Shown here: in pieces, positions 1 to 64,000 of the stretch
Layout: the number at the start of each line of letters is the position of its first letter
How positions within the stretch are numbered: the stretch's first letter is position 1
Assembly (NCBI GenBank): GCA_033763315.1
Contig: JANRKS010000017.1
Location: 97,597 to 161,596 of the forward strand
DNA: 64,000 nucleotides
Direction of reading: 5' to 3'
From: Deltaproteobacteria bacterium
GTDB taxonomy: Bacteria; Myxococcota_A; Polyangia; Fen-1088
Translations under genes and position numbers: made by a program
Notes under the pieces: generated by a model
What the model was told of the DNA's origin: nothing
Databases searched by the model: none
What the model saw: the letters and a program-made list of their open reading frames with translations, nothing else

Positions 1-24
1 GTTGAGCTGCTCGGCGTGTCGTAG
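1..24 (+). CDS. Probable 3' end of a gene entering the window, possibly an FKBP-type peptidyl-prolyl isomerase
   Basis: Frame 1 reads VELLGVS*, resembling the FEVELLxV C-terminus of FKBP PPIases. Only 7 codons are visible. Confidence 0.3.
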   Translation, partial: VELLGVS

Positions 25-40
25 ACGGCCGGGCGCCCTC

Positions 41-541
41 TCATTCCTCTAGCAACGCTCGCAACATCCACGCGGTTTTCTCGTGGATGTCCAGGCGTTG
101 GGTCAGCAGATCCGCTGTGGGCTGATCGTTGGCTTCGTCCGCCAGCGGAAAGATGCGACGTGCCGTGCGTGCCACAGCCTCGTGACCATCGGCCAAAAGG
201 CTCACCATCTCCATGGCCTTAGGCGGCGACGATGGTGCGTCTTTTAGCGAACTCAGCTTGCTAAATTGCGCGTAGGATCCGGGCGCCACGTGCCCCAAAG
301 AGCGAATGCGTTCAGCGATCGGATCCACGGCGTTCCATAGCTCCGTGTATTGGGTCATGAACATGGCGTGAAGCGTGTTGAACATGGGCCCGGTCACGTT
401 CCAGTGGAAATTGTGAGTGGTGAGATAGAGCGTGTAGGTATCGGCCAACAGTTCGGAAAGGCCTTTGGTGATCGCTTCGCGATCGCCGTCCGTGATGCCA
501 ATGTTAGGACCCGCGGCGGATTTGGATTTCTTCTTGGACAT
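41..541 (-). CDS. dps: Dps family DNA starvation/stationary phase protection protein (ferritin-like)
   Basis: Motifs [26 protein letters not shown] and [11 protein letters not shown] at 541 has an AAGGAGA RBS, giving 166 aa. Confidence 0.95.
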
Positions 542-683
542 TCGATCTCCTTGAGTGATGGCAAACTTTACGCGCGATCGCGGGCTGACGAAAGCGTCCG
601 TCGCGTGTGTGCTGAGCGTAAAGACGTGCTTCTCGGGCACAAAAGCAGAAGCAATCGAGCGCGGCTCGGGTAATGTTTCGACC

Positions 684-1544
684 ATGTATTCGGCCCCCGG
701 CTCAAGGCGCAGCACGCTCATCAACGCAGCAGCCGCCGTTGTTGGGTTGTCAGCTTCACGCCTCGCATTTGCCAGAGCCACCCAGGGAACGGTGCACTTT
801 GGACTGATACTGAAGATGAAGGAGGATCTGCAGACGAATTGGCAAGCGGCGCTGGCGCGTGTGGCAGGCTTGGGGATCAAAGAGGTAGAGTTCCCGGGCA
901 CGCTTGGAAACTCGGCCGCCGCGTGTCGCAAAGTGCTTGATGAGTTAGGGATAAGGGCGCTGGGCGGAGGCAGTGTTTACAAGGATTTGGTCGCAACGAT
1001 GGATGAGGTCCTAGAGACTTCGGCGGTGCTCGGCAAACGATACGTGTACTGTTACTGGCCTTGGCTTGACGGGGGCAAGGACAAGACGGCGGATGACTGG
1101 AAGCGTTTGGCAGGGACGATGAACCATCTGGGAGCGCGTGTGAAACGCGGTGGTCTTACGCTGGCCTACCACAACCACGACATGGAATTTCTGCCCATCG
1201 CCAACGACGCGCGTGTGCCCTTCGATTTGCTGCTGGAGCACACCGATCCATCGCTCGTGACGATGCAGCTGGATCTTTGGTGGGTGAACAAAGCGAAAGC
1301 GTCGCCAGTTCCGTTTATGAAACGGCACCCGGGACGGTTTGCGAGCTTTCACATCAAAGAGCCAAACAACACGCCCGAGGCGGGCATGGCCTGTGACGGA
1401 GGCAGTTTTACAAACATCGCGACCATCCTCCGTGCGGGAAAAGCGGCAGGGGTGAAACACTTTGTGATTGAAAACGAAGATCCCAAAGATCACTACAAGT
1501 GTGCGGCGCGCACGTTGGGTTACCTAAAGTCCCTTCACATCTGA
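684..1544 (+). CDS. Sugar phosphate isomerase/epimerase (xylose isomerase-like TIM barrel) with probable Tat signal
   Basis: Motifs [18 protein letters not shown] and VIENE. The N-terminus [16 protein letters not shown]...AFA resembles a twin-arginine signal. Confidence 0.85.
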
Positions 1545-1577
1545 TCGCATTTCGATGCAACGATACGAGGAGGTTGT

Positions 1578-2048
1578 ATGAGTTCATCAAAACCACGAGT
1601 TTCCTTGTCGGAGTTGATTGATGTGCTTGACGACGCGGAATCGTGGACGCGGTTTCACTATGTGGATCGCGACAGCGGGGCGGTGGAGACAGCGCTGACT
1701 GAAGAAGTGGATGGCGACGGCAACTTCGCCGACGTACGCCAAGATGTATCGCGGTTTGTACCGGTCAAGCCTTTGCCCAAATGGGTGCGTCTGCAGGTCC
1801 GCGAACAGTTTGTGGAACGCATCGTGGACGATCCGACCTTGCGTCTTCAACTTTTGGAGGCCTTGCGTGGGCCGCAGCCCTTGCTCGAGTTTCAAAAATA
1901 TTTGCGTCGAGACGGGCGTTTGATGGACCAATTCTTGGCGTTCCGTCTGCAAGCGTTCAACGACGCGGCCAACGCTTGGCTGGATGAAAATAAGGTGCGC
2001 GCGTCTTTGGGTGATGCTGCAAAGACGGCCGACGCGCCCCAAAACTAA
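1578..2048 (+). CDS. UPF0158 family protein
   Basis: Pattern VSLSELIDVLD...YVDRDSGAV...EQFVE...LLEALRG...AWLDEN; AGGAGG RBS. Confidence 0.7.
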   Translation: MSSSKPRVSLSELIDVLDDAESWTRFHYVDRDSGAVETALTEEVDGDGNFADVRQDVSRFVPVKPLPKWVRLQVREQFVERIVDDPTLRLQLLEALRGPQPLLEFQKYLRRDGRLMDQFLAFRLQAFNDAANAWLDENKVRASLGDAAKTADAPQN

Positions 2049-2197
2049 CGCTGTGTGCCTGCGACACGCACGCGCAAAGCCGCAAAAAACGCACTTTTCC
2101 CAACTCTTGTCATAAAGACCGGCGTACACTTACCGTCGGTTTAGGTCGACCTGGCCACGGGCTGGGTGTTTGCAGGCGCTCGAACAGGGGAGTCGCG

Positions 2198-3337
2198 ATG
2201 TATCCGCAGTCGAAGTTCTCGGGGTACGAACGAGGCAGCAACACACAGGCTTGGCAGCCTGCGCAGCCTTGGCCACAGCACCACCTTACACCGCCGCCTC
2301 CCGCCGCGCACCCTGCATGGCCTCAACCGCAAGGCGAAGTACAGTGGCCTCCGCCCTTGCGTGTGGTGCCGCAACATGAGCCGTTCTTGGCGTGCCAGTC
2401 GCCGTCGAAAGCACGCGCTTGGAAGGCCAAACTCTTTGTTTTGGCGGCTGTTTTTGGCGCCGGTGCATACGCGAGGCCGTTCCTTGAGACGCACTTTGTT
2501 GGCCTGCCCGGCGACAGCTGGGTGGTGGCCTCTTACGCCCAAGCCCAGCTTCCGTCGTGGGTGCCTTTCTTCGGCGCGCCGGTTGAGACGACGCATTTGT
2601 TCCATCCCGAGGCGCCTCACGCCGGCATTGTCACGTCGCCGCTGCCGACGCCGCGGGTGGCTCCGGTGCCAACCGCTGCTGCGCCCGCCGACCCTACAAT
2701 GCCCGCTGTAAAGGCCGCGGTCCCTGAGGCCACAGCGCCGGTGGTGGCCAAGGTGGAGGAAACGGTGGCCGAGACGCCCCCCGCCCGTCACGCCTCCAGG
2801 AAAACGCACATCGCCAAGCCTGGCCACACCCGCGTGGCAATGCGCGCGCCCGTGGTCCCTGCGCATGAGCGCCAACCTGTGAGCGAGGCAGAACCCGCTG
2901 CGCCTGAACACGCCGCCCCGCAAGCCGCTGCCCCGGCGGCGCCCGCGCCCAGCAAGCCGGAACCTGCGCCGGCACCCGATCCTTTGGAGGGGCTCCTTCG
3001 CCGCGCCATTTCGTCGTCGGCCCCGCTGGCGGCCAAAACGAGCAACACCACCAACCGCATGCGTTTTCCCGACGAAAAACCCGCTGCGACGCGCGTGGCC
3101 CCGGCCCCCGTACCCGCGCCCAAGCCCGACAGCATCACGGGTGATGTCACTTCGGCGGCAGAAGCCGCGGCGAAAGCCAATGCGGCCGCGGCGACGTCAA
3201 CACCCAAGGCCAGCGCTGTAGCTTTGCCAAAAATTCCCGGGAAGGTCCGGGTCAGCGGCGATCCCTTGGAGGGGCTGAACGGCAAAGAGATTGAAGGCAA
3301 GCGTCAAGGCAAGGGCGCCAAGCGCGCCCGGCGTTAA
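2198..3337 (+). CDS. Hypothetical Pro/Ala-rich single-pass membrane protein
   Basis: GGGGAG RBS; Pro/Gln-rich N-terminus; hydrophobic segment LFVLAAVFGAGAYA; long low-complexity tail. Confidence 0.65.
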   Translation: MYPQSKFSGYERGSNTQAWQPAQPWPQHHLTPPPPAAHPAWPQPQGEVQWPPPLRVVPQHEPFLACQSPSKARAWKAKLFVLAAVFGAGAYARPFLETHFVGLPGDSWVVASYAQAQLPSWVPFFGAPVETTHLFHPEAPHAGIVTSPLPTPRVAPVPTAAAPADPTMPAVKAAVPEATAPVVAKVEETVAETPPARHASRKTHIAKPGHTRVAMRAPVVPAHERQPVSEAEPAAPEHAAPQAAAPAAPAPSKPEPAPAPDPLEGLLRRAISSSAPLAAKTSNTTNRMRFPDEKPAATRVAPAPVPAPKPDSITGDVTSAAEAAAKANAAAATSTPKASAVALPKIPGKVRVSGDPLEGLNGKEIEGKRQGKGAKRARR

Positions 3338-3353
3338 GCGGCAGCCAGCCAAC

Positions 3354-3797
3354 CTAAGCCGGCACGACCAATTCGTCAGAGCCGGCGACGCTAAGCTGGT
3401 AATCGAAGGGCAATTTTTGAATGCCCGCGTGCTCGATGAGCAACGCCAACAGATCCGAGGTGGTGACAAGGCCGATGAGGTTGCCGTTGTCACTCAAGAC
3501 CGGCAGGGCATCGATTTTATGCTCAAGCATTTGCTCGGCGACGCGGCTAACCATGGTGGAGGCGGTGCACGTGACCGGCGCCGGCGTCATCGCCTCACCG
3601 CACGTCACCGTCAGCTCTTCGGGGCTGCCCGTAAACCGCAGCACATCGCGGTTTGACAGGATGCCAACCAGACGGCCCGAGGAGATGACTGGCAGGTGCC
3701 GGATCCGCTTTTCCTCCATGATGCGGCCCGCGACGGCAAGCTTTAGCTCCATCGGTACCACGATCACGTTTCGAGTCATTGCCGCGGCGGTTCTCAC
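3354..3797 (-). CDS. CBS domain pair protein
   Basis: Two CBS repeats: IRHLPVISSGRLVGILSNRD and IDALPVL...LIGLVTTSD. Confidence 0.9.
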   Translation of the reverse strand: MRTAAAMTRNVIVVPMELKLAVAGRIMEEKRIRHLPVISSGRLVGILSNRDVLRFTGSPEELTVTCGEAMTPAPVTCTASTMVSRVAEQMLEHKIDALPVLSDNGNLIGLVTTSDLLALLIEHAGIQKLPFDYQLSVAGSDELVVPA

Positions 3798-3919
3798 AAA
3801 GCTCCTCCATTACACAGGCAAAACCCGCGAAAAGGATTGGCCTTTCCCCAAGCTCGCGCCGTAAGGCTGCCGCATTTGAGGGGCAAAGTCCACTTTGCTG
3901 GCGAATATCGCGGGCTTTG

Positions 3920-4732
3920 TTAGGCCGGGATGAGGCCGCGGAGGTACTTCACACTCTGCACGGTCCAATCATCCTCAAGCGCGACCGTGGCGTCGATGTT
4001 CTCCTGAGGTGGCGTCCACAGCTCGATGATGGCGTTCGGATCGCGGCCCATCTTGTGGAGCTGCTCAAGCAGCCACGGCACGTTCAACATGCCTTGCCCA
4101 GCGGGGCGTCCTTCAACGGTAAAACCCATCGAATGGCTGGCTCGCACGACTGTGAATTCTTTCACATGCAGGTTCACGCACAATGGCCCCAGCGTGGCCA
4201 CGACGTGGGCTGGGCCTTCAAGCGCGCCGAAGGAGTTGACCGTGTCGAGACAAACACCACAGTGCTTGCTGCCGATCTTTTCGATCATGCGGGCAATGCT
4301 CACGGCGCTGAAACGATCATGGTTTTCTATGGCCAAGGTGACGTTGGCCTTCTCGAAAGCCGGAATCACGCCACGCACAATACCCACGACCTCGTCCGGA
4401 CTCGGGTGATGGGTTGCCGTGTCAACCACGACGCGCAGAACTTTGGAGCCAAAGCGTTGTGCGAGCGCGAGGTACGAGAGGAGGTGCGAGGGCCCGATAC
4501 CCCGCGTGCCCACTTCGACGGCCACTTCAAGCGCGTTGGCGCGTGCTTCAAGTTGCGCCAGTTCGGCCGCCGGCAGTTCATCCAGAGGGATGTTGTCTGC
4601 GATTTGCACGCGGCGCAGACCCAATTCGTGGGCGCGCTCAACCAAGCCTTGGCCTGTCATGGGTTTCGCAGGCAGACTGCCAGGAACGCCGATGGACCAA
4701 GTGTATGTATACGAGCCAATCCCGAGTTGCAT
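3920..4732 (-). CDS. Sugar phosphate isomerase/epimerase (TIM barrel)
   Basis: Metal-binding pattern LAIENHD, CLDTVNS, LHVKEF and IIELW. Confidence 0.85.
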   Translation of the reverse strand: MQLGIGSYTYTWSIGVPGSLPAKPMTGQGLVERAHELGLRRVQIADNIPLDELPAAELAQLEARANALEVAVEVGTRGIGPSHLLSYLALAQRFGSKVLRVVVDTATHHPSPDEVVGIVRGVIPAFEKANVTLAIENHDRFSAVSIARMIEKIGSKHCGVCLDTVNSFGALEGPAHVVATLGPLCVNLHVKEFTVVRASHSMGFTVEGRPAGQGMLNVPWLLEQLHKMGRDPNAIIELWTPPQENIDATVALEDDWTVQSVKYLRGLIPA

Positions 4733-4797
4733 TTACTTGTGTAACAGAAAAGCACAAAATGTATCGCCCGACAATGTGCATGTGATAGCCTTTTAAG

Positions 4798-5493
4798 ATG
4801 CTTCTCGAAAAGTTGCGCGCGGAAGTGCTCGACGCCAACCTCGAACTGCAACGTCGCGGTTTGGTGGTGTACACGTTCGGTAACGTGAGCGGCATTTCGC
4901 GTCAAGACGGGCTCGTGGTCATTAAACCGAGCGGCGTTCCCTACGACGCGATGAAGGCAGAGGATTTGGTGATCACGGATCTGGACGGAAAGGTTGTGGA
5001 GGGGAAGCTGCGTCCCTCGTCAGATCTCGCCACGCATCTGGTGCTCTACCGCGCGTTCCCTGAATTGGGAGGCGTGGTTCACACGCATTCCACCTACGCC
5101 ACCGCGTGGGCACAAAGCGGCCGTGAGATCCCTTGCTTCGGCACCACGCACGCCGATTATTTTCACGGCAGCATTCCATTGACCCAACCGCTTCGCGACG
5201 ACGAGATCAAGGGCGAGTACGAAGCAAACACCGGTAAGGGCATTGTCCGTCGCTTCGAAGCTTTGGATCCGATGAAGTTCCCTGGCGTGCTGGTGGTGGG
5301 GCACGGACCGTTTTGTTGGGGCCGCACGGCCGATGATGCCGCGCACATGGCTGTGATCATGGAAGAGCTCGCGCGCATGGCGTTTTTATCAGTGTCACTG
5401 ACGCCCTCGCTACCGCCCTTGCCGCAGGCTTTAACGGACAAGCACTTTTTGCGTAAGCACGGCCCTGGCGCCTATTACGGGCAAAGCAAATAA
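4798..5493 (+). CDS. araD: L-ribulose-5-phosphate 4-epimerase (class II aldolase fold)
   Basis: Motifs TFGNVS, IKPSGVPY, PSSD, VHTHS, GTTHADYF and KHFLRKHG...YYGQ. Confidence 0.93.
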   Translation: MLLEKLRAEVLDANLELQRRGLVVYTFGNVSGISRQDGLVVIKPSGVPYDAMKAEDLVITDLDGKVVEGKLRPSSDLATHLVLYRAFPELGGVVHTHSTYATAWAQSGREIPCFGTTHADYFHGSIPLTQPLRDDEIKGEYEANTGKGIVRRFEALDPMKFPGVLVVGHGPFCWGRTADDAAHMAVIMEELARMAFLSVSLTPSLPPLPQALTDKHFLRKHGPGAYYGQSK

Positions 5494-5514
5494 AGCGCAC
5501 CAAAGTCGGCCGCT

Positions 5515-7086
5515 TTATACGCGCGCCGACAGCTTGCGCAAGGTGGGCAGAACATCACCGAACGACGCGGGCTCCGCGTTGGGTTTGCCGAAACCGAAAT
5601 AGAGCTTCTCGTAAAGAGCGAAGAGCGCTGCATACGTTGCCTGCGCTTCAGGGTTCGGCTCGAATGTGCGGTATTTAGGGCACAAGGCCTCTTGTGCCTC
5701 TTGCACGGTGCGGAACGTGCCTGCCGCTAGGAAAGCGAATATGGCAGAGCCCAAACTTGTGACCTCGGTCTCGGGCACCAGCACTGGTTTGCCGATCACG
5801 TTGGCGTAGACCTGGTTTAGCACCGCGTTTTTCTGGGGGATGCCGCCGCCGTTGATCACGCGATCGATGCGCACGCCGTGTTGACTCATGCGTTCAAGGA
5901 TCACGCGTGTGTGCATGGCGGTGCCCTCGATCGCGGCAAACAGTTCGTCTTGCGCGGTGTGGGTCAAATTCCATCCGAACGTCACGCCGCCGAGCTCTGG
6001 GTTCACGAGCACCGTGCGATCACCATTGTCCCACGCGAGGCGTAGCAAACCTGTTTGCGCCGGCTTGTAGTGTTCCAGACCTTGCGAGAGGGCTGCCACC
6101 GTTGTGCTGGCACGCTTGGCGATGGCCTCAAAGATATCGCCCGTGGCTGAAAGGCCCGCTTCAATGCCGAAATGGTCGGGATCTACAGAGCCTTTGACCA
6201 CGCCACACAGGCCCGGAATCAAATCAACAGACTTCGCCATCGCTATGATGCAGGTTGAAGTGCCCACCACATTGACGACGTCGCCTTCGCGACAACCTGC
6301 GCCCAAGGCGTCCCAGTGAGCGTCGAACGCGCCCGTGGGGATAGGGATGCCGGCCGCAAGGCCCAACCGATCGGCCCACACGGGGCTAAGGCGCCCGGCG
6401 ATGCGGTTCGATGTGGCATAGCGCCCATTGAGGCGATCGCGCACTTGCCCCAAGAAGGGATCGACCTTGTTCAAGAACGCCTCGGAGGGCAGTCCGCCCA
6501 AAGCTTCGTTCCACAGCCATTTATGCCCCATGGCGCACACACTGCGGGGAACATCAGCGGCGTTGGTGATGCCGCACAAGACGGCGGCCACCATATCGCA
6601 GTGCTCAAGCGCGGTGACGAAGCGGCTGCGCTTGTCGGGGTTGTTGCGAAGCCAATGCAGCAGCTTTGCGAATCCCCATTCGGACGAATACACGCCACCG
6701 CACCACTTGATCGCTTCCAGATTCTCCGCGTGCGCGATGGCTGTGATTTCTGCGGCCTCAGCGTGGGCCCTGTGATCACACCACAAGTAGTAATCATCGA
6801 GTGGCTCCAGGTTTTCTCCCACGGGGATGACCGTTGAGCCCGTTGTGTCGAGCGCGAGCGCGGCCACCGCTTGACCCTCAACGCCCGCGGTGGCCAACGC
6901 CGCCCGTGTGGCTTTGGCAAGCGCCGCTAGGTGATCTTCATGTCGCTGGGTTGCGAAGTCGACGTTGTCGCGGCTGCGTTGAACGGGGTATTCGCTGCTC
7001 GCCGAACCGAGCCGCCCACGGACGCTGTCGACGATGGAAACGCGAACGCTCTGGGTGCCAAAATCAACCCCTGCAACGATGGCCAT
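5515..7086 (-). CDS. araB: Ribulokinase (FGGY carbohydrate kinase)
   Basis: Motifs GVDFGTQSVR, DTTGST, LWCDHRA, GGVYSSEW, GTSTC and WDNGDRT; adjacent to araD. Confidence 0.88.
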   Translation of the reverse strand: MAIVAGVDFGTQSVRVSIVDSVRGRLGSASSEYPVQRSRDNVDFATQRHEDHLAALAKATRAALATAGVEGQAVAALALDTTGSTVIPVGENLEPLDDYYLWCDHRAHAEAAEITAIAHAENLEAIKWCGGVYSSEWGFAKLLHWLRNNPDKRSRFVTALEHCDMVAAVLCGITNAADVPRSVCAMGHKWLWNEALGGLPSEAFLNKVDPFLGQVRDRLNGRYATSNRIAGRLSPVWADRLGLAAGIPIPTGAFDAHWDALGAGCREGDVVNVVGTSTCIIAMAKSVDLIPGLCGVVKGSVDPDHFGIEAGLSATGDIFEAIAKRASTTVAALSQGLEHYKPAQTGLLRLAWDNGDRTVLVNPELGGVTFGWNLTHTAQDELFAAIEGTAMHTRVILERMSQHGVRIDRVINGGGIPQKNAVLNQVYANVIGKPVLVPETEVTSLGSAIFAFLAAGTFRTVQEAQEALCPKYRTFEPNPEAQATYAALFALYEKLYFGFGKPNAEPASFGDVLPTLRKLSARV

Positions 7087-7278
7087 GTTGCGAACGAGTT
7101 TAGCAGCGCTATCTCACTAGGTACCATAATATTTCATGCTGTATCAGTTCTGGCGACCGGTTGGCAGGCCCTGGTCCGCGGCGCTATGCACGATGGTGCA
7201 TCAAAACGTCCGTCTATGTGCACACGCATCGTTGCATTGGTGTTTGTTTGCTTTGCGTCGCCTCTTCGTCGTTGCCTT

Positions 7279-7308
7279 GGGAAGAAAACTTAGCGCTGCG
7301 CACTCTAT
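7279..7308 (+). promoter_or_regulatory. Putative ECF sigma promoter, copy 1
   Basis: GGGAAGA-N17-CTCTAT, ending 6 nt before the GTG start at 7315. Same spacing as three other copies in the locus. Confidence 0.7.
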
Positions 7309-7314
7309 CTTTGC

Positions 7315-8490
7315 GTGCAGAACAACGCTCGTCACGCAAGGTGCGCTTTGGCTTTCGCTTTCTTGATTGGTGCGTGCTCATCGCCGCCTCCGGAGCCCGG
7401 TTCGGGCGCGGGGGGCGCGGCGGCGGGCGGGGGTGCTGGTTCAGGAAACGGTTCGGCAGGATCCGGTGGTGCAAATTCTGGTTCAGGGGGGATGCCGCCG
7501 AGCGGCGGTAGCGGGGCCGCAGGCTCCTCGAACACAACGGGGGGCAGCGGAGGAGTTGCCTCTGCAGGCGTTCTTGGTCATCCAAAAGCGGGAACGACCT
7601 ATCCGGCGCGTAACGGCTTCACGCTGGCGCTGGTGGAGGAGTTCGATGCACCTCTTGATCTCGATAAGGATCCTATCTGGACGTGGTCTGACGGCGGGCT
7701 CTCCGAAGGCGCCGTGCGCTTTGTAAAAGACGCCATATCCTTTGAAGGCGGCATGATGAAGTTGACGGCGTCGAAGTCGCAGGTGCCGGGATCCGATTCT
7801 TATGCTGAACCTGTGTCGAATGCCCCCAAGGGCTTCGTTCCCCTTAAGCCCCTAAAAAGTGGTGAGGTGCGCTCGCGGTTCAACAACTTCCGCTATGGGC
7901 GATATGAGGTTCGCCTCAAACCTCCCACATCTGATGGCAACTTTATTTCCACGTTGTTCACGTTCCGCACGCCGAAATTCGAGGACTGGCGCGAAATCGA
8001 CATTGAGATCACGGCCGACAAACCCAACACCGTGGGCACCAATGTGATCTATGCCAACAACGTGGGGGCGTGGAACGCTTCCATTCAAGAATTCGTCACC
8101 GATTTTCCTGAGGGACCTGACGCAAAAGCGCTCCCTGCGGGTTTCTCACATCAAAACGAATTTCACGAATATGCGTTTGAGTGGTTGCCAGATTCCATCA
8201 CATGGTTCGTTGATGGCGTTCCCGTGCGCGTGAAGAAGGCGGGTGCGGGTCTGAAAATCCCCGAAAAATCGGCCAAGGTCATGATGAACTTGTGGATTTT
8301 TGCGACCTCGGGCGGCTTTGGCGGTGATCCCACAAAGAATGTTTACCCGATGACCGCCCAGTACGATTGGTTTCGGTATTACCGCTGGAACAACGACAAG
8401 GATTACCCTTGCGCCAATCCACCCGGTTGCTTGCCCGCTGACGATCTGAACAAGAGCAAGAATAACCCCGACGACGGCCTCACTCCCTAG
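7315..8490 (+). CDS. GH16 family beta-glucanase (lichenase-like), lipoprotein
   Basis: Catalytic WREIDIE motif; YGRYEVRLK; FHEYAFEWLPDSITWFVDG; lipobox LIGAC followed by a Gly/Ser linker. Confidence 0.9.
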   Translation: MQNNARHARCALAFAFLIGACSSPPPEPGSGAGGAAAGGGAGSGNGSAGSGGANSGSGGMPPSGGSGAAGSSNTTGGSGGVASAGVLGHPKAGTTYPARNGFTLALVEEFDAPLDLDKDPIWTWSDGGLSEGAVRFVKDAISFEGGMMKLTASKSQVPGSDSYAEPVSNAPKGFVPLKPLKSGEVRSRFNNFRYGRYEVRLKPPTSDGNFISTLFTFRTPKFEDWREIDIEITADKPNTVGTNVIYANNVGAWNASIQEFVTDFPEGPDAKALPAGFSHQNEFHEYAFEWLPDSITWFVDGVPVRVKKAGAGLKIPEKSAKVMMNLWIFATSGGFGGDPTKNVYPMTAQYDWFRYYRWNNDKDYPCANPPGCLPADDLNKSKNNPDDGLTP

Positions 8491-8498
8491 GCGTGGCT

Positions 8499-9134
8499 AT
8501 GCGCTGCTTTGTGCCGCTGCTTGCGGCCGGTGTTTGTGCGTGCGGCGCCGATGAAGCGCTCACACGCGTGAACCATCCGGGGCCGCTCGATGAAACGTTT
8601 GCTGTGTCGTCGTTCTTCACGCCCAGTGGCTACATGGGCGATGGCGAAAACCTGGGCTTGCTCAACGGGAAAGTGAACGAAGGTTGCAAAGCCCGGCCCA
8701 CGGGCGCCCAAGGCGATTGCTACGTATTCGAGTACCGCGTCGGCGCCCTTGGGTGGGCGGGCGTTTACTGGGTTTACCCTGCAAACAACTGGGGTTCGCG
8801 TCCTGGGCGCAAAGTGCAGGGGGCAGGGTTTAAGAACGTTCGGTTGAAGGCGGCTGTCGATCCGCCGGGAACCACAGTGAACTTCGTTGTGGGTGGCATT
8901 GCCGATCCGCTGTTGCCCCACCGCGACCGCGTGTCGGCGACGACGAGCGTGAAGCTGAGCAAGGACTGGACGGATGTGGAACTTGACATTGCGGGCCAAG
9001 ACTTCTCAGAAGTGATAGGCGCCTTGGCGTGGTCAATGGCCTATCCCACGGCGTTAGGAGATCGCGGTGTGGCGCGCGTTTACCTCGACGACGTGGTGTG
9101 GGACATCAACGCCAGCAAAGTTGCGGCACCATGA
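8499..9134 (+). CDS. Lipoprotein with putative carbohydrate-binding (jelly-roll) domain, paralog 1
   Basis: Lipobox VCAC; PSGYMGD...WAGVYWVYPANNWG motif; paralogous to 19941-20552. Confidence 0.65.
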   Translation: MRCFVPLLAAGVCACGADEALTRVNHPGPLDETFAVSSFFTPSGYMGDGENLGLLNGKVNEGCKARPTGAQGDCYVFEYRVGALGWAGVYWVYPANNWGSRPGRKVQGAGFKNVRLKAAVDPPGTTVNFVVGGIADPLLPHRDRVSATTSVKLSKDWTDVELDIAGQDFSEVIGALAWSMAYPTALGDRGVARVYLDDVVWDINASKVAAP

Positions 9135-10885
9135 GACATAGACTGGCGCTGCTGGTCGCTATCGGAGCCTGCGCCTGGGCGATTCCTGCGACGGCGCAAG
9201 ACGCAGAACACACGATGCAGAATCCTTACGCCTGTCTCGGCGCTTACGAGGCGGCGGCCAAGGACCACACCATCGCGCAAATGCGTGGTGAGTTAAAAGC
9301 GCTGTTGGCGCGCCAACTGGATGCAGATCTTGGGCGCGACACCTTGGCGGTGGACGCGTGCGTGATTGGTCGTTTGAAAGCCCGCCTCGGTGACGGTGAC
9401 GCGTGGGAGTTCTTCGAGCATGCGATTGCCTTGGCACCTCACGAGCCGGGGTTCGAGATGTTTGCTGGCGATTATTGGAGCGGTGTGCGTGGGGCGCATG
9501 GGCCTCTCGCCGCTCGCGCCGAAGATCGCTACCAAGCCGCGCTCACAAAACTGGCGACTTTGCGCGCGGAGGGTAGAGCGCGGCCGTTTCATGATTTGGT
9601 CGAAGAGTGGGTGACCAAACGCTTGATGGTGTTGCATCAGCAAGATGGCGTTGTATTGCTGCCGTGGGCCGATCCGGGGCCTGCCCGCTGGCGGCTGGCA
9701 CTTGGTAGCCAGTGGCGCGGCAGCGTTGACACGCGCGATTTCTTCTACAACAACGAGATGAGGCGCTTTGCGGCCGAGGTGATGTTTGCGAATTCCGACG
9801 TGCGCGCAAACGGAAAACTGAACGCGCGCGACGCATGGGACCTGGCGCGGGCGCCGTTGCGTTTGCAGATGGATAACAACTTGCGTCTGCGGCACGTGTG
9901 GGCCGGGCAATTCGATCTTGTGCATTCACAGCACGACGCGCGGCAAACGCAGGTTACAAACTTTTACGATCCCAACCAGATCTTCTCCGATGTGCAGGTA
10001 CAAGAGCTGGGCGGGGCTTACACGCAAGCGGTTGCGTTGCCCTGGGCGTTGGACGCGCGCTTGACGCTGGGCTACCGGCGCGTGGACCGCGTGGGCGTGA
10101 TCGAGTTTTGGCCCACCAAGCATGAGGCCTTCAATCTGTTCGAGGCACGGCCAAGCCTCGCGAAGTTTGTGGGTTCAAGCAAGGTGTCTTTGGACGGCGT
10201 CTACGTGCGCATGGATCTACCTGATACGACGGGGGTTCAGGATCAGCGCATGCGGCAAAAGGTGATTCGCGCGCTGGTGCTCGATTGGGCGATCTATGCG
10301 CCCGTGCCGTTGCCGAACGGCGATGCAGGCGTGCTTGGGTTGCGGCCGACGCCGATCCGAGGTTGGCACTTTTACGCCGGCGCGGCGCAAGACCAAGAGG
10401 TGTATGGCTTGCGCATGGTCACTTTTACCGACCTCTATGCGGGCACCAGGTTTGAAGGCAACGGCGTGTGGGATATCGGGTTGCAGGGCACGTACTTGTT
10501 AAGCCGCAGCACTTTGGTGGATGCCAACGATGTGCAATCGAAGCTTTATAGTGATCCGACGCAAGATTTCGACGGCGTGCAGCTGTCGCTGTTGCCACAA
10601 CTGCGCGTCGTGGATCCCGATGCCAAGCCTGGCACTTCAGTCGGGTTTTGGGCGCTTGATTCGCTGATGGTCGTGTTTCCGCTGCAGGCCAGCCTCACCA
10701 GCAAGGGCAACGATCAATTTCGCAACGTCCGCGGCGGCGCGCAGGCCTGGATGAAGCTGTTTGCCGGCCAGCAGGGCACGGCATTTTTGGTGACTGCGGG
10801 TGTGGACGTGCAACATTTCCCCGCGCTTGGCAAAACCATGGCGCTGGGGCAGGTGGCATTGCGAATGGGCTGGGGCGAGCTGTGA
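9131..10885 (+). CDS. Exported protein with N-terminal helical/TPR-like region and predicted C-terminal outer-membrane beta-barrel, paralog 1
   Basis: Signal peptide ending ATA-Q; ATGA overlap with the upstream gene; amphipathic strands; ends ALRMGWGEL. Confidence 0.65.
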   Translation: MRHRLALLVAIGACAWAIPATAQDAEHTMQNPYACLGAYEAAAKDHTIAQMRGELKALLARQLDADLGRDTLAVDACVIGRLKARLGDGDAWEFFEHAIALAPHEPGFEMFAGDYWSGVRGAHGPLAARAEDRYQAALTKLATLRAEGRARPFHDLVEEWVTKRLMVLHQQDGVVLLPWADPGPARWRLALGSQWRGSVDTRDFFYNNEMRRFAAEVMFANSDVRANGKLNARDAWDLARAPLRLQMDNNLRLRHVWAGQFDLVHSQHDARQTQVTNFYDPNQIFSDVQVQELGGAYTQAVALPWALDARLTLGYRRVDRVGVIEFWPTKHEAFNLFEARPSLAKFVGSSKVSLDGVYVRMDLPDTTGVQDQRMRQKVIRALVLDWAIYAPVPLPNGDAGVLGLRPTPIRGWHFYAGAAQDQEVYGLRMVTFTDLYAGTRFEGNGVWDIGLQGTYLLSRSTLVDANDVQSKLYSDPTQDFDGVQLSLLPQLRVVDPDAKPGTSVGFWALDSLMVVFPLQASLTSKGNDQFRNVRGGAQAWMKLFAGQQGTAFLVTAGVDVQHFPALGKTMALGQVALRMGWGEL

Positions 10886-10909
10886 GCCCTGCCGCGATTT
10901 GAAGGGGCG

Positions 10910-12715
10910 CTACTCGATCGGCAGGTAACAGCGGCGCGCATCGGCGTCGCATACTTCACCCGCGCCACAGCGTTCAACCGAGCCCGCAGGGGCGTCGGGA
11001 CGACAGCGCAATTGTTCCGTCCAAAAGCCTAGGTGGTTGTGTTGTTGCGGGGCCTGAAAAGGCAGCCATACCGGAGGCGATGACGGATCTTGCCCGGGCG
11101 CTAAGTTTCCCACGTTGATGGCGGCCATCCACAGCTGCGGCCAGCCGCTATTGGGTAAAATGCTATTGGGCACAACAAAGCCATAATCCGCGCGGGAATT
11201 GAAGGTGATGAACATGAGCTTGTTGTTGTCCTGTTGAAACGGCGCGAATTTCGGCCACGTGCTGGTCAGGTCGGTTCCAATGCTTGCGTTACGCATATCG
11301 AACACCTCGCCCGTGGCCACCTTGACCAGTCGCAAACGGCTATCGACGTTGTCGTAACTGCTACGACCCTCTTGCTTCTTTGCAGAGACGAAGGCTATCC
11401 ACTCACCGTCCGGAGACCACGTGGGGTAGTAGTGAAACAAATCCGTCGTCTCAGGAACCACGATTCTCCCTTTCCCAAAGGCGCTGTCCTTGAAGGGAAT
11501 CACGGCAATTGAGCCATTGAGCACAGACCAAGGCGTGACGTCGTTCGTGCTGACGGTAACCGACACAGAGTCCCCGCGCGGCGACCATTCGGGGAAAAAT
11601 ACCTTTCCTGTGAGTCCCGCGGCTTGCGGGTTAAGTTTCGTCACAAGGGCTCCGTCGGCGGTACGTAGAACTGAAAGTTGCCCGTTCGATAGCGTGGCGC
11701 GATCGTCGTAGCTCACGAGCACGAGATCCCCAAGCGGGCTAATGCTGCTCATGCTTGCCGGAACGGCCGCTTGGCTGCCAACAATAGGTGCGCCTGGATT
11801 ATCGGTAGGCCCTAAGTAAAGGCTGCCCCTTGACGTGCCAGTTGTGAGTGAGATCAGCATGCCGTTGCGGCTGACGGAATGGCATCCGCCGCACTCTGTT
11901 GGGTTCGCGGTGCTGGCAGGCGTGATGAATGGCGTTGCCTTCTTGCCACCGAACACCATCCGCGAGACGACCCCTGTTCGGGTGCCATCTTGCGACGACC
12001 AATAATAGAAACCTCCCATCACACTCTTGGGCGAAAAACGCAACTTCACCGGCTGTGAACGTGCGACGGCGCCACCCGCAATCTGGGCGCCCTCAATGGA
12101 GAGAAACAATGTGTGCCCTTTGTTGGCCGCGGACACGTTCTTCCAAAGCCATTCGGGCAAAGTGTAAGTGCACTGTTCTTGCGGCGGGGGTGGGCTTACA
12201 GGCTCCTGGGGCCCCCATTCCGGCCGCCTGCAAGGCAGGTAGAAGTCGTACGTCTGAGTGCCGGCGAGGTGGGCGTGAAAAAGCGTCTGTTGATCGCCCC
12301 TGGCACGCCACCACTGCAGTGTGATCTCTGGCAGGTTCGCCGGGTGCAACGCGCCCTCAAGGGGGTACACGATGCGTGGCGCCTGCGAAGCATCGGGGTC
12401 CGTGGGGCCGCCGAACGCATCAACCAATGAGCTTGAAACTTCGGGCGTGGCCACAAAGCAGCGCTCGCCACAATTCCACGCAGGCGTGGGTGGCACCGGT
12501 TCGTCGTCACAGCCAGGCGTGTTGGGCAGGCATGTGCGGGCGGCATCGAGAAAGTCAGGCAATGAGAACGCATCGCCTTCGGCGTCGGCCCTTGCCATCA
12601 TCCCGGCGTCTGCAACGGGCTCACCCACGACTTCCGTAATCCTTTGGCATTGCAGCTGCGTCAGGAGTGACGCAAGCGTTGTGGCACGCACAAGAAAAGA
12701 AGCGGTGGTTCCCAC
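10910..12715 (-). CDS. TolB-like (PD40/WD40-like) beta-propeller protein, paralog 1; start uncertain
   Basis: Repeats FPEWSPRG and YPTWSPDGEWIAFVS; WPKFAP; CGGCH; Cys-rich C-terminus. Start moved to GTG 12715 to avoid a long overlap with the upstream gene. Confidence 0.8.
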   Translation of the reverse strand: MGTTASFLVRATTLASLLTQLQCQRITEVVGEPVADAGMMARADAEGDAFSLPDFLDAARTCLPNTPGCDDEPVPPTPAWNCGERCFVATPEVSSSLVDAFGGPTDPDASQAPRIVYPLEGALHPANLPEITLQWWRARGDQQTLFHAHLAGTQTYDFYLPCRRPEWGPQEPVSPPPPQEQCTYTLPEWLWKNVSAANKGHTLFLSIEGAQIAGGAVARSQPVKLRFSPKSVMGGFYYWSSQDGTRTGVVSRMVFGGKKATPFITPASTANPTECGGCHSVSRNGMLISLTTGTSRGSLYLGPTDNPGAPIVGSQAAVPASMSSISPLGDLVLVSYDDRATLSNGQLSVLRTADGALVTKLNPQAAGLTGKVFFPEWSPRGDSVSVTVSTNDVTPWSVLNGSIAVIPFKDSAFGKGRIVVPETTDLFHYYPTWSPDGEWIAFVSAKKQEGRSSYDNVDSRLRLVKVATGEVFDMRNASIGTDLTSTWPKFAPFQQDNNKLMFITFNSRADYGFVVPNSILPNSGWPQLWMAAINVGNLAPGQDPSSPPVWLPFQAPQQHNHLGFWTEQLRCRPDAPAGSVERCGAGEVCDADARRCYLPIE

Positions 12716-12729
12716 GAGGTTGCCGGCTG

Positions 12730-14058
12730 TTACGGCCTCGTTAGAGCTTGCAACGATTCTTTGGCGTCTGCAACGTGTCGGCCCCGTGGATACTCCCTTA
12801 AATACTTGAGCCAGGCCACGCGTGCGTCTGGGCTCTTGAGCAGGCTCAAACAGGTGGCACGGTGAAAAGCCGCGTCGTCCTTGCTGGCCGGGGCGCCGGC
12901 CGAGATCAGTGACGTATCGTAATACCCAATGGCCACACCACAATTGCCCGCCGTGCGCGTGAGATCGCCTGCTACGCGTGCGACGTCCGAACGGCGTTCA
13001 CTGGCCGGAAAGCGACGCAGGAACGCTTGCGCTTCTGCAAGCGCTTCGTCGCGTCTACCTAAGGACGCCAACGTATCGACCAGTGATACGTCGGTTTCCA
13101 TGCGCAGCGAGCCTGCGGGAAAGCGCGTGCGGTACGTGCGCCACGTGGCCACGGCGCGACTCGGATCGCTTAGGTCTTCGCGGTAGATGGCGGCCATCTC
13201 GTAAAGTGCGTTTTGTGCGGCCAATCCTGATCCGCGGGCCAACCGTTGGTAAAGCGCCAGCGCTTCTTGCGGCTTATGGTTCGCACGCGCGGCTCGCGCG
13301 GCTACAGCCAAATGCTGCTCTTCGCTTGGTTCGGCTTTCGGCGCCATCATTGTGACTGGCACGCGTGGGGGGGGCGCGATGTCGATGTTGCGTGCGATGC
13401 TCCATGATTCGCCTGGTCCTAGACGCACCACGCGGCGCTGCTGCCAGATCTCCACCACCCCGTCTTGCACATCCACAGCCAGCCGGTTGGGTGAAGTATC
13501 AACAACGAAGCGCGTGCCTGCCACCTGCACGCGGTATTCGGCAAACTTAACGACGAAGCGGTGCCCGGAGGCTTGCGGAGGCACATCGAACGCCACTTTC
13601 CCGCTTTGCACCTCGGGCACGCCTTCGTGATCCAGATGCAACCGCGACGATGGCTGCACATCAGCTTTGGCGTTGCCAGCCACGATCCGCGTGATGCGCT
13701 CGTCGTTGGATGTTTGAATCGTCACGTCGGTAAGGGCCGGCGGCTCTTCTAAGCGTTCGATGCGCCGACGCTGTGGCGCTACCACGGGTGCCTGCGCCAC
13801 CACCGAAGTGTGACGTTGTTGCGAGATGTACATTGCCACGCCCGCCGTGCCACACGCCGCGGCCGCCAGGCTGGCCCACAACAGTGTTCGGCGCGGCGCT
13901 TGTGGCGCACGCAGCTGGGGCTCGATGCGAAGCCACAGACGACGCTGCCTGAGATCCGACGGCGGCCCCTGCCGTGCTTCATCCAAAGCTTGCCGCAGCC
14001 CTTGCGTCTGCGGGCTTGACTCGCCATCTGTCTCCAACCACCTGCCATCCCGCCTCAC
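12730..14058 (-). CDS. FecR-domain plus TPR protein, putative membrane-anchored anti-sigma factor
   Basis: TM segment LLWASLAAAACGTAGVAMYI; FecR motif VQVAGTRFVV...VDVQDGVVEI; C-terminal TPR-like helices ending YLREYPRGRH; GTGA overlap with the sigma gene. Confidence 0.8.
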   Translation of the reverse strand: MRRDGRWLETDGESSPQTQGLRQALDEARQGPPSDLRQRRLWLRIEPQLRAPQAPRRTLLWASLAAAACGTAGVAMYISQQRHTSVVAQAPVVAPQRRRIERLEEPPALTDVTIQTSNDERITRIVAGNAKADVQPSSRLHLDHEGVPEVQSGKVAFDVPPQASGHRFVVKFAEYRVQVAGTRFVVDTSPNRLAVDVQDGVVEIWQQRRVVRLGPGESWSIARNIDIAPPPRVPVTMMAPKAEPSEEQHLAVAARAARANHKPQEALALYQRLARGSGLAAQNALYEMAAIYREDLSDPSRAVATWRTYRTRFPAGSLRMETDVSLVDTLASLGRRDEALAEAQAFLRRFPASERRSDVARVAGDLTRTAGNCGVAIGYYDTSLISAGAPASKDDAAFHRATCLSLLKSPDARVAWLKYLREYPRGRHVADAKESLQALTRP

Positions 14059-14642
14059 GTCTCGTCCTCCTTGCACATCTTCTCCAGATCTTGTCGGGCG
14101 CGATGAATGCGCGTCCACACAGTGTTGGGTTTGCAGCCCATAACGTTTGCGATGTCGTTGACCTCCATGCCTTCGATCTCGAACAACGTCAAAGCCATGC
14201 GTCTATCGGGCGAAAGCCGCCCCAGTATCTGCTGCAGGTATCTTTGCCGGCTGGGAGCGTTTTCCCACCACGGGCCACCGGTTTGCAGCGCCGTGCGCTC
14301 ACGCACGAAGACGTCCGTCAACGCCCGCCGCAACCGGCGCCGCTTGGCAAAACGAATCGATTCACGAACGGTAAGCCGGTAGATCCAAGTGCTAAGCCGC
14401 GCGTCGCCGCGGAAATGCTTCAGGTACTTGTGCAGGAGCACGAAGATCTCTTGGCACAGATCGTCGGCTTCCGCTTCATGCACCCCGACCGTGCGCGCCA
14501 AGCGATCGATCATCGGAAAGTGATAATCGTAAAGCTGCCGCCAAGCCAGAGGATCCCCCGCCAGGCACGACCGAACCAGCGCCTGCTCGGCGTTGACGTC
14601 CGTTGATTTTGGACGCGGCGTGTGGGATGTGGCGGTGTTCAC
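14055..14642 (-). CDS. ECF-type RNA polymerase sigma factor
   Basis: Region 2: ADDLCQEIFV...FRGDARLSTWIYR. Region 4: LSPDRRMALTLFEIEG...EVNDIA...TVWTRIHRAR. Confidence 0.95.
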   Translation of the reverse strand: MNTATSHTPRPKSTDVNAEQALVRSCLAGDPLAWRQLYDYHFPMIDRLARTVGVHEAEADDLCQEIFVLLHKYLKHFRGDARLSTWIYRLTVRESIRFAKRRRLRRALTDVFVRERTALQTGGPWWENAPSRQRYLQQILGRLSPDRRMALTLFEIEGMEVNDIANVMGCKPNTVWTRIHRARQDLEKMCKEDET

Positions 14643-14658
14643 TTTGCGCTTAAACCGA

Positions 14659-14688
14659 TTAGAGGTGATGGCCCAAAGCTTCCTTCCC
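14659..14688 (-). promoter_or_regulatory. Putative ECF sigma promoter, copy 2 (autoregulatory position)
   Basis: Minus strand reads GGGAAGG-N17-CTCTAA directly upstream of the sigma gene. Confidence 0.75.
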
Positions 14689-14714
14689 GACCATTCAAAA
14701 TAAAGCGCGCCCGC

Positions 14715-15626
14715 TTAATTGATTCGGCCCCAGCCAAGCAAGAGCGCGCCGCCAGCGAGAGCACGCGGGGTGGCAAAAAGCGCATTGCCCTCGGTATCCT
14801 TGATGGAACGCGGCTGTATCGATAGGCCACCGTGAATGTCTAAGCCCACGACAACACTGTGAAAGGCCGCCAGCCAGCGAACCCGTGCTGTGGCGAAGGG
14901 TTCGGGGCGCCAGGCGCTTCCGGTCGGGATCTGTTGCACCCAATGAAGGCGCGCGCCCGCTTCCAGCGAAGGCGTCAGTGAGGACCAACGTCTGTTCCAC
15001 GGCAATCCCACCCCAAGCGACAGGCCCGCCGATTGTACCTTGATGGCGGTGCCCGTTGGCGCCGTGTCCGTGTGGGGAACCGCTAGATCCAACTGGCCTA
15101 GCCACGCCAGCCCCTGGGATTGCAACTGAAGCAACAAACCAGGTTCAATCGCCAACTTTTGAGCCCCGGCCACTGATGGCGTTGGGACGCGCACTGACCC
15201 TACGAACGCGACGGCAAGGGCCCTTACAGCCGGCATTGAGGGACGGATGCCAGGAGGGAGCTCGGCGTCTGTTCGCGGCGTAAGTGTCGTGGGAGCTCGG
15301 TAGTCGAAGTCATGTAGATAGCGCGTGACCACCAAAGCCACTGTGTCGGCCAGCACCTCGCACGCGCTGTTGCGAGCGTCGAAGCTGCGTTCAAGCACGG
15401 GTTCGTCGAGCTGGTTCCGCAGCGTGATGTTCAGTTGGTCGCCCAGTCGATAGAGCTCAAGGCGAAAGGCGCCACGATCAACTGTTGCTTTGCTTCGCTC
15501 GGCCAAAGCTGCCTGCACTTGCTGGGGCTGAGGGCAAGTGACGTCTGTGGCCACCACTTTTACGGCGGTCGCATCCAGCGCCGCCGAGAGGGTGATTGCG
15601 CCGCTGGCAAACAGCAACCAGAACAT
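14715..15626 (-). CDS. Hypothetical exported protein with predicted small C-terminal beta-barrel, upstream of the ECF sigma
   Basis: Signal-like N-terminus; CP...C domain; Pro/Thr linker; amphipathic strands ending ALLLGWGRIN. Confidence 0.6.
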   Translation of the reverse strand: MFWLLFASGAITLSAALDATAVKVVATDVTCPQPQQVQAALAERSKATVDRGAFRLELYRLGDQLNITLRNQLDEPVLERSFDARNSACEVLADTVALVVTRYLHDFDYRAPTTLTPRTDAELPPGIRPSMPAVRALAVAFVGSVRVPTPSVAGAQKLAIEPGLLLQLQSQGLAWLGQLDLAVPHTDTAPTGTAIKVQSAGLSLGVGLPWNRRWSSLTPSLEAGARLHWVQQIPTGSAWRPEPFATARVRWLAAFHSVVVGLDIHGGLSIQPRSIKDTEGNALFATPRALAGGALLLGWGRIN

Positions 15627-15798
15627 CGGCCCACCAGACTACACGAGCCAACGTGTGTCGCAAAGGCTCGCCGTCCGTCGAAGCGCAATTTCAAGCTGCG
15701 TGTTGAAGTTGGCCACAACGTGGCGTGAAAGCGTTTGCCTCGCGCATCTGCGCGGCAGTTGGCCGCGGCTCGATGGCCAGAGCCAATCGCCCTACACG

Positions 15799-17541
15799 TT
15801 AGTTCACCACACGGCCGCATTGGCCATTGTCGCAAACCTCCCCTTCACCACAGCCCGCGCCACCTTCCTTACGGCAAGCGACTTTCTCGGTCCAGTAGCC
15901 CAAGTGATTTTGCTGTCCGATGTCCTGGAAGGGCAGCCACACAGGGGGCAAGGATGGGTCGCCTGAGCCGAGGTTGCGCAAGTCAATCGCGGACATCCAC
16001 AACTGAGGACGAGCGTTGTCTTGCGTGGCGCTATTCTTTAGCATCACGCCGTAGTCGATCTTCGTGTTGTATGTGATGAACATCATCTGACCGCCGGCTT
16101 GTTGGAACGGTGCAAATTTCGGCCACGTGGATGTCTTACCTTTGCCCTGGGTCGCGTTGCCCAGTTCATAGATGGTGCCTCCGTCGCGGGACACCAATCG
16201 CAAACGGCTTTGCGGGTTGTCATAGCTTTTTACAAGCAGGGGCGCTGATGTGAAAGCGATCCACTTTCCATCAGGTGACCACGTTGGGTAAAAATGAAAG
16301 GCGTTTGCTTCCTTCGGCGCCACGATCTGTGCGGCGCCAAACTTGCCGTCGTTGTAGGGGAACACCACGATGTACCCGTTGTTTACGGACCAAGGGCGTT
16401 CATCCTGGTTTGCCAGCGTGGCCACAATCTCCTTGCCGTTGGGTGACCATTCAGGGAAGAACACGCGCGTTTCAGGCGTTCCTAACACCGACGGATTTAG
16501 CTGCGCCACCTCTTTTCCCGTATCCGTGTTCAACACCGCGATGCGACCGTTGCCCTTGGCATCGTTCTGGCCAAAGCTCACCATCACCAGTCGCCCGTCG
16601 GGGCTCAGCGTCGTGATGTGGCCATTGGATTCCGGCTTGGCTGGAGGATCGATCAACTTTGTCTTGGGATCATCGGTGAGGCTCACGGTCAAGTACCCGG
16701 CTTGTTCTGCGGCAAAGGCGATCACACGCCCGTCACGGCTCACGGCGTGGCAGCCGCCGCACATAAAGCGATTGGTGTCGCTCTCAGGTGTGATGAAAGG
16801 AACGGCTTTGCGTGCACCGAACACCAAACGGTACGTTCCCATCAGGGCTGTTGACCAATAGTAGAGTCCGCCGCGCACGGGATCGGGCGAAAAGCTGAAT
16901 GGCAATGGCTTGCTTGACCTTGCTTGAGTTCCGAGTTCGGTTACGACCACCTGCACGCGCTGACCACGGTTTGCCTTTGCCAAGGCCAGCCACGCGCCCG
17001 TGGGCAAGGTGGCGGCACACTCTGTATCATCTTGAGGGCCCAAGCCCGCTGCGGCCATCTCCTTGTCTTTGCAGGCCACAACGAAATCCCAGCGCGTCGT
17101 TTTCGATGCATCACTGAAAATGCGCACACGAAACGCTGTGTTATTCGCGTTTGTGGCCGTACGCCATTGCACGGTGATTTCCGGCAGATTCAGCGGATGC
17201 AAAGAATTAGCGAGCGGGTAGACAATCTCAGGACCCATGGCCGATGGTTCGTCATTTGCCGTCTTGGCCGTATTCACCGCACCTTCGCCACCAGGGACAT
17301 CGATGCCCAAGAAGCAATTGTCCCCGCAATTCCATTCAGCGGGTGGCAAGGGATCGTCCATGTCGCCACCCCCGCCCACCAGCCCCCCATCGCCGAAACC
17401 GACGAAGGGCGGAAAGTATCCGCCGTCTTTATCGAGGGGTAAACCGGATCCGCCCGCGCCTGCGTCGATGTCCAGAACCGCTGTTGCTTGCGAACAAGCA
17501 ACCAGAGCGAATAGCCCAACCAACAACCCGGTGCGCAGCAT
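15799..17541 (-). CDS. TolB-like beta-propeller lipoprotein, paralog 2
   Basis: AAAGGAG RBS; lipobox LVAC; FPEWSPNG and YPTWSPDGKWIAF repeats; CGGCH; similar along its length to 10910-12715. Confidence 0.85.
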   Translation of the reverse strand: MLRTGLLVGLFALVACSQATAVLDIDAGAGGSGLPLDKDGGYFPPFVGFGDGGLVGGGGDMDDPLPPAEWNCGDNCFLGIDVPGGEGAVNTAKTANDEPSAMGPEIVYPLANSLHPLNLPEITVQWRTATNANNTAFRVRIFSDASKTTRWDFVVACKDKEMAAAGLGPQDDTECAATLPTGAWLALAKANRGQRVQVVVTELGTQARSSKPLPFSFSPDPVRGGLYYWSTALMGTYRLVFGARKAVPFITPESDTNRFMCGGCHAVSRDGRVIAFAAEQAGYLTVSLTDDPKTKLIDPPAKPESNGHITTLSPDGRLVMVSFGQNDAKGNGRIAVLNTDTGKEVAQLNPSVLGTPETRVFFPEWSPNGKEIVATLANQDERPWSVNNGYIVVFPYNDGKFGAAQIVAPKEANAFHFYPTWSPDGKWIAFTSAPLLVKSYDNPQSRLRLVSRDGGTIYELGNATQGKGKTSTWPKFAPFQQAGGQMMFITYNTKIDYGVMLKNSATQDNARPQLWMSAIDLRNLGSGDPSLPPVWLPFQDIGQQNHLGYWTEKVACRKEGGAGCGEGEVCDNGQCGRVVN

Positions 17542-17589
17542 CGTTTCTCCTTTAGGTGCCAACAAGCAAGCCAAGAACTTGTTATCGAC

Positions 17590-17619
17590 TTGGAGGTGAA
17601 GCGCATGCGCAAACTTCCC
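17590..17619 (-). promoter_or_regulatory. Putative ECF sigma promoter, copy 3
   Basis: Minus strand reads GGGAAGT-N17-CTCCAA upstream of the gene starting at 17541. Confidence 0.68.
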
Positions 17620-17672
17620 GCGGCGTGAAGAAGCGTTGCTGATTCGCAAAGCGCAGATGTCGGTGCTTTTTC

Positions 17673-17702
17673 GGGAAGGTGCGAAGAAAGAGCTCTCTCT
17701 AA
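17673..17702 (+). promoter_or_regulatory. Putative ECF sigma promoter, copy 4
   Basis: GGGAAGG-N17-CTCTAA upstream of the operon starting at 17737; divergent from copy 3. Confidence 0.75.
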
Positions 17703-17736
17703 ACAAGCAAACGGTCAGCTTGGAAAGGACACCTCT

Positions 17737-18594
17737 ATGCGCTTTGCTTCTCTGCCTAAGGGCTTTTTTGTTGTTGCTTCATTGATTTGCACGACCGCTG
17801 CAGGGCTTTGGGGTTGCGGCGCTGCCGATCCCGCGCCCAGCACTGGTTCGGGAGGTGGAGGTGGTGCCGCTTCTTCTAACGGGGGTTCGTCAAACAATTC
17901 AGGAACTGGTGGATCGTCCACCAATACGGGCGGCAGCAATGCCCAAGGTGGAAGTGCCGGCGCGAGCCAGGGCACAGGGGGGACAACAACGTCAGGCACG
18001 GCCATCGCGTTGCCGCTTGTGGTTACCACTTTCTATAACAACCAGGGTTGGTTCGGTGACGAAGAGGTCAGCAAAGAGTTCAAACCTGGCACCACCATCA
18101 TCAAACAAGCGGATTCAACGTCAGGTCCGTGTGCGATGCGCCCGGCGAACGCGAAGGGGCGTTGTGTGAAGGTGGAATACGCGCCACCTGCGGGCCTCAA
18201 GGTTCCTACGGGCGGCGGCTACGTTGGCGTGTTCTTTCTTACCACCTTGGCCAAGGCGCATCCTGAGTTAATGCCGCCCGCGAAGGCGGGCGATGCCAAC
18301 TGGGGCGCTGAGCCCGGTAAAAACATCGCACCCGGTGCCACGAAGATTTCGTTCTCCGCGACATCCGAAACGGCCGGGGCTTCTGTCAGCTTCAAGGCCG
18401 GCACGAGCGGCACCGGTGGCGATATGTTCGTGGTGCCTGAGACACCCCAGACCTTAACCACGGCGTGGAAGGAATATGAACTACCGCTTGACGGCCAGCC
18501 TTACGGCAACAGCGTGGTTGGCGGCTTTGCTTGGGTCATTAAGGACACGACGAAGCCCGTCACGTTCTACCTCGACAACATCATTTGGCAGTAG
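17737..18594 (+). CDS. Lipoprotein with Gly-rich linker and putative carbohydrate-binding domain (divergent paralog)
   Basis: Lipobox LWGC; motifs GWFGD, ANWG, IAPGATKISF and FYLDNIIW, shared with 19941-20552 (IAPGATKITF, FFLDDLKW). Confidence 0.7.
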   Translation: MRFASLPKGFFVVASLICTTAAGLWGCGAADPAPSTGSGGGGGAASSNGGSSNNSGTGGSSTNTGGSNAQGGSAGASQGTGGTTTSGTAIALPLVVTTFYNNQGWFGDEEVSKEFKPGTTIIKQADSTSGPCAMRPANAKGRCVKVEYAPPAGLKVPTGGGYVGVFFLTTLAKAHPELMPPAKAGDANWGAEPGKNIAPGATKISFSATSETAGASVSFKAGTSGTGGDMFVVPETPQTLTTAWKEYELPLDGQPYGNSVVGGFAWVIKDTTKPVTFYLDNIIWQ

Positions 18595-18655
18595 TGGTTG
18601 CGTGTTCGCGGCGGCGTCTTTGCGACGCCGCCTTTCCCGTTTGCCAGGAGTTACG

Positions 18656-19921
18656 ATGCATCGAAGGCTGTTTGTGATGCCGGTTTTTGTGGCGCTCATA
18701 TCTTGTGCGCCGAGCGTCGAAGGCACGCCACCCACCGAGCCCAATACCAACGGAGGACAAGGCGGCCAGAATGTGGCCACGGGGCAAGGCGGACAAACAC
18801 AAACCGTAGGCGGACAAGCTGGTGCTGCAAGCGGTGGAAGCGGAGGATCGACACAGGGAGGAGGCGCCGCAGGCTCAGGTGGCGTAGCGATGCCCAATAC
18901 GGGAGGCGCTGCGGGAAGTGTTTCCGTCACAGGGCCAAAGGACACGCGCGCCGTCGTGCGTGCATCAGTTTCCGGCTATGTGTTGCAAGTCGAGCGCAAG
19001 GGCGCTGATGGCAAAACGGCCACAGCCCCTTTTGATATGCGGGGGATCTGTTGGAGCCCCGCAGTCAAGGGTGGCGGACAACCAAACGACGCCGCGTTTG
19101 CCGAGTGGACTGACAAAGACTTCGCGCTGATGGAGGGCGCGAACATCAACACGGTCAAGTCTTACGGCGTCTTGAGTCGTCAGGTGTTGGACAAGATGCT
19201 GGCCCACGGAATCGTCGCCGTGGTGACCGTGCTTGTGCGTGCAGGAGACAACTATGCGGCGGCTGTAAACGCGATCAAAGATCACCCCGCCGTTTTGATG
19301 TGGTTGGTGGGCAACGAGTGGAACTACAACAACCTCTACGGCAGCTGCAATGGCGATGGTTGTTACGACGTTATCAACAACGCCGCCAAGGAAATAAAGC
19401 GGCTGGACCCAAACCATCCGGTGGCGACTTCGTTTGCGCCGCGAGGTGAGATTCCTACGGCCGATGATCTCAAACGGCTCAATGCCATCGATGTGTGGGG
19501 ACTCAATATCTATTCCCAGCCGGGCTTTTTCGGCCGGTTTAGCGCATGGAAGGCTCTTGGCGAGGAAACGGGCATCAAGAAGCCCTTCTTCATGAGCGAG
19601 TACGGTCTCGACGCGTTCGACGAAAAGCAGGGGCGCGAGAATCAACCGGGTCATGCGCAAGGCCTGCGCGTGCAAACGGCCGAGATACGGGCGCAGCTAA
19701 GTGCGCGCAACACAAACTTACCGTGCATCGGCGGGACGCCCTTTGAGTGGAGCGACGAATGGTGGAAGTCAGGCGCGCCGGGCAGCCAAGATCGCGGCGG
19801 CTTTCCCAACATAGGCGTGGCGATGGACCAGTTCGCAAACGAGGAGTGGTGGGGCGTTGTGGACATTGATCGCAAACCACGCACGGCTTACGGAGTCCTT
19901 CGCGACCTTTACGGCCGCTAG
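18656..19921 (+). CDS. Clan GH-A TIM-barrel glycoside hydrolase lipoprotein (GH2 TIM-barrel-like; possibly a GH158-type beta-1,3-glucanase)
   Basis: Acid/base motif WLVGNEWNY; nucleophile motif FMSEYG; FEWSDEWWK; NEEWWG; AGGAG RBS; lipobox LISC. Confidence 0.8.
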   Translation: MHRRLFVMPVFVALISCAPSVEGTPPTEPNTNGGQGGQNVATGQGGQTQTVGGQAGAASGGSGGSTQGGGAAGSGGVAMPNTGGAAGSVSVTGPKDTRAVVRASVSGYVLQVERKGADGKTATAPFDMRGICWSPAVKGGGQPNDAAFAEWTDKDFALMEGANINTVKSYGVLSRQVLDKMLAHGIVAVVTVLVRAGDNYAAAVNAIKDHPAVLMWLVGNEWNYNNLYGSCNGDGCYDVINNAAKEIKRLDPNHPVATSFAPRGEIPTADDLKRLNAIDVWGLNIYSQPGFFGRFSAWKALGEETGIKKPFFMSEYGLDAFDEKQGRENQPGHAQGLRVQTAEIRAQLSARNTNLPCIGGTPFEWSDEWWKSGAPGSQDRGGFPNIGVAMDQFANEEWWGVVDIDRKPRTAYGVLRDLYGR

Positions 19922-19940
19922 CCTTTCACGAAAGACCAAG

Positions 19941-20552
19941 ATGCAAATCGGACGAGCGTCGTGCCCGTGGGGCCTGGCTTTACTCATGAGCGCTGGGTGT
20001 GGCGTGGAAGCCATCACCCCTCCCGCCGAACCCATCGCTTTGCCGATGGTGGTCTCGGACTTTTTCTCGCCCGACGGTTTTTGGGGCGACGGTGAAAAGC
20101 GTGGCTCGCTTGACCTACAGCGCGATTGCCCTTCGCGCGCCGCTGGCGCGGTGGGGGATTGTTACCGAGTGAGCTATCTGCCGGGGGCCAAGCGCTACGC
20201 GGGCATCAACTGGCAATACCCTCACAACAACTGGGGCTTCTGGCCGGGGCGAAAGATCGCTCCCGGAGCCACGAAGATCACGTTCAAAGCACGCGGTGCC
20301 AAGGGTGGCGAGGCTGTGGGTTTTGGCGCCGGGCAAGCAGACGACATGAACGGCTATGGCGATAGCTTCTCGATCTCTCCCCAAACCTTGCAGCTGACCA
20401 ATAGCTGGCAGTCGTTCAAGGTGGACTTCTTGGGTGAGGACTACGGGAGAAGCCCGAGCGGAGTCATTGGTGCGTTCATCGCGTCTCCCGCGCCGGGTGA
20501 AGGAGAAGAGCTGGTTGAATTTTTCCTTGATGATCTGAAGTGGGAACGATGA
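19941..20552 (+). CDS. Lipoprotein with putative carbohydrate-binding domain, paralog 2
   Basis: Lipobox SAGC; PDGFWGD...YAGINWQYPHNNWG...ITFKARGAKGGE motif. Confidence 0.7.
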   Translation: MQIGRASCPWGLALLMSAGCGVEAITPPAEPIALPMVVSDFFSPDGFWGDGEKRGSLDLQRDCPSRAAGAVGDCYRVSYLPGAKRYAGINWQYPHNNWGFWPGRKIAPGATKITFKARGAKGGEAVGFGAGQADDMNGYGDSFSISPQTLQLTNSWQSFKVDFLGEDYGRSPSGVIGAFIASPAPGEGEELVEFFLDDLKWER

Positions 20553-22285
20553 GCAAATTTTCACTGTGTCTGTTGCTGGGAATGCTCGGGTTCTCTTCAA
20601 CAGCGTTCAGCCAAGAGGCCACCCGAAGCAATCCGTTCGCGTGCTACGGTGCCGCAGAGTCGCTTGTGCAGGGCCTTTCGGCGGCGCAGATCGCCGATCT
20701 GGTCAAATCGCGGCTAGAGGCGCCGCCGTCAGCCACCGAAGGCACCTTCGACGCGGCCAACTGGCATTGCACCAATGGTGAATTGATGCGTCGGGTGGGT
20801 GACACACGTGCGGCCGCCTCGTACGCCAAGGTCATCGAGATCGATCCGCAAGAGCCTGGTTGGGAACTTTGGTATGGTTTGTACCTGCGCAACACACGCG
20901 GCGCGGCCCACCCGCTGCTCGAGCAGGCCGAAGTCCACTACTACGCGGCGCTCGCCAAACTCTCCGCGCTGGCGGAACGTGGTGCGGAAATGCCGTTTGA
21001 CGCCACCACGAAGGATTGGGTGCAACGTGGTCTCAATATTGTGTATGGCGAGGCGGGTCTGCCGCTGTTTGGGCGTGCATACCCTTACGACGGAGGCAAG
21101 CCGTTCTTGTCGGTGGCGTTTACCTCCATGCTGCGAACCTCGGTGGATACAAACGAGGCAGGCACAGTGGACGATGTGCGGCGGTTTGCTTCGGAGGCTT
21201 CATTCTCCATCTCGGCGCAGCGCTTGAACCGCGCGCTGACGCCGGCGGAGCTCGAAGGCATCGTTCGCACGCCCTTACGTTTGGATTTCTACAATCGGCT
21301 GCGTTTGCGTCTCGGACAGCTGGGTGCGATTGATGTTTCCTATGACGTGTTTCGCGCTTACAAGAGTCAAATCACGCGGTACACCGAACCCAACAACCTT
21401 GGCGACGTGTCGGTTGAACAAGCGGGACTATCTTTCCAACGCACGCTTGACCTCTATTCGCTGTTCGACCTGCATATTGAGGGCGGCTATCGACGCGTGA
21501 GCCGCGTGGGTGTGGTGGAATGGTTCCCGGATCTGCGCGAGAACATCAACATGTACGAAGCGCATCCCGCGATCTCACGCTTTTTGGGGCCCGACAAGCT
21601 GACGGTGGGCATGCACTATGTTTTTATGGACATTCCGTTTGTCCCCGGCGGTTTGCTTGAAGATCGCTTTCGCGAACGTGCGATACGCGCGTTCTATTTC
21701 GACTACGCCTTCTACCGCCCCTTGGTGTTGCCTGATCCCGATACCTGGCGCCTGCGTCGGCAATTTACCCGGGGCGTGCATGTGTATGGAGGCTACGCGA
21801 TGGACGATGAAGTGTGGGGCATCCGCGAAGTTCAGCGCCGGGACACTTACCTCGGCAGCACGTTCAAGGGCTTTGCCGGCTTCGATCTCACTTTGCAACT
21901 CACCACTTTGACGTCGCTCACCGACATCACGACATTTACGGGCGAATCCTATGTGGATCCGATTCAAACCAATAAGCACTTTCGGTCCACGGCCATCTTG
22001 CTTTACCGCATCGTCGACGAAGACACGATGCCTGGCATGCCAGCTTCGAGTTTGGCGATGATGAACCTGGTTTTTCCAGTGCGGGCCGACTTTACATACA
22101 AGGGCTGGAACGCCTATGAGAACGTTCGTGCCGGCGCCGAGTTGTGGAGCAAGTTCGTGTGGAAGGGCCTTCGCGGCACCAACTTCTTGCTGACCGCAGG
22201 CTACGACATTCAATACTTTCATCGCGTGGAGCGCCTTGTGCACATGGGCCATCTGGATTTGCGGATGGGATGGAACTACCTGTGA
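20549..22285 (+). CDS. Exported protein with TPR-like N-terminus and predicted outer-membrane beta-barrel, paralog 2
   Basis: Signal peptide ending AFS-Q; ATGA overlap; NPFACYGA vs NPYACLGA in paralog 1; ends DLRMGWNYL. Confidence 0.7.
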   Translation: MSKFSLCLLLGMLGFSSTAFSQEATRSNPFACYGAAESLVQGLSAAQIADLVKSRLEAPPSATEGTFDAANWHCTNGELMRRVGDTRAAASYAKVIEIDPQEPGWELWYGLYLRNTRGAAHPLLEQAEVHYYAALAKLSALAERGAEMPFDATTKDWVQRGLNIVYGEAGLPLFGRAYPYDGGKPFLSVAFTSMLRTSVDTNEAGTVDDVRRFASEASFSISAQRLNRALTPAELEGIVRTPLRLDFYNRLRLRLGQLGAIDVSYDVFRAYKSQITRYTEPNNLGDVSVEQAGLSFQRTLDLYSLFDLHIEGGYRRVSRVGVVEWFPDLRENINMYEAHPAISRFLGPDKLTVGMHYVFMDIPFVPGGLLEDRFRERAIRAFYFDYAFYRPLVLPDPDTWRLRRQFTRGVHVYGGYAMDDEVWGIREVQRRDTYLGSTFKGFAGFDLTLQLTTLTSLTDITTFTGESYVDPIQTNKHFRSTAILLYRIVDEDTMPGMPASSLAMMNLVFPVRADFTYKGWNAYENVRAGAELWSKFVWKGLRGTNFLLTAGYDIQYFHRVERLVHMGHLDLRMGWNYL

Positions 22286-24618
22286 AGGCATTGCTTTGTT
22301 GCTCTGTTGTCGTTGCATTTACGGGTTGCACGGGCGCCCAGCGTTCCGACGGCGTGGCGGCCAAACGGGTGGAGCCCCATCTGTTGCAGCCTGTGGGGCG
22401 TGCCGCCTATTTGAAGGCGATTCCCGACGGTGAACACCCGCCCTCCAATTTTGCGGGTGTGCCGGTGATGCCCAAGTTCTCTCCCGGCACCACGCAGATG
22501 CCGGTGAGCAATGATTGGTGGTCATCCCTGCTGTGGCAGTTCGATTTTCAGGGCAAGCCGAATCCCTATTCGCAACCTCTGTTTGCGCATCCCTTGGCGG
22601 CGCAGGCGCAAGCGGATGGGTTAAGCATTGGCTATCCTGATGTAGCCGAGGTGAAAGAGCGCACCTTCCTTTATCCGTTTAAGCCAGACTTATTGGTGGG
22701 CGTGAACGGTTTGGCGGCGCCACGGACCACCGTTGAAGCCTACGGCGATTGGACTGTGACGGCGGCGTGGCGTAACGAGGCCAAAGAGGGTGCGTTTGCA
22801 CAGCTGTTGGCCACACTGGGGCACGGTCTACCCTTCGTGTATTTGACCGCGCAAGGTGGGAACGCCTTGCTGCACGCGACCGCGGAAGTGCAATTATGGT
22901 ACGACAAGCCGGGCGTCATGGGCCTGACCATAAACGATCACCATTATGGCGTGTTCACTCCGGCTGGCGCCCACTGGAGCCGGCAAGCGCGTGCGTTTAC
23001 GTCAAACTTGAACGGCAAAGACTTTTTCTCCGTCGCGGTGTTGCCCGACAACACGCCGGCCACTTTGGCGCTTTACCAAAGGCACGCGTTCGCCTTTGTG
23101 AAGAATAGCCGTGTGGCCTGGACCTACGATCGCAAAAGCGCGCGCGTCTCAAGTCGCTTTAGTTTCGATATCGAAAACAAACAAGCAGGTCCGGGCTTTT
23201 CTTCCGATCCCCTTGTGGCCCTCTATCCTCACCAGTGGAAGCACACGTCCCAAAAACTGGCGCCGTTTACGTATGCGTCTTCGAGGGGAACGATGAAGGT
23301 GGCCGAGACGTCGACCTTTAGCACGGACCTTGCGTTCCACGGGGTTTTGCCAGCCCTGGCTGCGCCCCCTGTAGATGATGACTTCTATGTGAAGTCCGAT
23401 CTGCAAGACGCTGTTCGCGCAGAATTGCGCCGTGCCGATCTGTTTCCCCCCGGCCCCGAGCAAACCAACGGCACCTACTGGAACGGAAAGTCATTGATGC
23501 GCGTGGCGCAGCTGGCTTGGATCGCCGACCAAATCGGCGACGGTGAGTCACGTGATCGCGCTGTGGCCGCTGTACGAAAGCAAATGGAAGCGTGGTTCGA
23601 TGGCCAGCCACCCGAGGCCTTCTTTTACGAGAGCCACTGGCGGACGCTGCTGGGCACGCCGGCCGAATACCGCACGGGATGGGAAATGAATGACCATCAT
23701 TTTCACTACGGCTATTTCCTTTACGCGGCAGCGACCTTGGCCAAATTCGATCCCTCGTGGGTACAGCCCGAGGCGTATGGGCAGATGGTAGATCTGCTGA
23801 TGAAGGACGCGGCCAACACGGATCGCGATGACACGCAGTTTCCGTTTCTACGACACTTCGATCCGTACGCCGGCCACTCGTGGGCCAATGGCCCGTCGCT
23901 GTTCGCCGAAGGCAACAACGAAGAGTCCTCATCGGAGGATGTGAACTTTGCCGTGGGTGTGCTGCTGTGGGGCGCGCTTACGCAGCGACCTGAGGTTGAG
24001 GCGTTGGGCGCGTACCTGTACACGAACGTGGTCGCCGCCATCGAGAACTATTGGTTCAACATGGATCACGACGTGTTTCCAGCCGCGTTCAAGAAGCCTG
24101 TGGTGGCGATGGTGTGGGGCAGCGGTGGCAAATACGACACCTGGTGGGATCGCAACCCGATCTACGTCCACGGCATCAATATGTTGCCGTTCTCGGGTGG
24201 CTCTTTATACCTTGGCTATCACCCGGGGTTCGTGAAGGAGAATTACCAGTATCTCGTGCAGGCGAACCGCGGCGACGTGCTTTTGTGGCGTGACATTATT
24301 TGGATGTATTTGGCGCTTTCGGATCCAGCGGAAGCGGCGCGCCTCTACAAAAAGGACCGCTATTTCGATCCGGAGTTTGGCAATTCACACGCGTTTCTCT
24401 ACCACTGGATCGCGTCGCTGCGACGGGCCGGCGCCGTGAACACGGACGTGACGGCTGATGCACCCACGTTCGCCGTGTTCCGCCGCAACAACCAGAATAC
24501 TTACGTGGGATTCAACCCCACTGCCGAAGCACGCACCCTCAGCTTTTCAGATGGCACCACGATGTCATTGCGGCCGCTTGAGTTGCAAAGCCGCACGCAG
24601 GGAGCGGGCAAGCGATGA
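22282..24618 (+). CDS. GH81 endo-1,3-beta-glucanase, lipoprotein
   Basis: GH81 motifs SNDWWSS, NDHHFHYGY, FDPYAGHSWANG, EESSSE and HGINMLP; lipobox FTGC; GTGA overlap. Confidence 0.93.
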   Translation: MKALLCCSVVVAFTGCTGAQRSDGVAAKRVEPHLLQPVGRAAYLKAIPDGEHPPSNFAGVPVMPKFSPGTTQMPVSNDWWSSLLWQFDFQGKPNPYSQPLFAHPLAAQAQADGLSIGYPDVAEVKERTFLYPFKPDLLVGVNGLAAPRTTVEAYGDWTVTAAWRNEAKEGAFAQLLATLGHGLPFVYLTAQGGNALLHATAEVQLWYDKPGVMGLTINDHHYGVFTPAGAHWSRQARAFTSNLNGKDFFSVAVLPDNTPATLALYQRHAFAFVKNSRVAWTYDRKSARVSSRFSFDIENKQAGPGFSSDPLVALYPHQWKHTSQKLAPFTYASSRGTMKVAETSTFSTDLAFHGVLPALAAPPVDDDFYVKSDLQDAVRAELRRADLFPPGPEQTNGTYWNGKSLMRVAQLAWIADQIGDGESRDRAVAAVRKQMEAWFDGQPPEAFFYESHWRTLLGTPAEYRTGWEMNDHHFHYGYFLYAAATLAKFDPSWVQPEAYGQMVDLLMKDAANTDRDDTQFPFLRHFDPYAGHSWANGPSLFAEGNNEESSSEDVNFAVGVLLWGALTQRPEVEALGAYLYTNVVAAIENYWFNMDHDVFPAAFKKPVVAMVWGSGGKYDTWWDRNPIYVHGINMLPFSGGSLYLGYHPGFVKENYQYLVQANRGDVLLWRDIIWMYLALSDPAEAARLYKKDRYFDPEFGNSHAFLYHWIASLRRAGAVNTDVTADAPTFAVFRRNNQNTYVGFNPTAEARTLSFSDGTTMSLRPLELQSRTQGAGKR

Positions 24619-25415
24619 AGGGGGGCGCCATTTTACCCACCCTGATTTTGTTGACCGTCGGCGCTTGCGGCGGCAGTGAACCGATCAACGAGTGGATCCC
24701 CACGTTTGCGGATGAGTTCGATGGACCAGCCGGGCCTCCGGACGTATCCAAGTGGACGCCGGAGGTCAATGGTCGTGGCGGGGGCAACCAAGAGCTTCAA
24801 TTCTACTCCGACCGACCCGACAACCTGCGCGTGAACGGGATGGGTCAACTGTCGATCACCGCGCGACGCGAGGCCTTCGAGGCGCGCGACTTTACCTCGG
24901 CGCGGATCAACACGCAGGGCAAGTTCGAGCAACAGAACGGCCGCTTTGAGACGCGCATGAAGCTGCCCAAAGGCAAGGGCTACTGGCCGGCGTTTTGGAT
25001 GTTGGGAGGCAATTTCGACGACATTGGCTGGCCCAAATGCGGGGAGATCGACGTCATGGAAAACCGCGGTGCCATTCCCTCGACAGTGCTTAGTTCTTTG
25101 CACGGACCTGGCTATCAAGGTGGCAACGCAATCACGGAGCTCTTTCGTCTGAACGAGGGGACGTTTGCCGATGAATTTCACGTGTTCAGTGTGGAATGGG
25201 AAGCCGAACGGATTCGCTTCTCTGTCGACGGAACCAGCTATCACACTGTTGAACGCGCTGGCATGCGCTCTGGTGCCACTTGGGTGTTCGACCACCCATT
25301 TTTCATGATTTTAAACCTTGCGGTGGGGGGAACGTTTGGTGGTGAGCCAAACGCCGACACCGTGTTTCCCCAAGAGTTGCTGGTGGATTGGGTGCGCGCC
25401 TACCGTCGCCGGTGA
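24615..25415 (+). CDS. GH16 laminarinase-type endo-1,3-beta-glucanase, lipoprotein
   Basis: Motifs WPAFWMLG, WPKCGEIDVME and ILNLAVGG; lipobox VGAC. Confidence 0.93.
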   Translation: MKGGAILPTLILLTVGACGGSEPINEWIPTFADEFDGPAGPPDVSKWTPEVNGRGGGNQELQFYSDRPDNLRVNGMGQLSITARREAFEARDFTSARINTQGKFEQQNGRFETRMKLPKGKGYWPAFWMLGGNFDDIGWPKCGEIDVMENRGAIPSTVLSSLHGPGYQGGNAITELFRLNEGTFADEFHVFSVEWEAERIRFSVDGTSYHTVERAGMRSGATWVFDHPFFMILNLAVGGTFGGEPNADTVFPQELLVDWVRAYRRR

Positions 25416-25495
25416 CGTGGTGGTGGGCGCGCCAGCTGTGAGGCACGCAACAGGCGGCGCCTGGCGGCTGTTCTCGAAAACGGCACCGAACGCGT

Positions 25496-27379
25496 TTGGT
25501 TGCGGAGGTCTATCCCATTCCGAAACACTCCGGGTTCAACAGAGGCGCGGCCGTTCTCGTTTTGTCATGGGCCACAGGTGGGTGCGTTATGCCAGGGGGC
25601 GGCGCCGTGGGAGGTGTGGCCCCGAACGTGAAGGAAACGCAGGCCGACGAAGCGCCAGTGCCTTTGGTGTTCGTGAACCAAACGGGATACTTGCCTGGCC
25701 GCCCAAAGCTCGGGGTTGTGCGCACCGACGTGGTCACGCCTTTGCCGTACACTGTCCGCGATGGTGCGCAGCAGGTTGTCTTTCAAGGACAAACAAGGCC
25801 GTTTGGCAAAGATCCCGCGTCCGGCCTGACCGTGCATCGCATCGACTTCACTGCGTACCAAAAGGAGGGAAAGAGCTTCACGTTGCAAGTTGAGACAACT
25901 CCGCCTGAACGCAGCCATCCTTTTGATCTCGCCAAGGATGTTTACGCCCCGTTGAAATACGACGCGCTCGCGTTTTTCTATCACCAGCGCAGTGGTGTGC
26001 CGATTGAGCTGCCGTATGCCGGTCAAAGCCAGTGGGTGAGGCCCGCGGGTCACGTCAACGATGATGCGGTTCCGTGCTTGCCGGGGTCGGGGTGCGATTA
26101 CGAGCTGAACGTCAAGGGCGGTTGGTACGATGCGGGCGACCACGGCAAGTATGTCGTCAACGGCGGCGTTTCGGTTTGGTTGTTACAGGCCCTGTGGGAA
26201 CGATCTACGATCGTTGGCGCCGAGGCGGCCAAAGCGTTTGGTGACGGTGCCGTAAACATTCCTGAACGCACGAACGGCTTTCCCGATCTCCTGGACGAGG
26301 CCAGGATTGAGCTTGAATTCATGCTGCGCATGCAGGTGCCCAAAGGCGAGCCTCTGGCAGGCATGGTGCACCACAAGATGCACGATCGGGCTTGGACGGC
26401 TTTAGGGTTGCCACCGCATCTCGATAAGCAACCGCGCTTTTTGCACAAGCCAACGACCGCGGCCACCTTGAACCTGGCCGCCGTGGCCGCGCAAGCTTCT
26501 CGCCTGTGGAAGACGCTGGATCCAAAATTCTCTGGCCGGTGTTTACGAGCCGCCAAACGAGCGTTTGCCGCCGCCCACGCACACCCCGCCATGTTTGCGG
26601 CGAAGCAAGGGCAGGGCGGGGGCCCGTATGACGACGACGACGTCAGCGACGAACGTTACTGGGCTGCGGCCGAACTGTTCATCACAACCGGCCTAGACGC
26701 CTACCTAGAAGTGGTCCGCCAACGGCCCCTTCACGCTAGCCTGTTTGGTGAATCACCGGTACCCGCCAGTGGGGCGTGTTTCTCGTGGCAAAGCACCGCG
26801 GCCCTCGGGGCCTTCTCATTGGCAATGACGTCAAGCCCGTTGCCCGAAAGCGATCGAGAAGCGCTTCGTGCACAAGTGCAGAAAACGGCCGACGAAATCT
26901 TGCACGTTATCGAGGAACAAGCGTTCGCTTCACCTTTGCGCCCGGGCCCGAAGGGCTATGTGTGGGGCTCGAATGGCGACGCTCTTAGCAACCTTGTGGC
27001 CGTGACCTTGGCGTATGACTTCACAAAGGGCAGCCACTACGCGGACGCTGTGTCTACCGCCATAGGCTACCTACTGGGCCGCAACCCACTCGATAAATCA
27101 TACGTCGCTGGGTACGGGGAGCGTCCTTTGCGCAACCCACACCACCGGTTTTGGGCCCAACAACTGAGCAGCCGCTACCCACCGCCACCGCCGGGCGCCG
27201 TGTCGGGTGGCCCCAACTCTGAATTGCAAGATCCCGTGGCACGCAGGGCTGGCCTTCGCGGCTGTGCGCCGCAAGCGTGTTACGTGGACCACAGCGGGGC
27301 GTATTCCGTCAACGAGGTGGCCATCAACTGGAACGCCCCGCTTGTGTGGGTGGCGGCGTTCTTGGATGAATTGCGCTGA
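25496..27379 (+). CDS. GH9 endoglucanase with N-terminal Ig-like domain, probable lipoprotein; start uncertain
   Basis: Motifs VNQTGYLP, GGWYDAGDHGKY, PHHR and NEVAINWNAP; possible lipobox TGGC. Confidence 0.93.
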   Translation: MVAEVYPIPKHSGFNRGAAVLVLSWATGGCVMPGGGAVGGVAPNVKETQADEAPVPLVFVNQTGYLPGRPKLGVVRTDVVTPLPYTVRDGAQQVVFQGQTRPFGKDPASGLTVHRIDFTAYQKEGKSFTLQVETTPPERSHPFDLAKDVYAPLKYDALAFFYHQRSGVPIELPYAGQSQWVRPAGHVNDDAVPCLPGSGCDYELNVKGGWYDAGDHGKYVVNGGVSVWLLQALWERSTIVGAEAAKAFGDGAVNIPERTNGFPDLLDEARIELEFMLRMQVPKGEPLAGMVHHKMHDRAWTALGLPPHLDKQPRFLHKPTTAATLNLAAVAAQASRLWKTLDPKFSGRCLRAAKRAFAAAHAHPAMFAAKQGQGGGPYDDDDVSDERYWAAAELFITTGLDAYLEVVRQRPLHASLFGESPVPASGACFSWQSTAALGAFSLAMTSSPLPESDREALRAQVQKTADEILHVIEEQAFASPLRPGPKGYVWGSNGDALSNLVAVTLAYDFTKGSHYADAVSTAIGYLLGRNPLDKSYVAGYGERPLRNPHHRFWAQQLSSRYPPPPPGAVSGGPNSELQDPVARRAGLRGCAPQACYVDHSGAYSVNEVAINWNAPLVWVAAFLDELR

Positions 27380-27385
27380 ACGGAC

Positions 27386-28834
27386 TTACACAAGCAATTC
27401 GGTGATGGGGCCTTTGCTGTAGGTAGGATCGCCAAACTTTTCTACGGGCGCTCCAAAGGCTTTGGCCAACGTCACCAACAAGTCGTTGTGCTGCCGCATC
27501 GCCACAGCCTGCGCCATGTATGAGTTCAGCACCGGAAACTGAACAACCTGCTTCGTTTTTAATTTCCCGCCCGCGCTGCCGATCAACACGAACGGCATGT
27601 TGAAGTGATCGTGGTTGGACCCGTTGTCCAGTTCGTTGCCCCAAGCGATCACACATTGATCCAGCAAGGTCTTGCCACCATCGACCGGGAACTGAGATAG
27701 GCGTTTGCACAGATAGGCCACTTCTTCGGCGTAAAAGACGTTGATGTCCGTCATTTGCGCGATCGGCACTTTAAACTGGTCCAGCTGCTGCTGCGTGGGA
27801 CGCTCCGCATCCGTGGCTTGCGGCGCCTGGGGCCCAAGCGTGAAAGGCTGGGGCGCTTCGTGCGAGATGCTGTGGTGGTCTTTGCTGTGGCCGAGCCAAT
27901 CCGCAACCATCGGGCTGCGCGCTTGCGACATTTGCAAGCTGGCAACGCGCGTGAGATCGCAGGCCAGCGACATCGCGAGCAATTCAATGGCATCACGTGT
28001 GGCCTTGGGAAACGCCTTTGTGCCAGTGATGTTGTCTGGATAGGCACAATCCGCGGACGCGGGTGTGTTGTTGTCGTTTAGGCGGCCCTCAAGTGTGCTC
28101 CAGCCATCGCGGAGCGCATCAAGGTGACGCTTGTCTTCGGTGCACAACTTGGGCGACAAGCGCTGCAGTTCGCCTGAAAGGTGTTGCAACACGCGCTTGC
28201 GCACCAAAAGCTTTCGCGCTTGCACAGGATCCACCGTTGGCATGGAACCGCCGCCGCCTTTGCCGATGCCCAAGAACAACTGGTCACGCGCGGCGATCGG
28301 ATCTTCACGCGGATCCACGGGCGCACCCGGGCCGCTGTAGATCATGCGGTTTTCGATGGTCTTGCCCTGGAAGTCCTCAGGCGCCCGCGCACGAAACTCA
28401 AGACTCGCGTACTTTGTGCCCGCGCCCTGGCTCATGAGATGCTTCGCGACGGTTTGATCAATTGTCTCACCGGCGGGCGACATCGGCGTGGCGCCTTGTC
28501 GACCACCGCTCCACAGGGTCGACATGCCGCCTTCATGCGTGCCACCCACGGAAGATGCGACTTTGTTCTGCAAGCCCGTGACGATGTTCATTTTGTCTTT
28601 GTAGGCGTTCAACGGCGCAAGCCAGGGGCGCAGCGTGAAATCGTTGCCCGCTACGTCGGCGCCCCACAGGTGGCGCACCACACCGTTGGGCGTGAACAGC
28701 AGAATCAAATACCGCTTCTCTTGCGCTGCCCAAGCGGGTAGGGCACGCATGAACGTGGCCGCGGCCGGCAAAGCAAAGGGTGATGCGCCCACGGCACGCA
28801 AGAACGCGCGACGTTGTTTCGATACGGATTTCAT
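27386..28834 (-). CDS. DUF1552 (HxxSH) domain protein with Tat signal
   Basis: QRRAFLR; FTPNG; TIDQ; LACDLTRVAS; HHSISH; NELDNGSNH; ATGA overlap with its partner gene. Confidence 0.88.
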   Translation of the reverse strand: MKSVSKQRRAFLRAVGASPFALPAAATFMRALPAWAAQEKRYLILLFTPNGVVRHLWGADVAGNDFTLRPWLAPLNAYKDKMNIVTGLQNKVASSVGGTHEGGMSTLWSGGRQGATPMSPAGETIDQTVAKHLMSQGAGTKYASLEFRARAPEDFQGKTIENRMIYSGPGAPVDPREDPIAARDQLFLGIGKGGGGSMPTVDPVQARKLLVRKRVLQHLSGELQRLSPKLCTEDKRHLDALRDGWSTLEGRLNDNNTPASADCAYPDNITGTKAFPKATRDAIELLAMSLACDLTRVASLQMSQARSPMVADWLGHSKDHHSISHEAPQPFTLGPQAPQATDAERPTQQQLDQFKVPIAQMTDINVFYAEEVAYLCKRLSQFPVDGGKTLLDQCVIAWGNELDNGSNHDHFNMPFVLIGSAGGKLKTKQVVQFPVLNSYMAQAVAMRQHNDLLVTLAKAFGAPVEKFGDPTYSKGPITELLV

Positions 28835-30531
28835 TGGCATGATTGGCCTCCTTGCGCGGCCGCGCGAAAACGAAACGCTGGTGTGCCCACCACGGCCACC
28901 AGGGCCTCCCGCAGGTTCAGGCCACTGGCGTCAAACGCGCGCCACATCTCCTCGAACGAACATGCATCGGCTGTACGCTCTTCGCGCGCCAGGGCCCATC
29001 GCATCGTTTGAACGGCGTAACACTGTTGCGCTTGCTTGCTGGTGGCCAGCTTCTGGGCCAAGGCAACGGGTCCATCAAACGTGCCTGAAATGTCATCAGG
29101 CAGCTCCGTGAGTTCAGGCTTTTCGATGAAGCCCATGGCCGCCGCCCCCTCTTTATAGGCGCCTATCGCGTCGAAGCGGGCGAAGCCTTTGCCGATCGGA
29201 TCCATGTATCGATGGCAGTTGGCGCACGAGCCTTTGGAATGTTCATCGAACAGCTCTTCATCGCTCTTTCCGGCCACCGGCGGCACATTGGTGTTGGTGC
29301 CAGGCGGCGGCGGCGCCACCGGATCACACAGCAGTTGTTCGCGTACAAGCTTGCCACGCAACACAGGCGAGGTTTGCAGCGCATGCGCGGCGTTCGCCAA
29401 CACGCTGGCATGAGTCAGAACGCCTCGGCGCGAAGCGGGGAGGGGCGTGCGCACAAAATCATCGCCGCCGCCAGTCGCACCATAAAACGCACCCACTTCT
29501 TTGTTCGCGAAGGTGTAGTTGGCAGTCAACAGCTCGGTGAAACTGCCACTGTCGTTGCGTGCCACCTCCAAGAAGAATCGTCGCGTTTCTTCCACCATCG
29601 CGTTGCCCAAAGTGGGCGTGAACGTGGGAAAGCTGTTGGCGTCCTTCCCCGCAGGCGGACGTTCCACGTTGAGCCATTGCTGCGCAAAATCCGCCAACGC
29701 TGCATCTGCCTTGCGATCTTGCAGGAGGCGCCGCGCTTGCTCTTGCACGCCGGCAGCGTTATCAAGTTTGCCGGCGTCCGCGGCAACCAGCAATGCGTCG
29801 TCCGGAACGCTTCGCCACAACGTCAGGGCCAATCGCCCTGCGATCTCCCCTGAGGTCAACGGCACAACGCCACCGGAGCCGGCACCAGACTCAAGCGTAT
29901 AAAGAAAGTTCGCTGAAGTAAGAATCGCGCCCACACCCAACTGCAAAGCGGCCTTTGCATCGCTGCTGGCCAAAGCGTCATAGTCGGCCAGCAGTTGTTT
30001 CTTTTCTTCGTCGGCAAAGGTGCCGCGAAACGCTTTGCGCGCGGTGCTTGTCAGCCACCCTTTGATGCACGTTTTATCGGTTTCAGAGGCGCAGCCCGTG
30101 ACGGCAGAAACCGTCGATGACACGCGCTCGGCCACATCCAAGGCGGCATTCAAATATTGTTCGGCTGCCAAACCACTGAGCGTGCTTTTCGAATTGCTGT
30201 TGAACCCGGCCACCTTCTCTTCGGCCACAAAGCCGTCGCCCGGGTGCGTATCGTCTTTAAACAAGTCTCGCACGGCGTTGTTGTATTCAAGCCGCGACAG
30301 GCGCCTTACCGGTTGCCACGCCACCATGGGGGCAGCACACTGGCCGCCGCCACGGTTGCGTTCGCCCAACGCGATGAGAGGCGTTCCGCGCGTGCCATCG
30401 TCAGCCACAGGTTTGGGCCCAGTGCCGCCCGCGCCAACGTTGCCTACGTCCACAGCGCCCTTGCCGCAGGCTGAAACGGCGCCGAGCAGCAGGAGGCTGC
30501 CGATACTCAGAAAGAAATTTTGGTACCGCAC
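28831..30531 (-). CDS. DUF1592/DUF1588-family multidomain lipoprotein with one CxxCH
   Basis: RRLSRLEYNNAVRDL; LWRSVPDDALL; TSPVLRG; CANCH...DPIG; lipobox VSAC. Confidence 0.88.
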   Translation of the reverse strand: MRYQNFFLSIGSLLLLGAVSACGKGAVDVGNVGAGGTGPKPVADDGTRGTPLIALGERNRGGGQCAAPMVAWQPVRRLSRLEYNNAVRDLFKDDTHPGDGFVAEEKVAGFNSNSKSTLSGLAAEQYLNAALDVAERVSSTVSAVTGCASETDKTCIKGWLTSTARKAFRGTFADEEKKQLLADYDALASSDAKAALQLGVGAILTSANFLYTLESGAGSGGVVPLTSGEIAGRLALTLWRSVPDDALLVAADAGKLDNAAGVQEQARRLLQDRKADAALADFAQQWLNVERPPAGKDANSFPTFTPTLGNAMVEETRRFFLEVARNDSGSFTELLTANYTFANKEVGAFYGATGGGDDFVRTPLPASRRGVLTHASVLANAAHALQTSPVLRGKLVREQLLCDPVAPPPPGTNTNVPPVAGKSDEELFDEHSKGSCANCHRYMDPIGKGFARFDAIGAYKEGAAAMGFIEKPELTELPDDISGTFDGPVALAQKLATSKQAQQCYAVQTMRWALAREERTADACSFEEMWRAFDASGLNLREALVAVVGTPAFRFRAAAQGGQSCQ

Positions 30532-30602
30532 TCTACCAATTCAACGCGTTCGAGGCGTGAACTGGGAACCCCTGCCAAGCGCGCCCTGACGTTTGCGCCG
30601 AC

Positions 30603-31304
30603 TCAATTCTTTTTTGTCTTGTTATTCTCTTCGTACCAATCCGCAAACGAAAATACCTGCGCCGTGCCTGAAGGCTTTTTCTTTGTCTTGCCCGACCTTT
30701 GCCAGCGCGCCATCGGAACCATCCAAAGGTACCCCAGCCCTTCGGCGATGAAGTGCGGAATGAATGCGGCCACCCCTGAAAACAACGCGTAAAGAACCGT
30801 GAGGCCGACCGTGAGCTGTGCCAACCGCAAGCCAGAAAGCGGTAACATCCCAAAGAAGTTCAGCGTGCGGTTGCGGAAGCTCAGCCCCCAAATCACCAAC
30901 AGACCATCAAGCAAAGGCCACACCCCCGCCGCGCCCACCGGCCACGCCAGTGCCATGGCGGTGGTCAGCACGCCCACGAGCAACGTGAGAACCAGCGTCC
31001 GCAGCGCGAACGCCCGCTCGCCCCAGGCATCAACCAGATCACGGCCCACCCAATAGAGGGTGTAGCCGCCAAACAACAACCCAATGGGCTCCCCCTCAAT
31101 GAGCGGCCACGTGATCAAGCGCCATACCTGACCCCGCAGCACATCCGCGGGCGACAGGTAGATCATTTGGCCCAGCGGGAGGCTGGTGTTGCGGCCTAGC
31201 ACCGCCGCTGCAATGGAAGTGACCGCCATGGCACCAATGATGACGGCAATCACCCGGGGCATACGCAGGGGCCCAATCACAAAGTCGTTCGACGCACGCG
31301 GCAT
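30603..31304 (-). CDS. Rhomboid-superfamily membrane protein, apparently lacking the catalytic Ser
   Basis: GQVWRLITW motif and multiple TM helices; the usual GxSG position reads GVWP. Confidence 0.7.
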   Translation of the reverse strand: MPRASNDFVIGPLRMPRVIAVIIGAMAVTSIAAAVLGRNTSLPLGQMIYLSPADVLRGQVWRLITWPLIEGEPIGLLFGGYTLYWVGRDLVDAWGERAFALRTLVLTLLVGVLTTAMALAWPVGAAGVWPLLDGLLVIWGLSFRNRTLNFFGMLPLSGLRLAQLTVGLTVLYALFSGVAAFIPHFIAEGLGYLWMVPMARWQRSGKTKKKPSGTAQVFSFADWYEENNKTKKN

Positions 31305-31385
31305 GGCGGAAAGATAGCGCGAATTCTCCCGGGTGGCCGGGGCGCCCACATTGACAAACCCAGCGCTTTGGGCGGCAATGGCGTC

Positions 31386-31805
31386 ATGAAAGATCGCATC
31401 GAACTGGTGGCGGACATCCTGATGGGCGCGGCTTACACCGATAGCCAGCTGCACGGGGAGGAAAAGCGAGTCATTAAAGACTTGCTCGAGGGGTTGATCA
31501 GCGAGCCGAGCTTGCCCCCCAAATTGATGTCGCGCATCGAGGCGTTTTCGCCCAAGACGTTCGATTTGGAAACCACCGCGGAGGCTTTCGCGGGCGACAC
31601 AAACGAGCAAAAGCGCGCCTTGCTGCAACTCGTGGCGGCGGTCAACGACGCGGACGAGGAATACGATCTCGAAGAGGATCAGTACCTTCGCAAAGTCGCT
31701 TTTGCGATTGGCCTCGATCGTGAGCACTTCGCCGATCTGGTGCTGGACGTCGTGGAAGAGTCCGACTTGGAACAAGATCTCGAGGACATCCGCTTCACTG
31801 AATAG
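31386..31805 (+). CDS. TerB-like (tellurite resistance family) helical protein
   Basis: AAYTDSQLHGEE...AVNDADEEYDLEEDQYLRKVAFAIG pattern. Confidence 0.75.
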   Translation: MKDRIELVADILMGAAYTDSQLHGEEKRVIKDLLEGLISEPSLPPKLMSRIEAFSPKTFDLETTAEAFAGDTNEQKRALLQLVAAVNDADEEYDLEEDQYLRKVAFAIGLDREHFADLVLDVVEESDLEQDLEDIRFTE

Positions 31806-31884
31806 AGCGGACAGCTGTCCGGACACATGCCTCGTTTTCTGAGGCCGCCGCCGCCCTTGGCCTTGGTATGGGCGCCTTTTGCCA

Positions 31885-31900
31885 TGGCATGTGCTTTGCT
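31885..31900 (+). promoter_or_regulatory. Putative sigma-54 (-24/-12) promoter
   Basis: TGGCATGTGCTTTGCT matches TGGCACG-N4-TTGCW with exact GG-N10-GC spacing, 12 nt before the next start codon. Confidence 0.6.
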
Positions 31901-31912
31901 GCCTAGGCGCGC

Positions 31913-32401
31913 GTGTCCGGGTGTGAAATCGACGTTGAGAACTTGTATCGCCAATTCGGCGCGGTGGTGCTGCGGCGCTGTCGCGCTTTGCTGCGCAACG
32001 AGGCGCAGGCGGTCCTGGCGACGCAGTCGACGTTCGTCATGGTGTTGCAAGAGCGGGGATGGCTCGCGCATCCGGCGCCCACGGCCTTGGTGTTGAAGCT
32101 GGCGACGCTGGCGTGTTTGCAGCAGATGCCACCAGAGCCACACGGCGCGTTCGCGAGGATTGCACGTTTGCCGCAACCGCGGCGGTGGTCGCGTCTGATG
32201 TCGCAACGCCGGTGGGACGACGTACGCGTGGCAGCGGTTTTACACGTGGTTGACGGTCTAAGCCTTGCCGAGGCGGCGCGTGAGGCGGGTGTTTGTGCGA
32301 AGCGGCTTCGCCGGCTTGTCGACGTTATCGGGCTTCACGATTGCGACGGGTTCGTCGGCGTCACGGGCGAGCGCGAGGTTTTCATCGCTCAGGCGTCGTA
32401 G
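31913..32401 (+). CDS. Atypical or degenerate ECF sigma-factor-like protein
   Basis: Region 2-like DVENLYRQFGAVVLRRCRALLRNEAQAVLATQSTFV; region 4-like AAVLHVVDGLSLAEAAREAGV; shortened middle. Confidence 0.6.
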   Translation: MSGCEIDVENLYRQFGAVVLRRCRALLRNEAQAVLATQSTFVMVLQERGWLAHPAPTALVLKLATLACLQQMPPEPHGAFARIARLPQPRRWSRLMSQRRWDDVRVAAVLHVVDGLSLAEAAREAGVCAKRLRRLVDVIGLHDCDGFVGVTGEREVFIAQAS

Positions 32402-33025
32402 CTTGTCCTTGTCTGCCGCGCGCCACAGATACCAGGCCGCGACGCTGCGAAACGGGCGCCACGCCTCGCCCCGCGCGAGCAGCGCCTTGGGCGTGGGCAA
32501 ATCGGGCAGCCCATAGGCCACGCGAAACCCATTGCGTACGCCAAAATCATCCACGGGAAACACGTCCGGACGCCCCAGCTGAAAAATCAGCAGCATTTCC
32601 ACGGTCCATCGCCCCACACCGCGAATCTGCACCAAGCGCTCAATGATGGCTTCGTCGTCCATCTTGGCGATAGTTTTGGCGGTGGGAACCACGCCTGCTT
32701 TCGTCTTCTTGGCGATGTCTTGAATGGCAAGCGCCTTGGCGTTTGAGAACCCGACGGCGCGCAGAGATTCAAGTGGCATGGCCAACACATCTGGCGGTGC
32801 CGGGAAATCCTTCTTGGGGGTCAAGGCGATGAAGCGCGCCAGAATGTTCTCTGCGGCCTTGCCGTGCAGCTGTTGATGCGCCACCGCGCGCACGAGGGAT
32901 TCATACGGCGATCGCTCAACATGTGATTCCCAAAGGCACACCCCCACGTCACGAATGAGACCCCGCATGACGGGATCAACCCGGCGCAGGTGTTTGCAGG
33001 CATGGGCGGTATCGACTTTGGCCAC
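32258..33025 (-). CDS. alkA: DNA-3-methyladenine glycosylase II (AlkA family, HhH-GPD)
   Basis: Motifs AVAHQQL, IRGVGRWTVEMLLIF, RPDVFPVDDFGVR and WRPFRSVAAWYLWR. Confidence 0.9.
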   Translation of the reverse strand: MAKVDTAHACKHLRRVDPVMRGLIRDVGVCLWESHVERSPYESLVRAVAHQQLHGKAAENILARFIALTPKKDFPAPPDVLAMPLESLRAVGFSNAKALAIQDIAKKTKAGVVPTAKTIAKMDDEAIIERLVQIRGVGRWTVEMLLIFQLGRPDVFPVDDFGVRNGFRVAYGLPDLPTPKALLARGEAWRPFRSVAAWYLWRAADKDKLRRLSDENLALARDADEPVAIVKPDNVDKPAKPLRTNTRLTRRLGKA

Positions 33026-33080
33026 GCCGCAACCTAACACGCGGCCCGGGGTGCTGTGGTCATGCTATGGCTGCCGGCGC

Positions 33081-33890
33081 ATGGATGTGCCTTCCCTGTG
33101 CGTAACCCCCATCGGCGTTGTGCATTCACCGTTCGGTGAACGAGCAGACGCGCCTCGTCAGCCGGTTGTGGCGGCTGATGTGGAAGGCACCGTGCAACTG
33201 TTTCCAGGGCATGGCTATGAGGACGCCGTTTGCGATCTGGCCGCGTGGGATCACATCTGGTTGGTCGTGTGGTTTGATCGCAACCGAGGTTTTCGTCCCA
33301 AGGTCACGCCGCCGCGAGGTGATCAGAAACGCGGCCTGTTCGCCACGCGCTCGCCGTACCGCCCCAACCCGATTGGCTTGAGTGCCGTGCGGCTTTTGGG
33401 GGTCGATGGCCTCACCCTCTCAGTGCGGGGGCTTGACCTTTTGGATGGCACGCCCGTGCTCGACATCAAGCCCTATGTGGCTTACACGGATTCGATCCCC
33501 ACGGCCAACCACGGCTGGTTGGAGCCGCTGCGGTCGTTCGACGCTGGCGCCCGACCCGCGGATCCGTTCACGCGATTCGATGTAGCTTTCGCCGATCTGG
33601 CCACAGAGCAACTGCGCTTCTTGCGCGAGGAACATGGCATCGATTTGCGCGAACGAATCATCGCCCAGTTGATCTTAGGCCCGGCGCCGCACGCGTATCG
33701 ACGCATTCGGATCGAGGACGGAAAGTTGCGCCTCGCGATCAAAGATTGGCGGGTGTGGTTCCGCGTGCAGGGGCAAGCCATCACCGTGGACGTGTTAACA
33801 AGCGGTTATCGGCCCCGCGAACTTTTTGCGCCCAAGGGCGGGGCCCCCGACGTTCACCGCGTGTTTACCGCGAAGTGGAAGCTCATTTAA
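33081..33890 (+). CDS. tsaA: tRNA t6A37 N6-methyltransferase TrmO/TsaA
   Basis: Motifs PIGVVHSPF...APRQ, GLFATRSPYRPNPIGLS and DLLDGTPVLDIKPY. Confidence 0.92.
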   Translation: MDVPSLCVTPIGVVHSPFGERADAPRQPVVAADVEGTVQLFPGHGYEDAVCDLAAWDHIWLVVWFDRNRGFRPKVTPPRGDQKRGLFATRSPYRPNPIGLSAVRLLGVDGLTLSVRGLDLLDGTPVLDIKPYVAYTDSIPTANHGWLEPLRSFDAGARPADPFTRFDVAFADLATEQLRFLREEHGIDLRERIIAQLILGPAPHAYRRIRIEDGKLRLAIKDWRVWFRVQGQAITVDVLTSGYRPRELFAPKGGAPDVHRVFTAKWKLI

Positions 33891-33951
33891 TCCATAAGGT
33901 TGCCTAACTGTCGCACGACTAGCTTGCGCCTGGGCTAGCGTTAGCGGCGTT

Positions 33952-35784
33952 TTGTCACACGACCCTGCGGTGCCCGATGATCTTGAATCGCTTTACAAGA
34001 ATGTGCGCGACCTCATTGAAGATGCGGAGCGGCTTTGCACGGAGTTTGATGCAGAACTTCGCTTGATCCCCGAGCCGCACCAAGCGAGTGCCAGGAACTT
34101 GATTCACTACGTGGCGTTGCGCCGCAAAGACATTCGCGCCTTGCAAATGGCGTTGGCTGCCTGGGGCCTCAGCTCATTGGGGCGCCTTGAGGGCCATGTG
34201 ATGGCCGGGTTGCTTTCGGTGGCCAACGCGTTGGCGAAATTGCTTGGTCGTGAGCCGCCTCAGGGCGCGCCGAAATTTCGCGAAGGTGATGACACTCTTT
34301 CGCGGCACACCACCGCGTTGTTTGGTTTGCGGCAGCGCGAACATATGGTTCGCATCATGGTGACCTTGGGCGCCGAGGCAGCCCAAGATCTGTCGCTCGT
34401 TGAAACGTTGATCAGCGAGGGCATGGACGTGGCTCGTATCAACACGGCTCACGATGACGTTCACGTGTGGGCCGCGATGATTGGCAACGTGCGAAAGGCC
34501 GCGCAGCGGACGGGGCGCGCTTGTCGCGTGCTGATGGACCTGGAGGGACCCAAACTGCGGACCGGCGCGATGGCCCCCGGGCCCCGCGTTTTGCACGTGG
34601 CCGTCAAGCGCGACGCGCGAGGGATGGTCACCGCGCCGACAGCGGTGACCGTTGTGGCGAATACCACCAGCAGCCGCGCCGAATTGCCGGTGCCTTCGCT
34701 CATTTGGGCTCAACTGCAGGTTGGGGATAGCCTCACCTTCAAAGACATCCCTGGCCGCCAACGTGAACTTACGATCGTCGAGCGCCGTGAGCCGCTGGTC
34801 CTGGCGCAAACCAAGCAGCCATTCTTTGTGGAGCCGGGAATTCAGATCAACCACGTTCGCCAAGGCAAGGTGCTGGCCATTGGCGTTGTGGGCGACATCG
34901 CTCCGACAGAAACCGTCATTCACCTGGCCCCAGGGGATCGGTTTGCCTTGATGGGGCCCACGCACGTGGGGCGGCCCGCACAGCGGCATCATGACATCGT
35001 CCAGCCCGCGGTTGTTCCCTGCACGTTGCCCGAGGTGTTTCGTGAAGTGTCGTTTCACGACCGCATCTTCTTTGACGACGGCAAAATCGCGGGCGTGGTG
35101 CGCGACGTCTCGCCTGAAGCTTTGCACATTGAAGTGCTTCGTACGCCACCCAATGGGGGCAAGCTGGGCGCTGACAAAGGCATCAATTTGCCCGACACCG
35201 CGAGCCGTTTGCCGGCTCTGAGCGATGAAGACTTGCAGCACCTGGATTTTGCGGCCGCCCACGCGGACATCATTGGGTTGTCGTTCGTGCGCACGCGCAG
35301 TGACATCGAACGCCTGTACGAGGAGCTCGACCGGCGCGGCGCCAACCATCTAGGCGTGCTCCTGAAGATTGAAACGAAACGCGGGTTTGAGAACCTGCCC
35401 GACCTGCTGCTCTCGGCGTTGCGGCGGCCAGCGGTCGGCGTGATGGTGGCGCGCGGCGATTTAGGCGTTGAATTGGGCTTCGAACGGATGGCCGAGGTGC
35501 AAGAGCAAATCTTGTGGCTGTGCGAAGCCGCCCATGTGCCGGTGGTCTGGGCCACGCAAGTGCTTGAGACGCTTAACAAGAAGGGGGCGCCCACGCGTGG
35601 TGAAGTGACGGATGCGGCGATGAGCGCGCGCGCCGAATGCGTGATGTTAAACAAGGGCCCCTATGTTGTCGAAGCCGTGCGGTTCTTAGCGGACATTCTT
35701 TTGCGCATGCAGGATCATCACCAGAAGAAGACGCCCATGTTGCGAAAGCTCAAGGTGTCCGAAGGCCGTTGGGTGCCGAGTTAA
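33952..35784 (+). CDS. pyk: Pyruvate kinase (long form)
   Basis: Motifs RIMVT, ARINTAHD, DLEGPKLRTG, KIET, MVARGDLGVE, WATQVLE and CVMLNKG. Confidence 0.92.
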   Translation: MSHDPAVPDDLESLYKNVRDLIEDAERLCTEFDAELRLIPEPHQASARNLIHYVALRRKDIRALQMALAAWGLSSLGRLEGHVMAGLLSVANALAKLLGREPPQGAPKFREGDDTLSRHTTALFGLRQREHMVRIMVTLGAEAAQDLSLVETLISEGMDVARINTAHDDVHVWAAMIGNVRKAAQRTGRACRVLMDLEGPKLRTGAMAPGPRVLHVAVKRDARGMVTAPTAVTVVANTTSSRAELPVPSLIWAQLQVGDSLTFKDIPGRQRELTIVERREPLVLAQTKQPFFVEPGIQINHVRQGKVLAIGVVGDIAPTETVIHLAPGDRFALMGPTHVGRPAQRHHDIVQPAVVPCTLPEVFREVSFHDRIFFDDGKIAGVVRDVSPEALHIEVLRTPPNGGKLGADKGINLPDTASRLPALSDEDLQHLDFAAAHADIIGLSFVRTRSDIERLYEELDRRGANHLGVLLKIETKRGFENLPDLLLSALRRPAVGVMVARGDLGVELGFERMAEVQEQILWLCEAAHVPVVWATQVLETLNKKGAPTRGEVTDAAMSARAECVMLNKGPYVVEAVRFLADILLRMQDHHQKKTPMLRKLKVSEGRWVPS

Positions 35785-37037
35785 AAACGGCCCGACAGGC
35801 CAGCGGGGCTTGCGAACACGCTCATGCCACCGTTGACGGGCACCACCTCGGCTTTGGGCAAAGCATCGAGCATTAACCACAACGCGCCCGCACCACCCAC
35901 GGCGCCCGCGCCCATCGAGATCAACCCGCCCGTGCACATGCCGCCGCGATCGGTGGAGCACCCCAACGCTGTGAGTGTGATGCCGGTGATCAAAGCCATG
36001 CCTGTCAGGGACAAGAAGGTCATCCCTGTGACCAGCTGCCCCCGTGCCGTGCCGTGTGCTTTGAGTTGCAAGGGGCCATCGCTTGCCTGCGCTGCCAACG
36101 TGGGCACCTGCACCTTGTCGGGTGCGCCGAAATTATCCTCCCGTGCACGCATCATCACCGGGCGCACGGGATCAACCCATTTGGAGCACGGGGTGCTGCA
36201 CAGCACTTCATCGTCGGCATAAACCTCCCAGCGATTCGCCGGGTTTGCGGAAACGAAATCCACCTTCACTGTGCCTGGAGGGCCTTCTTCGGCGGCGCGG
36301 CCGGGCAGCGGCCACAGGAACGCTTGGATGGGCGAGGCGCAGTTGGCGTTTGGCGATTCTGCTGTGCCCAAGCTGCAGGCATTGGTGTCACCTGCCGAGC
36401 GCACCAACGATGCTGAACGTGTGTGCGCGCCGCCGGCCTGCGCGCTGGCGAAGCTGGCCCCGGCGCTAATGTTGACGTCGGCGCCGCGTGATAGCGTGAA
36501 GGCACCCACTGAAAGCGCGCTGACGATGTGCGTGGCTTGGGCGCAGTCATTGCTTTCGGGGACCGAAGGAGCGCCAGTCGTTTGCAGTTTGAGCTGGCCC
36601 GCGACATAGGTTTGCACTGACAATTTGCCCGAACGTTTGAGCTCACTTTCCAAGGACGCCGCACCCAGCGGCAGCTTCGCGTAAAGCTCATCTTCGTTGT
36701 TGATTTCCACGACATCTGTGGCGGGCGTGGTGGCCTGCCAACGATATGATCCCGACAGACGGCACTGGGACAAAACCCGCAATTTGCAGCCGGTGAACGC
36801 AACCGCCACCGCGCCTTCGTGCATCAGCGCTTCAAGATTTGCCTTCTCCGATGCGGGCCATTCAGTGACCAGGGGGTTGTTCTGACCGGCGGCGATCTGG
36901 CACTTGTTGCCGGGCGTGGGATCAAGCGGCATCCCGCCCGCAACGCTGCTTGACGAAAGCGGCGCTGCGCAACCAGCGACTGATAAACACACGCATACGC
37001 AAACACACAACGACTGCGCCCACCATTGTTGCTTCAT
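35781..37037 (-). CDS. Hypothetical Cys-rich lipoprotein with PEGA-like segment and C-terminal hydrophobic helices
   Basis: Lipobox VAGC; PLVTEWPASEKANLE domain; CSTPC; two Gly-rich hydrophobic segments near the C-terminus. Confidence 0.7.
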   Translation of the reverse strand: MKQQWWAQSLCVCVCVCLSVAGCAAPLSSSSVAGGMPLDPTPGNKCQIAAGQNNPLVTEWPASEKANLEALMHEGAVAVAFTGCKLRVLSQCRLSGSYRWQATTPATDVVEINNEDELYAKLPLGAASLESELKRSGKLSVQTYVAGQLKLQTTGAPSVPESNDCAQATHIVSALSVGAFTLSRGADVNISAGASFASAQAGGAHTRSASLVRSAGDTNACSLGTAESPNANCASPIQAFLWPLPGRAAEEGPPGTVKVDFVSANPANRWEVYADDEVLCSTPCSKWVDPVRPVMMRAREDNFGAPDKVQVPTLAAQASDGPLQLKAHGTARGQLVTGMTFLSLTGMALITGITLTALGCSTDRGGMCTGGLISMGAGAVGGAGALWLMLDALPKAEVVPVNGGMSVFASPAGLSGRF

Positions 37038-37573
37038 GTTGTTTTCACCGCCGCGGCGATGTTTTGACGAAGACCCGCGCCAAATTGTTCGCGCGCCACA
37101 CGCGCGTCAGCCACCCATGCGACGCAATTTGTGGCGTCGATCACAAACGTCATCGGTAAGGTTGCGACTCGAAACTTGCCCGCCAACACATGCGCCGGAT
37201 CGTGAATGACAAAAAATGGAAGCGCGAAGCGGCGCACCTGTGCCACAGCGCTCGCGATGTCTTCATCGACGGACACACCCACAACCGCGGCCTCTTGGCT
37301 CACCGCGCGCAGGACCGCGAAGCGATCGTGGCAAGGGGCGCAGTAGGCCGCAAAAAAATCCACGATCCAAACACCGCCTCTTAGCGCGGATGAATTCACA
37401 GGCCGTCCTGCAAGATCGCGCTTCTCGAACATAGGCGCTGTGTGCCGCAGGTGAGGGTGCGGGCTCGAAGGCATCAACCCACCGGTCGCACCACGCGCAC
37501 ATGCTGCAAGACACGCCAACGCCGGCGCGAGCAGAGCTCGCCGGGCAAAGCTCGCGGGAGCCACGTGGCGCAT
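37034..37573 (-). CDS. TlpA/ResA-like thioredoxin (disulfide reductase) lipoprotein
   Basis: VDFFAAYCAPC; VVGVSVD; LPMTFVID; lipobox LAAC; ATGA overlap with the downstream gene. Confidence 0.85.
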   Translation of the reverse strand: MRHVAPASFARRALLAPALACLAACARGATGGLMPSSPHPHLRHTAPMFEKRDLAGRPVNSSALRGGVWIVDFFAAYCAPCHDRFAVLRAVSQEAAVVGVSVDEDIASAVAQVRRFALPFFVIHDPAHVLAGKFRVATLPMTFVIDATNCVAWVADARVAREQFGAGLRQNIAAAVKTT

Positions 37574-37773
37574 GGTCCTATTTTCGGCGCTTTGAGGCAG
37601 AACGTGAACGCCGGGCTTTGGCATGGGTGTATGTGTTGCGTGGGCCTACCTAAGAGATGCGAACGCCCTGGCGGCCGCCGGATTCCGCCGTCGTTTAACT
37701 ATCGACAATCGCTTTTGCTGCCGATTCCCTCCAGTATATGAAGAGTGAACCACCAGGAAGTTCGGGTGATCGC

Positions 37774-39486
37774 ATGAAGTTTACTGTGAAGCTTCACTTG
37801 GGAAGCGCGCTTGCGCTCCTCTTCGCGGCCTGCTCAGGGGCCGTTTCCGGCGACGGAACGGGTGACGGATTCGGCGCCCAAGGTGGTGGTGGCGGCCGCT
37901 CTGGAGGCGGCCCAGGCGCCACGCACGCGTGCCCTAAAGCAGGCGCTGCGGATCCCGGTGCGTCGCCGTTGCGGCGACTCTCGAAGGTTGAATACAACAA
38001 CACCGTGGCCGACCTGCTGGGTGACACCAGCGAGCCTGCGAATGCGTTCCCTCCAGAATCGCGCGTGCATGGTTTCGACAACCAAGTGACGACTCAGACG
38101 GTGACGTACACGCTGGCGGATTACATGTTCAAAACCGCCGAGCAGCTCGCGAACAGAGCGATCACCAAACTCGACACACTGTATTCGTGTGACGTCGCGA
38201 AGCTGGGCGAGATGACTTGCGCGCAGACCTTCGTTCGCGACTTTGGCAAACGCGCCTACCGTCGGCCCTTGCTTGCCGCGGAGGAAACGAGCCTCATGGG
38301 GACCTACACCAAGGGCAGGCAAACGGGCGACTTCAAGAACGGCTTGCGTTTGGTGATCACGCGCTTGTTGGCGTCGCCACACTTTCTGTATCGCCCTGAG
38401 CTCGGCGATGCGGGTGCCGCGAACGCCCGAGGGGCTGTGCCATTGACGGCGTATGAAGTGGCTTCGCGGCTTTCCTATCTGCTGTGGGGAACGATGCCCG
38501 ACCAAACCTTGTTCGATGCCGCAGACAAGAACGAACTGTCCACCGCGAACCAGGTGTCTTCACACGTGGCGCGAATGATGAATGACCCCAAGGCAAAAGC
38601 AGCGGTGCGGAGATTCTATTCGGGGTGGCTCATGTTGGATCGGCTGGCCCAGTCGTCCAAAGATGAGAAGTTGTTTCCGGGTTATGGCGCCGTTGTGCCT
38701 TCAATGATGGAAGAGATCACACGCACGATGGATGATGTGATCTGGGGGGACGATGCCTCGGTCACCAAGCTGTTCACCACTGATTACACTTTTGCCAACC
38801 GGGATCTGGCTTCGTTTGTCGGGCTCTCAAATGCCGCCTCGATGAACAAAGACTTCGCGCGCGTGAGCTTGTCGCCACAGGGGCCGGGAGGCGCCTCACA
38901 GCGTATGGGCATTCTGGCAACGCCAGGTTTGTTGGCCGCGCAATCAAAGCCGCAAGAAACGTCGCCGGTGTTGCGGGGCCGCTTTGTGCTCGAACAGATG
39001 CTGTGCATGGAATTGCCTTTGCCACCCGCGGGCGTGCCGCCTCTCGAGGCTGTGGACACCTCGGCGCTGACCACGCGCGAACGGTTTGAGCAACATGCCG
39101 AATCAGCGTGCGCTTCGTGCCACAAGTTCTTGGACCCCATTGGCTTTGCCTTCGAGAATTTCGACGCTGCCGGGCGATACCGTTCCACCGAGAAAAACAA
39201 GCCCATCAACACGAGCGGTACCCTCACCGAAACAGATGTGGACGGGGCATTTGACAACGCCGTGGGCCTCACGAACCTCTTGGCCAAAAGCGAGCGCGTG
39301 CGTGAGTGCATTGCCAAACAATGGTTTCGGTTCGCGATGGGGCGCAACGAGACGGATGAGGCCGAGCGCGGGTTAGGGCAGTTGGCCTGCGGCTTCCGCG
39401 GCGACGAGGCCAATCTGAACACGCTTTTAGGTGCGGTGACGCAAACCGATGCCTTCCTCTACAAAACGGCGGGAGCCAAACCATGA
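37774..39486 (+). CDS. DUF1592/DUF1588-family multidomain lipoprotein with one CxxCH
   Basis: LRRLSKVEYNNTVADLL; ASRLSYLLWGTMPD; TSPVLRG; CASCH; lipobox FAAC. Confidence 0.9.
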   Translation: MKFTVKLHLGSALALLFAACSGAVSGDGTGDGFGAQGGGGGRSGGGPGATHACPKAGAADPGASPLRRLSKVEYNNTVADLLGDTSEPANAFPPESRVHGFDNQVTTQTVTYTLADYMFKTAEQLANRAITKLDTLYSCDVAKLGEMTCAQTFVRDFGKRAYRRPLLAAEETSLMGTYTKGRQTGDFKNGLRLVITRLLASPHFLYRPELGDAGAANARGAVPLTAYEVASRLSYLLWGTMPDQTLFDAADKNELSTANQVSSHVARMMNDPKAKAAVRRFYSGWLMLDRLAQSSKDEKLFPGYGAVVPSMMEEITRTMDDVIWGDDASVTKLFTTDYTFANRDLASFVGLSNAASMNKDFARVSLSPQGPGGASQRMGILATPGLLAAQSKPQETSPVLRGRFVLEQMLCMELPLPPAGVPPLEAVDTSALTTRERFEQHAESACASCHKFLDPIGFAFENFDAAGRYRSTEKNKPINTSGTLTETDVDGAFDNAVGLTNLLAKSERVRECIAKQWFRFAMGRNETDEAERGLGQLACGFRGDEANLNTLLGAVTQTDAFLYKTAGAKP

Positions 39487-40850
39487 AACGCATCAATCGT
39501 CGAACCGTGTTGCGTGGCTTGGGCGGGGTTGTGGTGCCTTTGCCCCTCTTGGATATCATGGCCCGCACGGCGCCGGCGCGCGCCGAGTCCTCGATCACCA
39601 AGACGGGCCCCAACGGTGCACCCAAACGATTTATTGTGTTCTTCACGCCGTGTGGCCAGGGTGCCGATTGGCTGCGTTGCACGAACGACGCGCAGGGCAA
39701 GCTGGTGCTCAGCGCGGCCATGCAGCCCTTGCAGCGCCATAAAGACCAATTGATGGTTTTGGATGGCATAAACAACAAGAGCGCGCTGTTCGACGCGGCC
39801 TCGATCGATCCCGGCCACCAAAAGCCCATGGTGAACCTGATGACTTGCTTGCCCTCCAACAACGGCCTGGGCGGTGGCATTTCGATCGATCAGGCGATTG
39901 CGAAGGAGATCTCAACAGGCACGAAATTCCCGTCGGTGCAGTTGGGTGTGCAGCCAAACGGGGGCTTTTCCGGGGCGCTTTCCTACAGCGCCGCTCGTGT
40001 GCCCATTCCCCCCATTGGCGATCCGAAACAAGCGTTTACGCGGCTGTTCTCTGATCTCAACACGGACCAAACCACTTTCGCCAAGCTTAACGCCGATCGA
40101 AAATCGATTCTCGATGGCATCAAAGAAGACTTCAGCGGCTTGGCGCAAAAGCTAAGCGGTGACGATCGGATGAAGATCGAGTCTCACCTTGATGGCATTC
40201 GAGAAGTTGAATCGCGTCTGGTGTCTTCTAACACCACGAGTTGCCTTGCTCCCACGGCGCCTGCGGCCGGGGGCACGGGCGCGGACGGCTTGATCGCCGC
40301 CGGCGACGCATACATCAAGCTTTTGGCCACGGCATTGGCCTGTGACCTTACCCGCGTGGCCTCGATCATGTACCAAGGATCGGGAGGCAACCCGCAGCTG
40401 CCTGGCATGCCCAAGGGCATTCATGACGCTTCTCACGATTACGGAGCGCTTGGCTGGCCGGTGCGCAACCAATACACATCGTGGTTCGCCGGGCGCTTCG
40501 CCATGTTGATGGATCTCTTGAAGGCCGCGGACGAAGGGGGGCGTTCTGTTCTCGACAACACCGTGATCTACTGGTGCTCCGAGCACGGCGCGGGCAACCA
40601 CAACTATGACTGGATGCCGATCTTGGTGGCCGGAAGCGGCGGCGGGTACTTCAAGACAGGGCGGCAAATCAAATACCCCAACCTCACGGATGGCCTGAAC
40701 TATGTGCAATACAACGCGGGCTCCGACAAGGCCACCGGTCCAAGCCAAGCGGACCTCTACGTTTCATTCATGAACGCCATGGGTATTAGCGCCAACACCT
40801 TTGGCGTTGCAAGCCAGTGCAAGGGGGCGTTGCCTAATCTCACGGTGTAG
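39483..40850 (+). CDS. DUF1552 domain protein with Tat signal
   Basis: INRRTVLRGLGG; SIDQ; LACDLTRVAS; IHDASH; SEHGAGNH. Confidence 0.9.
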   Translation: MKRINRRTVLRGLGGVVVPLPLLDIMARTAPARAESSITKTGPNGAPKRFIVFFTPCGQGADWLRCTNDAQGKLVLSAAMQPLQRHKDQLMVLDGINNKSALFDAASIDPGHQKPMVNLMTCLPSNNGLGGGISIDQAIAKEISTGTKFPSVQLGVQPNGGFSGALSYSAARVPIPPIGDPKQAFTRLFSDLNTDQTTFAKLNADRKSILDGIKEDFSGLAQKLSGDDRMKIESHLDGIREVESRLVSSNTTSCLAPTAPAAGGTGADGLIAAGDAYIKLLATALACDLTRVASIMYQGSGGNPQLPGMPKGIHDASHDYGALGWPVRNQYTSWFAGRFAMLMDLLKAADEGGRSVLDNTVIYWCSEHGAGNHNYDWMPILVAGSGGGYFKTGRQIKYPNLTDGLNYVQYNAGSDKATGPSQADLYVSFMNAMGISANTFGVASQCKGALPNLTV

Positions 40851-40928
40851 GAGGTCCGAACCCGTCTGGTAAGCGCCCCGCGCTGGTCAGCATCTGATAC
40901 ATTGCGCCCAGACAATGAGGGGGTGCAT

Positions 40929-41942
40929 GTGAACTTCGCAGAGCTTTCGTCGGGTGATGTGGCGCCAGGCTTGTTGCTTGGATTTGTGGTTTGGTTTGTG
41001 GTGCGGCACGTGGTCACCGGTTTTTACACCGTGGATCAAAACGAACGCGCTGTGAAAACGGTGTTGGGTCGCGCGGTGAGGGTGGGGCAAGCCACCACCA
41101 CGGAGCTGCCCATGGCGGCTTCGTTGCGGCCTGACGAGCAGACGCGCTACGCTTATCCTCAGGTGCGCGTGATTCCCCCGGGTGGCCCTTACTTTCGGTG
41201 GCCATGGGAAAGAATCCACAAGGTTTCGATCGCCACTCAAACGGTGAATATCGCGTTTGATCCAGAATCGCCCGGTGCCAACAACGGTGGAACGGTGCTT
41301 GAGGCCGTGACCAAAGATCACCTCAACACAGGGTTGACGGGACAGCTTCGCTATCGTGTGTCTGAGCAAAACCTATACGCTTACCTTTTCGGCGTGCAGC
41401 GGCCGTTCTTGCACGTGATGGGCTATTTCGTTTCGATTCTGCGTGAACGCATCGCGAACTTCGAGGCGCCCCAGCGCAACCCGCTGTCCACTGACGCGAT
41501 TACGGAGTCCGCCAGCGTTCATGGCGTGTCGATTAATGATTTGCGCAAGAACCTGCGGGATCTGAATGAACACATGGATGCCGAGAGCCGGTCTTCGGTG
41601 GCTCGCTACGGCATTGCGCTCGACGCGTGCTTGATCACTGGCATTGATCCACCGCACGAGGTTGAATCAGCCTTGGCGGCCATCAACACGGCTCACAACC
41701 ATGTGTCCTCCGAGATCAGCTTGGCGCAAGCGGGCGCCGACCAGAAGATCGTTCAATCGCGGCGCGCGGTTGAGATCGAAACCCTCAAGGCACAAGCCGA
41801 AGTCGAGCCACTCGTCGCTGTGGCGCAACAGCTCGCCACGATTAAGCAGGGGGGACCGGGGGTGCTGGCGGCCTATCTGCGCAACGTGCGTTTGGCGTTG
41901 CTGCAGAAGGCGGATCGCGTGTTCTTGGAGATCAAGGAGTAG
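40929..41942 (+). CDS. SPFH (band 7/stomatin/prohibitin) domain protein
   Basis: N-terminal TM followed by GFYTVDQNERAV; PGGPYFRWPWE; ITGIDPP; coiled-coil tail. Confidence 0.85.
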   Translation: MNFAELSSGDVAPGLLLGFVVWFVVRHVVTGFYTVDQNERAVKTVLGRAVRVGQATTTELPMAASLRPDEQTRYAYPQVRVIPPGGPYFRWPWERIHKVSIATQTVNIAFDPESPGANNGGTVLEAVTKDHLNTGLTGQLRYRVSEQNLYAYLFGVQRPFLHVMGYFVSILRERIANFEAPQRNPLSTDAITESASVHGVSINDLRKNLRDLNEHMDAESRSSVARYGIALDACLITGIDPPHEVESALAAINTAHNHVSSEISLAQAGADQKIVQSRRAVEIETLKAQAEVEPLVAVAQQLATIKQGGPGVLAAYLRNVRLALLQKADRVFLEIKE

Positions 41943-41944
41943 CC

Positions 41945-42847
41945 ATGCTGGTATTCGCTGGAATCGGTTTTGCTTTATGCCTCGTTCTGTTGCCCATGGC
42001 GTTTGCCGTTCTGCGGCTGCTTGGTGTTTATGCCATCGTCAAAGAACGTGAATGCCGGGTATTCGTCCTGTTTGGCAAAGTGCTGGCCTCCATCGACGAG
42101 CCAGGTTTGCATTTCCTTTGGTTCAAACTGGGCCCGGCGGCTCTGATTGTGAACTGGTTGGGCAAATCCTACGCCATCGATATGCGGCTCGATCAACAGT
42201 ACCTACGCAGCCAGCCCGTGAACTCGGAAGAGGGCGCACCGATGGGCATCGGCATTTGGTACGAGATGTTCATCAGCGATCCCGTGGCATATCTATTCCG
42301 CAACGCCGATCCGCGTGGCTCCTTGGCGGCAAACGTGGGCAACGCGGCGGTGCGCTGCTTATCGAATATGCCGCTTGAAGGCATGCTCGAGAACCGCCAC
42401 CAGATGAGCCAATCGGTGCGCGATGAGGTTTCACCCAAGGCGCACGAATGGGGATACCAACTTGGCTCCGTCTATATACGCAAGGTCCACTTTCGAGATG
42501 ACGCCATGATTGCTCAGATCGAGGCCAAGGTGGTGAACCGCCTGCGACAGGTGACGTCGGCCATTCAACAAGGGGGCGCCAACCAGGTGAGCATTATCAA
42601 GAGCACCGCGGAACGACAAGCGGCGATCGAGTTCGCCAAAGCCGCAGCCTTGCGTCCCGAGATCGTGGGGGCCGCTTTGAACAAGATTGCCGCTGATCCA
42701 GAGGTGCTCGAGACCATGTTCAAGATGCTTGAGACCGAACGGTTGTTAGAAGGCGAACGCCGCGTGACGTTTGTGCCGCAAGGCACGGGCAGTTTGGCGC
42801 CTTTACTTGCGGGCGCTTCACCCACGATCGTTCGCCCGTCACGTTGA
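41945..42847 (+). CDS. SPFH domain protein (second of a pair)
   Basis: N-terminal TM; VLFGK...EPGLHF; WGYQLGSVYIRKV. Confidence 0.85.
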   Translation: MLVFAGIGFALCLVLLPMAFAVLRLLGVYAIVKERECRVFVLFGKVLASIDEPGLHFLWFKLGPAALIVNWLGKSYAIDMRLDQQYLRSQPVNSEEGAPMGIGIWYEMFISDPVAYLFRNADPRGSLAANVGNAAVRCLSNMPLEGMLENRHQMSQSVRDEVSPKAHEWGYQLGSVYIRKVHFRDDAMIAQIEAKVVNRLRQVTSAIQQGGANQVSIIKSTAERQAAIEFAKAAALRPEIVGAALNKIAADPEVLETMFKMLETERLLEGERRVTFVPQGTGSLAPLLAGASPTIVRPSR

Positions 42848-43071
42848 TTGCTGCGTGCAAGAACTGCGAAGCCCTAAAAAAATGCGCTGCGCGCGCAATT
42901 GCTGCACGGAAACGAGGGGAAAACGCCGCAAAAAACGCGCCTTAGGGCGTGCTTTGTAACTGTGGGGTCGACCCAAGGTTTCGTCTTTGCCAAATCGTTG
43001 ATTAGCGCTTGAGGCCGCCGCCGAAACCGTTACCATGCAGCCGTTGCGGCCAAGGCCGCGGTTAAGAAACC

Positions 43072-43686
43072 ATGGCTCAGACGATCGTTATTGTTGCGCT
43101 CTCGCTTGCGTTGGCCTTTGCGGCGTTTCTCCATTTCGGCGTGCCAACCCTGCTGCACACGCATTGGGGAAAGCTTGCCCTGCTGGTTGGCGCGGTGGTG
43201 CTTCCGGTTGTCACCTCTGCAGGCAGTATGGCCGTGGGGTTTCACCAATCGAGCCGCACGGTGTTCTGCTTGACCTGCCACGAGATGCAGAACCACGGCA
43301 AAAGCTTGTTTGCCGACAATCCGAAATCATTGGTGGCGGCTCACTACCAAAATCGCTTGGTGGATCGAGACAGCATTTGTTACTCGTGCCACAAGGACTA
43401 CGCGATGTTCGGCGACGTCAAGGCGAAGCTCAATGGGCTACGTCACGTTTATGTGCACTATCTCGGTAGCATTCCCAACAAGTTTGCGCTCTACCAGCCG
43501 TATCCCAACTCGAACTGCTTGCATTGTCACGCCGATGCACGTCGCTTTGTGGAAGGCCAAGCACATGCGGGAGTTATGACGAAGATCTTGTCGAACCAGA
43601 TGTCGTGCCTTGGCTGCCACAACGTGGCCCATGACATGAAGAATGTGGAAGCTGGAAATTTTTGGCAGGCGCAATACCCCCAGTAG
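43072..43686 (+). CDS. NapC/NirT (NrfH/CymA-like) membrane-anchored tetraheme cytochrome c
   Basis: Two N-terminal hydrophobic helices; FCLTCHEM, CYSCH, CLHCH and CLGCH...AH; KAKLNGLRH. Confidence 0.9.
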   Translation: MAQTIVIVALSLALAFAAFLHFGVPTLLHTHWGKLALLVGAVVLPVVTSAGSMAVGFHQSSRTVFCLTCHEMQNHGKSLFADNPKSLVAAHYQNRLVDRDSICYSCHKDYAMFGDVKAKLNGLRHVYVHYLGSIPNKFALYQPYPNSNCLHCHADARRFVEGQAHAGVMTKILSNQMSCLGCHNVAHDMKNVEAGNFWQAQYPQ

Positions 43687-43692
43687 CTCCTG

Positions 43693-43896
43693 ATGGGAAC
43701 CAAAAACGAAAAACAAGTGCGTCGAGGCCTTTTGCTCACAGGTATGGGCCTAGCGATTGAGGTTGGCGCGCAATTTTATTGGACGCCCATGACCTTCGTC
43801 GTGGCGGCGTCCGTGGGTGTTCCACTGGTGCTGCTGGGAGCCTGGATGTTTATGCAAGCCGCGTGGCGATCGCTTAAACAAAAGGGAGCCCTATGA
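43693..43896 (+). CDS. Small two-TM membrane protein in the cytochrome operon
   Basis: 67 aa with two hydrophobic segments; starts 6 nt after the NapC-like gene and overlaps the next gene at ATGA. Confidence 0.7.
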   Translation: MGTKNEKQVRRGLLLTGMGLAIEVGAQFYWTPMTFVVAASVGVPLVLLGAWMFMQAAWRSLKQKGAL

Positions 43897-44210
43897 CCGG
43901 GCGGCAAGGACTGGTTCTAACGTTGGCGTTCGGTGCCGTGAGCCTTGTTTCCGTGTGGGCTGTGGCCGTGCCTGATGTGGTGCGCATTCCACACCGCGAT
44001 CTCGCTACACCGATGCCCAACGCCCGCTTTTCTCATCGTGGCCACGCACAGTACCAGTGCTATTCGTGCCATCCCTCTGTGTTCCCGCAAATGCGTGAGA
44101 GCTTCACGCACGTGCAGATGGATGAAGGCCGCTACTGCGCGCGCTGCCACAACGGCGGTGCGGCACCGGCCGTGAAGTCTTACGCATGTGAGGTGTGCCA
44201 TGCGCGCTGA
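43893..44210 (+). CDS. c7-like periplasmic triheme cytochrome c
   Basis: Signal peptide; FSHRGH; CYSCH, CARCH(NG) and CEVCH. Confidence 0.88.
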   Translation: MTGRQGLVLTLAFGAVSLVSVWAVAVPDVVRIPHRDLATPMPNARFSHRGHAQYQCYSCHPSVFPQMRESFTHVQMDEGRYCARCHNGGAAPAVKSYACEVCHAR

Positions 44211-46290
44211 GGTTGGGGCGCTGCTCGCGCTGCTCGTTTGGCCGTCGCTTGCGTCGGCTGAGCCAACCCGCCCCGAGAAGAACCGGCAGCAGTTGCTGGA
44301 CGAGCTGGGCTTGCATCGGGTCAACAAGCCTGAACCTGCCGAACCGAAACCTGCCGAGGCTGAACCCGCGGAACCTGAATCGCCAACAACTCAGCCCTCC
44401 GCGGCTGCGGAGTCCACCAAGCCGGCTGGGCCTGCACCGCCTTCGTTCAAGCGCCAGATCCATCCGTGGCTCAATCAAATGTGTGGTGCGTGCCATATGA
44501 AGGACGGGCCTGCCGGCGCGACGGGGTTGCTGTTGGGTCAAAGCGGCGCGCGCGATCACGCGAGCGTCGTGAAGTTTACGAACATGCGCGCGCCCAAGAA
44601 AAGCAGCCTCGTACTTAAAGCGCTGGGCAGCGCGCACGGGGGGGGCGCTGTGGCCACGGCGGGATCCTCCGAAATGCGCCGGTTGTTGGCCTGGATCGCG
44701 AGCGGTGCGCCCTATGTGGACCCCGTGGCGGACGCCAACCCTGTCGCTCTTCCCGCAACGAGGGCGCCTTCGAAGAACAAAGCAAATACGGAGGTTGCCC
44801 CCGCCGCTGCCGCGCCGGCTGAGCCTGCTGCGAATCTGAGCGCCACGCCCGTGGTGGTGGCTTCTCCAGAGGTTTCATCGCTGCCTGAAACACCGAAGGC
44901 CGCGCCCGCATCAACAGCCTTCGCCGATGTTGTGCACCCGGTGTTGCATAGCAAATGCAGCACGTGCCACAGCGCCGCGGGTATGGCGGCGCGCACGCGG
45001 TTTGTGCTCACGGGTGACATCAAAGCTGATTATGCCGGCGTCGCTGTGTTGGTGACACCGGGCGCACCCGACCAAAGTTTGCTGCTGCAGAAGGCATCAG
45101 GCCAAGCACACCTGCCCGTGTTGCCGAAGGGCACGGAGGCTTTCATCGCCGTTGCTGCCTGGATCAACGATGGCGCGCCAAGTGGTGCGCCATCGCCACC
45201 CGCGTCTATCGAAGCCGCCGCGCCCGACACGGGGGGGCGCCTCACGTCATCAACCCCGTCGCCGCCGTTGTCTCACGCGTCGCTTCCGATGGCGCCACCC
45301 TCCAATCCCGGATTCGCGCTGGCAGGGTTTCGTCTCAATGGCCGCTTCGACATGAACTTGGAACGTCGTGGTGTTTCCGCGCAGCCTTTTAGCGACGGCC
45401 AAACGCAGCTCCAGAACTATCATCACTTCTTGTTTCTTTCGCGCGACGACGCGGATGAGCCGATCAACTTCAGCGTCGAGTTGACGGCCTTGACCTTCTG
45501 GGAAGCGAGCTTGCGCGTGTCACCAGCGCACGCGCCTTATGACCTGCGTTTGAAGGTGGGCAAGCTCATCGTGCCCTTCGGCGCGGAGCCGCTGTTCCAT
45601 CAAAGTTATGGTGGCTTGCAGGGTTTCGATCAAAAGGTTTTGCCGGTGTTTTGGGCGCAAAATGGTTTTGGCGCCAAACTATCCAAACGTCTGTCGCACC
45701 TCGGCCTCATGGCCGACGCGTTCGTGGTGCGTGGCTACGCTCTGCGCGACGCCGAGGGGGTGCTTAGCCTGCAAAGCGACATCTCATCAACGGACGACGT
45801 GCGGCCTGCCTATGGCTTGCGTTTGAACGCGTCTTTTGGCCCGGCCTCGGCCTATTACAGCCTGCTCGTGAACGGACTTGGCTTTGGCCGCACGCTGGTC
45901 ATGCAAGCGATCGATCTGAGCTTGTGGCGCTGGCATGGCGTACCCGTGCTTGAGCGCTTCACTTTCGGCCTTGGTTTCTTGCGTGCCGACATCTCTGGTG
46001 GGGGCCCAGGCAAGGACTATTACCATTTCGCCAGCTACTACCAGGCGCGCTTTTACATCACGGACGTTGTGTACGTGCAGTACCGCCAAGGTTTGCGAAC
46101 GTTCAATAACCGCCGCGGCTTCTATCAAGATACCACGCGGTTTACCGTTGAAGATGGCTCCGCCCACAACGTAGGCATCGTGTGGCGACACAAAGCTTGG
46201 ACCACCGGTGCCTTTGGCTTCTGGAACCTCGAGAAGGTCAATGAAGCGCGCGATGACTTCTTCCGTTTGGTGGTGGCCTATGAGTTCTAG
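44200..46290 (+). CDS. Diheme cytochrome c fused to a C-terminal outer-membrane porin-like beta-barrel
   Basis: Signal peptide ending ASA-E; two homologous cytochrome domains (CGACH, CSTCH) with Pro/Ala linkers; barrel with RLNGRFDM and LKVGKLIVPFG; terminal VVAYEF. Confidence 0.8.
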   Translation: MRAEVGALLALLVWPSLASAEPTRPEKNRQQLLDELGLHRVNKPEPAEPKPAEAEPAEPESPTTQPSAAAESTKPAGPAPPSFKRQIHPWLNQMCGACHMKDGPAGATGLLLGQSGARDHASVVKFTNMRAPKKSSLVLKALGSAHGGGAVATAGSSEMRRLLAWIASGAPYVDPVADANPVALPATRAPSKNKANTEVAPAAAAPAEPAANLSATPVVVASPEVSSLPETPKAAPASTAFADVVHPVLHSKCSTCHSAAGMAARTRFVLTGDIKADYAGVAVLVTPGAPDQSLLLQKASGQAHLPVLPKGTEAFIAVAAWINDGAPSGAPSPPASIEAAAPDTGGRLTSSTPSPPLSHASLPMAPPSNPGFALAGFRLNGRFDMNLERRGVSAQPFSDGQTQLQNYHHFLFLSRDDADEPINFSVELTALTFWEASLRVSPAHAPYDLRLKVGKLIVPFGAEPLFHQSYGGLQGFDQKVLPVFWAQNGFGAKLSKRLSHLGLMADAFVVRGYALRDAEGVLSLQSDISSTDDVRPAYGLRLNASFGPASAYYSLLVNGLGFGRTLVMQAIDLSLWRWHGVPVLERFTFGLGFLRADISGGGPGKDYYHFASYYQARFYITDVVYVQYRQGLRTFNNRRGFYQDTTRFTVEDGSAHNVGIVWRHKAWTTGAFGFWNLEKVNEARDDFFRLVVAYEF

Positions 46291-46720
46291 ATGGCTGGTG
46301 TTGCTGCTGTTTGCTGGCTGCGCGGATTTGTCACGCGGCGAGACGCCTGAAGTGCCCGATGCGGCTTTGGCGCAAGACGCGCAGGGCCCCGCCGACGGAG
46401 CCATGGCTGACGACGCTGAGAGCGCAGACCCCAAACCTTCCACCGTTGTGTTCGCTGACGTGCAGCCGCTGTTCGCTGCCGGCTGCGGCGAGTGCCACCG
46501 CATGGGAGGTCAGGCTGCGAACACCACACTTCTGCTAACGGGTGACGCCAGCTCGGATTTGGCCACCTTATTGCCGTACATAAACCGCAACGACAACGCA
46601 AACAGCCGCTTGTTGACGAAAGCCTTCGGGCGCAACCACGGCGGCGGTGCGATTTGGTCCTCTGGCTCGATGCAGGCGACAACCGTATTGATGTGGATCC
46701 AACAAGGAGCGCGGCCGTGA
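46280..46720 (+). CDS. Monoheme cytochrome c lipoprotein
   Basis: Lipobox FAGC; VQPLFAAGCGECH...HGGG...WIQQGA, homologous to the heme domains of the upstream gene. Confidence 0.82.
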   Translation: MSSRWLVLLLFAGCADLSRGETPEVPDAALAQDAQGPADGAMADDAESADPKPSTVVFADVQPLFAAGCGECHRMGGQAANTTLLLTGDASSDLATLLPYINRNDNANSRLLTKAFGRNHGGGAIWSSGSMQATTVLMWIQQGARP

Positions 46721-46737
46721 GGCGCGAGACGAAAGCG

Positions 46738-49113
46738 ATGACCATGAACTTGTGCACACGATTGACTGTGGCGTTTGGTGTGGTTGCTGTTTTGGCGGGC
46801 TGTGCCGATCTTGAGCTTGAAAAGGTCCCCACAATCGTCACCACGGGCTCGCACCAAGTGTTGGTGGGGCAGACCTTGCAGATTACCGCCAGCACAACCA
46901 ATGCTGCCGATACCAGTTACACCTACGCGAGCAGTGCCCAAGCGGTGGCGTCGGTCGGGCCGACGGGCCTTGTCACAGGTGTGAGCGCAGGCGAAGCCGA
47001 CATCGTCGTGACCGGCGTGCCAAGCGGTGCGGTTGGTAAGCACGCGGTTGTGGTCGTGGCAAATGCCTTGAGCGCGGACGCGATGCCTGAACCAGATGGC
47101 GCCGCGCCCGACGCGACCGCCGATGCAGAACCTGTGCAGATCCCCTACTTCGATAAATGGAAAGGTTCCGCCCACGCCGATTCAACCTCTGAACCCTTCG
47201 CACATTGGAACAAAGAGGGTGCCGTGCCTGTAAACTGCGCGCGCTGCCACAGCTCCGAGGGTTTTATCGATTATTTGGGCGGCGATGGCTCGGTGCCCGG
47301 CCGCGTGGATGCGCCAGCTCCCACGCAGTCGGTCGTTCGTTGTGTGACGTGCCACGATCCCGCCGCCACCAAGCTTTCGACTGTGACGTTCCCTTCAGGC
47401 GCCACGATTTCAGGGCTTGGCGCTGAGGCCCGCTGCATGACGTGCCACCAAGGCCGCGCCTTTGGCGGTGATGTAGATAAATCCATCGCGGCCGCAGCGC
47501 CCGCCACGCTTGACACCGTCAGCGACAAGCTGGGCTTCCTCAACATCCACTATTATCCGGCGGCTGCCACGCTTTATGCTGGGCGTGCCAAAGGTGGATA
47601 CCAGTACGAGGGGCAGGTTTATGACGTGCGCTTCCGCCACGTTGAAGGCTACGACACATGCACTGGTTGCCACGACCCCCATTCGCTGCAGATCAAGTTC
47701 AACGAGTGCGTGTCGTGTCACGCGGGTGCCAAAGACTTGGCCGGCGCTCAGCAGATCCGGATGTTTTCGTCTCAGAACCGCGACTATGACGGCGATGGCA
47801 ACGTGCAGGAGGGCTTGGCACAAGAGCTTTACGGCGTGCGCGACAAACTCACGGCCGCGATGGCGGAGTACGCCAAAGAAAAGAACGCGCCGATTTGTTA
47901 TCAACCCGCCACCTATCCCTATTTCTTCAACGACACCAACAAGAACGGTCTGTGTGGCGCTGATGAAGCTGTGGCGACGAATGGCTATAAGACCTGGACG
48001 CCGCGAATGGTGAAGGCTGCGTATAACTTTCAACTTGCCACGAAGGATCCAGGCGGCTTCGCTCACAACGCGAAGTACTTGATCCAACTCATGCACGACA
48101 GCATCAACGATCTGAACCAAGCGCTGCTGGTGAAGGTGGATATGGCACAGGCCGTTCGCCAAGATACCGGCCACTTCAATGGCGCGGGCCAAGCGGCACG
48201 GCGTTGGGATTCAGGTGATGCCGTCGACGCCACCTGTTCGCGTTGCCATGGGGGCTCGGAAGGTTACCGCTTCTATGTGCAATATGGCGTTGGCCTCAAG
48301 GTGCAAGAAACCGCCAACGGTTTGGATTGCGCCACCTGCCACACCAGCTTTGGCAGCAAGTTCGATGTGCTTGCGGTGCCCTCCACAACTTTCCCAAGCG
48401 GGGTCGTACGCAAGGAGCCGGGCAACGATAACCTATGCAGCACTTGCCACAGCGGTCGCTCCGCCAAAGCCACGGTCGATGGCATCATCGCCACCGGCCC
48501 GCTGAAGTTCTCCAACGTTCACTACCTGCCGGCGGCGGCGACAAAACTGGGATCTGCCACCAAGGTCGGTTACGAATACACAGGCAAGACTTACGCAGGG
48601 CCCTTGACCCACATGGGCGGCGTGCAGTGCACGTCATGCCACGATCCCATCGCCAGCAAACACAGCTTCCGCATCGACGATGTGTTTGCCGAGCGTTGCC
48701 GCACGTGCCACGCCGATGCGTTGGGCAACGCCGAAAACATTCGCCTGGTGCACCTTGCGGACTACGACGGCGACAAGAACACCACCGAAACGTTGCCCGC
48801 TGAGCTTTCGGGCATGGCAAGTCGCTTGCTGGCGGCCATGGTGGCGGTGGCGACACCGAAGCTTTGCTACGCCCACACGAACCCGTACTTCTTCACCGAC
48901 ACCGATGGCAACGGCACCTGCGACGCCACCGAGGCGGTATCTGCCAACGCCTACAAAACGTTCACACCCGCGTTGTTGAAGGCCTCGTTCAATTATCAGC
49001 TTTACCAAGTGGAGCCGGGCGCCTGGGCCCACAACTTCAACTACGTGGGGCAACTTTTGTACGATTCGATCGAGGACCTGGGCGGCAACGTTACGGGGCT
49101 GACCCGGCCTTAA
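46738..49113 (+). CDS. Decaheme cytochrome c lipoprotein with Ig-like (Big_2-like) domain, OmcB-like
   Basis: Lipobox LAGC; Ig-like YASSAQAVASVGPTGLVTGV; 10 CxxCH in two 5-heme repeats, each ending PG.(F/W)AHN..Y..QL..DSI.DL. Alternative start GTG at 46717. Confidence 0.88.
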   Translation: MTMNLCTRLTVAFGVVAVLAGCADLELEKVPTIVTTGSHQVLVGQTLQITASTTNAADTSYTYASSAQAVASVGPTGLVTGVSAGEADIVVTGVPSGAVGKHAVVVVANALSADAMPEPDGAAPDATADAEPVQIPYFDKWKGSAHADSTSEPFAHWNKEGAVPVNCARCHSSEGFIDYLGGDGSVPGRVDAPAPTQSVVRCVTCHDPAATKLSTVTFPSGATISGLGAEARCMTCHQGRAFGGDVDKSIAAAAPATLDTVSDKLGFLNIHYYPAAATLYAGRAKGGYQYEGQVYDVRFRHVEGYDTCTGCHDPHSLQIKFNECVSCHAGAKDLAGAQQIRMFSSQNRDYDGDGNVQEGLAQELYGVRDKLTAAMAEYAKEKNAPICYQPATYPYFFNDTNKNGLCGADEAVATNGYKTWTPRMVKAAYNFQLATKDPGGFAHNAKYLIQLMHDSINDLNQALLVKVDMAQAVRQDTGHFNGAGQAARRWDSGDAVDATCSRCHGGSEGYRFYVQYGVGLKVQETANGLDCATCHTSFGSKFDVLAVPSTTFPSGVVRKEPGNDNLCSTCHSGRSAKATVDGIIATGPLKFSNVHYLPAAATKLGSATKVGYEYTGKTYAGPLTHMGGVQCTSCHDPIASKHSFRIDDVFAERCRTCHADALGNAENIRLVHLADYDGDKNTTETLPAELSGMASRLLAAMVAVATPKLCYAHTNPYFFTDTDGNGTCDATEAVSANAYKTFTPALLKASFNYQLYQVEPGAWAHNFNYVGQLLYDSIEDLGGNVTGLTRP

Positions 49114-49173
49114 CGCAGCCTTGGTGCGGTGTTGCTGCGCGGGGGAGGGCAGCTAAACTTCCTCCGTAGCAAC

Positions 49174-49881
49174 ATGGCGCTAGAAGAATACCGCAGCAAA
49201 CGGAAGTTCAAGGTTACCAGCGAGCCGGAAGGCAAGCCGGTCAAGAAGTCATCGAAGCGCAAGAAGAAGCTCGCGTTCGTGGTGCAAAAACATCGCGCCT
49301 CCGCTTTGCACTACGATCTAAGGCTGGAGTGGAATGGTGTGATGCTTTCGTGGGCCGTGCCCAAGGGCCCCTCGTACGACCCGAAGGTCAAACGGATGGC
49401 CATGCACGTGGAAGATCACCCGATCGAATACAACAAGTTCGAGGGCGTCATTCCCGAAGGCGAATACGGTGGCGGCACCGTGATGATTTGGGACCACGGC
49501 ACATGGACGCCCGAGTCCGAGGACGTGGACGACGCTCTTGCGCGCGGCGATCTCAAATTTACCTTTGAGGGTTTGAAGCTACGTGGATCATGGGTGCTGG
49601 TGCGAACGGGCCGCAAAGGTGAACAGCCAAGCAAATCTTGGTTGCTGATCAAGCATAAGGATGAGTGGACCAGCGAGCAGGACGTCACCGTGTTGTTCCC
49701 ACGCTCCGTGGTTTCGAACCGGCTTTTATTTGAAATTGCACGCGACGAAGGGGGCAACGTGCGCAAGGCGGCCGATGGCGATCCACCCGAGGCACTTAAG
49801 GAAATCGTGGAGAACCCAAGTCTCCTCGCACCCGCCAGGGGCAAAGGCAAGAAGTCGGTGTGGCATTCGAATCGAGGCTGA
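49174..49881 (+). CDS. Stand-alone LigD 3'-phosphoesterase domain protein
   Basis: Motifs LEEYRSKRKF, FVVQKHRASALHYDLRLE, SWAVPKGPS, VEDHP and YGGGTVMIWD. Confidence 0.92.
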   Translation: MALEEYRSKRKFKVTSEPEGKPVKKSSKRKKKLAFVVQKHRASALHYDLRLEWNGVMLSWAVPKGPSYDPKVKRMAMHVEDHPIEYNKFEGVIPEGEYGGGTVMIWDHGTWTPESEDVDDALARGDLKFTFEGLKLRGSWVLVRTGRKGEQPSKSWLLIKHKDEWTSEQDVTVLFPRSVVSNRLLFEIARDEGGNVRKAADGDPPEALKEIVENPSLLAPARGKGKKSVWHSNRG

Positions 49882-49910
49882 AGCGGCGAGGCAGCTGCTA
49901 CCCTGGTTCT

Positions 49911-50780
49911 ATGATCTCCCGCATCGTCACGCACCCTGGTGGCGCCCATAAAGACGAATTCTTGGCCGTTTGCGTGTTGATTGCGAAGTCATCCGCGCCT
50001 GTGTTTCGGCGCGAGCCCACGGCCGACGATCTTGAACGAACGGATGTGGCCGTGGTGGACGTGGGCGGTGAACACGAGCCACTGCGCCTGAACTTCGATC
50101 ATCATCATTTTCCGCGCGAACACCCGCCCACGTGTTCCATCAGTTTGGTGTTGCAGCACTACGGCCTCTACGACGACGCGCTTTTGTTCTGCCCATGGCT
50201 TGCGCCCGCGGAATGGTTTGACTCGCGCGGCCCAAACAGAACCGCGGAATGGTTGGGGGTGCCTCGGGACGTGGTGCCGAAGATGAACTCGCCCATCGAC
50301 ATCACAATGATTCGTCGCTTTGCCGCCAGCACGCAGCTTGAGCCGGGCCAGCCGCTTTATGAAGTGATGCGCTTCATCGGTGACGATCTCATTTCTTACC
50401 TGCAGAACATCCGCAGCCAGATCAATTTCGTGCGTAGGCACGTCACGTTATGGTCGCTGCCAGCGCCCGGCGGGCCCATCATGACGGCCTATCTGCCTCG
50501 CACGGAGCCTGAGCTGGAAGAGCCTTCCGGCGCGCTGGCGGCCTACATTCGGGCTGAGGGCCTGTCGGCCACCGTGGCCGCACTGGTGTATCCCGACCGT
50601 CGTGGCGGCGGGTTCGGCCTCGGCCGCTACGAAGATCACGCGTGCCTTGACTTCTCGCGTGTGCAAGACGAGCCAGACGTGCACTTTGCTCACAAGACCG
50701 GCTTTATCTGCAAGACGTCGGCGACGGACAGCGGGCGCCTTGCGGCCCTGGTGCAGCAGGCTTGGAAAACGCCCGCGTAA
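49911..50780 (+). CDS. MYG1 family (DHH-like metal-dependent hydrolase) protein
   Basis: Motifs IVTHPGGAHKDE, VVDVGG, FDHH and HFAHKTGF. Confidence 0.85.
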   Translation: MISRIVTHPGGAHKDEFLAVCVLIAKSSAPVFRREPTADDLERTDVAVVDVGGEHEPLRLNFDHHHFPREHPPTCSISLVLQHYGLYDDALLFCPWLAPAEWFDSRGPNRTAEWLGVPRDVVPKMNSPIDITMIRRFAASTQLEPGQPLYEVMRFIGDDLISYLQNIRSQINFVRRHVTLWSLPAPGGPIMTAYLPRTEPELEEPSGALAAYIRAEGLSATVAALVYPDRRGGGFGLGRYEDHACLDFSRVQDEPDVHFAHKTGFICKTSATDSGRLAALVQQAWKTPA

Positions 50781-50792
50781 CTTCAGCGCTTC

Positions 50793-51428
50793 ATGTTCCC
50801 CCGGCGTCTGTTCATAGCTGCTTGTGCTGGCGTTTCATTGCCGCCCACGCGCGCGCTGGCTGCAACGGTGCCGCAGAAGCTCATCGTTCCTTTGTGCATC
50901 CGCGTGGCCGAGTGCGATGGCAAACCTGTGCGGACCGACGGCTGGGTGCAAGACCACGTGGCCGCCGCGCAAATGATCTTCGCGCCACACGCTATCGGGC
51001 TGAATTACACGATGGCGCCGTTTGCACCCTCGCGCTGTGAGCTGCTCACGCGTGACGATCGCAGCGCCATGGTGACGCACGTCGTTTCGCGCACCGAGGT
51101 GAACGTGCTGGTTGTCGCGCGCGTGCGCGATCTTGACGTACCGTCTTATGATCTGCAGGGCGTTCATTGGCGCGCGCAAGGGGCAGATCCTGCAAGGCAC
51201 TGGGTGTTCCTCACTGCCCGTGCCGCGCCGCCTGTTTTGGCGCACGAGCTTTGCCACTTCTTCGGTCTTCCGCATGACCCGGCCGGTGGCAATTTGATGA
51301 CCCCGGGTCCATCGTCCCCCGTCTGGCAATCGCCGCGCCCACCGAAGCCATTCGAGCCGCGGTTAACGCATGTCCAGGCCAGCCGCTTGCGTCGCGGCGT
51401 TGCAGCGTGGCGGGCTCATGAGCGTTAA
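50793..51428 (+). CDS. Small metzincin-type zinc metalloprotease with possible Tat signal
   Basis: HELCHFFGLPH (HExxHxxGxxH); Met-turn NLM; N-terminal PRRLFIAACAG. Confidence 0.75.
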   Translation: MFPRRLFIAACAGVSLPPTRALAATVPQKLIVPLCIRVAECDGKPVRTDGWVQDHVAAAQMIFAPHAIGLNYTMAPFAPSRCELLTRDDRSAMVTHVVSRTEVNVLVVARVRDLDVPSYDLQGVHWRAQGADPARHWVFLTARAAPPVLAHELCHFFGLPHDPAGGNLMTPGPSSPVWQSPRPPKPFEPRLTHVQASRLRRGVAAWRAHER

Positions 51429-51532
51429 GGCGGCCGGTTCTTGGTACGAACGGGCGTGCATCACGCCCGCCTGCTGTGGCAGACTTCCGTCCGACGTTCA
51501 TCCTGAACGGTCGCAGCCTGGGGGTTTTCTGT

Positions 51533-52645
51533 ATGTCGAAGGCAAGACTGGTCACGGTTATGAGTTTGTTTGCGGCGGCCTGTGGCGCTTCACAAGGCGA
51601 CGCGGGCGATGGCAGCAGCAACGATCCGTTCAGAAGTGGCAAGGGCGGCACAAGCGGCCAGCTTACCGGTGGTTCCGGCTACTTTGTCGATAACCTCGCG
51701 AACCCCAAACCTGGCAGCGGAAGCGGCAGTGGTTCGGGTGACGAAAAATTTTGCGATCAAAAAGAGTTTAAGCTCAACCGCCTGCCGCCAGAGATCTTGC
51801 TGGTATTGGATCGGTCGGGATCGATGCGCCAAGACGCACAAGGAAAACGCGGCACGCCTAGCAAGTGGACGCAAACCATAGCTGCGATTGACACCACATT
51901 GGCGTCCACGGAAGCCGGCGTTTACTGGGGGCTGAAGTTGTTTCCTTCGTGGAAGGGCAGCAATGACAATGAATGCTCCACAGGTGGCATCGCGGGCGTT
52001 GACCCGGCGCTCACACAGCACGCGCAACTGATGACTGTGGTCAACGCCAATGGCCCTGGTGAAAAAGGGCGCACACCGACGGCAAAGGCGGTAACTGAGG
52101 CTGCGGCGCTTCTGGGTGCGCGTACGACGGCCAATCCGAAGTTTCTGCTGCTGGCCACGGATGGCATCCCCAATTGCCGATCGGCCACAGACAATGGCAA
52201 TGACGTGGAAGGCGCCGTGGCGGCTGTCGCGGCCGCACGAGACGCCGGTTTTGCCACCTTTGTTGTAGGCATCGCTGCGGCGGGCATTGAGGTGGACGGC
52301 GTCGATCCGTTTGCCGTGCTTAACCAGATGGCCATGGCAGGCGGTCGTCCGAGGGACGGCGAAATCAAGTTCTTCTCCGCCGGCAGCGAGCAAGAGCTGA
52401 CCTCTGCGCTGGGCACGATCGCGTCGCAGGCCGCCGAATGCACGTTCAACTTAGGCCAAGTGCCGCCTGCGCCTGAGAACATCGCTGTTGAACTCAATGG
52501 CACGCGGCTCACCCCGGCCGATTGGTCCTATGGCGCGGGCAATCGCTCGGTCATCATCAAGGGCAGTTGGTGTGACAAACTAAAGAAGGGCGATGTGACG
52601 CAAGCCCAGGTGAAGTTTGGTTGTACCGGACAAGTGATCCTGTAA
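51533..52645 (+). CDS. VWA-domain lipoprotein (CglB-like myxobacterial family)
   Basis: Lipobox AAAC; MIDAS LDRSGSM; TPT; LATDGIPNC; C-terminal disulfide-rich domain. Confidence 0.85.
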   Translation: MSKARLVTVMSLFAAACGASQGDAGDGSSNDPFRSGKGGTSGQLTGGSGYFVDNLANPKPGSGSGSGSGDEKFCDQKEFKLNRLPPEILLVLDRSGSMRQDAQGKRGTPSKWTQTIAAIDTTLASTEAGVYWGLKLFPSWKGSNDNECSTGGIAGVDPALTQHAQLMTVVNANGPGEKGRTPTAKAVTEAAALLGARTTANPKFLLLATDGIPNCRSATDNGNDVEGAVAAVAAARDAGFATFVVGIAAAGIEVDGVDPFAVLNQMAMAGGRPRDGEIKFFSAGSEQELTSALGTIASQAAECTFNLGQVPPAPENIAVELNGTRLTPADWSYGAGNRSVIIKGSWCDKLKKGDVTQAQVKFGCTGQVIL

Positions 52646-52663
52646 GCAGCCCTCGCTCCCAAT

Positions 52664-52701
52664 AAAAAAGCCTTCGGAGCCAGAGCGCCGAAGGCTTTTT
52701 T
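52664..52701. terminator. Bidirectional intrinsic terminator
   Basis: AAAAAAGCCTTCGG-N10-CCGAAGGCTTTTTT between convergent genes. Confidence 0.9.
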
Positions 52702-52742
52702 GTGCCGAGCCGGTAATCAGCAACCGGTTCGTGCAGGGGCCG

Positions 52743-53147
52743 CTACCAGCGACCGCCGCCGCCGCCGCCGCGACCGCCACGATCACCGCGGCCACCGCCG
52801 CCGTCGCGACCGCCACCACCGCCGTAGCCGCCGCCACCACCGCCGCCGCCACGACCACCGCCGCCGCCGAAGCCACGGCCACCACCGCCGCCGCCACCCG
52901 AGCGCTCTTGCGCCTCGTTAACGTTCAGCTTGCGGCCTTGGTAATCACGGCCATTCAGGTTGTTGATGGCTTCTTGAGCTTCTTGCTCGGTGGACATTTC
53001 GACGAAGCCGAAACCGCGTGGGCGGCCAGTTTCACGATCCGTTACCAGCTTGCAGTCGGCCACGTTGCCCGATTGTGCGAACAAGTCGCGAAGCTCAGAT
53101 TCGTTCACATCAAAGGACAAATTGCCTACGAACAGTCTCTTACCCAT
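52743..53147 (-). CDS. RRM RNA-binding protein with Gly-rich tail
   Basis: RNP2 LFVGNL; RNP1 RGFGFVEM; RGG-rich C-terminus. Confidence 0.95.
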   Translation of the reverse strand: MGKRLFVGNLSFDVNESELRDLFAQSGNVADCKLVTDRETGRPRGFGFVEMSTEQEAQEAINNLNGRDYQGRKLNVNEAQERSGGGGGGGRGFGGGGGRGGGGGGGGYGGGGGRDGGGGRGDRGGRGGGGGGRW

Positions 53148-53475
53148 GTCTCGTTCCGTCTCAGGGATCTCTCGATGTTGTTATTCAGATGCTCCGTCGA
53201 TCCCGTTGACGTCGACCCGATTTGTGACCCCCGCCGCCCTGCGTCCCAACCCTGACGCCCCAATACCACGACCATAATCCCGACCATTGTTGCGGCAACT
53301 CCCCCGTTCGCGCAATCCCTTCCTTTCATAAAATGAAGAAAATGCGCCCGAGACGGGCTGCAGTCCGTCCTGCCCCCCGATTGACGCGATGCTGTACTGG
53401 CACTTTCGCGATTTCATGCATTTTCTGCGATGGCTCACTGTAAGCTGTCACGAAATCCGCCGATAACCCTGGACG

Positions 53476-54414
53476 ATGGCGGTTTTCAGCCCGCACCAAG
53501 ATGAGCTCGCAGCCTTTGAGCATGCGTTCGAAGCGGCCGTTGCCGGGATCAAGGCCGAGCTGACGCAGGTGCAAAGCGTTGCGCGCTCAGCCGTGTCGCC
53601 GCTGCTGAACAGCTTCAAGGGCATCGACGAGGTCTTGGCCTCGCAACGTCGCCTCCTAAATTCGGTTGCAAGTTCGCTTACCGCGAGCCTGGCGGGGGAC
53701 CCCGGCGCCCCTTTGATGAGGTCGACAGGAAAGCTGTTGGACCAATTCGTTGACCTGGTGGTGTGCGTGGGTGGCAACAGCATGCAGATCATCGAGCGCC
53801 TCATGGTTTTGGCAGGCCATGTGGAGACGATGTCGAAGACCACGGTTGGCATCGACCACTTGGCGCGGGAGTCGCGTTTTGTTGCTTTCAACGCACGCAT
53901 TCAGACGATTCGGGCCGGGGACAAAGGCCGCACCTTTGAAGTGATTGCAGACGAGGTCAAACGTTTGGCTTCGCGTAGCGCCCAGATGAGCGCTCATATC
54001 CGGGCGGAGGTGCTGGCCACGGCGCAAAACGTAGATTTCATCCGTGAAAGCGCGGCCATGCTGGCGTCGCACGACATGAACACGGCGATCGAATCACGGA
54101 CTCGTTTGCTTAACGTGATCGAGCGCTTGGACCAGGTAAATTTGGAGCTTCAAACCACGATCGGGGAGGTCTCTGCCTTGGTCTTGACGGCCACCCGCGC
54201 CTTACAGTTTGAAGATCGACTGTCTCAGATCGTCCACCAAGCCACGGGCACCTTGGAGTCTTTCGCAGGGTTGGCGATGCGCGGTCTTCACGCCTTGGAA
54301 GGGAAAGGGGGAGCCGACGCAGCCACCCTCAGGCAGGTTAACGCCGATTTCGCTAGCTTGGCCGCCGCTGACCGCTCTTCGCCTGAGGCGCAGGGCGACA
54401 TCGAACTTTTTTGA
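53476..54414 (+). CDS. Soluble methyl-accepting chemotaxis signalling-domain protein
   Basis: Hairpin tip VAFNARIQTIRAGDKGRTFEVIADEVKRLA; ALQFEDRLSQ; no TM segment. Confidence 0.8.
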   Translation: MAVFSPHQDELAAFEHAFEAAVAGIKAELTQVQSVARSAVSPLLNSFKGIDEVLASQRRLLNSVASSLTASLAGDPGAPLMRSTGKLLDQFVDLVVCVGGNSMQIIERLMVLAGHVETMSKTTVGIDHLARESRFVAFNARIQTIRAGDKGRTFEVIADEVKRLASRSAQMSAHIRAEVLATAQNVDFIRESAAMLASHDMNTAIESRTRLLNVIERLDQVNLELQTTIGEVSALVLTATRALQFEDRLSQIVHQATGTLESFAGLAMRGLHALEGKGGADAATLRQVNADFASLAAADRSSPEAQGDIELF

Positions 54415-54597
54415 AGCCAACCAAAATAAGTCACGGCTTGGTAACCGCCATTCGATGATTGGTGGCCTTAGCCGACGGGCAGGCCCAAAAGCCCCTGAAT
54501 TTTGGCAATGTCGGCAACGTCTCGCGGGGGATTGGCGTTCAGGCACTTCTCACACTACACTGACCAATGTGGATTGGTTGTGTGGGGCGCAAGTGAA

Positions 54598-56040
54598 ATG
54601 GACGAAGTGATTCCACGCGTTATGCTGGTGGACGACGAGGGGTCGGTGCGGCTTGCGCTGGAGCGAGGGCTACAACGGTGCGGGTGCGTGGTCGTTCACG
54701 CCCGCGACGGGGAAGAAGGTTTGCGCCTGGCGCGCGAATCCGTTGTTCAGGTGGCGCTTGTTGATTTACGGATGCCGGGCATCGACGGGCACACATTCTT
54801 GCGCCGTCTGCGAGCTCAAGGATCGAATACGGCGGTCATCATCGTCAGTGGCCAAGGTGGCATGGACGATGTCGTCGATGCCATGCGTGGCGGGGCGGTT
54901 GATTACCTTAAGAAGCCGTGGTCTCAGGCGGACCTTGTCGCGGCGTATGGCCGAGGGCTCGACGCCTTCGAGCGGTCCATAACCGTTCCAACGCGAGCGC
55001 CTGAGCCAGTTGTGTCCGTCCATCCTCCGGTACCTGCGGCGGGCGGTCCGGCGAAGCCGTTGCAAGCCAGCGGTCCGGCGCCCGCTGAGTTGCATTCTTC
55101 GACCGCCGCGCCGATCTTGAAGTCGCCCGCGCCAATCTCGCCTCATCATGCCCCAGGGCCGCCGCCAACGGAACGTAAGACGACGTTGGCCGCCGTCCTT
55201 GGCAGCCTCAAGACCGGCGACATCCCCGTGCCCGCGGCGCCGACCGTGTTGGCTCGCATGCGCAACGTTGTCAGCGATCCGCAGGCCGATACGTCCGCCG
55301 TGGTGGCTTTGGTGTCGCAAGATCAACGCTTGGCAGCCGAAGTCCTTCGGCTTGCAAACACGGCGCAATATGCCCGAGGGGGGCGCGTCAGTGATCTGCA
55401 GGCGGCGGTCACCCGCCTTGGCTTTCGCCAGTTGCATCAGATGGTCGAAACGATTCTGTTGAAGTCGACCTTTCAAGTCCGCCTGCCCTGGACGCAGAAA
55501 CGCTTGCACGATGTATGGCAGCGTTCAGTGGCCACGGCGATCGCCGCCAGGTTTGTCTGCGAGACGCTGCCGCCAAACCTCAAAGCGGATCCGGGATTGG
55601 CCTACCTCTGCGGCTTGTTTTGCGATGTCGGCGCGTTCTTCTTGCTGTGGCTCATTGATGAGAACGCTCATCGGTCGGGCGAGCCGCCGGAACCTCGAGC
55701 CACGTTGGATGCGATAGAGCAGCATCACCAAACGATAGGCCGACGCATTGTTGAAACGTGGAAGATGGACCAAACTATGCAGGTGGTCGTGGCGACGCAC
55801 CACGCAGATCCGCGACCGCTCACGGGCACAGGCGTTTATCGAGCGCTCGTTTGCGTTGGCGGCTTGATTGCCGATCGGTTGGATCTGCCCACCGATATCA
55901 GCTTCAGGCAACCATTTGCCGACGAGGAAGGCTTGCTGAAGGTGCTGCACGCGATGGGGCTTTCGCCGGGTGACTTGCTGCAGATTGCCGAAGCCATTCG
56001 TCCACAGGTGGACGCGGTAACGAAGGCTTCGCGCACTTAG
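54598..56040 (+). CDS. Response regulator with receiver and HDOD domains
   Basis: Receiver MLVDDE...LVDLRMP...DYLKKP; Pro-rich linker; HDOD DQRLAAEVLRLANT...AVTRLG. Confidence 0.88.
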   Translation: MDEVIPRVMLVDDEGSVRLALERGLQRCGCVVVHARDGEEGLRLARESVVQVALVDLRMPGIDGHTFLRRLRAQGSNTAVIIVSGQGGMDDVVDAMRGGAVDYLKKPWSQADLVAAYGRGLDAFERSITVPTRAPEPVVSVHPPVPAAGGPAKPLQASGPAPAELHSSTAAPILKSPAPISPHHAPGPPPTERKTTLAAVLGSLKTGDIPVPAAPTVLARMRNVVSDPQADTSAVVALVSQDQRLAAEVLRLANTAQYARGGRVSDLQAAVTRLGFRQLHQMVETILLKSTFQVRLPWTQKRLHDVWQRSVATAIAARFVCETLPPNLKADPGLAYLCGLFCDVGAFFLLWLIDENAHRSGEPPEPRATLDAIEQHHQTIGRRIVETWKMDQTMQVVVATHHADPRPLTGTGVYRALVCVGGLIADRLDLPTDISFRQPFADEEGLLKVLHAMGLSPGDLLQIAEAIRPQVDAVTKASRT

Positions 56041-58391
56041 CCTTGTTTGGATCGACCAAACGCCAGCCGCTCATGAACCAGTGACAACAGGGCTCGCGGC
56101 TCGATGGGTTTGCGCACGAGGCGATCGTTGGGTTGCAAGAAGGGGTGGCCTCCGGCCGCGCCTTCCCAGTACCCAGACATGAAGATCACCGGACCTGCGG
56201 GCACGAGCTCCTTGAATCGCGCCGCCAACTCAATGCCATTGCGCTTCGGCATCACCACGTCGGTGATGAGAAGATCGATGGCAGGCGTCTTCTCCGCCAA
56301 GGCCACCGCGCTTTCGCCGTCGGCACTTTCAAGCACGTTGTAGCCTGCTTCTTGCAGCAGCCTGCACGTAAAATAAAGCACGCTGGGATCGTCTTCGGCC
56401 ACGAGAATGGTTTGACCATGGCCTTGGACCGCCTCCTTGGCCTCAGGCTTCTTGGTGGCGGCAGGCGGAACAACCACTTCCCAAGAGCGCGGCAGGTAGA
56501 TGCGAAATGTGGTGCCCCGATCCACTTCACTTTCAACGGTAACGAAGCCGCCGCTTTGCTTAATGATGCCGTACGCCGTCGCCAAGCCCAGGCCGGTTCC
56601 GAGGCCCAAAGGTTTTGTGGTGAAGAAGGGCTCAAAGATGCGCGCCTTGATCTCCGGGGTCATGCCGCAGCCTGTGTCGGTAAACCCCATCAAGACATAG
56701 GGACCGGCGTTTTCCGCTTCTCCTGGCCCCAGCTCGACGTTTTTCAGCTGGATGTGAAACGATCCCCTTGCGTTCATCGCGTCGTGCGCATTGATAGCCA
56801 AATTCAAGATCACCTGCTCGATCTGGTTTGGATCGGCTTTGATAGACCACAAGTCTTCGTCTGCGGTGATGTGCACTTCCACAGCGTCGCCCATGGCCGT
56901 GTGCAGAACGCTGAGCAAACCTTGCAGGAGCTGAGCAAGGTCAATCACCTGAGGATCAAGCCACTGCTGCCGGCCAAAGGCGAGCAGTTGTTGCGTCAGC
57001 TTGCTTGCCCTTCGCGCGTTCTTGAGGATCTCTGCAACGTCCTCTTGCAACGGGCTATCGGCTGGTAGGCTTGCTTGAATATAGTCAGCGAAACCGAGGA
57101 TCGCCGACAGCACGTTGTTAAAGTCGTGCGACACCCCTCCTGCCAGCCGGCCGACGCTTTCAAGCTTTTGTGACTGGCTGTACCGTTGCTCCAAATCACG
57201 GTGGTCTGTGTTGTCGCGTACGGTGATCGCAACGCCATCGTGCACTTTAACGATCTGGTGGTAAAGCCACCGGCTTTGCAGGTTCGCCGGCGATGGGTGG
57301 CTTTCCTTCGTTATCGGAGATCCCGTCTGCACCACGGCCTTCATGTCCTCGAACGAACCGTTGTTGGCCGCGCCTGGCACCAAGTTCAACAACGTATTGC
57401 CGGTAAAGCGATCCAGGGGCACCCGTACCGTCTCGGCGGCGCGCCGGCTGACGTATTCATAACGAAAGTCGATGATCTCGCCGGCGTCGTCGCGTACCGC
57501 CTGAAGCAAGAAAAGCCCATCGAGGTTCGCCTCAGCGGCCGCGCGAAATCGCTCTTCAGCCACCACAAGAGCTTGGGTGGAGCGCTTGCGGTCGGTGATG
57601 TCTTTGCCTGTTCCCACCAAATACGCTGGGCGTGTTTCGTCACTCTTGTCGACGTCAGCTCGCACCAGAAACCACTGCGGTTCACCGCTGCCGGTCATGA
57701 CCCGCACTTCGAGTTCGAGTGGCTTATGCGTGTTTACCGTCTCACGGATGCGGGCGACGACCTGTGCGTAGTCCAAGGGGTATAATTTCGCGCGCAGCAG
57801 CTCAATCTTTTCTTTGCCGCTGGCTTCGGGCGGCAGCCCTAAGAGGTTGCACAAACCAGATGAAACCCACAGGTCGTGTCCCCCTTTGTCGAGCGACACC
57901 TTCCAAAATCCCAAACGGCCGAATTTTTGCGCCTGTTGCATCAGTCGATCGGTTTCCAGGCGCGTTTGCTGGGAAACCACGCGTGCTGTGACGTCCCTTT
58001 GAATGGCAAGAAAGTGGCTGATCGCCCCCGTTTCGTCGCGCAGCGGGGATACGGACCATTCGATGTGGAACGCCAAGCCATCTTTACGGTAGTTCACCGT
58101 GGACCCAAAAAAAGGCTGTCCCGCCTGTAAGGTCATGCGCAAAGCATCCAGGACGCTCCGCTCGGTGCCAGGGCCTTGCAGGAGGCGAGGGGATTTGCCA
58201 ATCAGTTCAACCGGAGCGTAGCCCGTAAGGCGCGCGCAGGCGGCGTTGGCGTAGACGATGGTTGGCCCCGGTGCCTCCAAATCGGCAGACGTGATCAGCA
58301 CGGCATCACACAGCTGGTCGAAAAGACGAAGCCGTTCGTTTGTGAGTCCGCAGGCCGGGGTTTGGCTTGCCGGATCGTTGAGGTTGGCCAA
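56037..58391 (-). CDS. Multi-PAS hybrid sensor histidine kinase/response regulator
   Basis: Three PAS/PAC-like segments; H-box GGVSHDFNN; IFEPFFTTK...GTGLGL; receiver LLITDVVMP. Confidence 0.93.
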   Translation of the reverse strand: MANLNDPASQTPACGLTNERLRLFDQLCDAVLITSADLEAPGPTIVYANAACARLTGYAPVELIGKSPRLLQGPGTERSVLDALRMTLQAGQPFFGSTVNYRKDGLAFHIEWSVSPLRDETGAISHFLAIQRDVTARVVSQQTRLETDRLMQQAQKFGRLGFWKVSLDKGGHDLWVSSGLCNLLGLPPEASGKEKIELLRAKLYPLDYAQVVARIRETVNTHKPLELEVRVMTGSGEPQWFLVRADVDKSDETRPAYLVGTGKDITDRKRSTQALVVAEERFRAAAEANLDGLFLLQAVRDDAGEIIDFRYEYVSRRAAETVRVPLDRFTGNTLLNLVPGAANNGSFEDMKAVVQTGSPITKESHPSPANLQSRWLYHQIVKVHDGVAITVRDNTDHRDLEQRYSQSQKLESVGRLAGGVSHDFNNVLSAILGFADYIQASLPADSPLQEDVAEILKNARRASKLTQQLLAFGRQQWLDPQVIDLAQLLQGLLSVLHTAMGDAVEVHITADEDLWSIKADPNQIEQVILNLAINAHDAMNARGSFHIQLKNVELGPGEAENAGPYVLMGFTDTGCGMTPEIKARIFEPFFTTKPLGLGTGLGLATAYGIIKQSGGFVTVESEVDRGTTFRIYLPRSWEVVVPPAATKKPEAKEAVQGHGQTILVAEDDPSVLYFTCRLLQEAGYNVLESADGESAVALAEKTPAIDLLITDVVMPKRNGIELAARFKELVPAGPVIFMSGYWEGAAGGHPFLQPNDRLVRKPIEPRALLSLVHERLAFGRSKQG

Positions 58392-58627
58392 GGTGGGGCA
58401 CAGTAGAAGCCAAAACCGCCACGGATGCCAGCGGCGGCGTCAGCCGCGTGACGGTTTGTCCGGCTGCCGGCCCAATTGCCCGTGTGGCTCCACAAGTTGT
58501 CCCGGGTGACACAGGGCAGGACGGTCGCGTCAAAAAAAACGTAAGGAAATTCAGTGGTAAGCCAATTCGCCGGGTTTGGCCCGGACCTTGCTGCAAGGGG
58601 GAGCAGACAAGAAAGGGAGATAAGAAA

Positions 58628-59002
58628 ATGTTTTCGGGTCGAGACGTTCGAGGTGTGGTGGTGGGGTTGGCGATGGCAGCGGGGTTTGCTGGATGTGCAA
58701 CACGACCTGTTGCACGGCCAAGCGCCCAAATCGCTTTTGCCGAGACGGCAAAGCAAGATGATACGGTTCGGAACTTCGAGCGGTGGTTGAACCGCGACGT
58801 GGGTTGGACGCAGGGGCAACGCTTGCGTCGCATCGAGCGGGATTGGATGTCGTCGCTTTCACGGCTTCCCATGTCCCAGCGTAGGGCAGCCGCCACAGCA
58901 ATCGAGTCGAGCATCCGCTCGCGCCGTTTGCAGAATCAACGCGAGCGCGTGATTCAACGTCTTCTGCAAGACGATCAAGTTGCGCTTGCCGATCGGCCCT
59001 AA
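58628..59002 (+). CDS. Hypothetical small lipoprotein
   Basis: GGGAGA RBS; lipobox FAGC; helical basic domain. Confidence 0.6.
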   Translation: MFSGRDVRGVVVGLAMAAGFAGCATRPVARPSAQIAFAETAKQDDTVRNFERWLNRDVGWTQGQRLRRIERDWMSSLSRLPMSQRRAAATAIESSIRSRRLQNQRERVIQRLLQDDQVALADRP

Positions 59003-59170
59003 GGGCACCGCAGCGGTCGCCGCTGTCGAAAAGGCGTGTTCCTCGCCTGCGTGATCAACCACGCAGGCGACGGCGGCAGTGGTGGCCTAACAAGCTTCGG
59101 TGCGTGACGAAGCAACGTAGACGAAACCTGCGCGCCACGTGCGAAGGCGATTGGCGTGCTAGCGTGCCTT

Positions 59171-59998
59171 ATGCGCATCAACGTCGGTTACGAGCTCGTC
59201 TATCAATGCCCGCAACCCACGCCGATGATTCTTACTTTGAGTGTTCATTACGGGCGCGTTTCAGACGTTGTTTACCCTGACCACCTAATGACGTCGCCGT
59301 CGGTGCCTGTGACGGCCTATCGAGACGGCTTTGGCAATTGGTGTAGCCGAATCGTCGCTCCGGCCGGGCGCATCCGCCTTACGGCCAGCGGCGTGGTGAA
59401 CGATTCTGGGCTCCCCGACGTGGTGGCCTACGAGGCGCAACAGCGGCCCGTGCAAGCGCTCCCGGAAGAGTCGCTGCTGTTTTTGCTGGGCAGCCGCTAT
59501 TGCGAAACGGATCTGCTTTCGGAAACGGCCTGGAAGCTGTTTGCCGCCACCCCCCTCGGTTGGGCGCGCGTGCAGGCGGTTTGCGACTTCGTTCACAACC
59601 ACATCACCTTCGGCTACGAGCACGCCAGCGCCACAAAGACCGCCTTCCAAGTGTTCAATGAAAGGCGCGGCGTTTGCCGAGACTACGCCCATCTGGCGAT
59701 TGCGTTTTGTCGCGCCCTCAACATTCCTGCGCGGTATTGCACGGGGTATCTGGGCGACATCGGACTGCCCCCTCCCTATGGCCCCATGGACTTCGCCGGG
59801 TGGTTCGAGGTTTTCCTTGGCGACGCTTGGTATACGTTTGACGCGCGCAACAACACGCCGCGCATTGGCCGCGTCTTGATCGCGCGGGGGCGTGACGCGG
59901 CTGACGTCGCCATCAGCACGACGTTTGGGCCCAATACTCTTGAGAGCTTCAGGGTCTGGACCGACGAAGTGTCCAACGATTTTCGCCCCGCCCTTTAG
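59171..59998 (+). CDS. Transglutaminase-like family protein
   Basis: Motifs YRDGFGN, GSRYCETD, GVCRDYAH, WYTFDAR and GRDAADV. Confidence 0.92.
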   Translation: MRINVGYELVYQCPQPTPMILTLSVHYGRVSDVVYPDHLMTSPSVPVTAYRDGFGNWCSRIVAPAGRIRLTASGVVNDSGLPDVVAYEAQQRPVQALPEESLLFLLGSRYCETDLLSETAWKLFAATPLGWARVQAVCDFVHNHITFGYEHASATKTAFQVFNERRGVCRDYAHLAIAFCRALNIPARYCTGYLGDIGLPPPYGPMDFAGWFEVFLGDAWYTFDARNNTPRIGRVLIARGRDAADVAISTTFGPNTLESFRVWTDEVSNDFRPAL

Positions 59999-60237
59999 GC
60001 GCAAGCCCCACTGGGCGGGTCTCCCAAAAGGTGGGAGACTGAACGAATGAGCGGCGGGCCCTAGGTTTTCTTGCCTAAGGCGTCACCTTGTCGTTGAGGG
60101 AATAATTACCCATCAGCTGCCTGGCCGATCCGCTCTCACAGATAACGCGGCAAGCGGTCAGAGTTTGTCATCGTCGACGCGGGAACGCGGCGGCTGCTCT
60201 GAAAGTCTTTCGTTATCGAACGAGGAGGTAGAAGTTC

Positions 60238-61908
60238 ATGCCATCCCACCGGTTTAGGACGTGCGCGCTCCTCGCATCCGCTTTCGCGCTCGTCAGCGAT
60301 GTCGGCTGCACGGGGGGCACCAGTGGCTCCCAAGACTCAGGCGATGGCCAGGGGGATGGCAGCGACGTCCCGGGGGCGGCGGGCAGCGATGGGCAAGTGT
60401 GTGAAGTTCCAGACGATGGCTGGGCGGTGGCGCCCATGCGGCGTTTGACCGCCGCTGAATATGACTACGCCGTGGCGGATCTCCTGGGCGAAACCCGCCA
60501 CGTGGCCGCCGACACGCTTGACGCCGATGAAGCCATCTCTGGATTTGCCGCGAACACGCAGGTGACCGTTGGTGGTGGTGACGCAGAGAAGTTGGCCAAT
60601 GTCGCGCGGGCGGTGGCCGAAGATGCGGTGACGCGGTTGAACGAGGTTCTAAAGTGCGCATCCGGGCAAAGCAACGAGGCCTGCGCGCTGTCATTCATCG
60701 AACGCTTCACGCGGCGGGCGTACCGACGCAAAGCCACGAGTGATGAACTGGGCATTTTGAACCAGCTCTATAAAGACAAGGCGGCCGCGACAGATCACAC
60801 GCAGGGCGTGCGGCTGGCCATTGAAGCTGTGTTGCAACAGGCCCCGTTTCTCTATCGGCCCATCATCGGCGCTAAGACGCCGAAAGATGGCGTGAACAAG
60901 TTGACCGGTGAAGAGCTGGCTTCACGCATGTCGTTCTTCTTCTGGAGTTCGGTGCCTGATGACGAACTTCTGGACGCGGCGGACGACGGTCAGCTCGACA
61001 CCGTGGAAGGCTTGAAATCGCACGCCGAGCGCATGATGAAAGACCCTCGGTTTGATCGCACTTTGCAAAGCTTTGCGTTGCAGTGGCTTGGCTTAGGCAA
61101 CGAGCCGCAAAAAGACGACATTGCGTATCCCGCGTTCAACACGGAGGTTTGGCGATCGGCAAAATCAAGCGTCGCGCAGTTCTTCTCGTACGTCGTGAAG
61201 GAAACGGACGGCAGCCTGGAAAACCTCTTCACATCGCCGGTTGTGTTTGCGGACCAGCAGTTGGCCACCACCTATGGCATGACCGTCAAAGCCAACGGGT
61301 TCGAGAAAACGGCCACAGATCCCAAGCGCCGAGGTGGCGTATTCATGCAGGCCGCTGTGCTTGCGAACCTGGCTGGCACCGAAGAATCCTCCCCTGTCAA
61401 ACGCGGTGTGTTCGTGCGCAGCAAGCTGCTGTGTCAATCACCGCCCCCTCCACCTGCCAACGGCGTGGCTGCGATTGCGCCGGCTTCGCCGGACAAGACG
61501 CAGCGCCAACGTCTAGAGGAGCACCGCAAGAACCCCACGTGCGCCGCTTGTCACGCATTCTTCGACCCGCTGGGGCTCGCTTTTGAACATTTCGATGGCG
61601 TTGGTGCCTATCGTGAAAAAGAGCACGGGCTGGCCATCGATTCTTCGGGTGATCTCACGGAGAGCGACGTGGACGGCCCCTTTGCCGATGGCGTTGAGCT
61701 GATGTCCCGCCTGCAAGGCAGCCAAGTGGTCGCCGAGTGCCTGACCACTCAGTTCTACCGCTTTGCCGTGGGGCGGCTTGAATCACCGGCGGACGCTTGC
61801 GTGCTTAAGCGTCTAACAGCTTCGATGATGGGGCAGGGGTATTCGGTTCGCGAGGTGTTCACGAAGGTTGCGACGTCAGATGCATTTCGGTTTGTGGGGC
61901 GGATCTAA
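60238..61908 (+). CDS. DUF1592/DUF1588-family multidomain lipoprotein with one CxxCH
   Basis: GAGGAGG RBS; MRRLTAAEYDYAVADLL; WSSVPDDELL; SSPVKRG; CAACH. Confidence 0.9.
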   Translation: MPSHRFRTCALLASAFALVSDVGCTGGTSGSQDSGDGQGDGSDVPGAAGSDGQVCEVPDDGWAVAPMRRLTAAEYDYAVADLLGETRHVAADTLDADEAISGFAANTQVTVGGGDAEKLANVARAVAEDAVTRLNEVLKCASGQSNEACALSFIERFTRRAYRRKATSDELGILNQLYKDKAAATDHTQGVRLAIEAVLQQAPFLYRPIIGAKTPKDGVNKLTGEELASRMSFFFWSSVPDDELLDAADDGQLDTVEGLKSHAERMMKDPRFDRTLQSFALQWLGLGNEPQKDDIAYPAFNTEVWRSAKSSVAQFFSYVVKETDGSLENLFTSPVVFADQQLATTYGMTVKANGFEKTATDPKRRGGVFMQAAVLANLAGTEESSPVKRGVFVRSKLLCQSPPPPPANGVAAIAPASPDKTQRQRLEEHRKNPTCAACHAFFDPLGLAFEHFDGVGAYREKEHGLAIDSSGDLTESDVDGPFADGVELMSRLQGSQVVAECLTTQFYRFAVGRLESPADACVLKRLTASMMGQGYSVREVFTKVATSDAFRFVGRI

Positions 61909-61957
61909 CTCTCTTCTTCGGTAGGTTGCGCGGAAGCGCAGAAAAAGGAACTCCGTC

Positions 61958-63331
61958 ATGTCCAATCGTTATGGCGCCATCAACTTTGCAGATCGCCGTG
62001 CCTTCCTTCGGGCCATGGGCGTGGGGGCGGCCGCGGCACCTTTCATTCCGTTGCTTGAGGCGCAGGCTGCCACGGCGCCGCAGCGGTTGGTGATTATGGT
62101 GGGTAGCAACGGCGTGGGGCGGTTGGATCAGTTCTTCCCCAAAGGGGACACGAACAACTTCACGATGAACGCCACGACCCAATCGCTGGAGCCCTACAAG
62201 AAGGATCTCATCTGTTTTGGGAACGAGTTTGATGGCCGCATCATGGGCGGAGCCATTCCCCACCCTGAGGCCGCCGGCAACCTTTTGACGGCCTCCGCGC
62301 CGGACTCGCCGCCCCCGGACAAAGACGCCGACACGCGCAACAAAGGCACCCGCGCGACAGGTCCATCGGTGGATCAGGTGATTGCAAAGCTGATCGGTAA
62401 GGGCACAGCATTCGAATCATTGGCACTGGGTTGTGGCTCGCAATCGGCGAACCAGTTGGGCGGCTCGATCGTCTACAGAGGATCTAAGGATCCGATCGTT
62501 GCCGAACTCAACGTGTTCAACACGTTTGATCGCTTGTTTCCTGCGGGTGCCATGAGCGGCGGCACAGGCAAAGGGCTGCGCGATGGTGATGGCGCCAAAT
62601 TGATGGACGCGGTGTCGAAGAGCCTCACGTCGCTCAAGGGGCGGGTGGGTGCTGAAGACAGCCGCCGCCTCGATGCACATCTGGAAAGCGTCTCGGCGTT
62701 GAAGGCGCGCCTGGAAACGATTTCTCAGCCCTCCGGTGGTGGAGCCGGTGGTGCGTGCGCCGCGCCCAGCGCGATGCCCCCGCGGAACAACACGGCGGTG
62801 TTCCAAAGTCTTTTGCCGGCCAAATATCTCAAAGAGATCATGCAGACCAACGTCGACATGGCCGTGGCGGCCATGGCATGCGATCTCACGCGCGTTGTGG
62901 TGTTTCAGGTGGGGGCCACCACTGCGCTTTGGCCGCCCGTATTTATGGGCCTACGCGAGCAGTTGCACGATGTGTCGCACAAGAATGCTGACGGCATGTC
63001 GAAATACACCGCTTATACGATCGAGCACGGCTTTGCGTATCTTCTCAAAAAGATGAAGTCGATTCCGGAAGGCAACGGCACGATGCTCGACAACAGCGCG
63101 GTCGTGTGGAGCAACGAGTTCGGCGATGGCAACGCGCACTCAATGGCATCGTTGCCGATCATTGCCGCTGGCGGGGCGGGTGGAAAGTGGAAGACGGGGC
63201 GGTACATTCGTTTTGGCCGGCGCCGGCGCCACGTGGATTTCCTGGTGTCGCTTTGCCGCACGTTCGGCATGGACGTCACAAAGTTCGGCCAAGATCCCAC
63301 GGCGGGTCCGATCGCCGAGCTTGGCGTGTGA
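61958..63331 (+). CDS. DUF1552 domain protein with Tat signal
   Basis: DRRAFLR; SVDQ; MACDLTRVV; LHDVSH; NEFGDGNAH. Confidence 0.9.
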   Translation: MSNRYGAINFADRRAFLRAMGVGAAAAPFIPLLEAQAATAPQRLVIMVGSNGVGRLDQFFPKGDTNNFTMNATTQSLEPYKKDLICFGNEFDGRIMGGAIPHPEAAGNLLTASAPDSPPPDKDADTRNKGTRATGPSVDQVIAKLIGKGTAFESLALGCGSQSANQLGGSIVYRGSKDPIVAELNVFNTFDRLFPAGAMSGGTGKGLRDGDGAKLMDAVSKSLTSLKGRVGAEDSRRLDAHLESVSALKARLETISQPSGGGAGGACAAPSAMPPRNNTAVFQSLLPAKYLKEIMQTNVDMAVAAMACDLTRVVVFQVGATTALWPPVFMGLREQLHDVSHKNADGMSKYTAYTIEHGFAYLLKKMKSIPEGNGTMLDNSAVVWSNEFGDGNAHSMASLPIIAAGGAGGKWKTGRYIRFGRRRRHVDFLVSLCRTFGMDVTKFGQDPTAGPIAELGV

Positions 63332-63384
63332 TTGGTTGGCGGCAGCCAACGCCCGGTGAGGCGTTGGCAGTTTTTCTATCCCGA

Positions 63385-63747
63385 CTAGCGCCGCTCTTCT
63401 TTGCGGTTGTCGCGCGATAGGAAGCCGCCAAGCACCCAAGAGATGAGCGAGACAACGATCGCGCCCAAAACGGCGGAGCCTAAGGATGCCACGGCGAATC
63501 CGGGCACGAGGAACGCCGCAAGCGCGAAGCAGATGCCGTTAACAACAAGGTAGAAGATGCCCAGCGTTAAGATGGTGAGCGGCAGCGACAGCAGCTGCAT
63601 CACAGGCTTGATGATCGCGTTGACGAGCCCCAGCACCAACGCGGCCACCGCCAGCGCGCCGAAGCCAGCCACATAGATCCCGCCCACCAATTTTTGCGCC
63701 ACCAAAAGCGCCACGGCAGTCACCACCCAATGTGCAAAGAAGCCCAT
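63385..63747 (-). CDS. YvlD/DUF360-type four-TM membrane protein ('phage holin family')
   Basis: LGLVNAIIKPVMQLLSLPLTILTLGIFYLVVNG signature. Confidence 0.9.
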   Translation of the reverse strand: MGFFAHWVVTAVALLVAQKLVGGIYVAGFGALAVAALVLGLVNAIIKPVMQLLSLPLTILTLGIFYLVVNGICFALAAFLVPGFAVASLGSAVLGAIVVSLISWVLGGFLSRDNRKEERR

Positions 63748-63815
63748 GGCGGAAGATTGACGGATGGGTAGCACGCGCGCCAGCGGCGGGGCTCTCTTCG
63801 ATCCTGACCGAGACC

Positions 63816-63851
63816 AAAGAAAAGGCCCCGCACCGTTGGATGCGAGGCCTT
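63816..63851 (-). terminator. Intrinsic terminator
   Basis: Minus strand reads AAGGCCTCGCA-loop-TGCGGGGCCTT followed by TTCTTT, just downstream of the stop at 63873. Confidence 0.75.
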
Positions 63852-63872
63852 GCTGTAAACGATGCGGCGCGG

Positions 63873-64000
63873 TTAGCGCAAGAACGCGTCGGTCAATCCG
63901 CCGTCGACGTTGATGACCTGTCCCGTGGTGCGGGGCAGGCGGTTCGACACCAGCAAGAACACAGCTTCTGCCTGGTCTTCAGGTGTAATGGGTTGCTTGA
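63873..64000 (-). CDS. C-terminal fragment of an SDR-family protein, probably the bifunctional rhamnulose-1-phosphate aldolase/short-chain dehydrogenase (truncated by the window edge)
   Basis: Manual translation gives KQPITPEDQAEAVFLLVSNRLPRTTGQVINVDGGLTDAFLR*. Confidence 0.7.
   Translation of the reverse strand, partial: KQPITPEDQAEAVFLLVSNRLPRTTGQVINVDGGLTDAFLR

Follow-up and report, generated by a model that had tools for sequence, protein, structure and literature searches.

A conserved bipartite promoter-like motif and a candidate cognate ECF sigma factor at a predicted β-1,3-glucan degradation locus in a Polyangia bacterium

The window, which is the whole 64,000-nucleotide stretch of DNA analysed here, contains a predicted β-1,3-glucan degradation locus that includes a sigma factor gene (Table 1). 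The sigma protein has 195 residues and matches regions 2 and 4, in keeping with the ECF (group 4) factors, which are ~200 residues long and possess these two regions alone. The stop codon of its gene is overlapped by the gene for a predicted anti-sigma protein made up of a small cytoplasmic portion, a single segment of moderate hydrophobicity, a FecR domain and TPR repeats. A gene for a PD40 propeller follows that of the anti-sigma protein and occupies the same place in most of the orthologue loci whose DNA extends far enough. The gene for a small predicted barrel protein lies directly upstream of the sigma gene both in the resident sigma clade and in its sister clade. The structural model of this protein (pLDDT 87.6) was matched by structure comparison with OmpW and NspA (Z 16.6) and with the TolB N-domain (Z 9.7). 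The lipoprotein encoded at 17737 found no match in Pfam or PDB. Ten TonB-dependent receptor barrel matches were recorded genome-wide with none on contig C17, no Ser/Thr kinase was present among the 47 window proteins, and no kinase motif was found in the 90-135 kb interval of C17.

Table 1. Predicted genes, motif sites and transcription start positions at the locus (window coordinates).
Feature	Position	Strand	Remarks
Site 1	7279..7308	+	Predicted ECF promoter; -35 GGAAG, -10 CTCTAT; profile score 23.5
Site 1 predicted +1	7315	+	First base of GH16 GTG
GH16 lipoprotein	7315..8490	+	Nearest 1,3-1,4-β-glucanases
Small lipoprotein	8493..9134	+	Homologue of 17737 binding-module-like protein (tblastn cross-matches)
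TPR + β-barrel protein	9131..10885	+	Paralogue (35%) of 20549 protein
PD40 β-propeller protein	10910..12943	-	Downstream of anti-sigma; longest frame, true start further in, uncertain
Predicted anti-sigma	12730..14058	-	Pfam FecR 2.6e-9, TPR_6 2e-6; hydropathy
ECF sigma factor, 195 aa	14055..14642	-	Pfam Sigma70_r2 + r4_2; TIGR02937 71.2 bits (cut-off 42.9)
Site 2 predicted +1	~14652	-	10-nt leader
Site 2	14659..14688	-	Predicted autoregulatory promoter, sigma gene; profile score 21.7
Small predicted outer-membrane protein	14715..15626	-	TolB-N-like α/β domain, linker, 8-stranded OmpW/NspA-like barrel
Second PD40 β-propeller lipoprotein	15799..17541	-	
Site 3 predicted +1	~17583	-	
Site 3	17590..17619	-	Predicted promoter, propeller lipoprotein + small barrel genes; score 15.1, lowest of four
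Site 4	17673..17702	+	Predicted promoter, seven-gene glucanase operon; score 18.2; back to back with site 3
Site 4 predicted +1	~17709	+	
Lipoprotein, predicted glycan binder	17737..18594	+	Galactose-binding-like/CBM30-like domain; Atlas features/structure, lead only
GH158-like TIM-barrel lipoprotein	18656..19921	+	Pfam Glyco_hydro_2_C; best PDB match GH158, E 2.8e-10
Third binding-module-like lipoprotein	19941..20552	+	
TPR + β-barrel outer-membrane protein	20549..22285	+	PgaA/NfrA-like architecture; Atlas, low-confidence model
GH81 endo-β-1,3-glucanase homologue	22282..24618	+	E 4.9e-151
GH16 laminarinase homologue	24615..25415	+	E 1.7e-70
GH9 glycoside hydrolase	25496..27379	+	80-nt gap after previous gene; operon membership inferred

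The window possesses exactly four matches to GGGAAG-N18-CTCYAW compared to none in 100 dinucleotide shuffles, in agreement with the four sites described in an earlier note on this DNA. The spacers are unrelated, as also claimed there, and each site faces the gene that follows it. An open frame of 635 codons beginning at TTG 17706 overlaps with sites 3 and 4. The most likely start of the propeller-lipoprotein gene is ATG 17541, which has an AGGAG ribosome site ahead of it, and the intergenic placement originally assigned to both sites is therefore upheld. The GH16 transcript was suggested previously to be nearly leaderless. In the numbering of Todor the predicted start for site 1 is the GTG at 7315 itself and the transcript would thus have no leader. 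Genome-wide, the original pattern gave eight matches with the 18-nt spacer, and 16 alternative spacers gave 0-3 matches apiece (14 in total). The bipartite nature of the motif holds, although GGAAG(A/G)A-N16/17-C(T/C)C(T/C)A(A/T) is a better description than the original consensus: this refined pattern occurs four times at the right spacer and not at all at 34 other spacers. As the original pattern derives from the same four sites, the window statistics are overstated and independent support comes from relatives. Between positions 7000 and 26999, a scan for the sigma-70 consensus detected one site compared to 5.0 expected, and terminators were at background level.

Selection of four chance matches after the fact might be suspected both because the pattern was defined from those sites and because 5-30 genome matches per spacer are found as background at profile scores of 15-18. 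Apart from the spacer specificity of the refined pattern, this explanation is contradicted by conservation of the motif in relatives, which leaves it scarcely credible. A profile (GGAAG(A/G)A, 18-19 nt, CTCTAA) trained solely on sigma promoters of relatives, with the present genome excluded, recovered all four window sites. The same profile located the motif upstream of orthologous sigma genes at 26 of 26 held-out loci, each scoring above all 100 shuffles, although 26 overstates the independent count because some of these loci are nearly copies of training loci. By comparison, 0 of 7 distant sigma homologues beat their shuffles. Site 2 is conserved in all 20 orthologue loci of the genomes, with sites chosen by requiring GGAAG. 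The motif carriers form a single clade of 34 rows with support of 100/100, and the resident sigma lineage is patchy, being present in 18 of 89 genomes. Site 4 has motif-like counterparts ahead of 15 of the 15 first-gene homologues that have upstream DNA, 14 of which beat all 30 shuffles. The sequences thus show the motif, where it lies, and its retention alongside both the sigma clade and one of the targets. No counterpart of site 1 was evident upstream of the two GH16 homologues that were examined, and no site heads the GH81 operon of one relative (G009).

A genome-wide motif scan returned the four local sites and also further copies outside the window; the regulon as outlined in the earlier note had been under-drawn. 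Perfect copies at C5:139639-139668 and C21:57828-57857 of this genome (G000) both score 26.0, which is the best in the genome. One precedes a gene for a GH26 β-1,3-xylanase-like lipoprotein and the other lies upstream of an orphan ECF sigma gene at C5:139052. The regulon likely extends to these two other contigs. Two weaker CTCCAT matches are antisense and within coding sequence. A comparison with 88 other genomes of the family at E 1e-30 yielded no homologue of the GH26 protein, and hence its site cannot be footprinted. Like the GH26 gene, motif-preceded genes elsewhere often are carbohydrate genes: the motif stands ahead of genes for a GH149 phosphorylase and MFS protein in G011, a ROK protein and ABC transporter in G012, and a GH3 enzyme in G056. 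Several strong matches in relatives have no convincing gene downstream, and an Rfam search with a conserved non-coding stretch produced no match.

Alignment to 1OR7, on which the residue-to-base mapping depends, equates Trp176, Thr177, His180, Arg181 and Arg97 of the resident sigma factor with RpoE residues 171, 172, 175, 176 and 84, respectively. Dataset S3 of Todor et al. (2020; PMC7776599) records a preference of Trp at 171 for -31G (0.92, the top value among the 20 residues), of Thr at 172 for -34G (0.74) and of Arg at 84 for -12C (0.49 summed). The motif bases fit these residues clearly at -31G and -34G, and weakly at -12C for which there is a counter-example. In 14 of 15 loci, the sister sigma clade displays TGA(C/T)GAA equally far from an identical -10 box, and the -35 half of the motif varies along with the sigma recognition helix. 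The code is inexact: Arg176 pairs with TGAAG in loci L073 and L074, and Arg84 with GGTCTAA in the clade of the C5:162203 sigma of this genome. The idea that residue 176 acts as a clean switch between two states was considered and is weakened by counter-examples. The motif might instead be an ordinary transcription-factor operator, or a conserved element unrelated to promoters, insofar as initiation at the sites is a prediction from sequence. However, the motif is neither a palindrome nor a direct repeat, its free spacer is fixed at 18-19 nt in keeping with ECF geometry, it is always gene-facing, and its -35 half follows the sigma helix, which together make either reading very improbable.

The genome has 79 sigma region-2 matches and the promoters conceivably could be read, wholly or partly, by a different ECF factor, namely the sister paralogue at C19:377401, the Trp171 protein at C2:50347 or the orphan at C5:139052. 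The C19 paralogue has the -10 box CTCTAA in common with the resident sigma promoters, but its clade uses its own -35 box and attains profile scores of 11.4 or less. The C5 protein, despite the perfect site upstream of its gene, is ruled out as the reader by its differing residues (Tyr-Asn at 171-172 and Asn84) and by the motif being found in 0 of 19 relatives. A distant Trp171 sigma factor in G013, 37% identical to the resident protein, carries the almost identical promoter GGGAAG-N17-CTCTAA, and therefore other Trp171 factors can share this promoter type. The G013 genome, in which the orthologous sigma factor was not found, also has the motif ahead of a binding-module gene. Nevertheless, the motif tracks the resident sigma clade, and reading by another factor is unlikely. 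The combination of Trp171-Thr172-Arg176 with Arg84 is confined to the resident protein among 82 candidates in the genome, and only its own upstream region and one other exceed a score of 7 when 79 sigma upstream regions were assessed. Matches to the resident sigma factor outside the home family reach at most 163 bits compared to at least 295 bits inside the clade. Overall, the interpretation of the sites as ECF promoters put forward in the earlier note is supported by conservation with sigma orthologues, the differing -35 box of the sister clade, the residue-to-base code and the uniqueness of the resident factor. The four sites very probably serve as -35/-10 promoters for the sigma factor whose gene lies at 14055-14642, and are predicted to drive its own operon and three other units.

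We infer a circuit in which the co-encoded FecR/TPR membrane anti-sigma likely holds the sigma factor until an envelope signal, probably a β-glucan fragment judging from the targets, frees it. The released factor would direct RNA polymerase to GGAAG(A/G)A-N16/17-CTCTAA. Firing of site 2 would amplify production of the sigma factor itself, and sites 1, 3 and 4 would induce the glucanases, binding lipoproteins and barrel proteins. The two remote sites may add the β-1,3-xylanase-like enzyme and the second sigma factor. A fuller scenario is tentative. The locus may be a myxobacterial polysaccharide utilization locus free of SusC/SusD in which a β-1,3-glycan signal passes through the small OmpW-like barrel, with its TolB-N-like periplasmic domain, and the propeller lipoprotein to the FecR/TPR anti-sigma and thence to the self-amplifying sigma factor. 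The latter possibly was duplicated from a family-wide paralogue, acquired a private -35 box, and later recruited an imported β-1,3-xylanase and a second sigma factor, which would make a cascade, along with a structured small RNA in one genus among the relatives.

The arrangement resembles the autoregulated local ECF regulons described by Todor et al. (2020; PMC7776599), in which a bipartite promoter likewise precedes the sigma gene and a few neighbors, and with which the patchy distribution and residue-to-base code also agree. Here, a fixed-spacing motif precedes the sigma gene and is conserved in orthologues. GGAAG and CTCTAA are absent from the eight supplements to that study that were searched (PMC7776599); its promoter collection (Datasets S1 and S2) could contain them. 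Group ECF267, which was described from Sorangium and Chondromyces, shares with the present system a myxobacterial origin, a FecR-TPR anti-sigma at +1 and the lack of a TonB-dependent receptor, but its description includes one to three protein kinases among the neighboring genes, with none found here, and a target promoter that is not conserved, in contrast to the strong conservation observed here (Casas-Pastor et al., 2021; PMC7826278). In the text of that publication, GGAAG and CTCTA each occur at least once, in both cases for other groups. Trans-envelope signaling at polysaccharide utilization loci of Bacteroides similarly places linked glycan-degrading and surface-binding genes under an ECF factor and FecR-type anti-sigma (Martens et al., 2009; PMC2709373). 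However, a SusC-like TonB-dependent transducer is linked at those loci (ECF240, ECF243) and none is linked here, although one may act from elsewhere. Moreover, the Bacteroides sigma genes have housekeeping-type promoters in 24 of 26 cases and are not autoregulated, whereas the motif before the resident sigma gene suggests that it drives itself (PMC2709373). Dma1/Das1 of Bacteroides thetaiotaomicron also is an ECF switch with an outer-membrane component, but Dma1 is one protein across both membranes and here the predicted barrel has a gene of its own, which precedes the sigma gene (PMC10927553). DdvS/DdvA of Myxococcus xanthus matches in being a myxobacterial ECF system that has four local promoters and a membrane anti-sigma containing TPR repeats; DdvA differs in its zinc anti-sigma and CHAT protease domains and in controlling a defence island, compared to the FecR domain and the predicted control of glycanases here (PMC11506125). 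Literature searches brought up no publication that deals with this motif or with an ECF-controlled glycan regulon in Myxococcota.

Autoregulated local ECF regulons are a familiar type of circuit, and the locus is less surprising for that; the motif appears uncatalogued and no TonB-dependent transducer is adjacent. The analysis provides a precise candidate promoter and a coherent β-1,3-glucan regulon for an ECF lineage outside the published group descriptions that were compared. It also points to FecR-type control of a glycan locus that shows apparent autoregulation and lacks a linked TonB-dependent transducer, in contrast to the Bacteroides model. With GGAAG versus TGAYG ahead of the same -10 box, the paralogue pair offers a natural case on which to test the ECF recognition code and may supply an orthogonal part. 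The motif is also a handle with which uncharacterized lipoproteins and barrel proteins may be placed in glucan use.

The motif GGGAAG-N18-CTCYAW, which the earlier note had placed at four positions in the window, was confirmed at each of these coordinates and was absent from 100 dinucleotide shuffles. The genome scan that the note had proposed was run on the source genome (7.63 Mb, 60.6% GC) and returned eight matches at a spacer of 18, with 0-3 at each of 16 other spacers. Of the eight, four are in the window and a pair stands ahead of genes on contigs C5 and C21; the remaining two are weak and lie antisense within coding sequence. The refined form GGGAAG(A/G)A-N16-CTCTA(A/T) matched four times in the genome at the N16 spacer and never at 34 other spacers. 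As the original pattern was derived from sites 1-4, its counts in the window and genome overstate the case by themselves, and support was tested in other genomes.

Orthologues of the resident sigma factor (E 1e-50) are present in 18 of 89 family genomes, the source genome included, and are absent from both of its congeners. All 20 other orthologue loci possess a GGAAG box, which was required in choosing the sites, together with a box resembling C(T/C)C(T/C)A(A/T), ~100-185 nt ahead of a conserved core; the spacer is 18 in 10 loci, 19 in nine and 17 in one. A profile was trained on 18 distinct sites from the relatives with the source genome left out, and was applied to 33 of 41 metagenome loci, eight having been dropped as partial, very distant or devoid of upstream DNA. 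The 26 loci with at least 49% identity, some of which are near copies of training loci, all outscored 100 mononucleotide shuffles, as did none of seven distant loci. The motif carriers form one 34-row clade (support 100/100) in a 77-row tree, beside a family-wide sister group in which 14 of 15 loci bear TGA(C/T)GAA, spaced as in the carriers from a similar -10 box. The sister motif, TGACGAA-N16/17-C(T/C)CTAA, occurs in the source genome at the sister sigma gene itself (C19:377403) and at C35:54821 and C2:396087, three occurrences that may outline a separate small regulon.

Alignment with Escherichia coli RpoE (1OR7, allowing for an inferred three-residue tag offset in its numbering) equates Trp176, Thr177, Arg181 and Arg97 of the resident sigma with RpoE positions 171, 172, 176 and 84. 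In Todor et al. (2020; PMC7776599), Dataset S3/Table S1 links Trp at 171 to -31G (0.92) and Thr at 172 to -34G (0.74), and Arg at 84 is linked to -12C (0.49, with large errors). The motif bases at -31, -34 and -12 are G, G and C, matching these preferences. Among 82 sigma candidates in the source genome, only the resident protein combines Trp171, Thr172, Arg176 and Arg84, and a score above 7 was reached by just two of 79 sigma upstream regions, its own and that of the orphan sigma gene on C5. The C5 sigma was considered as the reader of the motif and rejected: its residues differ and the motif is present in 0 of 19 relatives, and it is therefore more likely a target than a reader. The recognition code is inexact: Arg176 occurs with TGAAG in two loci, in another clade Arg84 goes with GGTCTAA, and genome G013 has a distant Trp171 sigma that carries GGGAAG-N17-CTCTAA. 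Trp171 accompanies -31G in the wider family as judged by eye rather than tallied. Thus, motif conservation, the fit of residues to bases and the uniqueness of the sigma uphold the earlier reading of the sites as ECF promoters of one regulon, that of the resident sigma, which we regard as very probably correct on these comparative grounds.

Motif sites, predicted transcription starts and associated genes
Site	Location	Profile score	Predicted +1	Genes or feature behind the site
1	7279-7308 (+)	23.5	7315	lichenase-like GH16, small lipoprotein, TPR-barrel protein
2	14688-14659 (-)	21.7	14652 (leader 10 nt)	resident sigma (14055-14642), FecR/TPR protein, PD40 propeller protein
3	17619-17590 (-)	15.1	17583 (A)	second propeller lipoprotein, small barrel protein
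4	17673-17702 (+)	18.2	17709 (A)	CBM30-like lipoprotein, GH158-like enzyme, another small lipoprotein, TPR-barrel protein; last genes GH81, laminarinase-like GH16, GH9
Remote, perfect	C21:57828 (L104, 57828-59158)			GH26 lipoprotein
Remote, perfect	C5:139668 (L105, 139052-139668)			orphan ECF sigma gene
Relative G011	L003:11348-16212			GH149 beta-1,3-oligosaccharide phosphorylase, MFS sugar transporter
Genus g15 (G054, G055, G016, G056)	L086:2343, L088:2080, L090:2421, L093:6551			~250-nt conserved stretch

Starts were predicted by counting the final base of the motif as -7 and may be off by one or two bases. The GH16 transcript had been described as nearly leaderless; as the predicted start falls on the G of the GTG codon, the transcript would be fully leaderless. 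The predicted starts of sites 3 and 4 are followed by purine-rich ribosome sites, and these divergent leaders (17545-17583 and 17703-17725) each open by eye with a short inverted repeat containing AACAAG or CAAGC.

The gene set of the four units points to beta-1,3-glucan as the substrate, the CBM30-like label being a lead only. The FecR/TPR protein has one candidate membrane segment. The small protein of the site 3 unit is predicted to join a TolB-N-like domain to an eight-stranded OmpW/NspA-like barrel. This N-domain resembles the TolB N-terminal domain and the neighboring lipoproteins have TolB-like propellers, as if the two halves of TolB were split over separate proteins (14715-15626; 15799-17541). 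TonB-dependent barrels gave 10 matches in the genome and none on the window's contig. One homologue carries the name of a Polyangia bacterium. Sugar catabolism genes (FGGY kinase, class II aldolase, xylose-isomerase-like; 555-7086) adjoin site 1 and are faced by no motif copy. Elsewhere the window holds three DUF1592/DUF1552 gene pairs (27386-30531, 37738-40850, 60238-63331) and an operon of multiheme cytochromes (43072-49113).

The regulon is probably wider than the four sites of the locus and takes in the remote sites on C5 and C21, the two top-scoring sites in the genome. The GH26 lipoprotein is nearest to beta-1,3-xylanase (E 5e-54); a search of the 88 other genomes of the family at E 1e-30 gave no homologue, and it possibly is a recent recruit. 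No anti-sigma gene lies behind the orphan ECF gene, and a sigma cascade is possible. Among 17 homologues of the site 4 gene in nine other genomes, two lack upstream DNA; the other 15 all have a GGAAG-N18/19 site (scores 10-24), 14 of which outscore 30 shuffles. The orthologous sigma is found in eight of the nine genomes and was not found in G013 (92% complete, 620 contigs). The motif is absent upstream of both GH16 homologues checked and from the GH81 operon of genome G009. In relatives it also precedes a ROK regulator with an ABC transporter, GH3, and GH149 with its transporter; other matches there lack a convincing downstream gene. The g15 stretch is predicted to form long stems, with two-sided change at 7 of 96 pairs in four sequences. 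It has no convincing shared gene, Rfam match or homologue in the source genome, and is a candidate small RNA of this regulon.

This motif did not turn up in searches of the accessible ECF promoter literature and supplements, Todor's two largest datasets apart. In its predicted mode of action the locus resembles an autoregulated local ECF regulon. In purpose it is akin to trans-envelope control of Bacteroides PULs (PMC2709373), from which it differs in having no linked TonB-dependent transducer and in its apparent autoregulation. Among the described groups, ECF267 comes closest in architecture, but it is described with protein kinases nearby and without a conserved promoter, whereas at this locus no kinase was found and the promoter is strongly conserved (PMC7826278). 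The circuit type is already known, and the motif and combination of features are a variant on it. The resident sigma likely is held inactive by the FecR/TPR protein and freed by an envelope cue. The small barrel gene lies directly upstream of the sigma gene in both clades, with weaker homologues beside other sigma genes of the source genome, and propeller genes lie beside most orthologue loci and not beside the sister loci fetched; either protein could relay the signal. Once free, the resident sigma would amplify itself via site 2 and then induce the glucanase, binding and barrel genes.

Follow-up and report, generated by a model that had tools for sequence, protein, structure and literature searches.

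A conserved six-gene, 20-heme operon with a cytochrome-porin fusion in Myxococcota, a candidate quinol-to-surface electron conduit

Organisation of the operon and genes A to C

Within the window (the whole analysed stretch of 64,000 nucleotides), six co-directional ORFs were found on the + strand at positions 43072-49113, with a motif count of 4+0+3+2+1+10 CxxCH, giving 20 heme sites, as a sequence-only reading of this DNA had described. The genes, designated A to F, are as follows:

43072-43686, + strand: gene A, 204 aa, four CxxCH, the first motif being CLTCHEM
43693-43896, + strand: gene B, 67 aa, no CxxCH
43893-44210, + strand: gene C, 105 aa, three CxxCH
44188 (GTG) or 44200 (ATG) to 46290, + strand: gene D, 700 or 696 aa, two CxxCH
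46280-46720, + strand: gene E, 146 aa, one CxxCH, lipobox LFAGC
46738-49113, + strand: gene F, 791 aa, ten CxxCH, lipobox LAGC

The intergenic spacing from A to F, taken from the coordinates with the start of D at 44200, is +6, −4, −11, −11 and +17 nt, with the start of C overlapping the stop of B by 4 nt and the start of E overlapping the end of D by 11 nt. A motif scan of the six gene products detected no CxxxCH, CxxxxCH or CxxCK. Only 19 stop-to-stop frames (60 aa or longer) across the 7.63 Mb genome contain at least three CxxCH motifs, and because three of these 19 are A, C and F, the clustering of heme genes is not attributed to chance. The operon is flanked by two SPFH genes upstream and by LigD_N and MYG1 genes downstream; no catalytic reductase adjoining it was seen among the flanking genes in the window, in agreement with the earlier statement that no terminal reductase is adjacent.

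By its sequence, A is a NapC/NirT/NrfH-family tetraheme cytochrome anchored in the membrane and is presumed to act as a quinol dehydrogenase. A Pfam search matched it to PF03264 (NapC/NirT; E-value 6.5e-12, 46 bits, cut-off 24.1), while its scores lie far below the equivalog cut-offs for NrfH, NapC and TorC. C, the N-terminus of which resembles a signal peptide, is a predicted secreted c7-type triheme cytochrome and a presumed periplasmic carrier (PF14522, c7, 40.6 bits, cut-off 24.8; TIGR04257, 49.5 bits, cut-off 40). The family calls already made for A (NapC/NirT) and C (c7) thus pass curated Pfam and TIGR cut-offs. The earlier description of the membrane segments stands in part: a hydropathy scan placed two N-terminal hydrophobic segments in A (residues 1-28 and 32-57), not one, and of the two membrane segments proposed for B it flagged one strongly, the weaker second being judged by eye. 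The small membrane protein B (67 aa) is conserved and presumably partners A in the membrane. It has no known family at a Pfam E-value of 0.1 or below, is always located between A and C, and shares 40-61% identity with 14 aligned orthologues, among which R10, G19, P32, G42, P44 and G49 are invariant and an HWTPxTF-like motif is present.

The cytochrome-porin fusion D and the lipoproteins E and F

The AlphaFold model of D (mean pLDDT 72.4) confirmed the predicted architecture of this secreted protein, in which a diheme cytochrome is joined to an outer-membrane porin. No sequence family marks D as such a fusion; the fusion proposed in the sequence-only reading is borne out by the fold. Three domains are distinguished, with residues counted from the GTG start at 44188:

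44446-44712, + strand: heme domain 1 of D, residues 87-175, a helical domain with one heme motif, CGACH, and an invariant H150 within HGGG
44920-45177, + strand: heme domain 2 of D, residues 245-330, monoheme domain of the domain-1 type with CSTCH and an invariant H308
45313-46290, + strand: porin barrel of D, residues 376-700, C-terminal, 16 strands, ending ...AYEF

D is present in a single copy in the genome, and a word-indexed search returned 58 homologues. Heme domain 1 shows a helical pattern at pLDDT 81-97, with C99, C102, H103 and H150 invariant. Both heme domains resemble the heme domain of the E protein (37% identity, E-value 2e-16, for domain 1; 34%, E-value 8e-14, for domain 2) and in the model they sit on the periplasmic, N-terminal side of the barrel. 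The linkers flanking domain 2 are poorly conserved and predicted to be disordered; mean identity within D is 20-21% in the linkers, 45-46% in the heme domains and 55% in the barrel, its best-conserved part.

The barrel carries a nearly invariant L3-type loop (residues 462-489, VPFGAEPLFHQSYGGLQGFDQ), many invariant charged residues and four invariant histidines, H412, H413, H471 and H660, with H412 and H471 still invariant in 17 remote members of the barrel family. Foldseek matched it to OprP (2o4v, E-value 1.8e-9) and also to general porins, the top matches all being 16-strand solute porins, and in the Atlas Porin_O_P and Porin_4 models matched at TM 0.73-0.80. With VIA-align, the score against OprP was Z 21.1 (284 aa, rmsd 4.1) compared to Z 10.3 (rmsd 9.4) against MtrB (6r2q_B), on which grounds a wide sheath of the MtrB type was rejected. 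MtrB has 26 strands and is threaded by MtrA, whereas the D barrel has 16, is OprP-like and is constricted by L3. Pores of the 16-strand OprP and general-porin class are narrow solute channels; therefore no multiheme protein would be expected to thread the D barrel as MtrA threads MtrB, and an elongated periplasmic multiheme like MtrA or OmaB is missing from the cluster. A continuous heme chain through the barrel, as earlier envisaged, is thus unlikely in the MtrAB sense, given the 16-strand pore with its conserved L3-type loop.

E is, by sequence comparison, a monoheme lipoprotein homologous to the heme domains of D. Its lipobox LFAGC leads into an invariant C-A-D-x-x-R-G, a weakly conserved linker of about 45 residues with variable length, and the heme domain; C14, R19, G20, C69, C72, H73 and H120 are invariant in 30 orthologues. 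Since E is homologous to domains that are fused to the D barrel, a gene-fusion argument suggests that it works at that barrel. In P0301, a remote member of the family, a short linker connects one E-like domain to the barrel. It should also be noted that homologues of the E-type heme domain are found on PSD/PSCyt-family proteins of unknown function across Myxococcota.

F is a predicted decaheme lipoprotein and the presumed terminal cytochrome of the cell surface. Its N-terminus has the lipobox LAGC, then C-A-D-L-E-L-E-K, and its model (mean pLDDT 79.6, pTM 0.72) is divided as follows, with residues counted from 46738:

46816-47061, + strand: Ig-like (Big_2) domain of F, residues 27-108, N-terminal (PF02368, 32.7 bits, cut-off 22.8)
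47140-48171, + strand: pentaheme module 1 of F, residues 135-478, five CxxCH, helical bundle with an OcwA/NrfA-like fold
48172-49110, + strand: pentaheme module 2 of F, residues 479-791, a tandem duplicate of module 1

Besides Big_2, the family search matched F to multiheme families. F is also a single-copy gene, and 2384 homologues were found at E-values of 0.001 or below among 8000 candidates scored. Foldseek and VIA-align matches of the Big_2 domain lie in S-layer, intimin, LigA and phage-tail proteins (7quz, Z 12.3). Module 1 aligned with OcwA (6i5b, Z 11.7, 215 aa), NrfA (1qdb, Z 10.8, 232 aa), an octaheme nitrite reductase (8rv0, Z 10.8) and an S-layer undecaheme cytochrome (6qvm, Z 10.6). 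Module 2 is 40% identical to module 1 over 327 columns (E-value 5e-64), and its invariant non-motif histidines (H479, H595, H625, H642 and H765) correspond in the alignment to those of module 1 (H146, H271, H301, H315 and H443). As each five-heme module has five such histidines and CxxCK is missing, F fits a protein with ten bis-His hemes and no open catalytic site, a reading drawn from conservation counts and not from coordinates. NrfA and the octaheme nitrite reductases are catalytic, yet share the module fold with F. The earlier comparison of F to OmcB did not hold, F differing from both OmcB and MtrC in being a tandem of two OcwA/NrfA-like modules. Its lipobox, its Ig-like domain and its modelled similarity to OcwA and 6qvm, two cytochromes on the cell surface of Gram-positive bacteria, make F resemble a surface protein for electron transfer.

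Behind the lipid cysteine, E and F have the same conserved motif, C-A-D-[LF], which turned up just once among 554 crude lipoprotein candidates of this genome and may reflect a shared signal for sorting or docking.

Conservation of the cluster and of the barrel

The order A-B-C-D-E-F on one strand was found in 25 of 50 related loci, most of the others being cut by contig ends. Corallococcus coralloides KYC2213, with a complete genome, and Myxococcus dinghuensis both have the layout intact; named relatives are all Myxococcota or MAGs under old 'proteobacteria' labels, which bears out the earlier assignment of the host as a probable myxobacterium. In 28 of the 50 loci a homologue of A precedes the barrel. 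C has a homologue in 42, seven of the eight loci without one being cut at the left end and the position being ambiguous, with a broken frame, in L035. An E homologue follows the barrel in 47, the exceptions being L001 and L042 (contig ends) and L050 (broken frame). Five flank proteins were used as queries, and none of them recurs next to the cluster in related loci; the sole match, to DUF1552 in L033, is weak (30%) and lies on the other strand, some 5 kb away from the barrel. The trees of the D barrel and of F have their major clades in common, and the fusion of heme domains to the barrel had a single clade origin and has since been kept. This synteny across Myxococcota and MAGs, which the sequence-only reading had proposed to look for, supports the view that the six genes form one conserved unit.

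The barrel family is small, with 194 representatives at E-values of 0.001 or below among 1.84 billion proteins. In four barrel-only loci (L031, L034, L036 and L032) the decaheme beside the C-barrel-E core belongs to the MtrC/OmcA family (PF22113 at 106-197 bits, with OmcA-like_N above cut-off at 30-31 bits in two of the four). Family matches thus show that F is swapped for decahemes of the MtrC/OmcA type in relatives; in Shewanella, MtrC and OmcA are cell-surface terminal reductases. C-A-D also occurs near the N-terminus in the frames of two of these MtrC-type neighbours, in L034 as a putative lipoprotein motif. In two of four remote low-GC loci, the barrel adjoins FMN_bind, cytochrome and ApbE genes, a grouping reported as a mark of flavinylated extracytosolic electron transfer (PMC8238504).

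Direction and purpose of electron flow

The reading favoured here, with a probability of roughly one half, is that the operon encodes a new porin-cytochrome conduit architecture, linked to quinol and with electrons flowing outward. A, probably with B, would oxidise quinol at the inner membrane, and C would ferry the electrons across the periplasm to monoheme domains at the periplasmic mouth of the porin, namely the two tethered on D and the homologous E. The D barrel would provide the outer-membrane crossing. F, with its Ig-like stalk and two all-bis-His modules, would be the terminal cytochrome and would reduce an acceptor that is insoluble or lies outside the cell, for example oxides of Fe(III) or Mn(IV) or humic quinones. 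The protein contacts, the surface location of F and perhaps of E, and the passage of charge via the L3-constricted pore are inferred. Full-text searching of the literature found no description of this cluster, consistent with the earlier view that it is not a described system. Of the self-contained module for extracellular electron transfer (EET) suggested previously, the conserved six-gene unit stands; an OmcB-like F does not, and threading of the barrel in the MtrAB manner is unlikely. The odds of outward against inward flow are put at about 60:40, as the hosts resemble aerobic heterotrophs and the family of A is one of quinol dehydrogenases. It counts against such a conduit that the host, with 19 multiheme frames and three heme-copper oxidase genes, does not have the profile of a dedicated metal reducer, and that the cultured carriers, Corallococcus and Myxococcus, are known as aerobic predators.

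An unlikely alternative is a periplasmic redox module with a dedicated porin, in which all cytochromes face the periplasm and the D barrel is an ordinary solute channel, perhaps anion- or metal-selective, admitting a small redox-active solute, for example an oxyanion, chelated Fe(III), or a quinone or humic analogue. The heme domains at the pore exit, E and F would then reduce or oxidise this solute, with quinol electrons arriving via A and C. The phosphate-specific OprP is indeed the best match of the barrel, the L3-type loop and charged residues are conserved as in a selective constriction, the heme domains of D are periplasmic in the model, outer-membrane lipoproteins face the periplasm by default, and the fold class of F includes periplasmic enzymes such as NrfA. 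However, MtrC/OmcA decahemes, of which the characterised members are extracellular, adjoin the same barrel in relatives, the Ig-like domain of F is of the surface-protein kind, and its nearest cytochrome folds are OcwA and the S-layer undecaheme. A protein with ten hemes, as many conserved distal histidines and no CxxCK is also unlike a small-substrate enzyme, and a solute already in the periplasm needs no ten-heme wire.

Somewhat more doubtful is an inward conduit. Fe(II), Mn(II) or reduced humics, outside the cell or entering the pore, would be oxidised by F or, as with Cyc2, by the D pore itself; the electrons would reach terminal oxidases by way of E, D and C, and A, working in reverse, would feed some of them into the quinone pool. 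NapC/NirT proteins can run in reverse, and homologues of them accompany Fe(II)-oxidising Mto clusters as well; the three heme-copper oxidases could accept the electrons, and the invariant H412 (strand 2) and H471 (L3) could serve as ligands for a metal ion inside the pore. D and Cyc2 share a general design, a cytochrome fused to a 16-strand phosphoporin-like barrel, PhoE being the best alignment for the predicted AfCyc2 barrel (PMC10654088). D lacks the Cyc2 hallmark, though: Cyc2 has one CxxCH at the extreme N-terminus leading straight into the barrel, whereas D has separate globular heme domains on long linkers. In addition, the hosts are large-genome heterotrophs, no link to carbon fixation or lithotrophy was seen in the window, and an outer decaheme, whether F or of the MtrC/OmcA type, is typical of reducers and not of Cyc2-type oxidisers.

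It is very improbable that the operon encodes a periplasmic store of electrons or a buffer against redox stress that lacks a defined external partner, the cytochromes serving as a capacitor or in the detoxification of reactive species, as might be needed during predation, and the porin being a co-regulated channel only. Such a role would suit aerobic hosts with few multiheme cytochromes, a cluster with no acceptor-specific gene and E-type domains on PSD/PSCyt-family proteins, but the strictly conserved quinol-pool link via A and B, the heme-domain fusion retained after arising in one clade and the MtrC/OmcA-type neighbours point to a directed pathway and not a passive store.

The occurrence of an MtrC/OmcA decaheme beside the same barrel in relatives provides independent comparative support for a cell-surface, EET-type role.

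Layout and distribution of the operon

The six ORFs of the operon occupy positions 43072-49113 of the window, and the sequence-only reading of six co-directional genes with 4+0+3+2+1+10 CxxCH motifs was borne out on the + strand. The genes are designated A to F as follows.

43072-43686, + strand: gene A, NapC/NirT tetraheme, 4 CxxCH
43693-43896, + strand: gene B, 67-aa small membrane protein, 0 CxxCH
43893-44210, + strand: gene C, c7 triheme, 3 CxxCH
44200 (or GTG at 44188)-46290, + strand: gene D, two monoheme domains and a porin barrel, 2 CxxCH
46280-46720, + strand: gene E, monoheme lipoprotein, 1 CxxCH
46738-49113, + strand: gene F, decaheme lipoprotein, 10 CxxCH

The junctions from A to F measure, in order, +6, -4, -11, -11 and +17 nt, and none of the variant heme motifs CxxxCH, CxxxxCH and CxxCK was found in the six ORFs. 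Each gene is present as a single copy in the genome (7.63 Mb, 60.6% GC), which contains 19 frames with at least three CxxCH motifs, three of them in the operon. The GC content of the cluster (57-63%, against that of the genome) was uninformative as a sign of horizontal transfer. A scan for promoters and terminators across 42600-50000 returned sites no more frequently than shuffled sequence did, with nothing informative 5' of A. Among the sequencing runs searched, no RNA run was listed, and three DNA runs contain small shares of the queried words (0.05-0.12).

Upstream, a gap of 224 nt separates A from two SPFH genes. Downstream, a LigD_N gene (49129-49881) begins 16 nt past F on the same strand and encodes a stand-alone LigD 3'-phosphoesterase domain (PF13298, 151.6 bits); it was rejected as a seventh member of the operon, being absent from the related loci. 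The queried flank genes did not recur beside related clusters, the sole match being a weak and distant one to DUF1552 in the related locus L033, and the unit is therefore taken to run from A to F. Elsewhere in the window, three proteins with DUF1592/DUF1588/DUF1585/DUF1587/DUF1595 domains are encoded at 28831-30531 (-), 37738-40850 (+) and 60238-63331 (+), and no CxxCH was found in these three copies. Two of them each precede a DUF1552 (HXXSHH) protein with a Tat-like signal, forming a recurrent pair. It should also be noted that a 610-aa ORF at 33952-35784 matches a pyruvate kinase barrel domain at residues 352-573 only, and therefore has either a long unexplained N-terminal extension or a miscalled start.

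Scanning one genome per species with a sequence pattern yielded 50 related loci, from Myxococcota MAGs of soils, fens, sediments and fresh water and from cultured strains, the latter being Corallococcus exercitus, C. coralloides KYC2213 (complete genome), C. carmarthensis, C. terminator, C. interemptor, Myxococcus dinghuensis and Myxococcus sp. 1LA. The search for conserved synteny across Myxococcota and MAGs that had been proposed from the sequence placed A to F in the order of the window and on one strand in half of these loci (25/50); most of those without the full six genes are cut by contig ends. Two related loci, L040 and L021, have the intact 4+0+3+2+1+10 layout with overlapping genes. 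Two CxxCH motifs lie ahead of the barrel in the same frame in 24 of the 50 loci, and in 14 a stand-alone barrel has C on its upstream side and E on its downstream side. Of 401 genomes sampled evenly from the phylum, at least 11 have a match that covers the barrel, a count that is a floor, the first search look having been stricter; within the window's own class, the only barrel match in this sample was in its own genome.

A tree of 45 barrel domains, with a midpoint root only, placed every fused form within one clade (31 rows, support 100/99) and the barrel-only forms outside it. An F-type decaheme was found in all 29 rows of the fused clade with a visible decaheme partner. The tree of F recovered the major clades of the barrel tree, and therefore D and F travel together.

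Predicted products of the six genes

The assignments made from the sequence alone, namely a NapC/NirT tetraheme (A), a c7-like periplasmic triheme (C), a cytochrome-porin fusion (D), a monoheme lipoprotein (E) and a decaheme lipoprotein (F), were upheld, for C as to its family and for D by predicted fold and structural matches. Protein A matched PF03264 (NapC/NirT) above the cut-off (E 6.5e-12, 46 bits against 24.1), with residues 32-190 covering positions 6-172 of the 174 in the profile, and hydropathy indicated two hydrophobic segments at its N-terminus, 1-28 and 32-57. One N-terminal anchor is the usual state in the NapC/NirT family. The double segment (window 43072-43240) is also present in Corallococcus orthologues. 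The first heme motif, CxxCHxM, is an NrfH-like trait. Protein A scored below the equivalog cut-offs for NrfH (37.4 vs 134.2 bits) and NapC (26.9 vs 349) and below those for TorC (36.6 vs 478.2) and the napC_nirT subfamily (31.1 vs 310.6), and on these scores it is a divergent member of the NapC/NirT superfamily and no orthologue of NrfH, NapC or TorC.

No known family was found for B in the Pfam profile search, and a relationship to DsrP was considered and rejected (15.9 bits vs a cut-off of 350). Fourteen orthologues, 40-61% identical to B, share invariant residues with it, and this conservation marks B as a real gene. The segments of A and B suggest an inner-membrane module of approximately four helices, counting the weaker first segment of B, which was read by eye. 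Protein C scored above the cut-offs of both c7 profiles (PF14522, 40.6 bits vs 24.8; TIGR04257, 49.5 vs 40) and is predicted to be a secreted triheme of the c7 type.

Protein D matched no sequence family above cut-off among the Pfam and TIGR models, and a PDB sequence search with its profile returned nothing under E 0.03. Its structure model (mean pLDDT 72.4; numbering from the start at 44188) comprises helical monoheme domains at residues 87-175 and 245-330, with one CxxCH in each (residues 99 and 257), and a C-terminal barrel at 376-700 ending in AYEF. The linkers connecting the heme domains and the barrel, of approximately 70 and 45 residues, are predicted to be disordered. A Foldseek search with the barrel gave OprP (E 1.8e-9) and general porins. 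With VIA-align, OprP scored Z 21.1 over 284 aa (rmsd 4.1, identity 10-14%), other 16-strand porins Z 17-20 and MtrB Z 10.3 (rmsd 9.4), while Atlas models of Porin_O_P and Porin_4 clusters superposed on the barrel with TM 0.73-0.80. The likeness to Porin_O_P is structural only, PF07396 giving no match to D at E<=0.1. PF11854 (MtrB/PioB) likewise did not match D at E<=0.1 and had no matches in the genome (90.85% complete). The barrel is the best conserved part of D (mean identity 55%), followed by the heme domains (45-46%) and the linkers (20-21%), and its L3-type loop (462-489) is nearly wholly invariant. In common with OprP and OprO, it has 16 strands, an inward L3-type loop and a C-terminal aromatic residue, but differs from them in the invariant histidines of its constriction, in the cytochrome domains fused to it and in that cytochrome or flavoprotein genes always accompany it.

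E has a single heme domain, with homology to each of the two in D (37% and 34% identity; E 2e-16 and 8e-14). In numerous other Myxococcota genomes, a domain of this type is also the N-terminal part of PSD/PSCyt-family proteins of 750-1300 aa that match DUF1592/DUF1588 weakly, as at the loci L051:649-3033 (-) and L052:190-2469 (+); the domain is therefore a widely reused module, not confined to the operon. Directly after the lipid cysteine, E and F have the conserved stretch C-A-D-[LF]-x-[RL]-[GE] (window 46280-46330 and 46738-46830). Genome-wide, C-A-D-[LF] was present in one of 554 crude lipoprotein candidates, that one being F, with E missed by the search pattern. C-A-D is also found near the N-terminus in frames of MtrC-type neighbours of the barrel in the related loci L034 and L036. 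This motif common to E and F may be a sorting or docking signal.

In protein F, a Big_2 domain (27-108) precedes two modules (135-478 and 479-791) that share 40% identity (E 5e-64). Foldseek with the F model returned Big_2 matches only, and the cytochrome fold surfaced with VIA-align, in which module 1 matched OcwA (6i5b, Z 11.7, 215 aa), NrfA (Z 10.8, 232 aa), an octaheme nitrite reductase (Z 10.8) and the Carboxydothermus S-layer undecaheme 6qvm (Z 10.6, 227 aa). Chains of MtrC, OmcA and MtrF were absent among the 50 VIA-align matches listed for F. A PDB sequence search with the F profile was marginal (NrfA, E ~7e-4). In the outer decahemes MtrC and OmcA, two pentaheme domains (II and IV, PF22113) alternate with beta-barrel domains (I and III, OmcA-like_N). 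Against PF22113, F scored 35.7 bits (cut-off 30) on one stretch only, and it did not match OmcA-like_N; its modules are helical, with an OcwA/NrfA-like fold. Across 41 orthologues, each module has exactly five invariant non-motif histidines, at positions that align between the modules, and no heme with CxxCK, as in the catalytic site of NrfA or the octaheme reductases, was found in F, which has ten CxxCH against ten invariant histidines. The ten hemes fit bis-His ligation since there are ten such histidines and no CxxCK. This conservation fits F being an electron-transfer protein with ten bis-His hemes and no enzyme. F is not OmcB-like, and on the GSU2203 decaheme model it scored 25.8 bits vs a cut-off of 325. 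The MtrA/DmsE-type decaheme model TIGR03508 gave 25.7 bits for A and 31.3 for F vs a cut-off of 192.2, and there is no other decaheme in the cluster.

The barrel family and comparison with known conduits

A profile search of 1.84 billion representatives retrieved 194 representatives of the D barrel at E<=0.001, and on this count the barrel forms a small family of its own. Of 25 members fetched, 24 are without CxxCH and most of these are stand-alone barrels of approximately 345-450 aa, while the remaining one bears one E-like heme domain, attached through a short linker; a Cyc2-style N-terminal CxxCH was found in none of the 25. H412, H471 and the PFG motif of L3 are invariant across 17 remote members.

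Sister loci are informative as to the partners of the barrel. In four loci with a barrel-only form (L031, L034, L036 and L032), the decaheme by the core of C, barrel and E belongs to the true MtrC/OmcA family and is not F-like. In three of these neighbours PF22113 matched two stretches with 181-197 bits, and in L032 it scored 106 bits; OmcA-like_N was above cut-off in two of the four. Characterised MtrC/OmcA members are extracellular terminal reductases. The presence of such proteins beside sister barrels indicates that a family of this kind can fill the decaheme position. Close to its N-terminus, the decaheme of L032 (4196-7102, -) also contains collagen triple-helix repeats (PF01391, 50.7 bits, residues ~83-139); outer-membrane cytochromes do not usually bear a collagen-like stalk.

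A metagenome scan with an alignment of seven remote low-GC members gave four further loci. In two of them (L053:380-3625 and L055:1-4104; GC 41-45%), downstream of the barrel come an unknown gene (~200 aa) and then genes for an FMN_bind protein, a cytochrome with 2-3 hemes and ApbE; the other two were uninformative, one being too short and one ending just past the barrel. The FMN_bind/ApbE gene set is a signature of flavinylated extracytosolic electron transfer (PMC8238504). The two loci suggest a flavin-based counterpart of the module in low-GC bacteria. Wherever its context is readable, the barrel is accompanied by predicted extracytoplasmic electron carriers of differing chemistry.

The cluster resembles MtrCAB, MtoAB and PioAB in that an outer-membrane barrel is encoded with periplasmic and lipoprotein cytochromes and a decaheme lipoprotein is likely to be terminal. 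As in Shewanella MtrCAB, where CymA has this role, the entry point is a quinol dehydrogenase of the NapC/NirT type, and in the four sister loci a true MtrC/OmcA-family decaheme adjoins the same barrel. It differs in that the D barrel is 16-stranded and OprP-like whereas MtrB/PioB has 26 strands, in having no MtrA-like decaheme to thread the barrel, in the fusion of monoheme domains to the barrel, in the inclusion of the quinol dehydrogenase in the operon and in the fold of F, which is OcwA/NrfA-like and not that of MtrC. With the OmaB-OmbB-OmcB and ExtABCD clusters of Geobacter it shares a porin-like protein, a periplasmic cytochrome and an outer multiheme lipoprotein, C being a triheme periplasmic carrier of the c7 type as are the PpcA-type proteins. 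Unlike those clusters, it has neither an octaheme OmaB-type partner nor a dodecaheme lipoprotein (its heme counts being 4, 0, 3, 2, 1 and 10), and its barrel falls in a small family of its own. In Geobacter, separate loci encode the steps at the inner membrane, in the periplasm and at the outer membrane.

With Cyc2/Cyc572 of iron oxidisers, D shares the combination of a c-type cytochrome and a phosphoporin-like barrel of ~16 strands in one polypeptide. In Cyc2, a single CxxCH lies at the extreme N-terminus and runs straight into the barrel. By contrast, the two monoheme domains of D are globular, ~90 aa each, and sit on long linkers of low conservation, and D belongs to an operon of 20 hemes that includes an outer decaheme. 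The barrel of D best matches OprP, OmpK36 and related porins; similarly, the predicted barrel of AfCyc2 best matches PhoE (PMC10654088). The F module superposes on OcwA of Thermincola, on 6qvm and on the NrfA superfamily. The PDB titles of 6i5b and 6qvm describe cell-surface terminal cytochromes. Protein F differs from these proteins in its two tandem modules, N-terminal lipid anchor and Big_2 domain, in its occurrence in a diderm, in the absence of CxxCK and in the five candidate distal histidines conserved per module.

The cluster would work like MtrCAB and Geobacter Pcc yet falls outside the families that define them, as it lacks both a barrel of the MtrB/PioB type and a partner of the MtrA or OmaB type. 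The sequence-only reading had not recognised the arrangement as a described system. Full-text searches of the open literature yielded no paper on the cluster or on the barrel family, and supplementary tables of MAG surveys may list the genes.

Proposed electron path and significance

It is suggested, with a probability of roughly one in two, that the cluster is a quinol-to-surface conduit with outward electron flow. Protein A, with B, would draw electrons from the quinol pool and C would ferry them through the periplasm to the monoheme domains of D and E, which would gather them at the porin; the D barrel would be the outer-membrane crossing and F the terminal cytochrome. At least the heme domains of D are expected on the inner face, given that these E-like domains are fused to the barrel at its periplasmic N-terminus.

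A continuous heme chain through the barrel is unlikely in the MtrAB sense, as a barrel of 16 strands narrowed by L3 cannot enclose a multiheme protein the way MtrB encloses MtrA. The crossing might instead employ a cofactor or metal on the invariant histidines, a lipoprotein segment entering the pore or a diffusing redox solute. It is conceivable, though rather unlikely, that the D-type barrel is a new electron-conducting porin with a redox cofactor (non-covalent heme or a metal ion) at H412 (strand 2) and H471 (L3) in the constriction. An electron would then pass through the loaded pore between the docked periplasmic monoheme domain and the outer lipoprotein cytochrome with no threaded multiheme, and the same barrel family would serve modules of the F or MtrC/OmcA type in Myxococcota and FMN_bind/ApbE modules in low-GC bacteria.

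Alternatively, the genes could encode a purely periplasmic module for which the barrel is a selective porin that feeds it, a reading to which we give little credence. The same conduit with inward flow, electrons entering at the surface, is a slimmer prospect, and use of the hemes as a redox buffer or electron store is very improbable. The genome encodes three heme-copper oxidases and no MtrB/PioB; the host is probably an aerobe or facultative organism and would use the system when oxygen is scarce.

To our knowledge, the trans-outer-membrane conduits described so far are few, namely MtrCAB and its relatives, Geobacter Pcc/Ext and Cyc2, each found in a specialist metal reducer or oxidiser. The cluster would be a fourth conduit design. 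It is unusual in its small porin-class barrel bearing its own cytochrome domains, in the presence of an OcwA-type double-pentaheme lipoprotein in the operon and in encoding quinol dehydrogenase and periplasmic carrier in one operon. OcwA-type cytochromes have, as far as we know, been characterised only in Gram-positive bacteria. How charge would cross a 16-strand pore bears directly on the unsolved mechanism of Cyc2, and a compact six-gene cassette for engineering extracellular electron transfer would be available if the conduit reading is true.

The operon is widespread in Myxococcota of soil, sediment and freshwater and is genetically testable because it is present in cultured Corallococcus and Myxococcus strains. 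Surveys report 'novel multiheme clusters' to be most numerous in Myxococcota (bioRxiv 10.1101/2022.03.26.485925), and these would acquire a function if the outward conduit is real. Predatory, nominally aerobic myxobacteria would then gain mineral, humic or electrode acceptors, or donors. Should the barrel prove to be a cofactor-loaded pore, aerobic soil predators such as Corallococcus would have an unrecognised route of extracellular electron transfer.

Follow-up and report, generated by a model that had tools for sequence, protein, structure and literature searches.

The operon and its fusion protein

The window analysed here is a stretch of 64,000 nucleotides from a Deltaproteobacteria bacterium (contig JANRKS010000017.1), and its forward strand carries an operon encoding, in this order, a NapC-like tetraheme cytochrome, a 67-aa membrane protein, a c7-type cytochrome, a fusion of two heme domains to a beta-barrel, a monoheme lipoprotein and a decaheme lipoprotein. 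The genes overlap or abut and 20 heme motifs are encoded in the one operon; a scan for promoters and terminators returned chance-level results. The conserved operon is found mostly in Myxococcota. The genes and the parts of the fusion are as follows.

43072..43686, + strand: NapC/NirT-family tetraheme cytochrome, probable quinol dehydrogenase (PF03264, E 6.5e-12, above cut-off)
43693..43896, + strand: 67-aa hydrophobic protein, conserved beside the NapC-like gene (no Pfam family)
43893..44210, + strand: c7-type triheme cytochrome, predicted periplasmic barrel plug (PF14522 and TIGR04257 above cut-off; complex score)
44200..46290, + strand: diheme cytochrome-porin fusion, P0001 (ORF of 696 aa)
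44200..44259, + strand: probable Sec signal peptide, fusion residues 1-20 (judged by eye; A20 nearly invariant)
44269..44319, + strand: amphipathic conserved N-terminal helix, residues 24-40 (motif counts, R29, model helix)
44437..44715, + strand: heme domain 1, residues 80-172, with C95/C98/H99 and distal H146 (conservation, self-comparison, model, fold searches)
44716..44910, + strand: Pro/Ala linker of 65 aa, 45-94 in homologs (model, linker measurement)
44911..45186, + strand: heme domain 2, residues 238-329, with C253/C256/H257 and distal H304 (conservation, self-comparison)
45187..45315, + strand: Pro/Ala/Ser linker of 43 aa, 23-60 in homologs (model, linker measurement)
45316..46287, + strand: 16-strand OprP/OprO-like beta-barrel with a long conserved loop L3 (458-485) and a terminal Phe (model, fold matches)
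45421..45423, + strand: His408 of barrel strand 2, invariant and probably lumen-facing (three alignments; parity with F412 and S414)
45598..45600, + strand: His467 of loop L3, invariant (three alignments)
46280..46720, + strand: monoheme lipoprotein whose domain is paralogous to the fused ones (to heme domain 1, 36% identity with E 5e-18)
46744..49113, + strand: decaheme lipoprotein with an Ig-like domain, probable outer-surface cytochrome (heme motifs, lipobox)

The signal peptide (by eye), the two repeated heme domains, the Pro/Ala linkers and the terminal Phe named in the original prediction are all present in the 696-aa ORF, and Ala20 is conserved at 90% or more in the homolog alignment. 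Residues 24-40 are helical in the predicted structure and their motif occurs in 110 of 120 listed fused proteins vs none of 24 hand-picked unfused ones, with R29 kept in 119 of the 120 listed fused homologs; this helix, specific to the fused forms, is a probable docking element. The linkers of 38, 65 and 43 aa are 42-50% Pro and Ala with pLDDT mostly below 50, and the full-length AlphaFold2 model (mean pLDDT 77, pTM 0.56) shows confident domains joined by disordered linkers.

The repeat, originally put at ~90 aa, is borne out as two paralogous domains of ~93 aa that are 34% identical (E 3e-13), each with a single CxxCH, at residues 95-99 and 253-257. Since each domain also has an invariant distal histidine, H146 and H304, both fused hemes are most likely bis-His ligated. 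Modelled alone, the heme domain reaches a pLDDT of 97.5, and its nearest solved folds are FoxE (Z 7.6, rmsd 2.8, 85 aligned) and PccH (Z 6.2, rmsd 3.0, 79 aligned), with both Z values to be taken only as leads; FoxE also shows sequence similarity at E 0.038, and Foldseek returned no match for the domain at E<=0.001. FoxE and PccH are electron-uptake proteins. Similarity to PSCyt1 is weak (24 of 141 members at E<=0.1, best 0.00026), and Atlas models of PSCyt2/PSD proteins superpose on the domain with TM 0.86-0.87. The domain is thus akin to PSCyt1-related domains, FoxE and PccH by weak sequence and fold similarity, but its ligand loop reads His-Gly-Gly, whereas the PSCyt1-type domains of its own genome have Met-Pro-Pro a few residues later. 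Against PDB sequences, the full alignment matched only through the linker or the motif, and these matches were discarded.

The fused domains have kin within the operon, and we read them as paralogs of the monoheme lipoprotein's domain; the heme-domain tree is too short for ordering the duplications. Both lipoproteins were assigned by the lipobox rule. In the monoheme lipoprotein a CADFxRG motif is conserved after the lipid Cys and is followed by a variable linker, and C1, R6 and G7 are invariant in 56 of 56 rows, which were themselves selected by that motif. The decaheme lipoprotein is the sole ORF of its genome with 10 CxxCH motifs.

In the model, residues 373-696 form a barrel, and its DSSP list gives 16 strand elements when the two segments of 401-415 are counted as one strand. 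The best solved matches are the 16-strand porins OprO (4rjx, E 3.4e-9) and OprP (2o4v, E 3.6e-9; Z 22.1, rmsd 3.8, 283 aligned), with MtrB (6r2q) at rank 44 (Z 10.2, rmsd 8.4, 237 aligned), and the original reading of the C-terminal region as a barrel holds. The protein ends in YEF; a terminal aromatic residue is the BAM beta-signal, and both termini of such barrels are periplasmic. The Atlas structural neighbours carry PF07396 (Porin_O_P), and the barrel has the OprP/OprO fold of that family but lacks the HMM match, which was absent from the fusion at E<=0.1 and from 45 relatives at E<=0.01. Indeed, no Pfam or NCBIfam family matched the barrel, so that family-based surveys would miss the fusion family. 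With assumed shear numbers the backbone radius is 24 A for 26 strands but ~15.5 A for 16, the latter too narrow for an MtrA-like rod.

Fused and unfused relatives

Homologs of the fusion numbered 226 among 8000 scored candidates. Two CxxCH motifs are found in 119 of the 120 listed (query included), as expected if homologs are also fused, and the C-terminal residue is Phe in 115 and Leu in 5. Together with fused copies in complete isolate chromosomes (L046 and L068), the motif count excludes an assembly artefact. Two DNA sequencing runs in which the locus had a low share gave short contigs, with no listed piece joining domain 2 to the barrel, and none of the listed runs with RNA carried the locus. 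The barrel is single-copy in its own genome and occurs in 19 of 36 genomes of the window's own family, in 6 of 301 genomes of a phylum-wide sample that includes its own genome, and in 32 of 251 genomes of another phylum sample (one genome unpublished). Named records are mostly Myxococcota and include Corallococcus exercitus, C. coralloides and Myxococcus dinghuensis, so that extracellular electron transfer would be directly testable in these cultured myxobacteria.

Shorter, unfused homologs run from the signal peptide directly into the barrel. When 1.84 billion representatives were searched with a profile, 200 matched (150 listed, the longest 838 aa), and among the listed matches of at least 300 aa the full barrel carries 0, 1 or 2 heme motifs. 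The best 80 of 98 stretches yielded 78 genome loci, of which 7 were excluded as 5'-truncated; the 71 left have no fused domain in 34 cases, one in 3 and two in 34. The frameshifted loci L044 and L059 were placed manually among the two-domain loci, and L019 is a near duplicate of L020. In a quick barrel tree (85 rows, midpoint root, 5 label changes) the unfused forms are basal and the fused forms nested, a topology under which the double fusion may have arisen once or twice. P0308, a single-domain fusion that stands apart in a distant clade, is probably independent; together with barrels that carry 0, 1 or 2 fused domains, it would indicate that Cyc2-like architectures can arise repeatedly. Gene context for this clade comes from 7 genome regions; distant barrel relatives have ApbE as neighbour in L108-L111 and an FMN-binding gene in L105, and not a c7.

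Among the same best 80 of 98 stretches, the c7 gene lies upstream of the barrel in 34/34 two-domain and 33/34 unfused loci, and the monoheme lipoprotein downstream in 33/34 of each class, both misses falling at contig ends. The wide loci, with at least 3 kb upstream and 4 kb downstream, come from related genomes and are not independent observations; in this set the 28 two-domain loci have c7, the monoheme lipoprotein, the NapC-like gene and a decaheme homolog in 28/28 each, and the 26 unfused loci have c7 in 25, the monoheme lipoprotein in 26, the NapC-like gene in 10 and a decaheme homolog in 9. The scarcity of the last two at unfused loci marks c7, barrel and monoheme lipoprotein as the core and, with 12 of the 26 lacking a gene of at least 9 hemes and 16 lacking a NapC-like gene nearby, this core can exist without either end of the electron chain proposed below. 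The fusion occurs in the fullest version of the operon, with nothing removed, and we infer that it is a derived add-on that copied the heme domain of the lipoprotein. The NapC-like proteins of unfused loci seemed to have lost hemes (2-3 CxxCH vs 4), but CxxxCH and CxxxxCH variants account for the difference, and c7 proteins that seemed to have two hemes have CxxxCH as their third motif.

The predicted barrel plug and the proposed route of electrons

A complex was predicted from the barrel, lipoprotein, c7 and four hemes in one job, with c7 as the scored partner. The c7-barrel complex scored 0.77, against 0.01 for the best of 3 controls, with the ligands riding along outside the calibration of the tool; of 157 solved pairs 116 come up to the mark for such scores, as do 2 of 215 mismatched ones, counts that apply here only roughly. 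Contact agreement was at least 87% and partner pLDDT at least 85 in the c7 docking runs, and replacement of the barrel lowered the score to 0.00. The listed c7 contacts are all with the barrel and comprise the start of strand 1 (G376, R378 and N380), F412, S414, residues 462-465 of L3, short turns and the C-terminus, and the c7 side of the interface is centred on its first heme motif. In the model the face contacted by c7 is the periplasmic face of the barrel. The interface residues are no better conserved than the barrel average (0.58 vs 0.62), and no similar complex occurs among the listed solved-structure matches of the barrel. The model supports, without proving, an arrangement in which c7 is the barrel plug and the fused domains hang in the periplasm; with the triheme in the periplasmic mouth and L3 folded in, the outside may be out of its reach.

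Two barrel histidines, H408 and H467, are invariant in three alignments that include the distant clade (37/37, 57/57 and 34/34). H656 is kept in 37/37 and 56/57 but in only 19/34 of the distant barrels, has an ambiguous orientation, and was not counted. H408 has the same parity as F410 (91%), F412 (98%) and S414, and F412 and S414 touch c7 in the complex model; H408, F410 and F412 should therefore face the lumen. The pair H408/H467 could belong to a hopping path, form a bridging heme or metal site, or provide a site for an entering substrate as proposed for Cyc2.

In light of these data, we hold with moderate confidence that the fusion supplies the outer-membrane barrel for an electron conduit of the porin-cytochrome type, one whose barrel is unusually narrow and plugged by a triheme, and that its fused domains add tethered heme relays in the periplasm. 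By the established rules, the protein would be exported by Sec, gain its two c hemes in the periplasm and be inserted by BAM through its terminal Phe. The c7 triheme is predicted to dock into the 16-strand barrel at its periplasmic mouth and to turn its first heme motif to L3 and the lumen. The two bis-His domains, on linkers of 43 and 65 residues, would act much as those of PgcA do, as tethered relays from the NapC-like quinol dehydrogenase to the c7 plug, and the N-terminal helix, found only in fused forms, probably docks the far end on a partner. In the weakest step, electrons would reach the monoheme and decaheme lipoproteins across the remainder of the barrel, possibly via F412, F410, H408 and H467 or via a cofactor bound there. 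The direction is probably outward from quinol, with uptake also possible.

Other readings have to be weighed against this conduit. In the original prediction the fused heme domains may substitute for the separate MtrA/OmaB-type cytochrome that normally plugs the porin, and they are indeed tethered covalently beside the periplasmic mouth; the Cyc2 heme domain is likewise proposed to plug its own barrel in the available part of 10.1101/228056. However, no cytochrome gene is lost with the fusion, c7 being kept in 34/34 two-domain loci among the best 80 of 98 stretches, and since fused loci miss nothing that unfused loci have, replacement is not supported; unfused barrels exist and branch earlier, c7 occupies the mouth in the complex model, the linkers vary in length (23-60 and 45-94 aa), and the pTM of 0.56 despite confident domains is consistent with no fixed docking. 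Moreover, with 16 strands and not the 26 of MtrB there was never a plug of MtrA size to replace, and we consider a plug made of the fused domains highly improbable. It is also very unlikely that these domains are passed out during barrel assembly to extend the reach to minerals, although the lipoprotein paralogous to them may lie at the surface and PgcA, in the portion available of PMC11520253, is an extracellular cytochrome with tethered domains: the first barrel strand begins on the c7-binding face, and a threaded linker would be blocked by c7 and L3. Heme attachment to c-type cytochromes and folding of their domains take place in the periplasm, which makes passage through a 16-strand pore unlikely. 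Equally doubtful is a non-respiratory role with accessory hemes, as a redox sensor or as a redox-gated channel that takes up metals or nutrients. Such a role could draw on a fold that is that of solute porins, on the distant relatives beside ApbE or FMN-binding genes, and on several carriers being named Corallococcus or Myxococcus, which are aerobes, but the NapC-like quinol dehydrogenase and the 20 heme motifs per operon point to electron flux, and within the interval bounded by the genes that flank the operon the window encodes no transporter.

The alternative that carries more weight, while still unlikely in our estimate, moves the exchange into the pore: a soluble metal ion or small redox substrate would enter from outside, bind H408/H467 and exchange an electron with c7, the tethered domains would still relay in the periplasm, and no electron would pass to a surface protein. 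The invariant lumen His pair, the existence of a minimal cluster of c7, barrel and lipoprotein without decaheme or NapC, and the heme-domain folds nearest to the electron-uptake proteins FoxE and PccH (Z leads) all speak for it. The barrel is also of the class of Cyc2, for which substrate entry is proposed in the same available text (10.1101/228056). Against it, a decaheme lipoprotein, typical of solid-phase electron exchange, is kept in 28/28 wide fused loci (best 80 of 98 stretches), and the Cyc2 motif is absent from the ORFs of its own genome. A more speculative and rather unlikely proposal makes the barrel itself a redox protein, in which H408 and H467 would face each other across the constriction and bind a non-covalent heme or metal, bridging the c7 plug to the surface lipoproteins, and the fused domains, anchored at their far end by the N-terminal helix, would form a covalent swinging wire across the periplasm; if so, a lumen cofactor would let a 16-strand porin conduct electrons with no multiheme rod spanning the membrane.

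Comparison with known systems

The fusion family is real and makes up a seemingly undescribed variant of porin-cytochrome systems. A literature search, mostly of texts outside subscription journals, found no description of this protein or operon. Many unclassified multiheme clusters are reported in Myxococcota in the available part of 10.1101/2022.03.26.485925, and the supplement of that work may include members of this operon; portions of PMC9040806, PMC10654088, PMC5615132, PMC12307469 and PMC8238504 were also within the comparison.

Like Cyc2 and Cyt572, as described in the sections available of 10.1101/228056 and PMC13741234, the protein has a signal peptide (here by eye) and an N-terminal c-heme domain fused to a 16-strand OprP/OprO-like barrel. 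It has two ~93-aa bis-His domains on long linkers where Cyc2 has one small heme domain, and two CxxCH motifs in 119 of 120 listed proteins where Cyc2, in the same part of 10.1101/228056, has one. The Cyc2 signature PxFAR[Q/K][T/Y] upstream of the heme motif is found in 0 of 120 listed homologs, in which the first CxxCH begins at residue 87 or later; the original call of a real cytochrome-barrel fusion that is not Cyc2 stands. Also unlike Cyc2, the system has a separate c7 as predicted plug, a multiheme operon and basal unfused forms. That call had taken Cyc2 as the known cytochrome-porin fusion, but GM18_3465 of Geobacter sp. M18 is in print too, as a predicted single-chain porin-like protein with 10 heme motifs (PMC4245776, in part). 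It resembles the present fusion in joining several heme motifs to a porin and is set apart, by description only, by motifs that lie in predicted loops and by 21 predicted strands.

PgcA of Geobacter sulfurreducens has monoheme domains on flexible low-complexity linkers and transfers electrons by tethered diffusion, according to the text available of PMC11520253. The fusion shares the several monoheme domains separated by flexible linkers, but PgcA has (PT)x linkers and no barrel, and no PgcA chain is among the fold or sequence matches listed for the heme domain.

The gene order recalls Pcc (OmaB-OmbB-OmcB) and MtrCAB, in which the porin gene is flanked by those of a periplasmic multiheme cytochrome and a multiheme lipoprotein and accompanied by a NapC-family quinol dehydrogenase. 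Here the c7 gene is adjacent to the barrel, its product binding there in the model, and the outer-membrane multiheme lipoprotein is the decaheme with its lipobox and putative surface location. A sequence relation of the barrel to OmbB or MtrB was sought with family profiles, with no match in Pfam or NCBIfam. Unlike these systems, the barrel has 16 strands, vs 18-22 predicted for Pcc (PMC4245776, in part) or 26 for MtrB (10.1101/228056, in part), its partner has 3 hemes vs 5-14 (PMC4245776, same part), and heme domains are fused to it. Known conduits combine a wide barrel of 18-26 strands with a multiheme rod or, in Cyc2, a narrow barrel with one heme, whereas the fusion family would unite a narrow barrel with tethered relays and a plug of three hemes.

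Lipoprotein N-termini and genes flanking the operon

Both lipoproteins encoded in the operon, the monoheme protein (46280-46720) and the decaheme protein (46744-49113), carry the residues C-A-D-L directly after the lipobox, and the motifs CADFxRG and CA[EK]LE are kept among their homologs. This common N-terminal motif may direct the sorting of both proteins, or it may bind the barrel. At another locus that encodes a barrel homolog, two tandem heme domains are found on the counterpart of the monoheme lipoprotein (L052:8971-9915), and the barrel there is unfused.

The operon is flanked by the following genes:
37738-40850, gene pair ~2 kb upstream, which we take to resemble PSD-domain (DUF1592-like) and DUF1552-like proteins
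40902-42847, SPFH/Band 7 genes, two in tandem, immediately 5' of the operon and on its strand
49129-49881, stand-alone LigD 3'-phosphoesterase domain gene directly 3' of the decaheme gene

Neighbours of distant barrels and acidic segments of c7 proteins and barrels

Of the five regions fetched for the most distant clade of barrels, four have a gene for an ApbE flavin transferase 3' of the barrel; the passages of PMC8238504 that were covered make no mention of a barrel.

ApbE-associated barrel regions of the most distant clade
L108:10329-11534
L109:8433-9488
L110:7674-9194
L111:8473-9930

Another distant barrel (L105:9194-12141) is followed by an FMN-binding protein and the monoheme lipoprotein and is accompanied by a divergent MtrC/MtrF-like decaheme gene, and a cluster of four cytochromes, with 6, 13, 30 and 5 hemes respectively, is divergent from the distant barrel at L106:3161-10540.

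Some triheme c7 proteins have acidic C-terminal tails (L022, L034, L047, L050 and L053), and acidic motifs occur at the N-termini of distant unfused barrels of the P0262 type; these segments are possibly the counterpart of the basic helix of the fused forms.

Related heme domains and a single-domain fusion

The genome that contains the window encodes further proteins with a His-type heme domain like those of the fusion, as well as at least six Met-type PSCyt1-like paralogs.

Heme-domain relatives (His-type and Met-type PSCyt1-like) in the same genome
contig C31, 79011-81029
contig C2, 399009-399581
six ORFs of ~800-1100 aa

A heme domain of the fusion's type is also present in a distant barrel relative, P0308 (413 aa), which probably acquired its single-domain layout by an independent fusion event; the one domain directly follows the signal peptide, an arrangement that is Cyc2-like.
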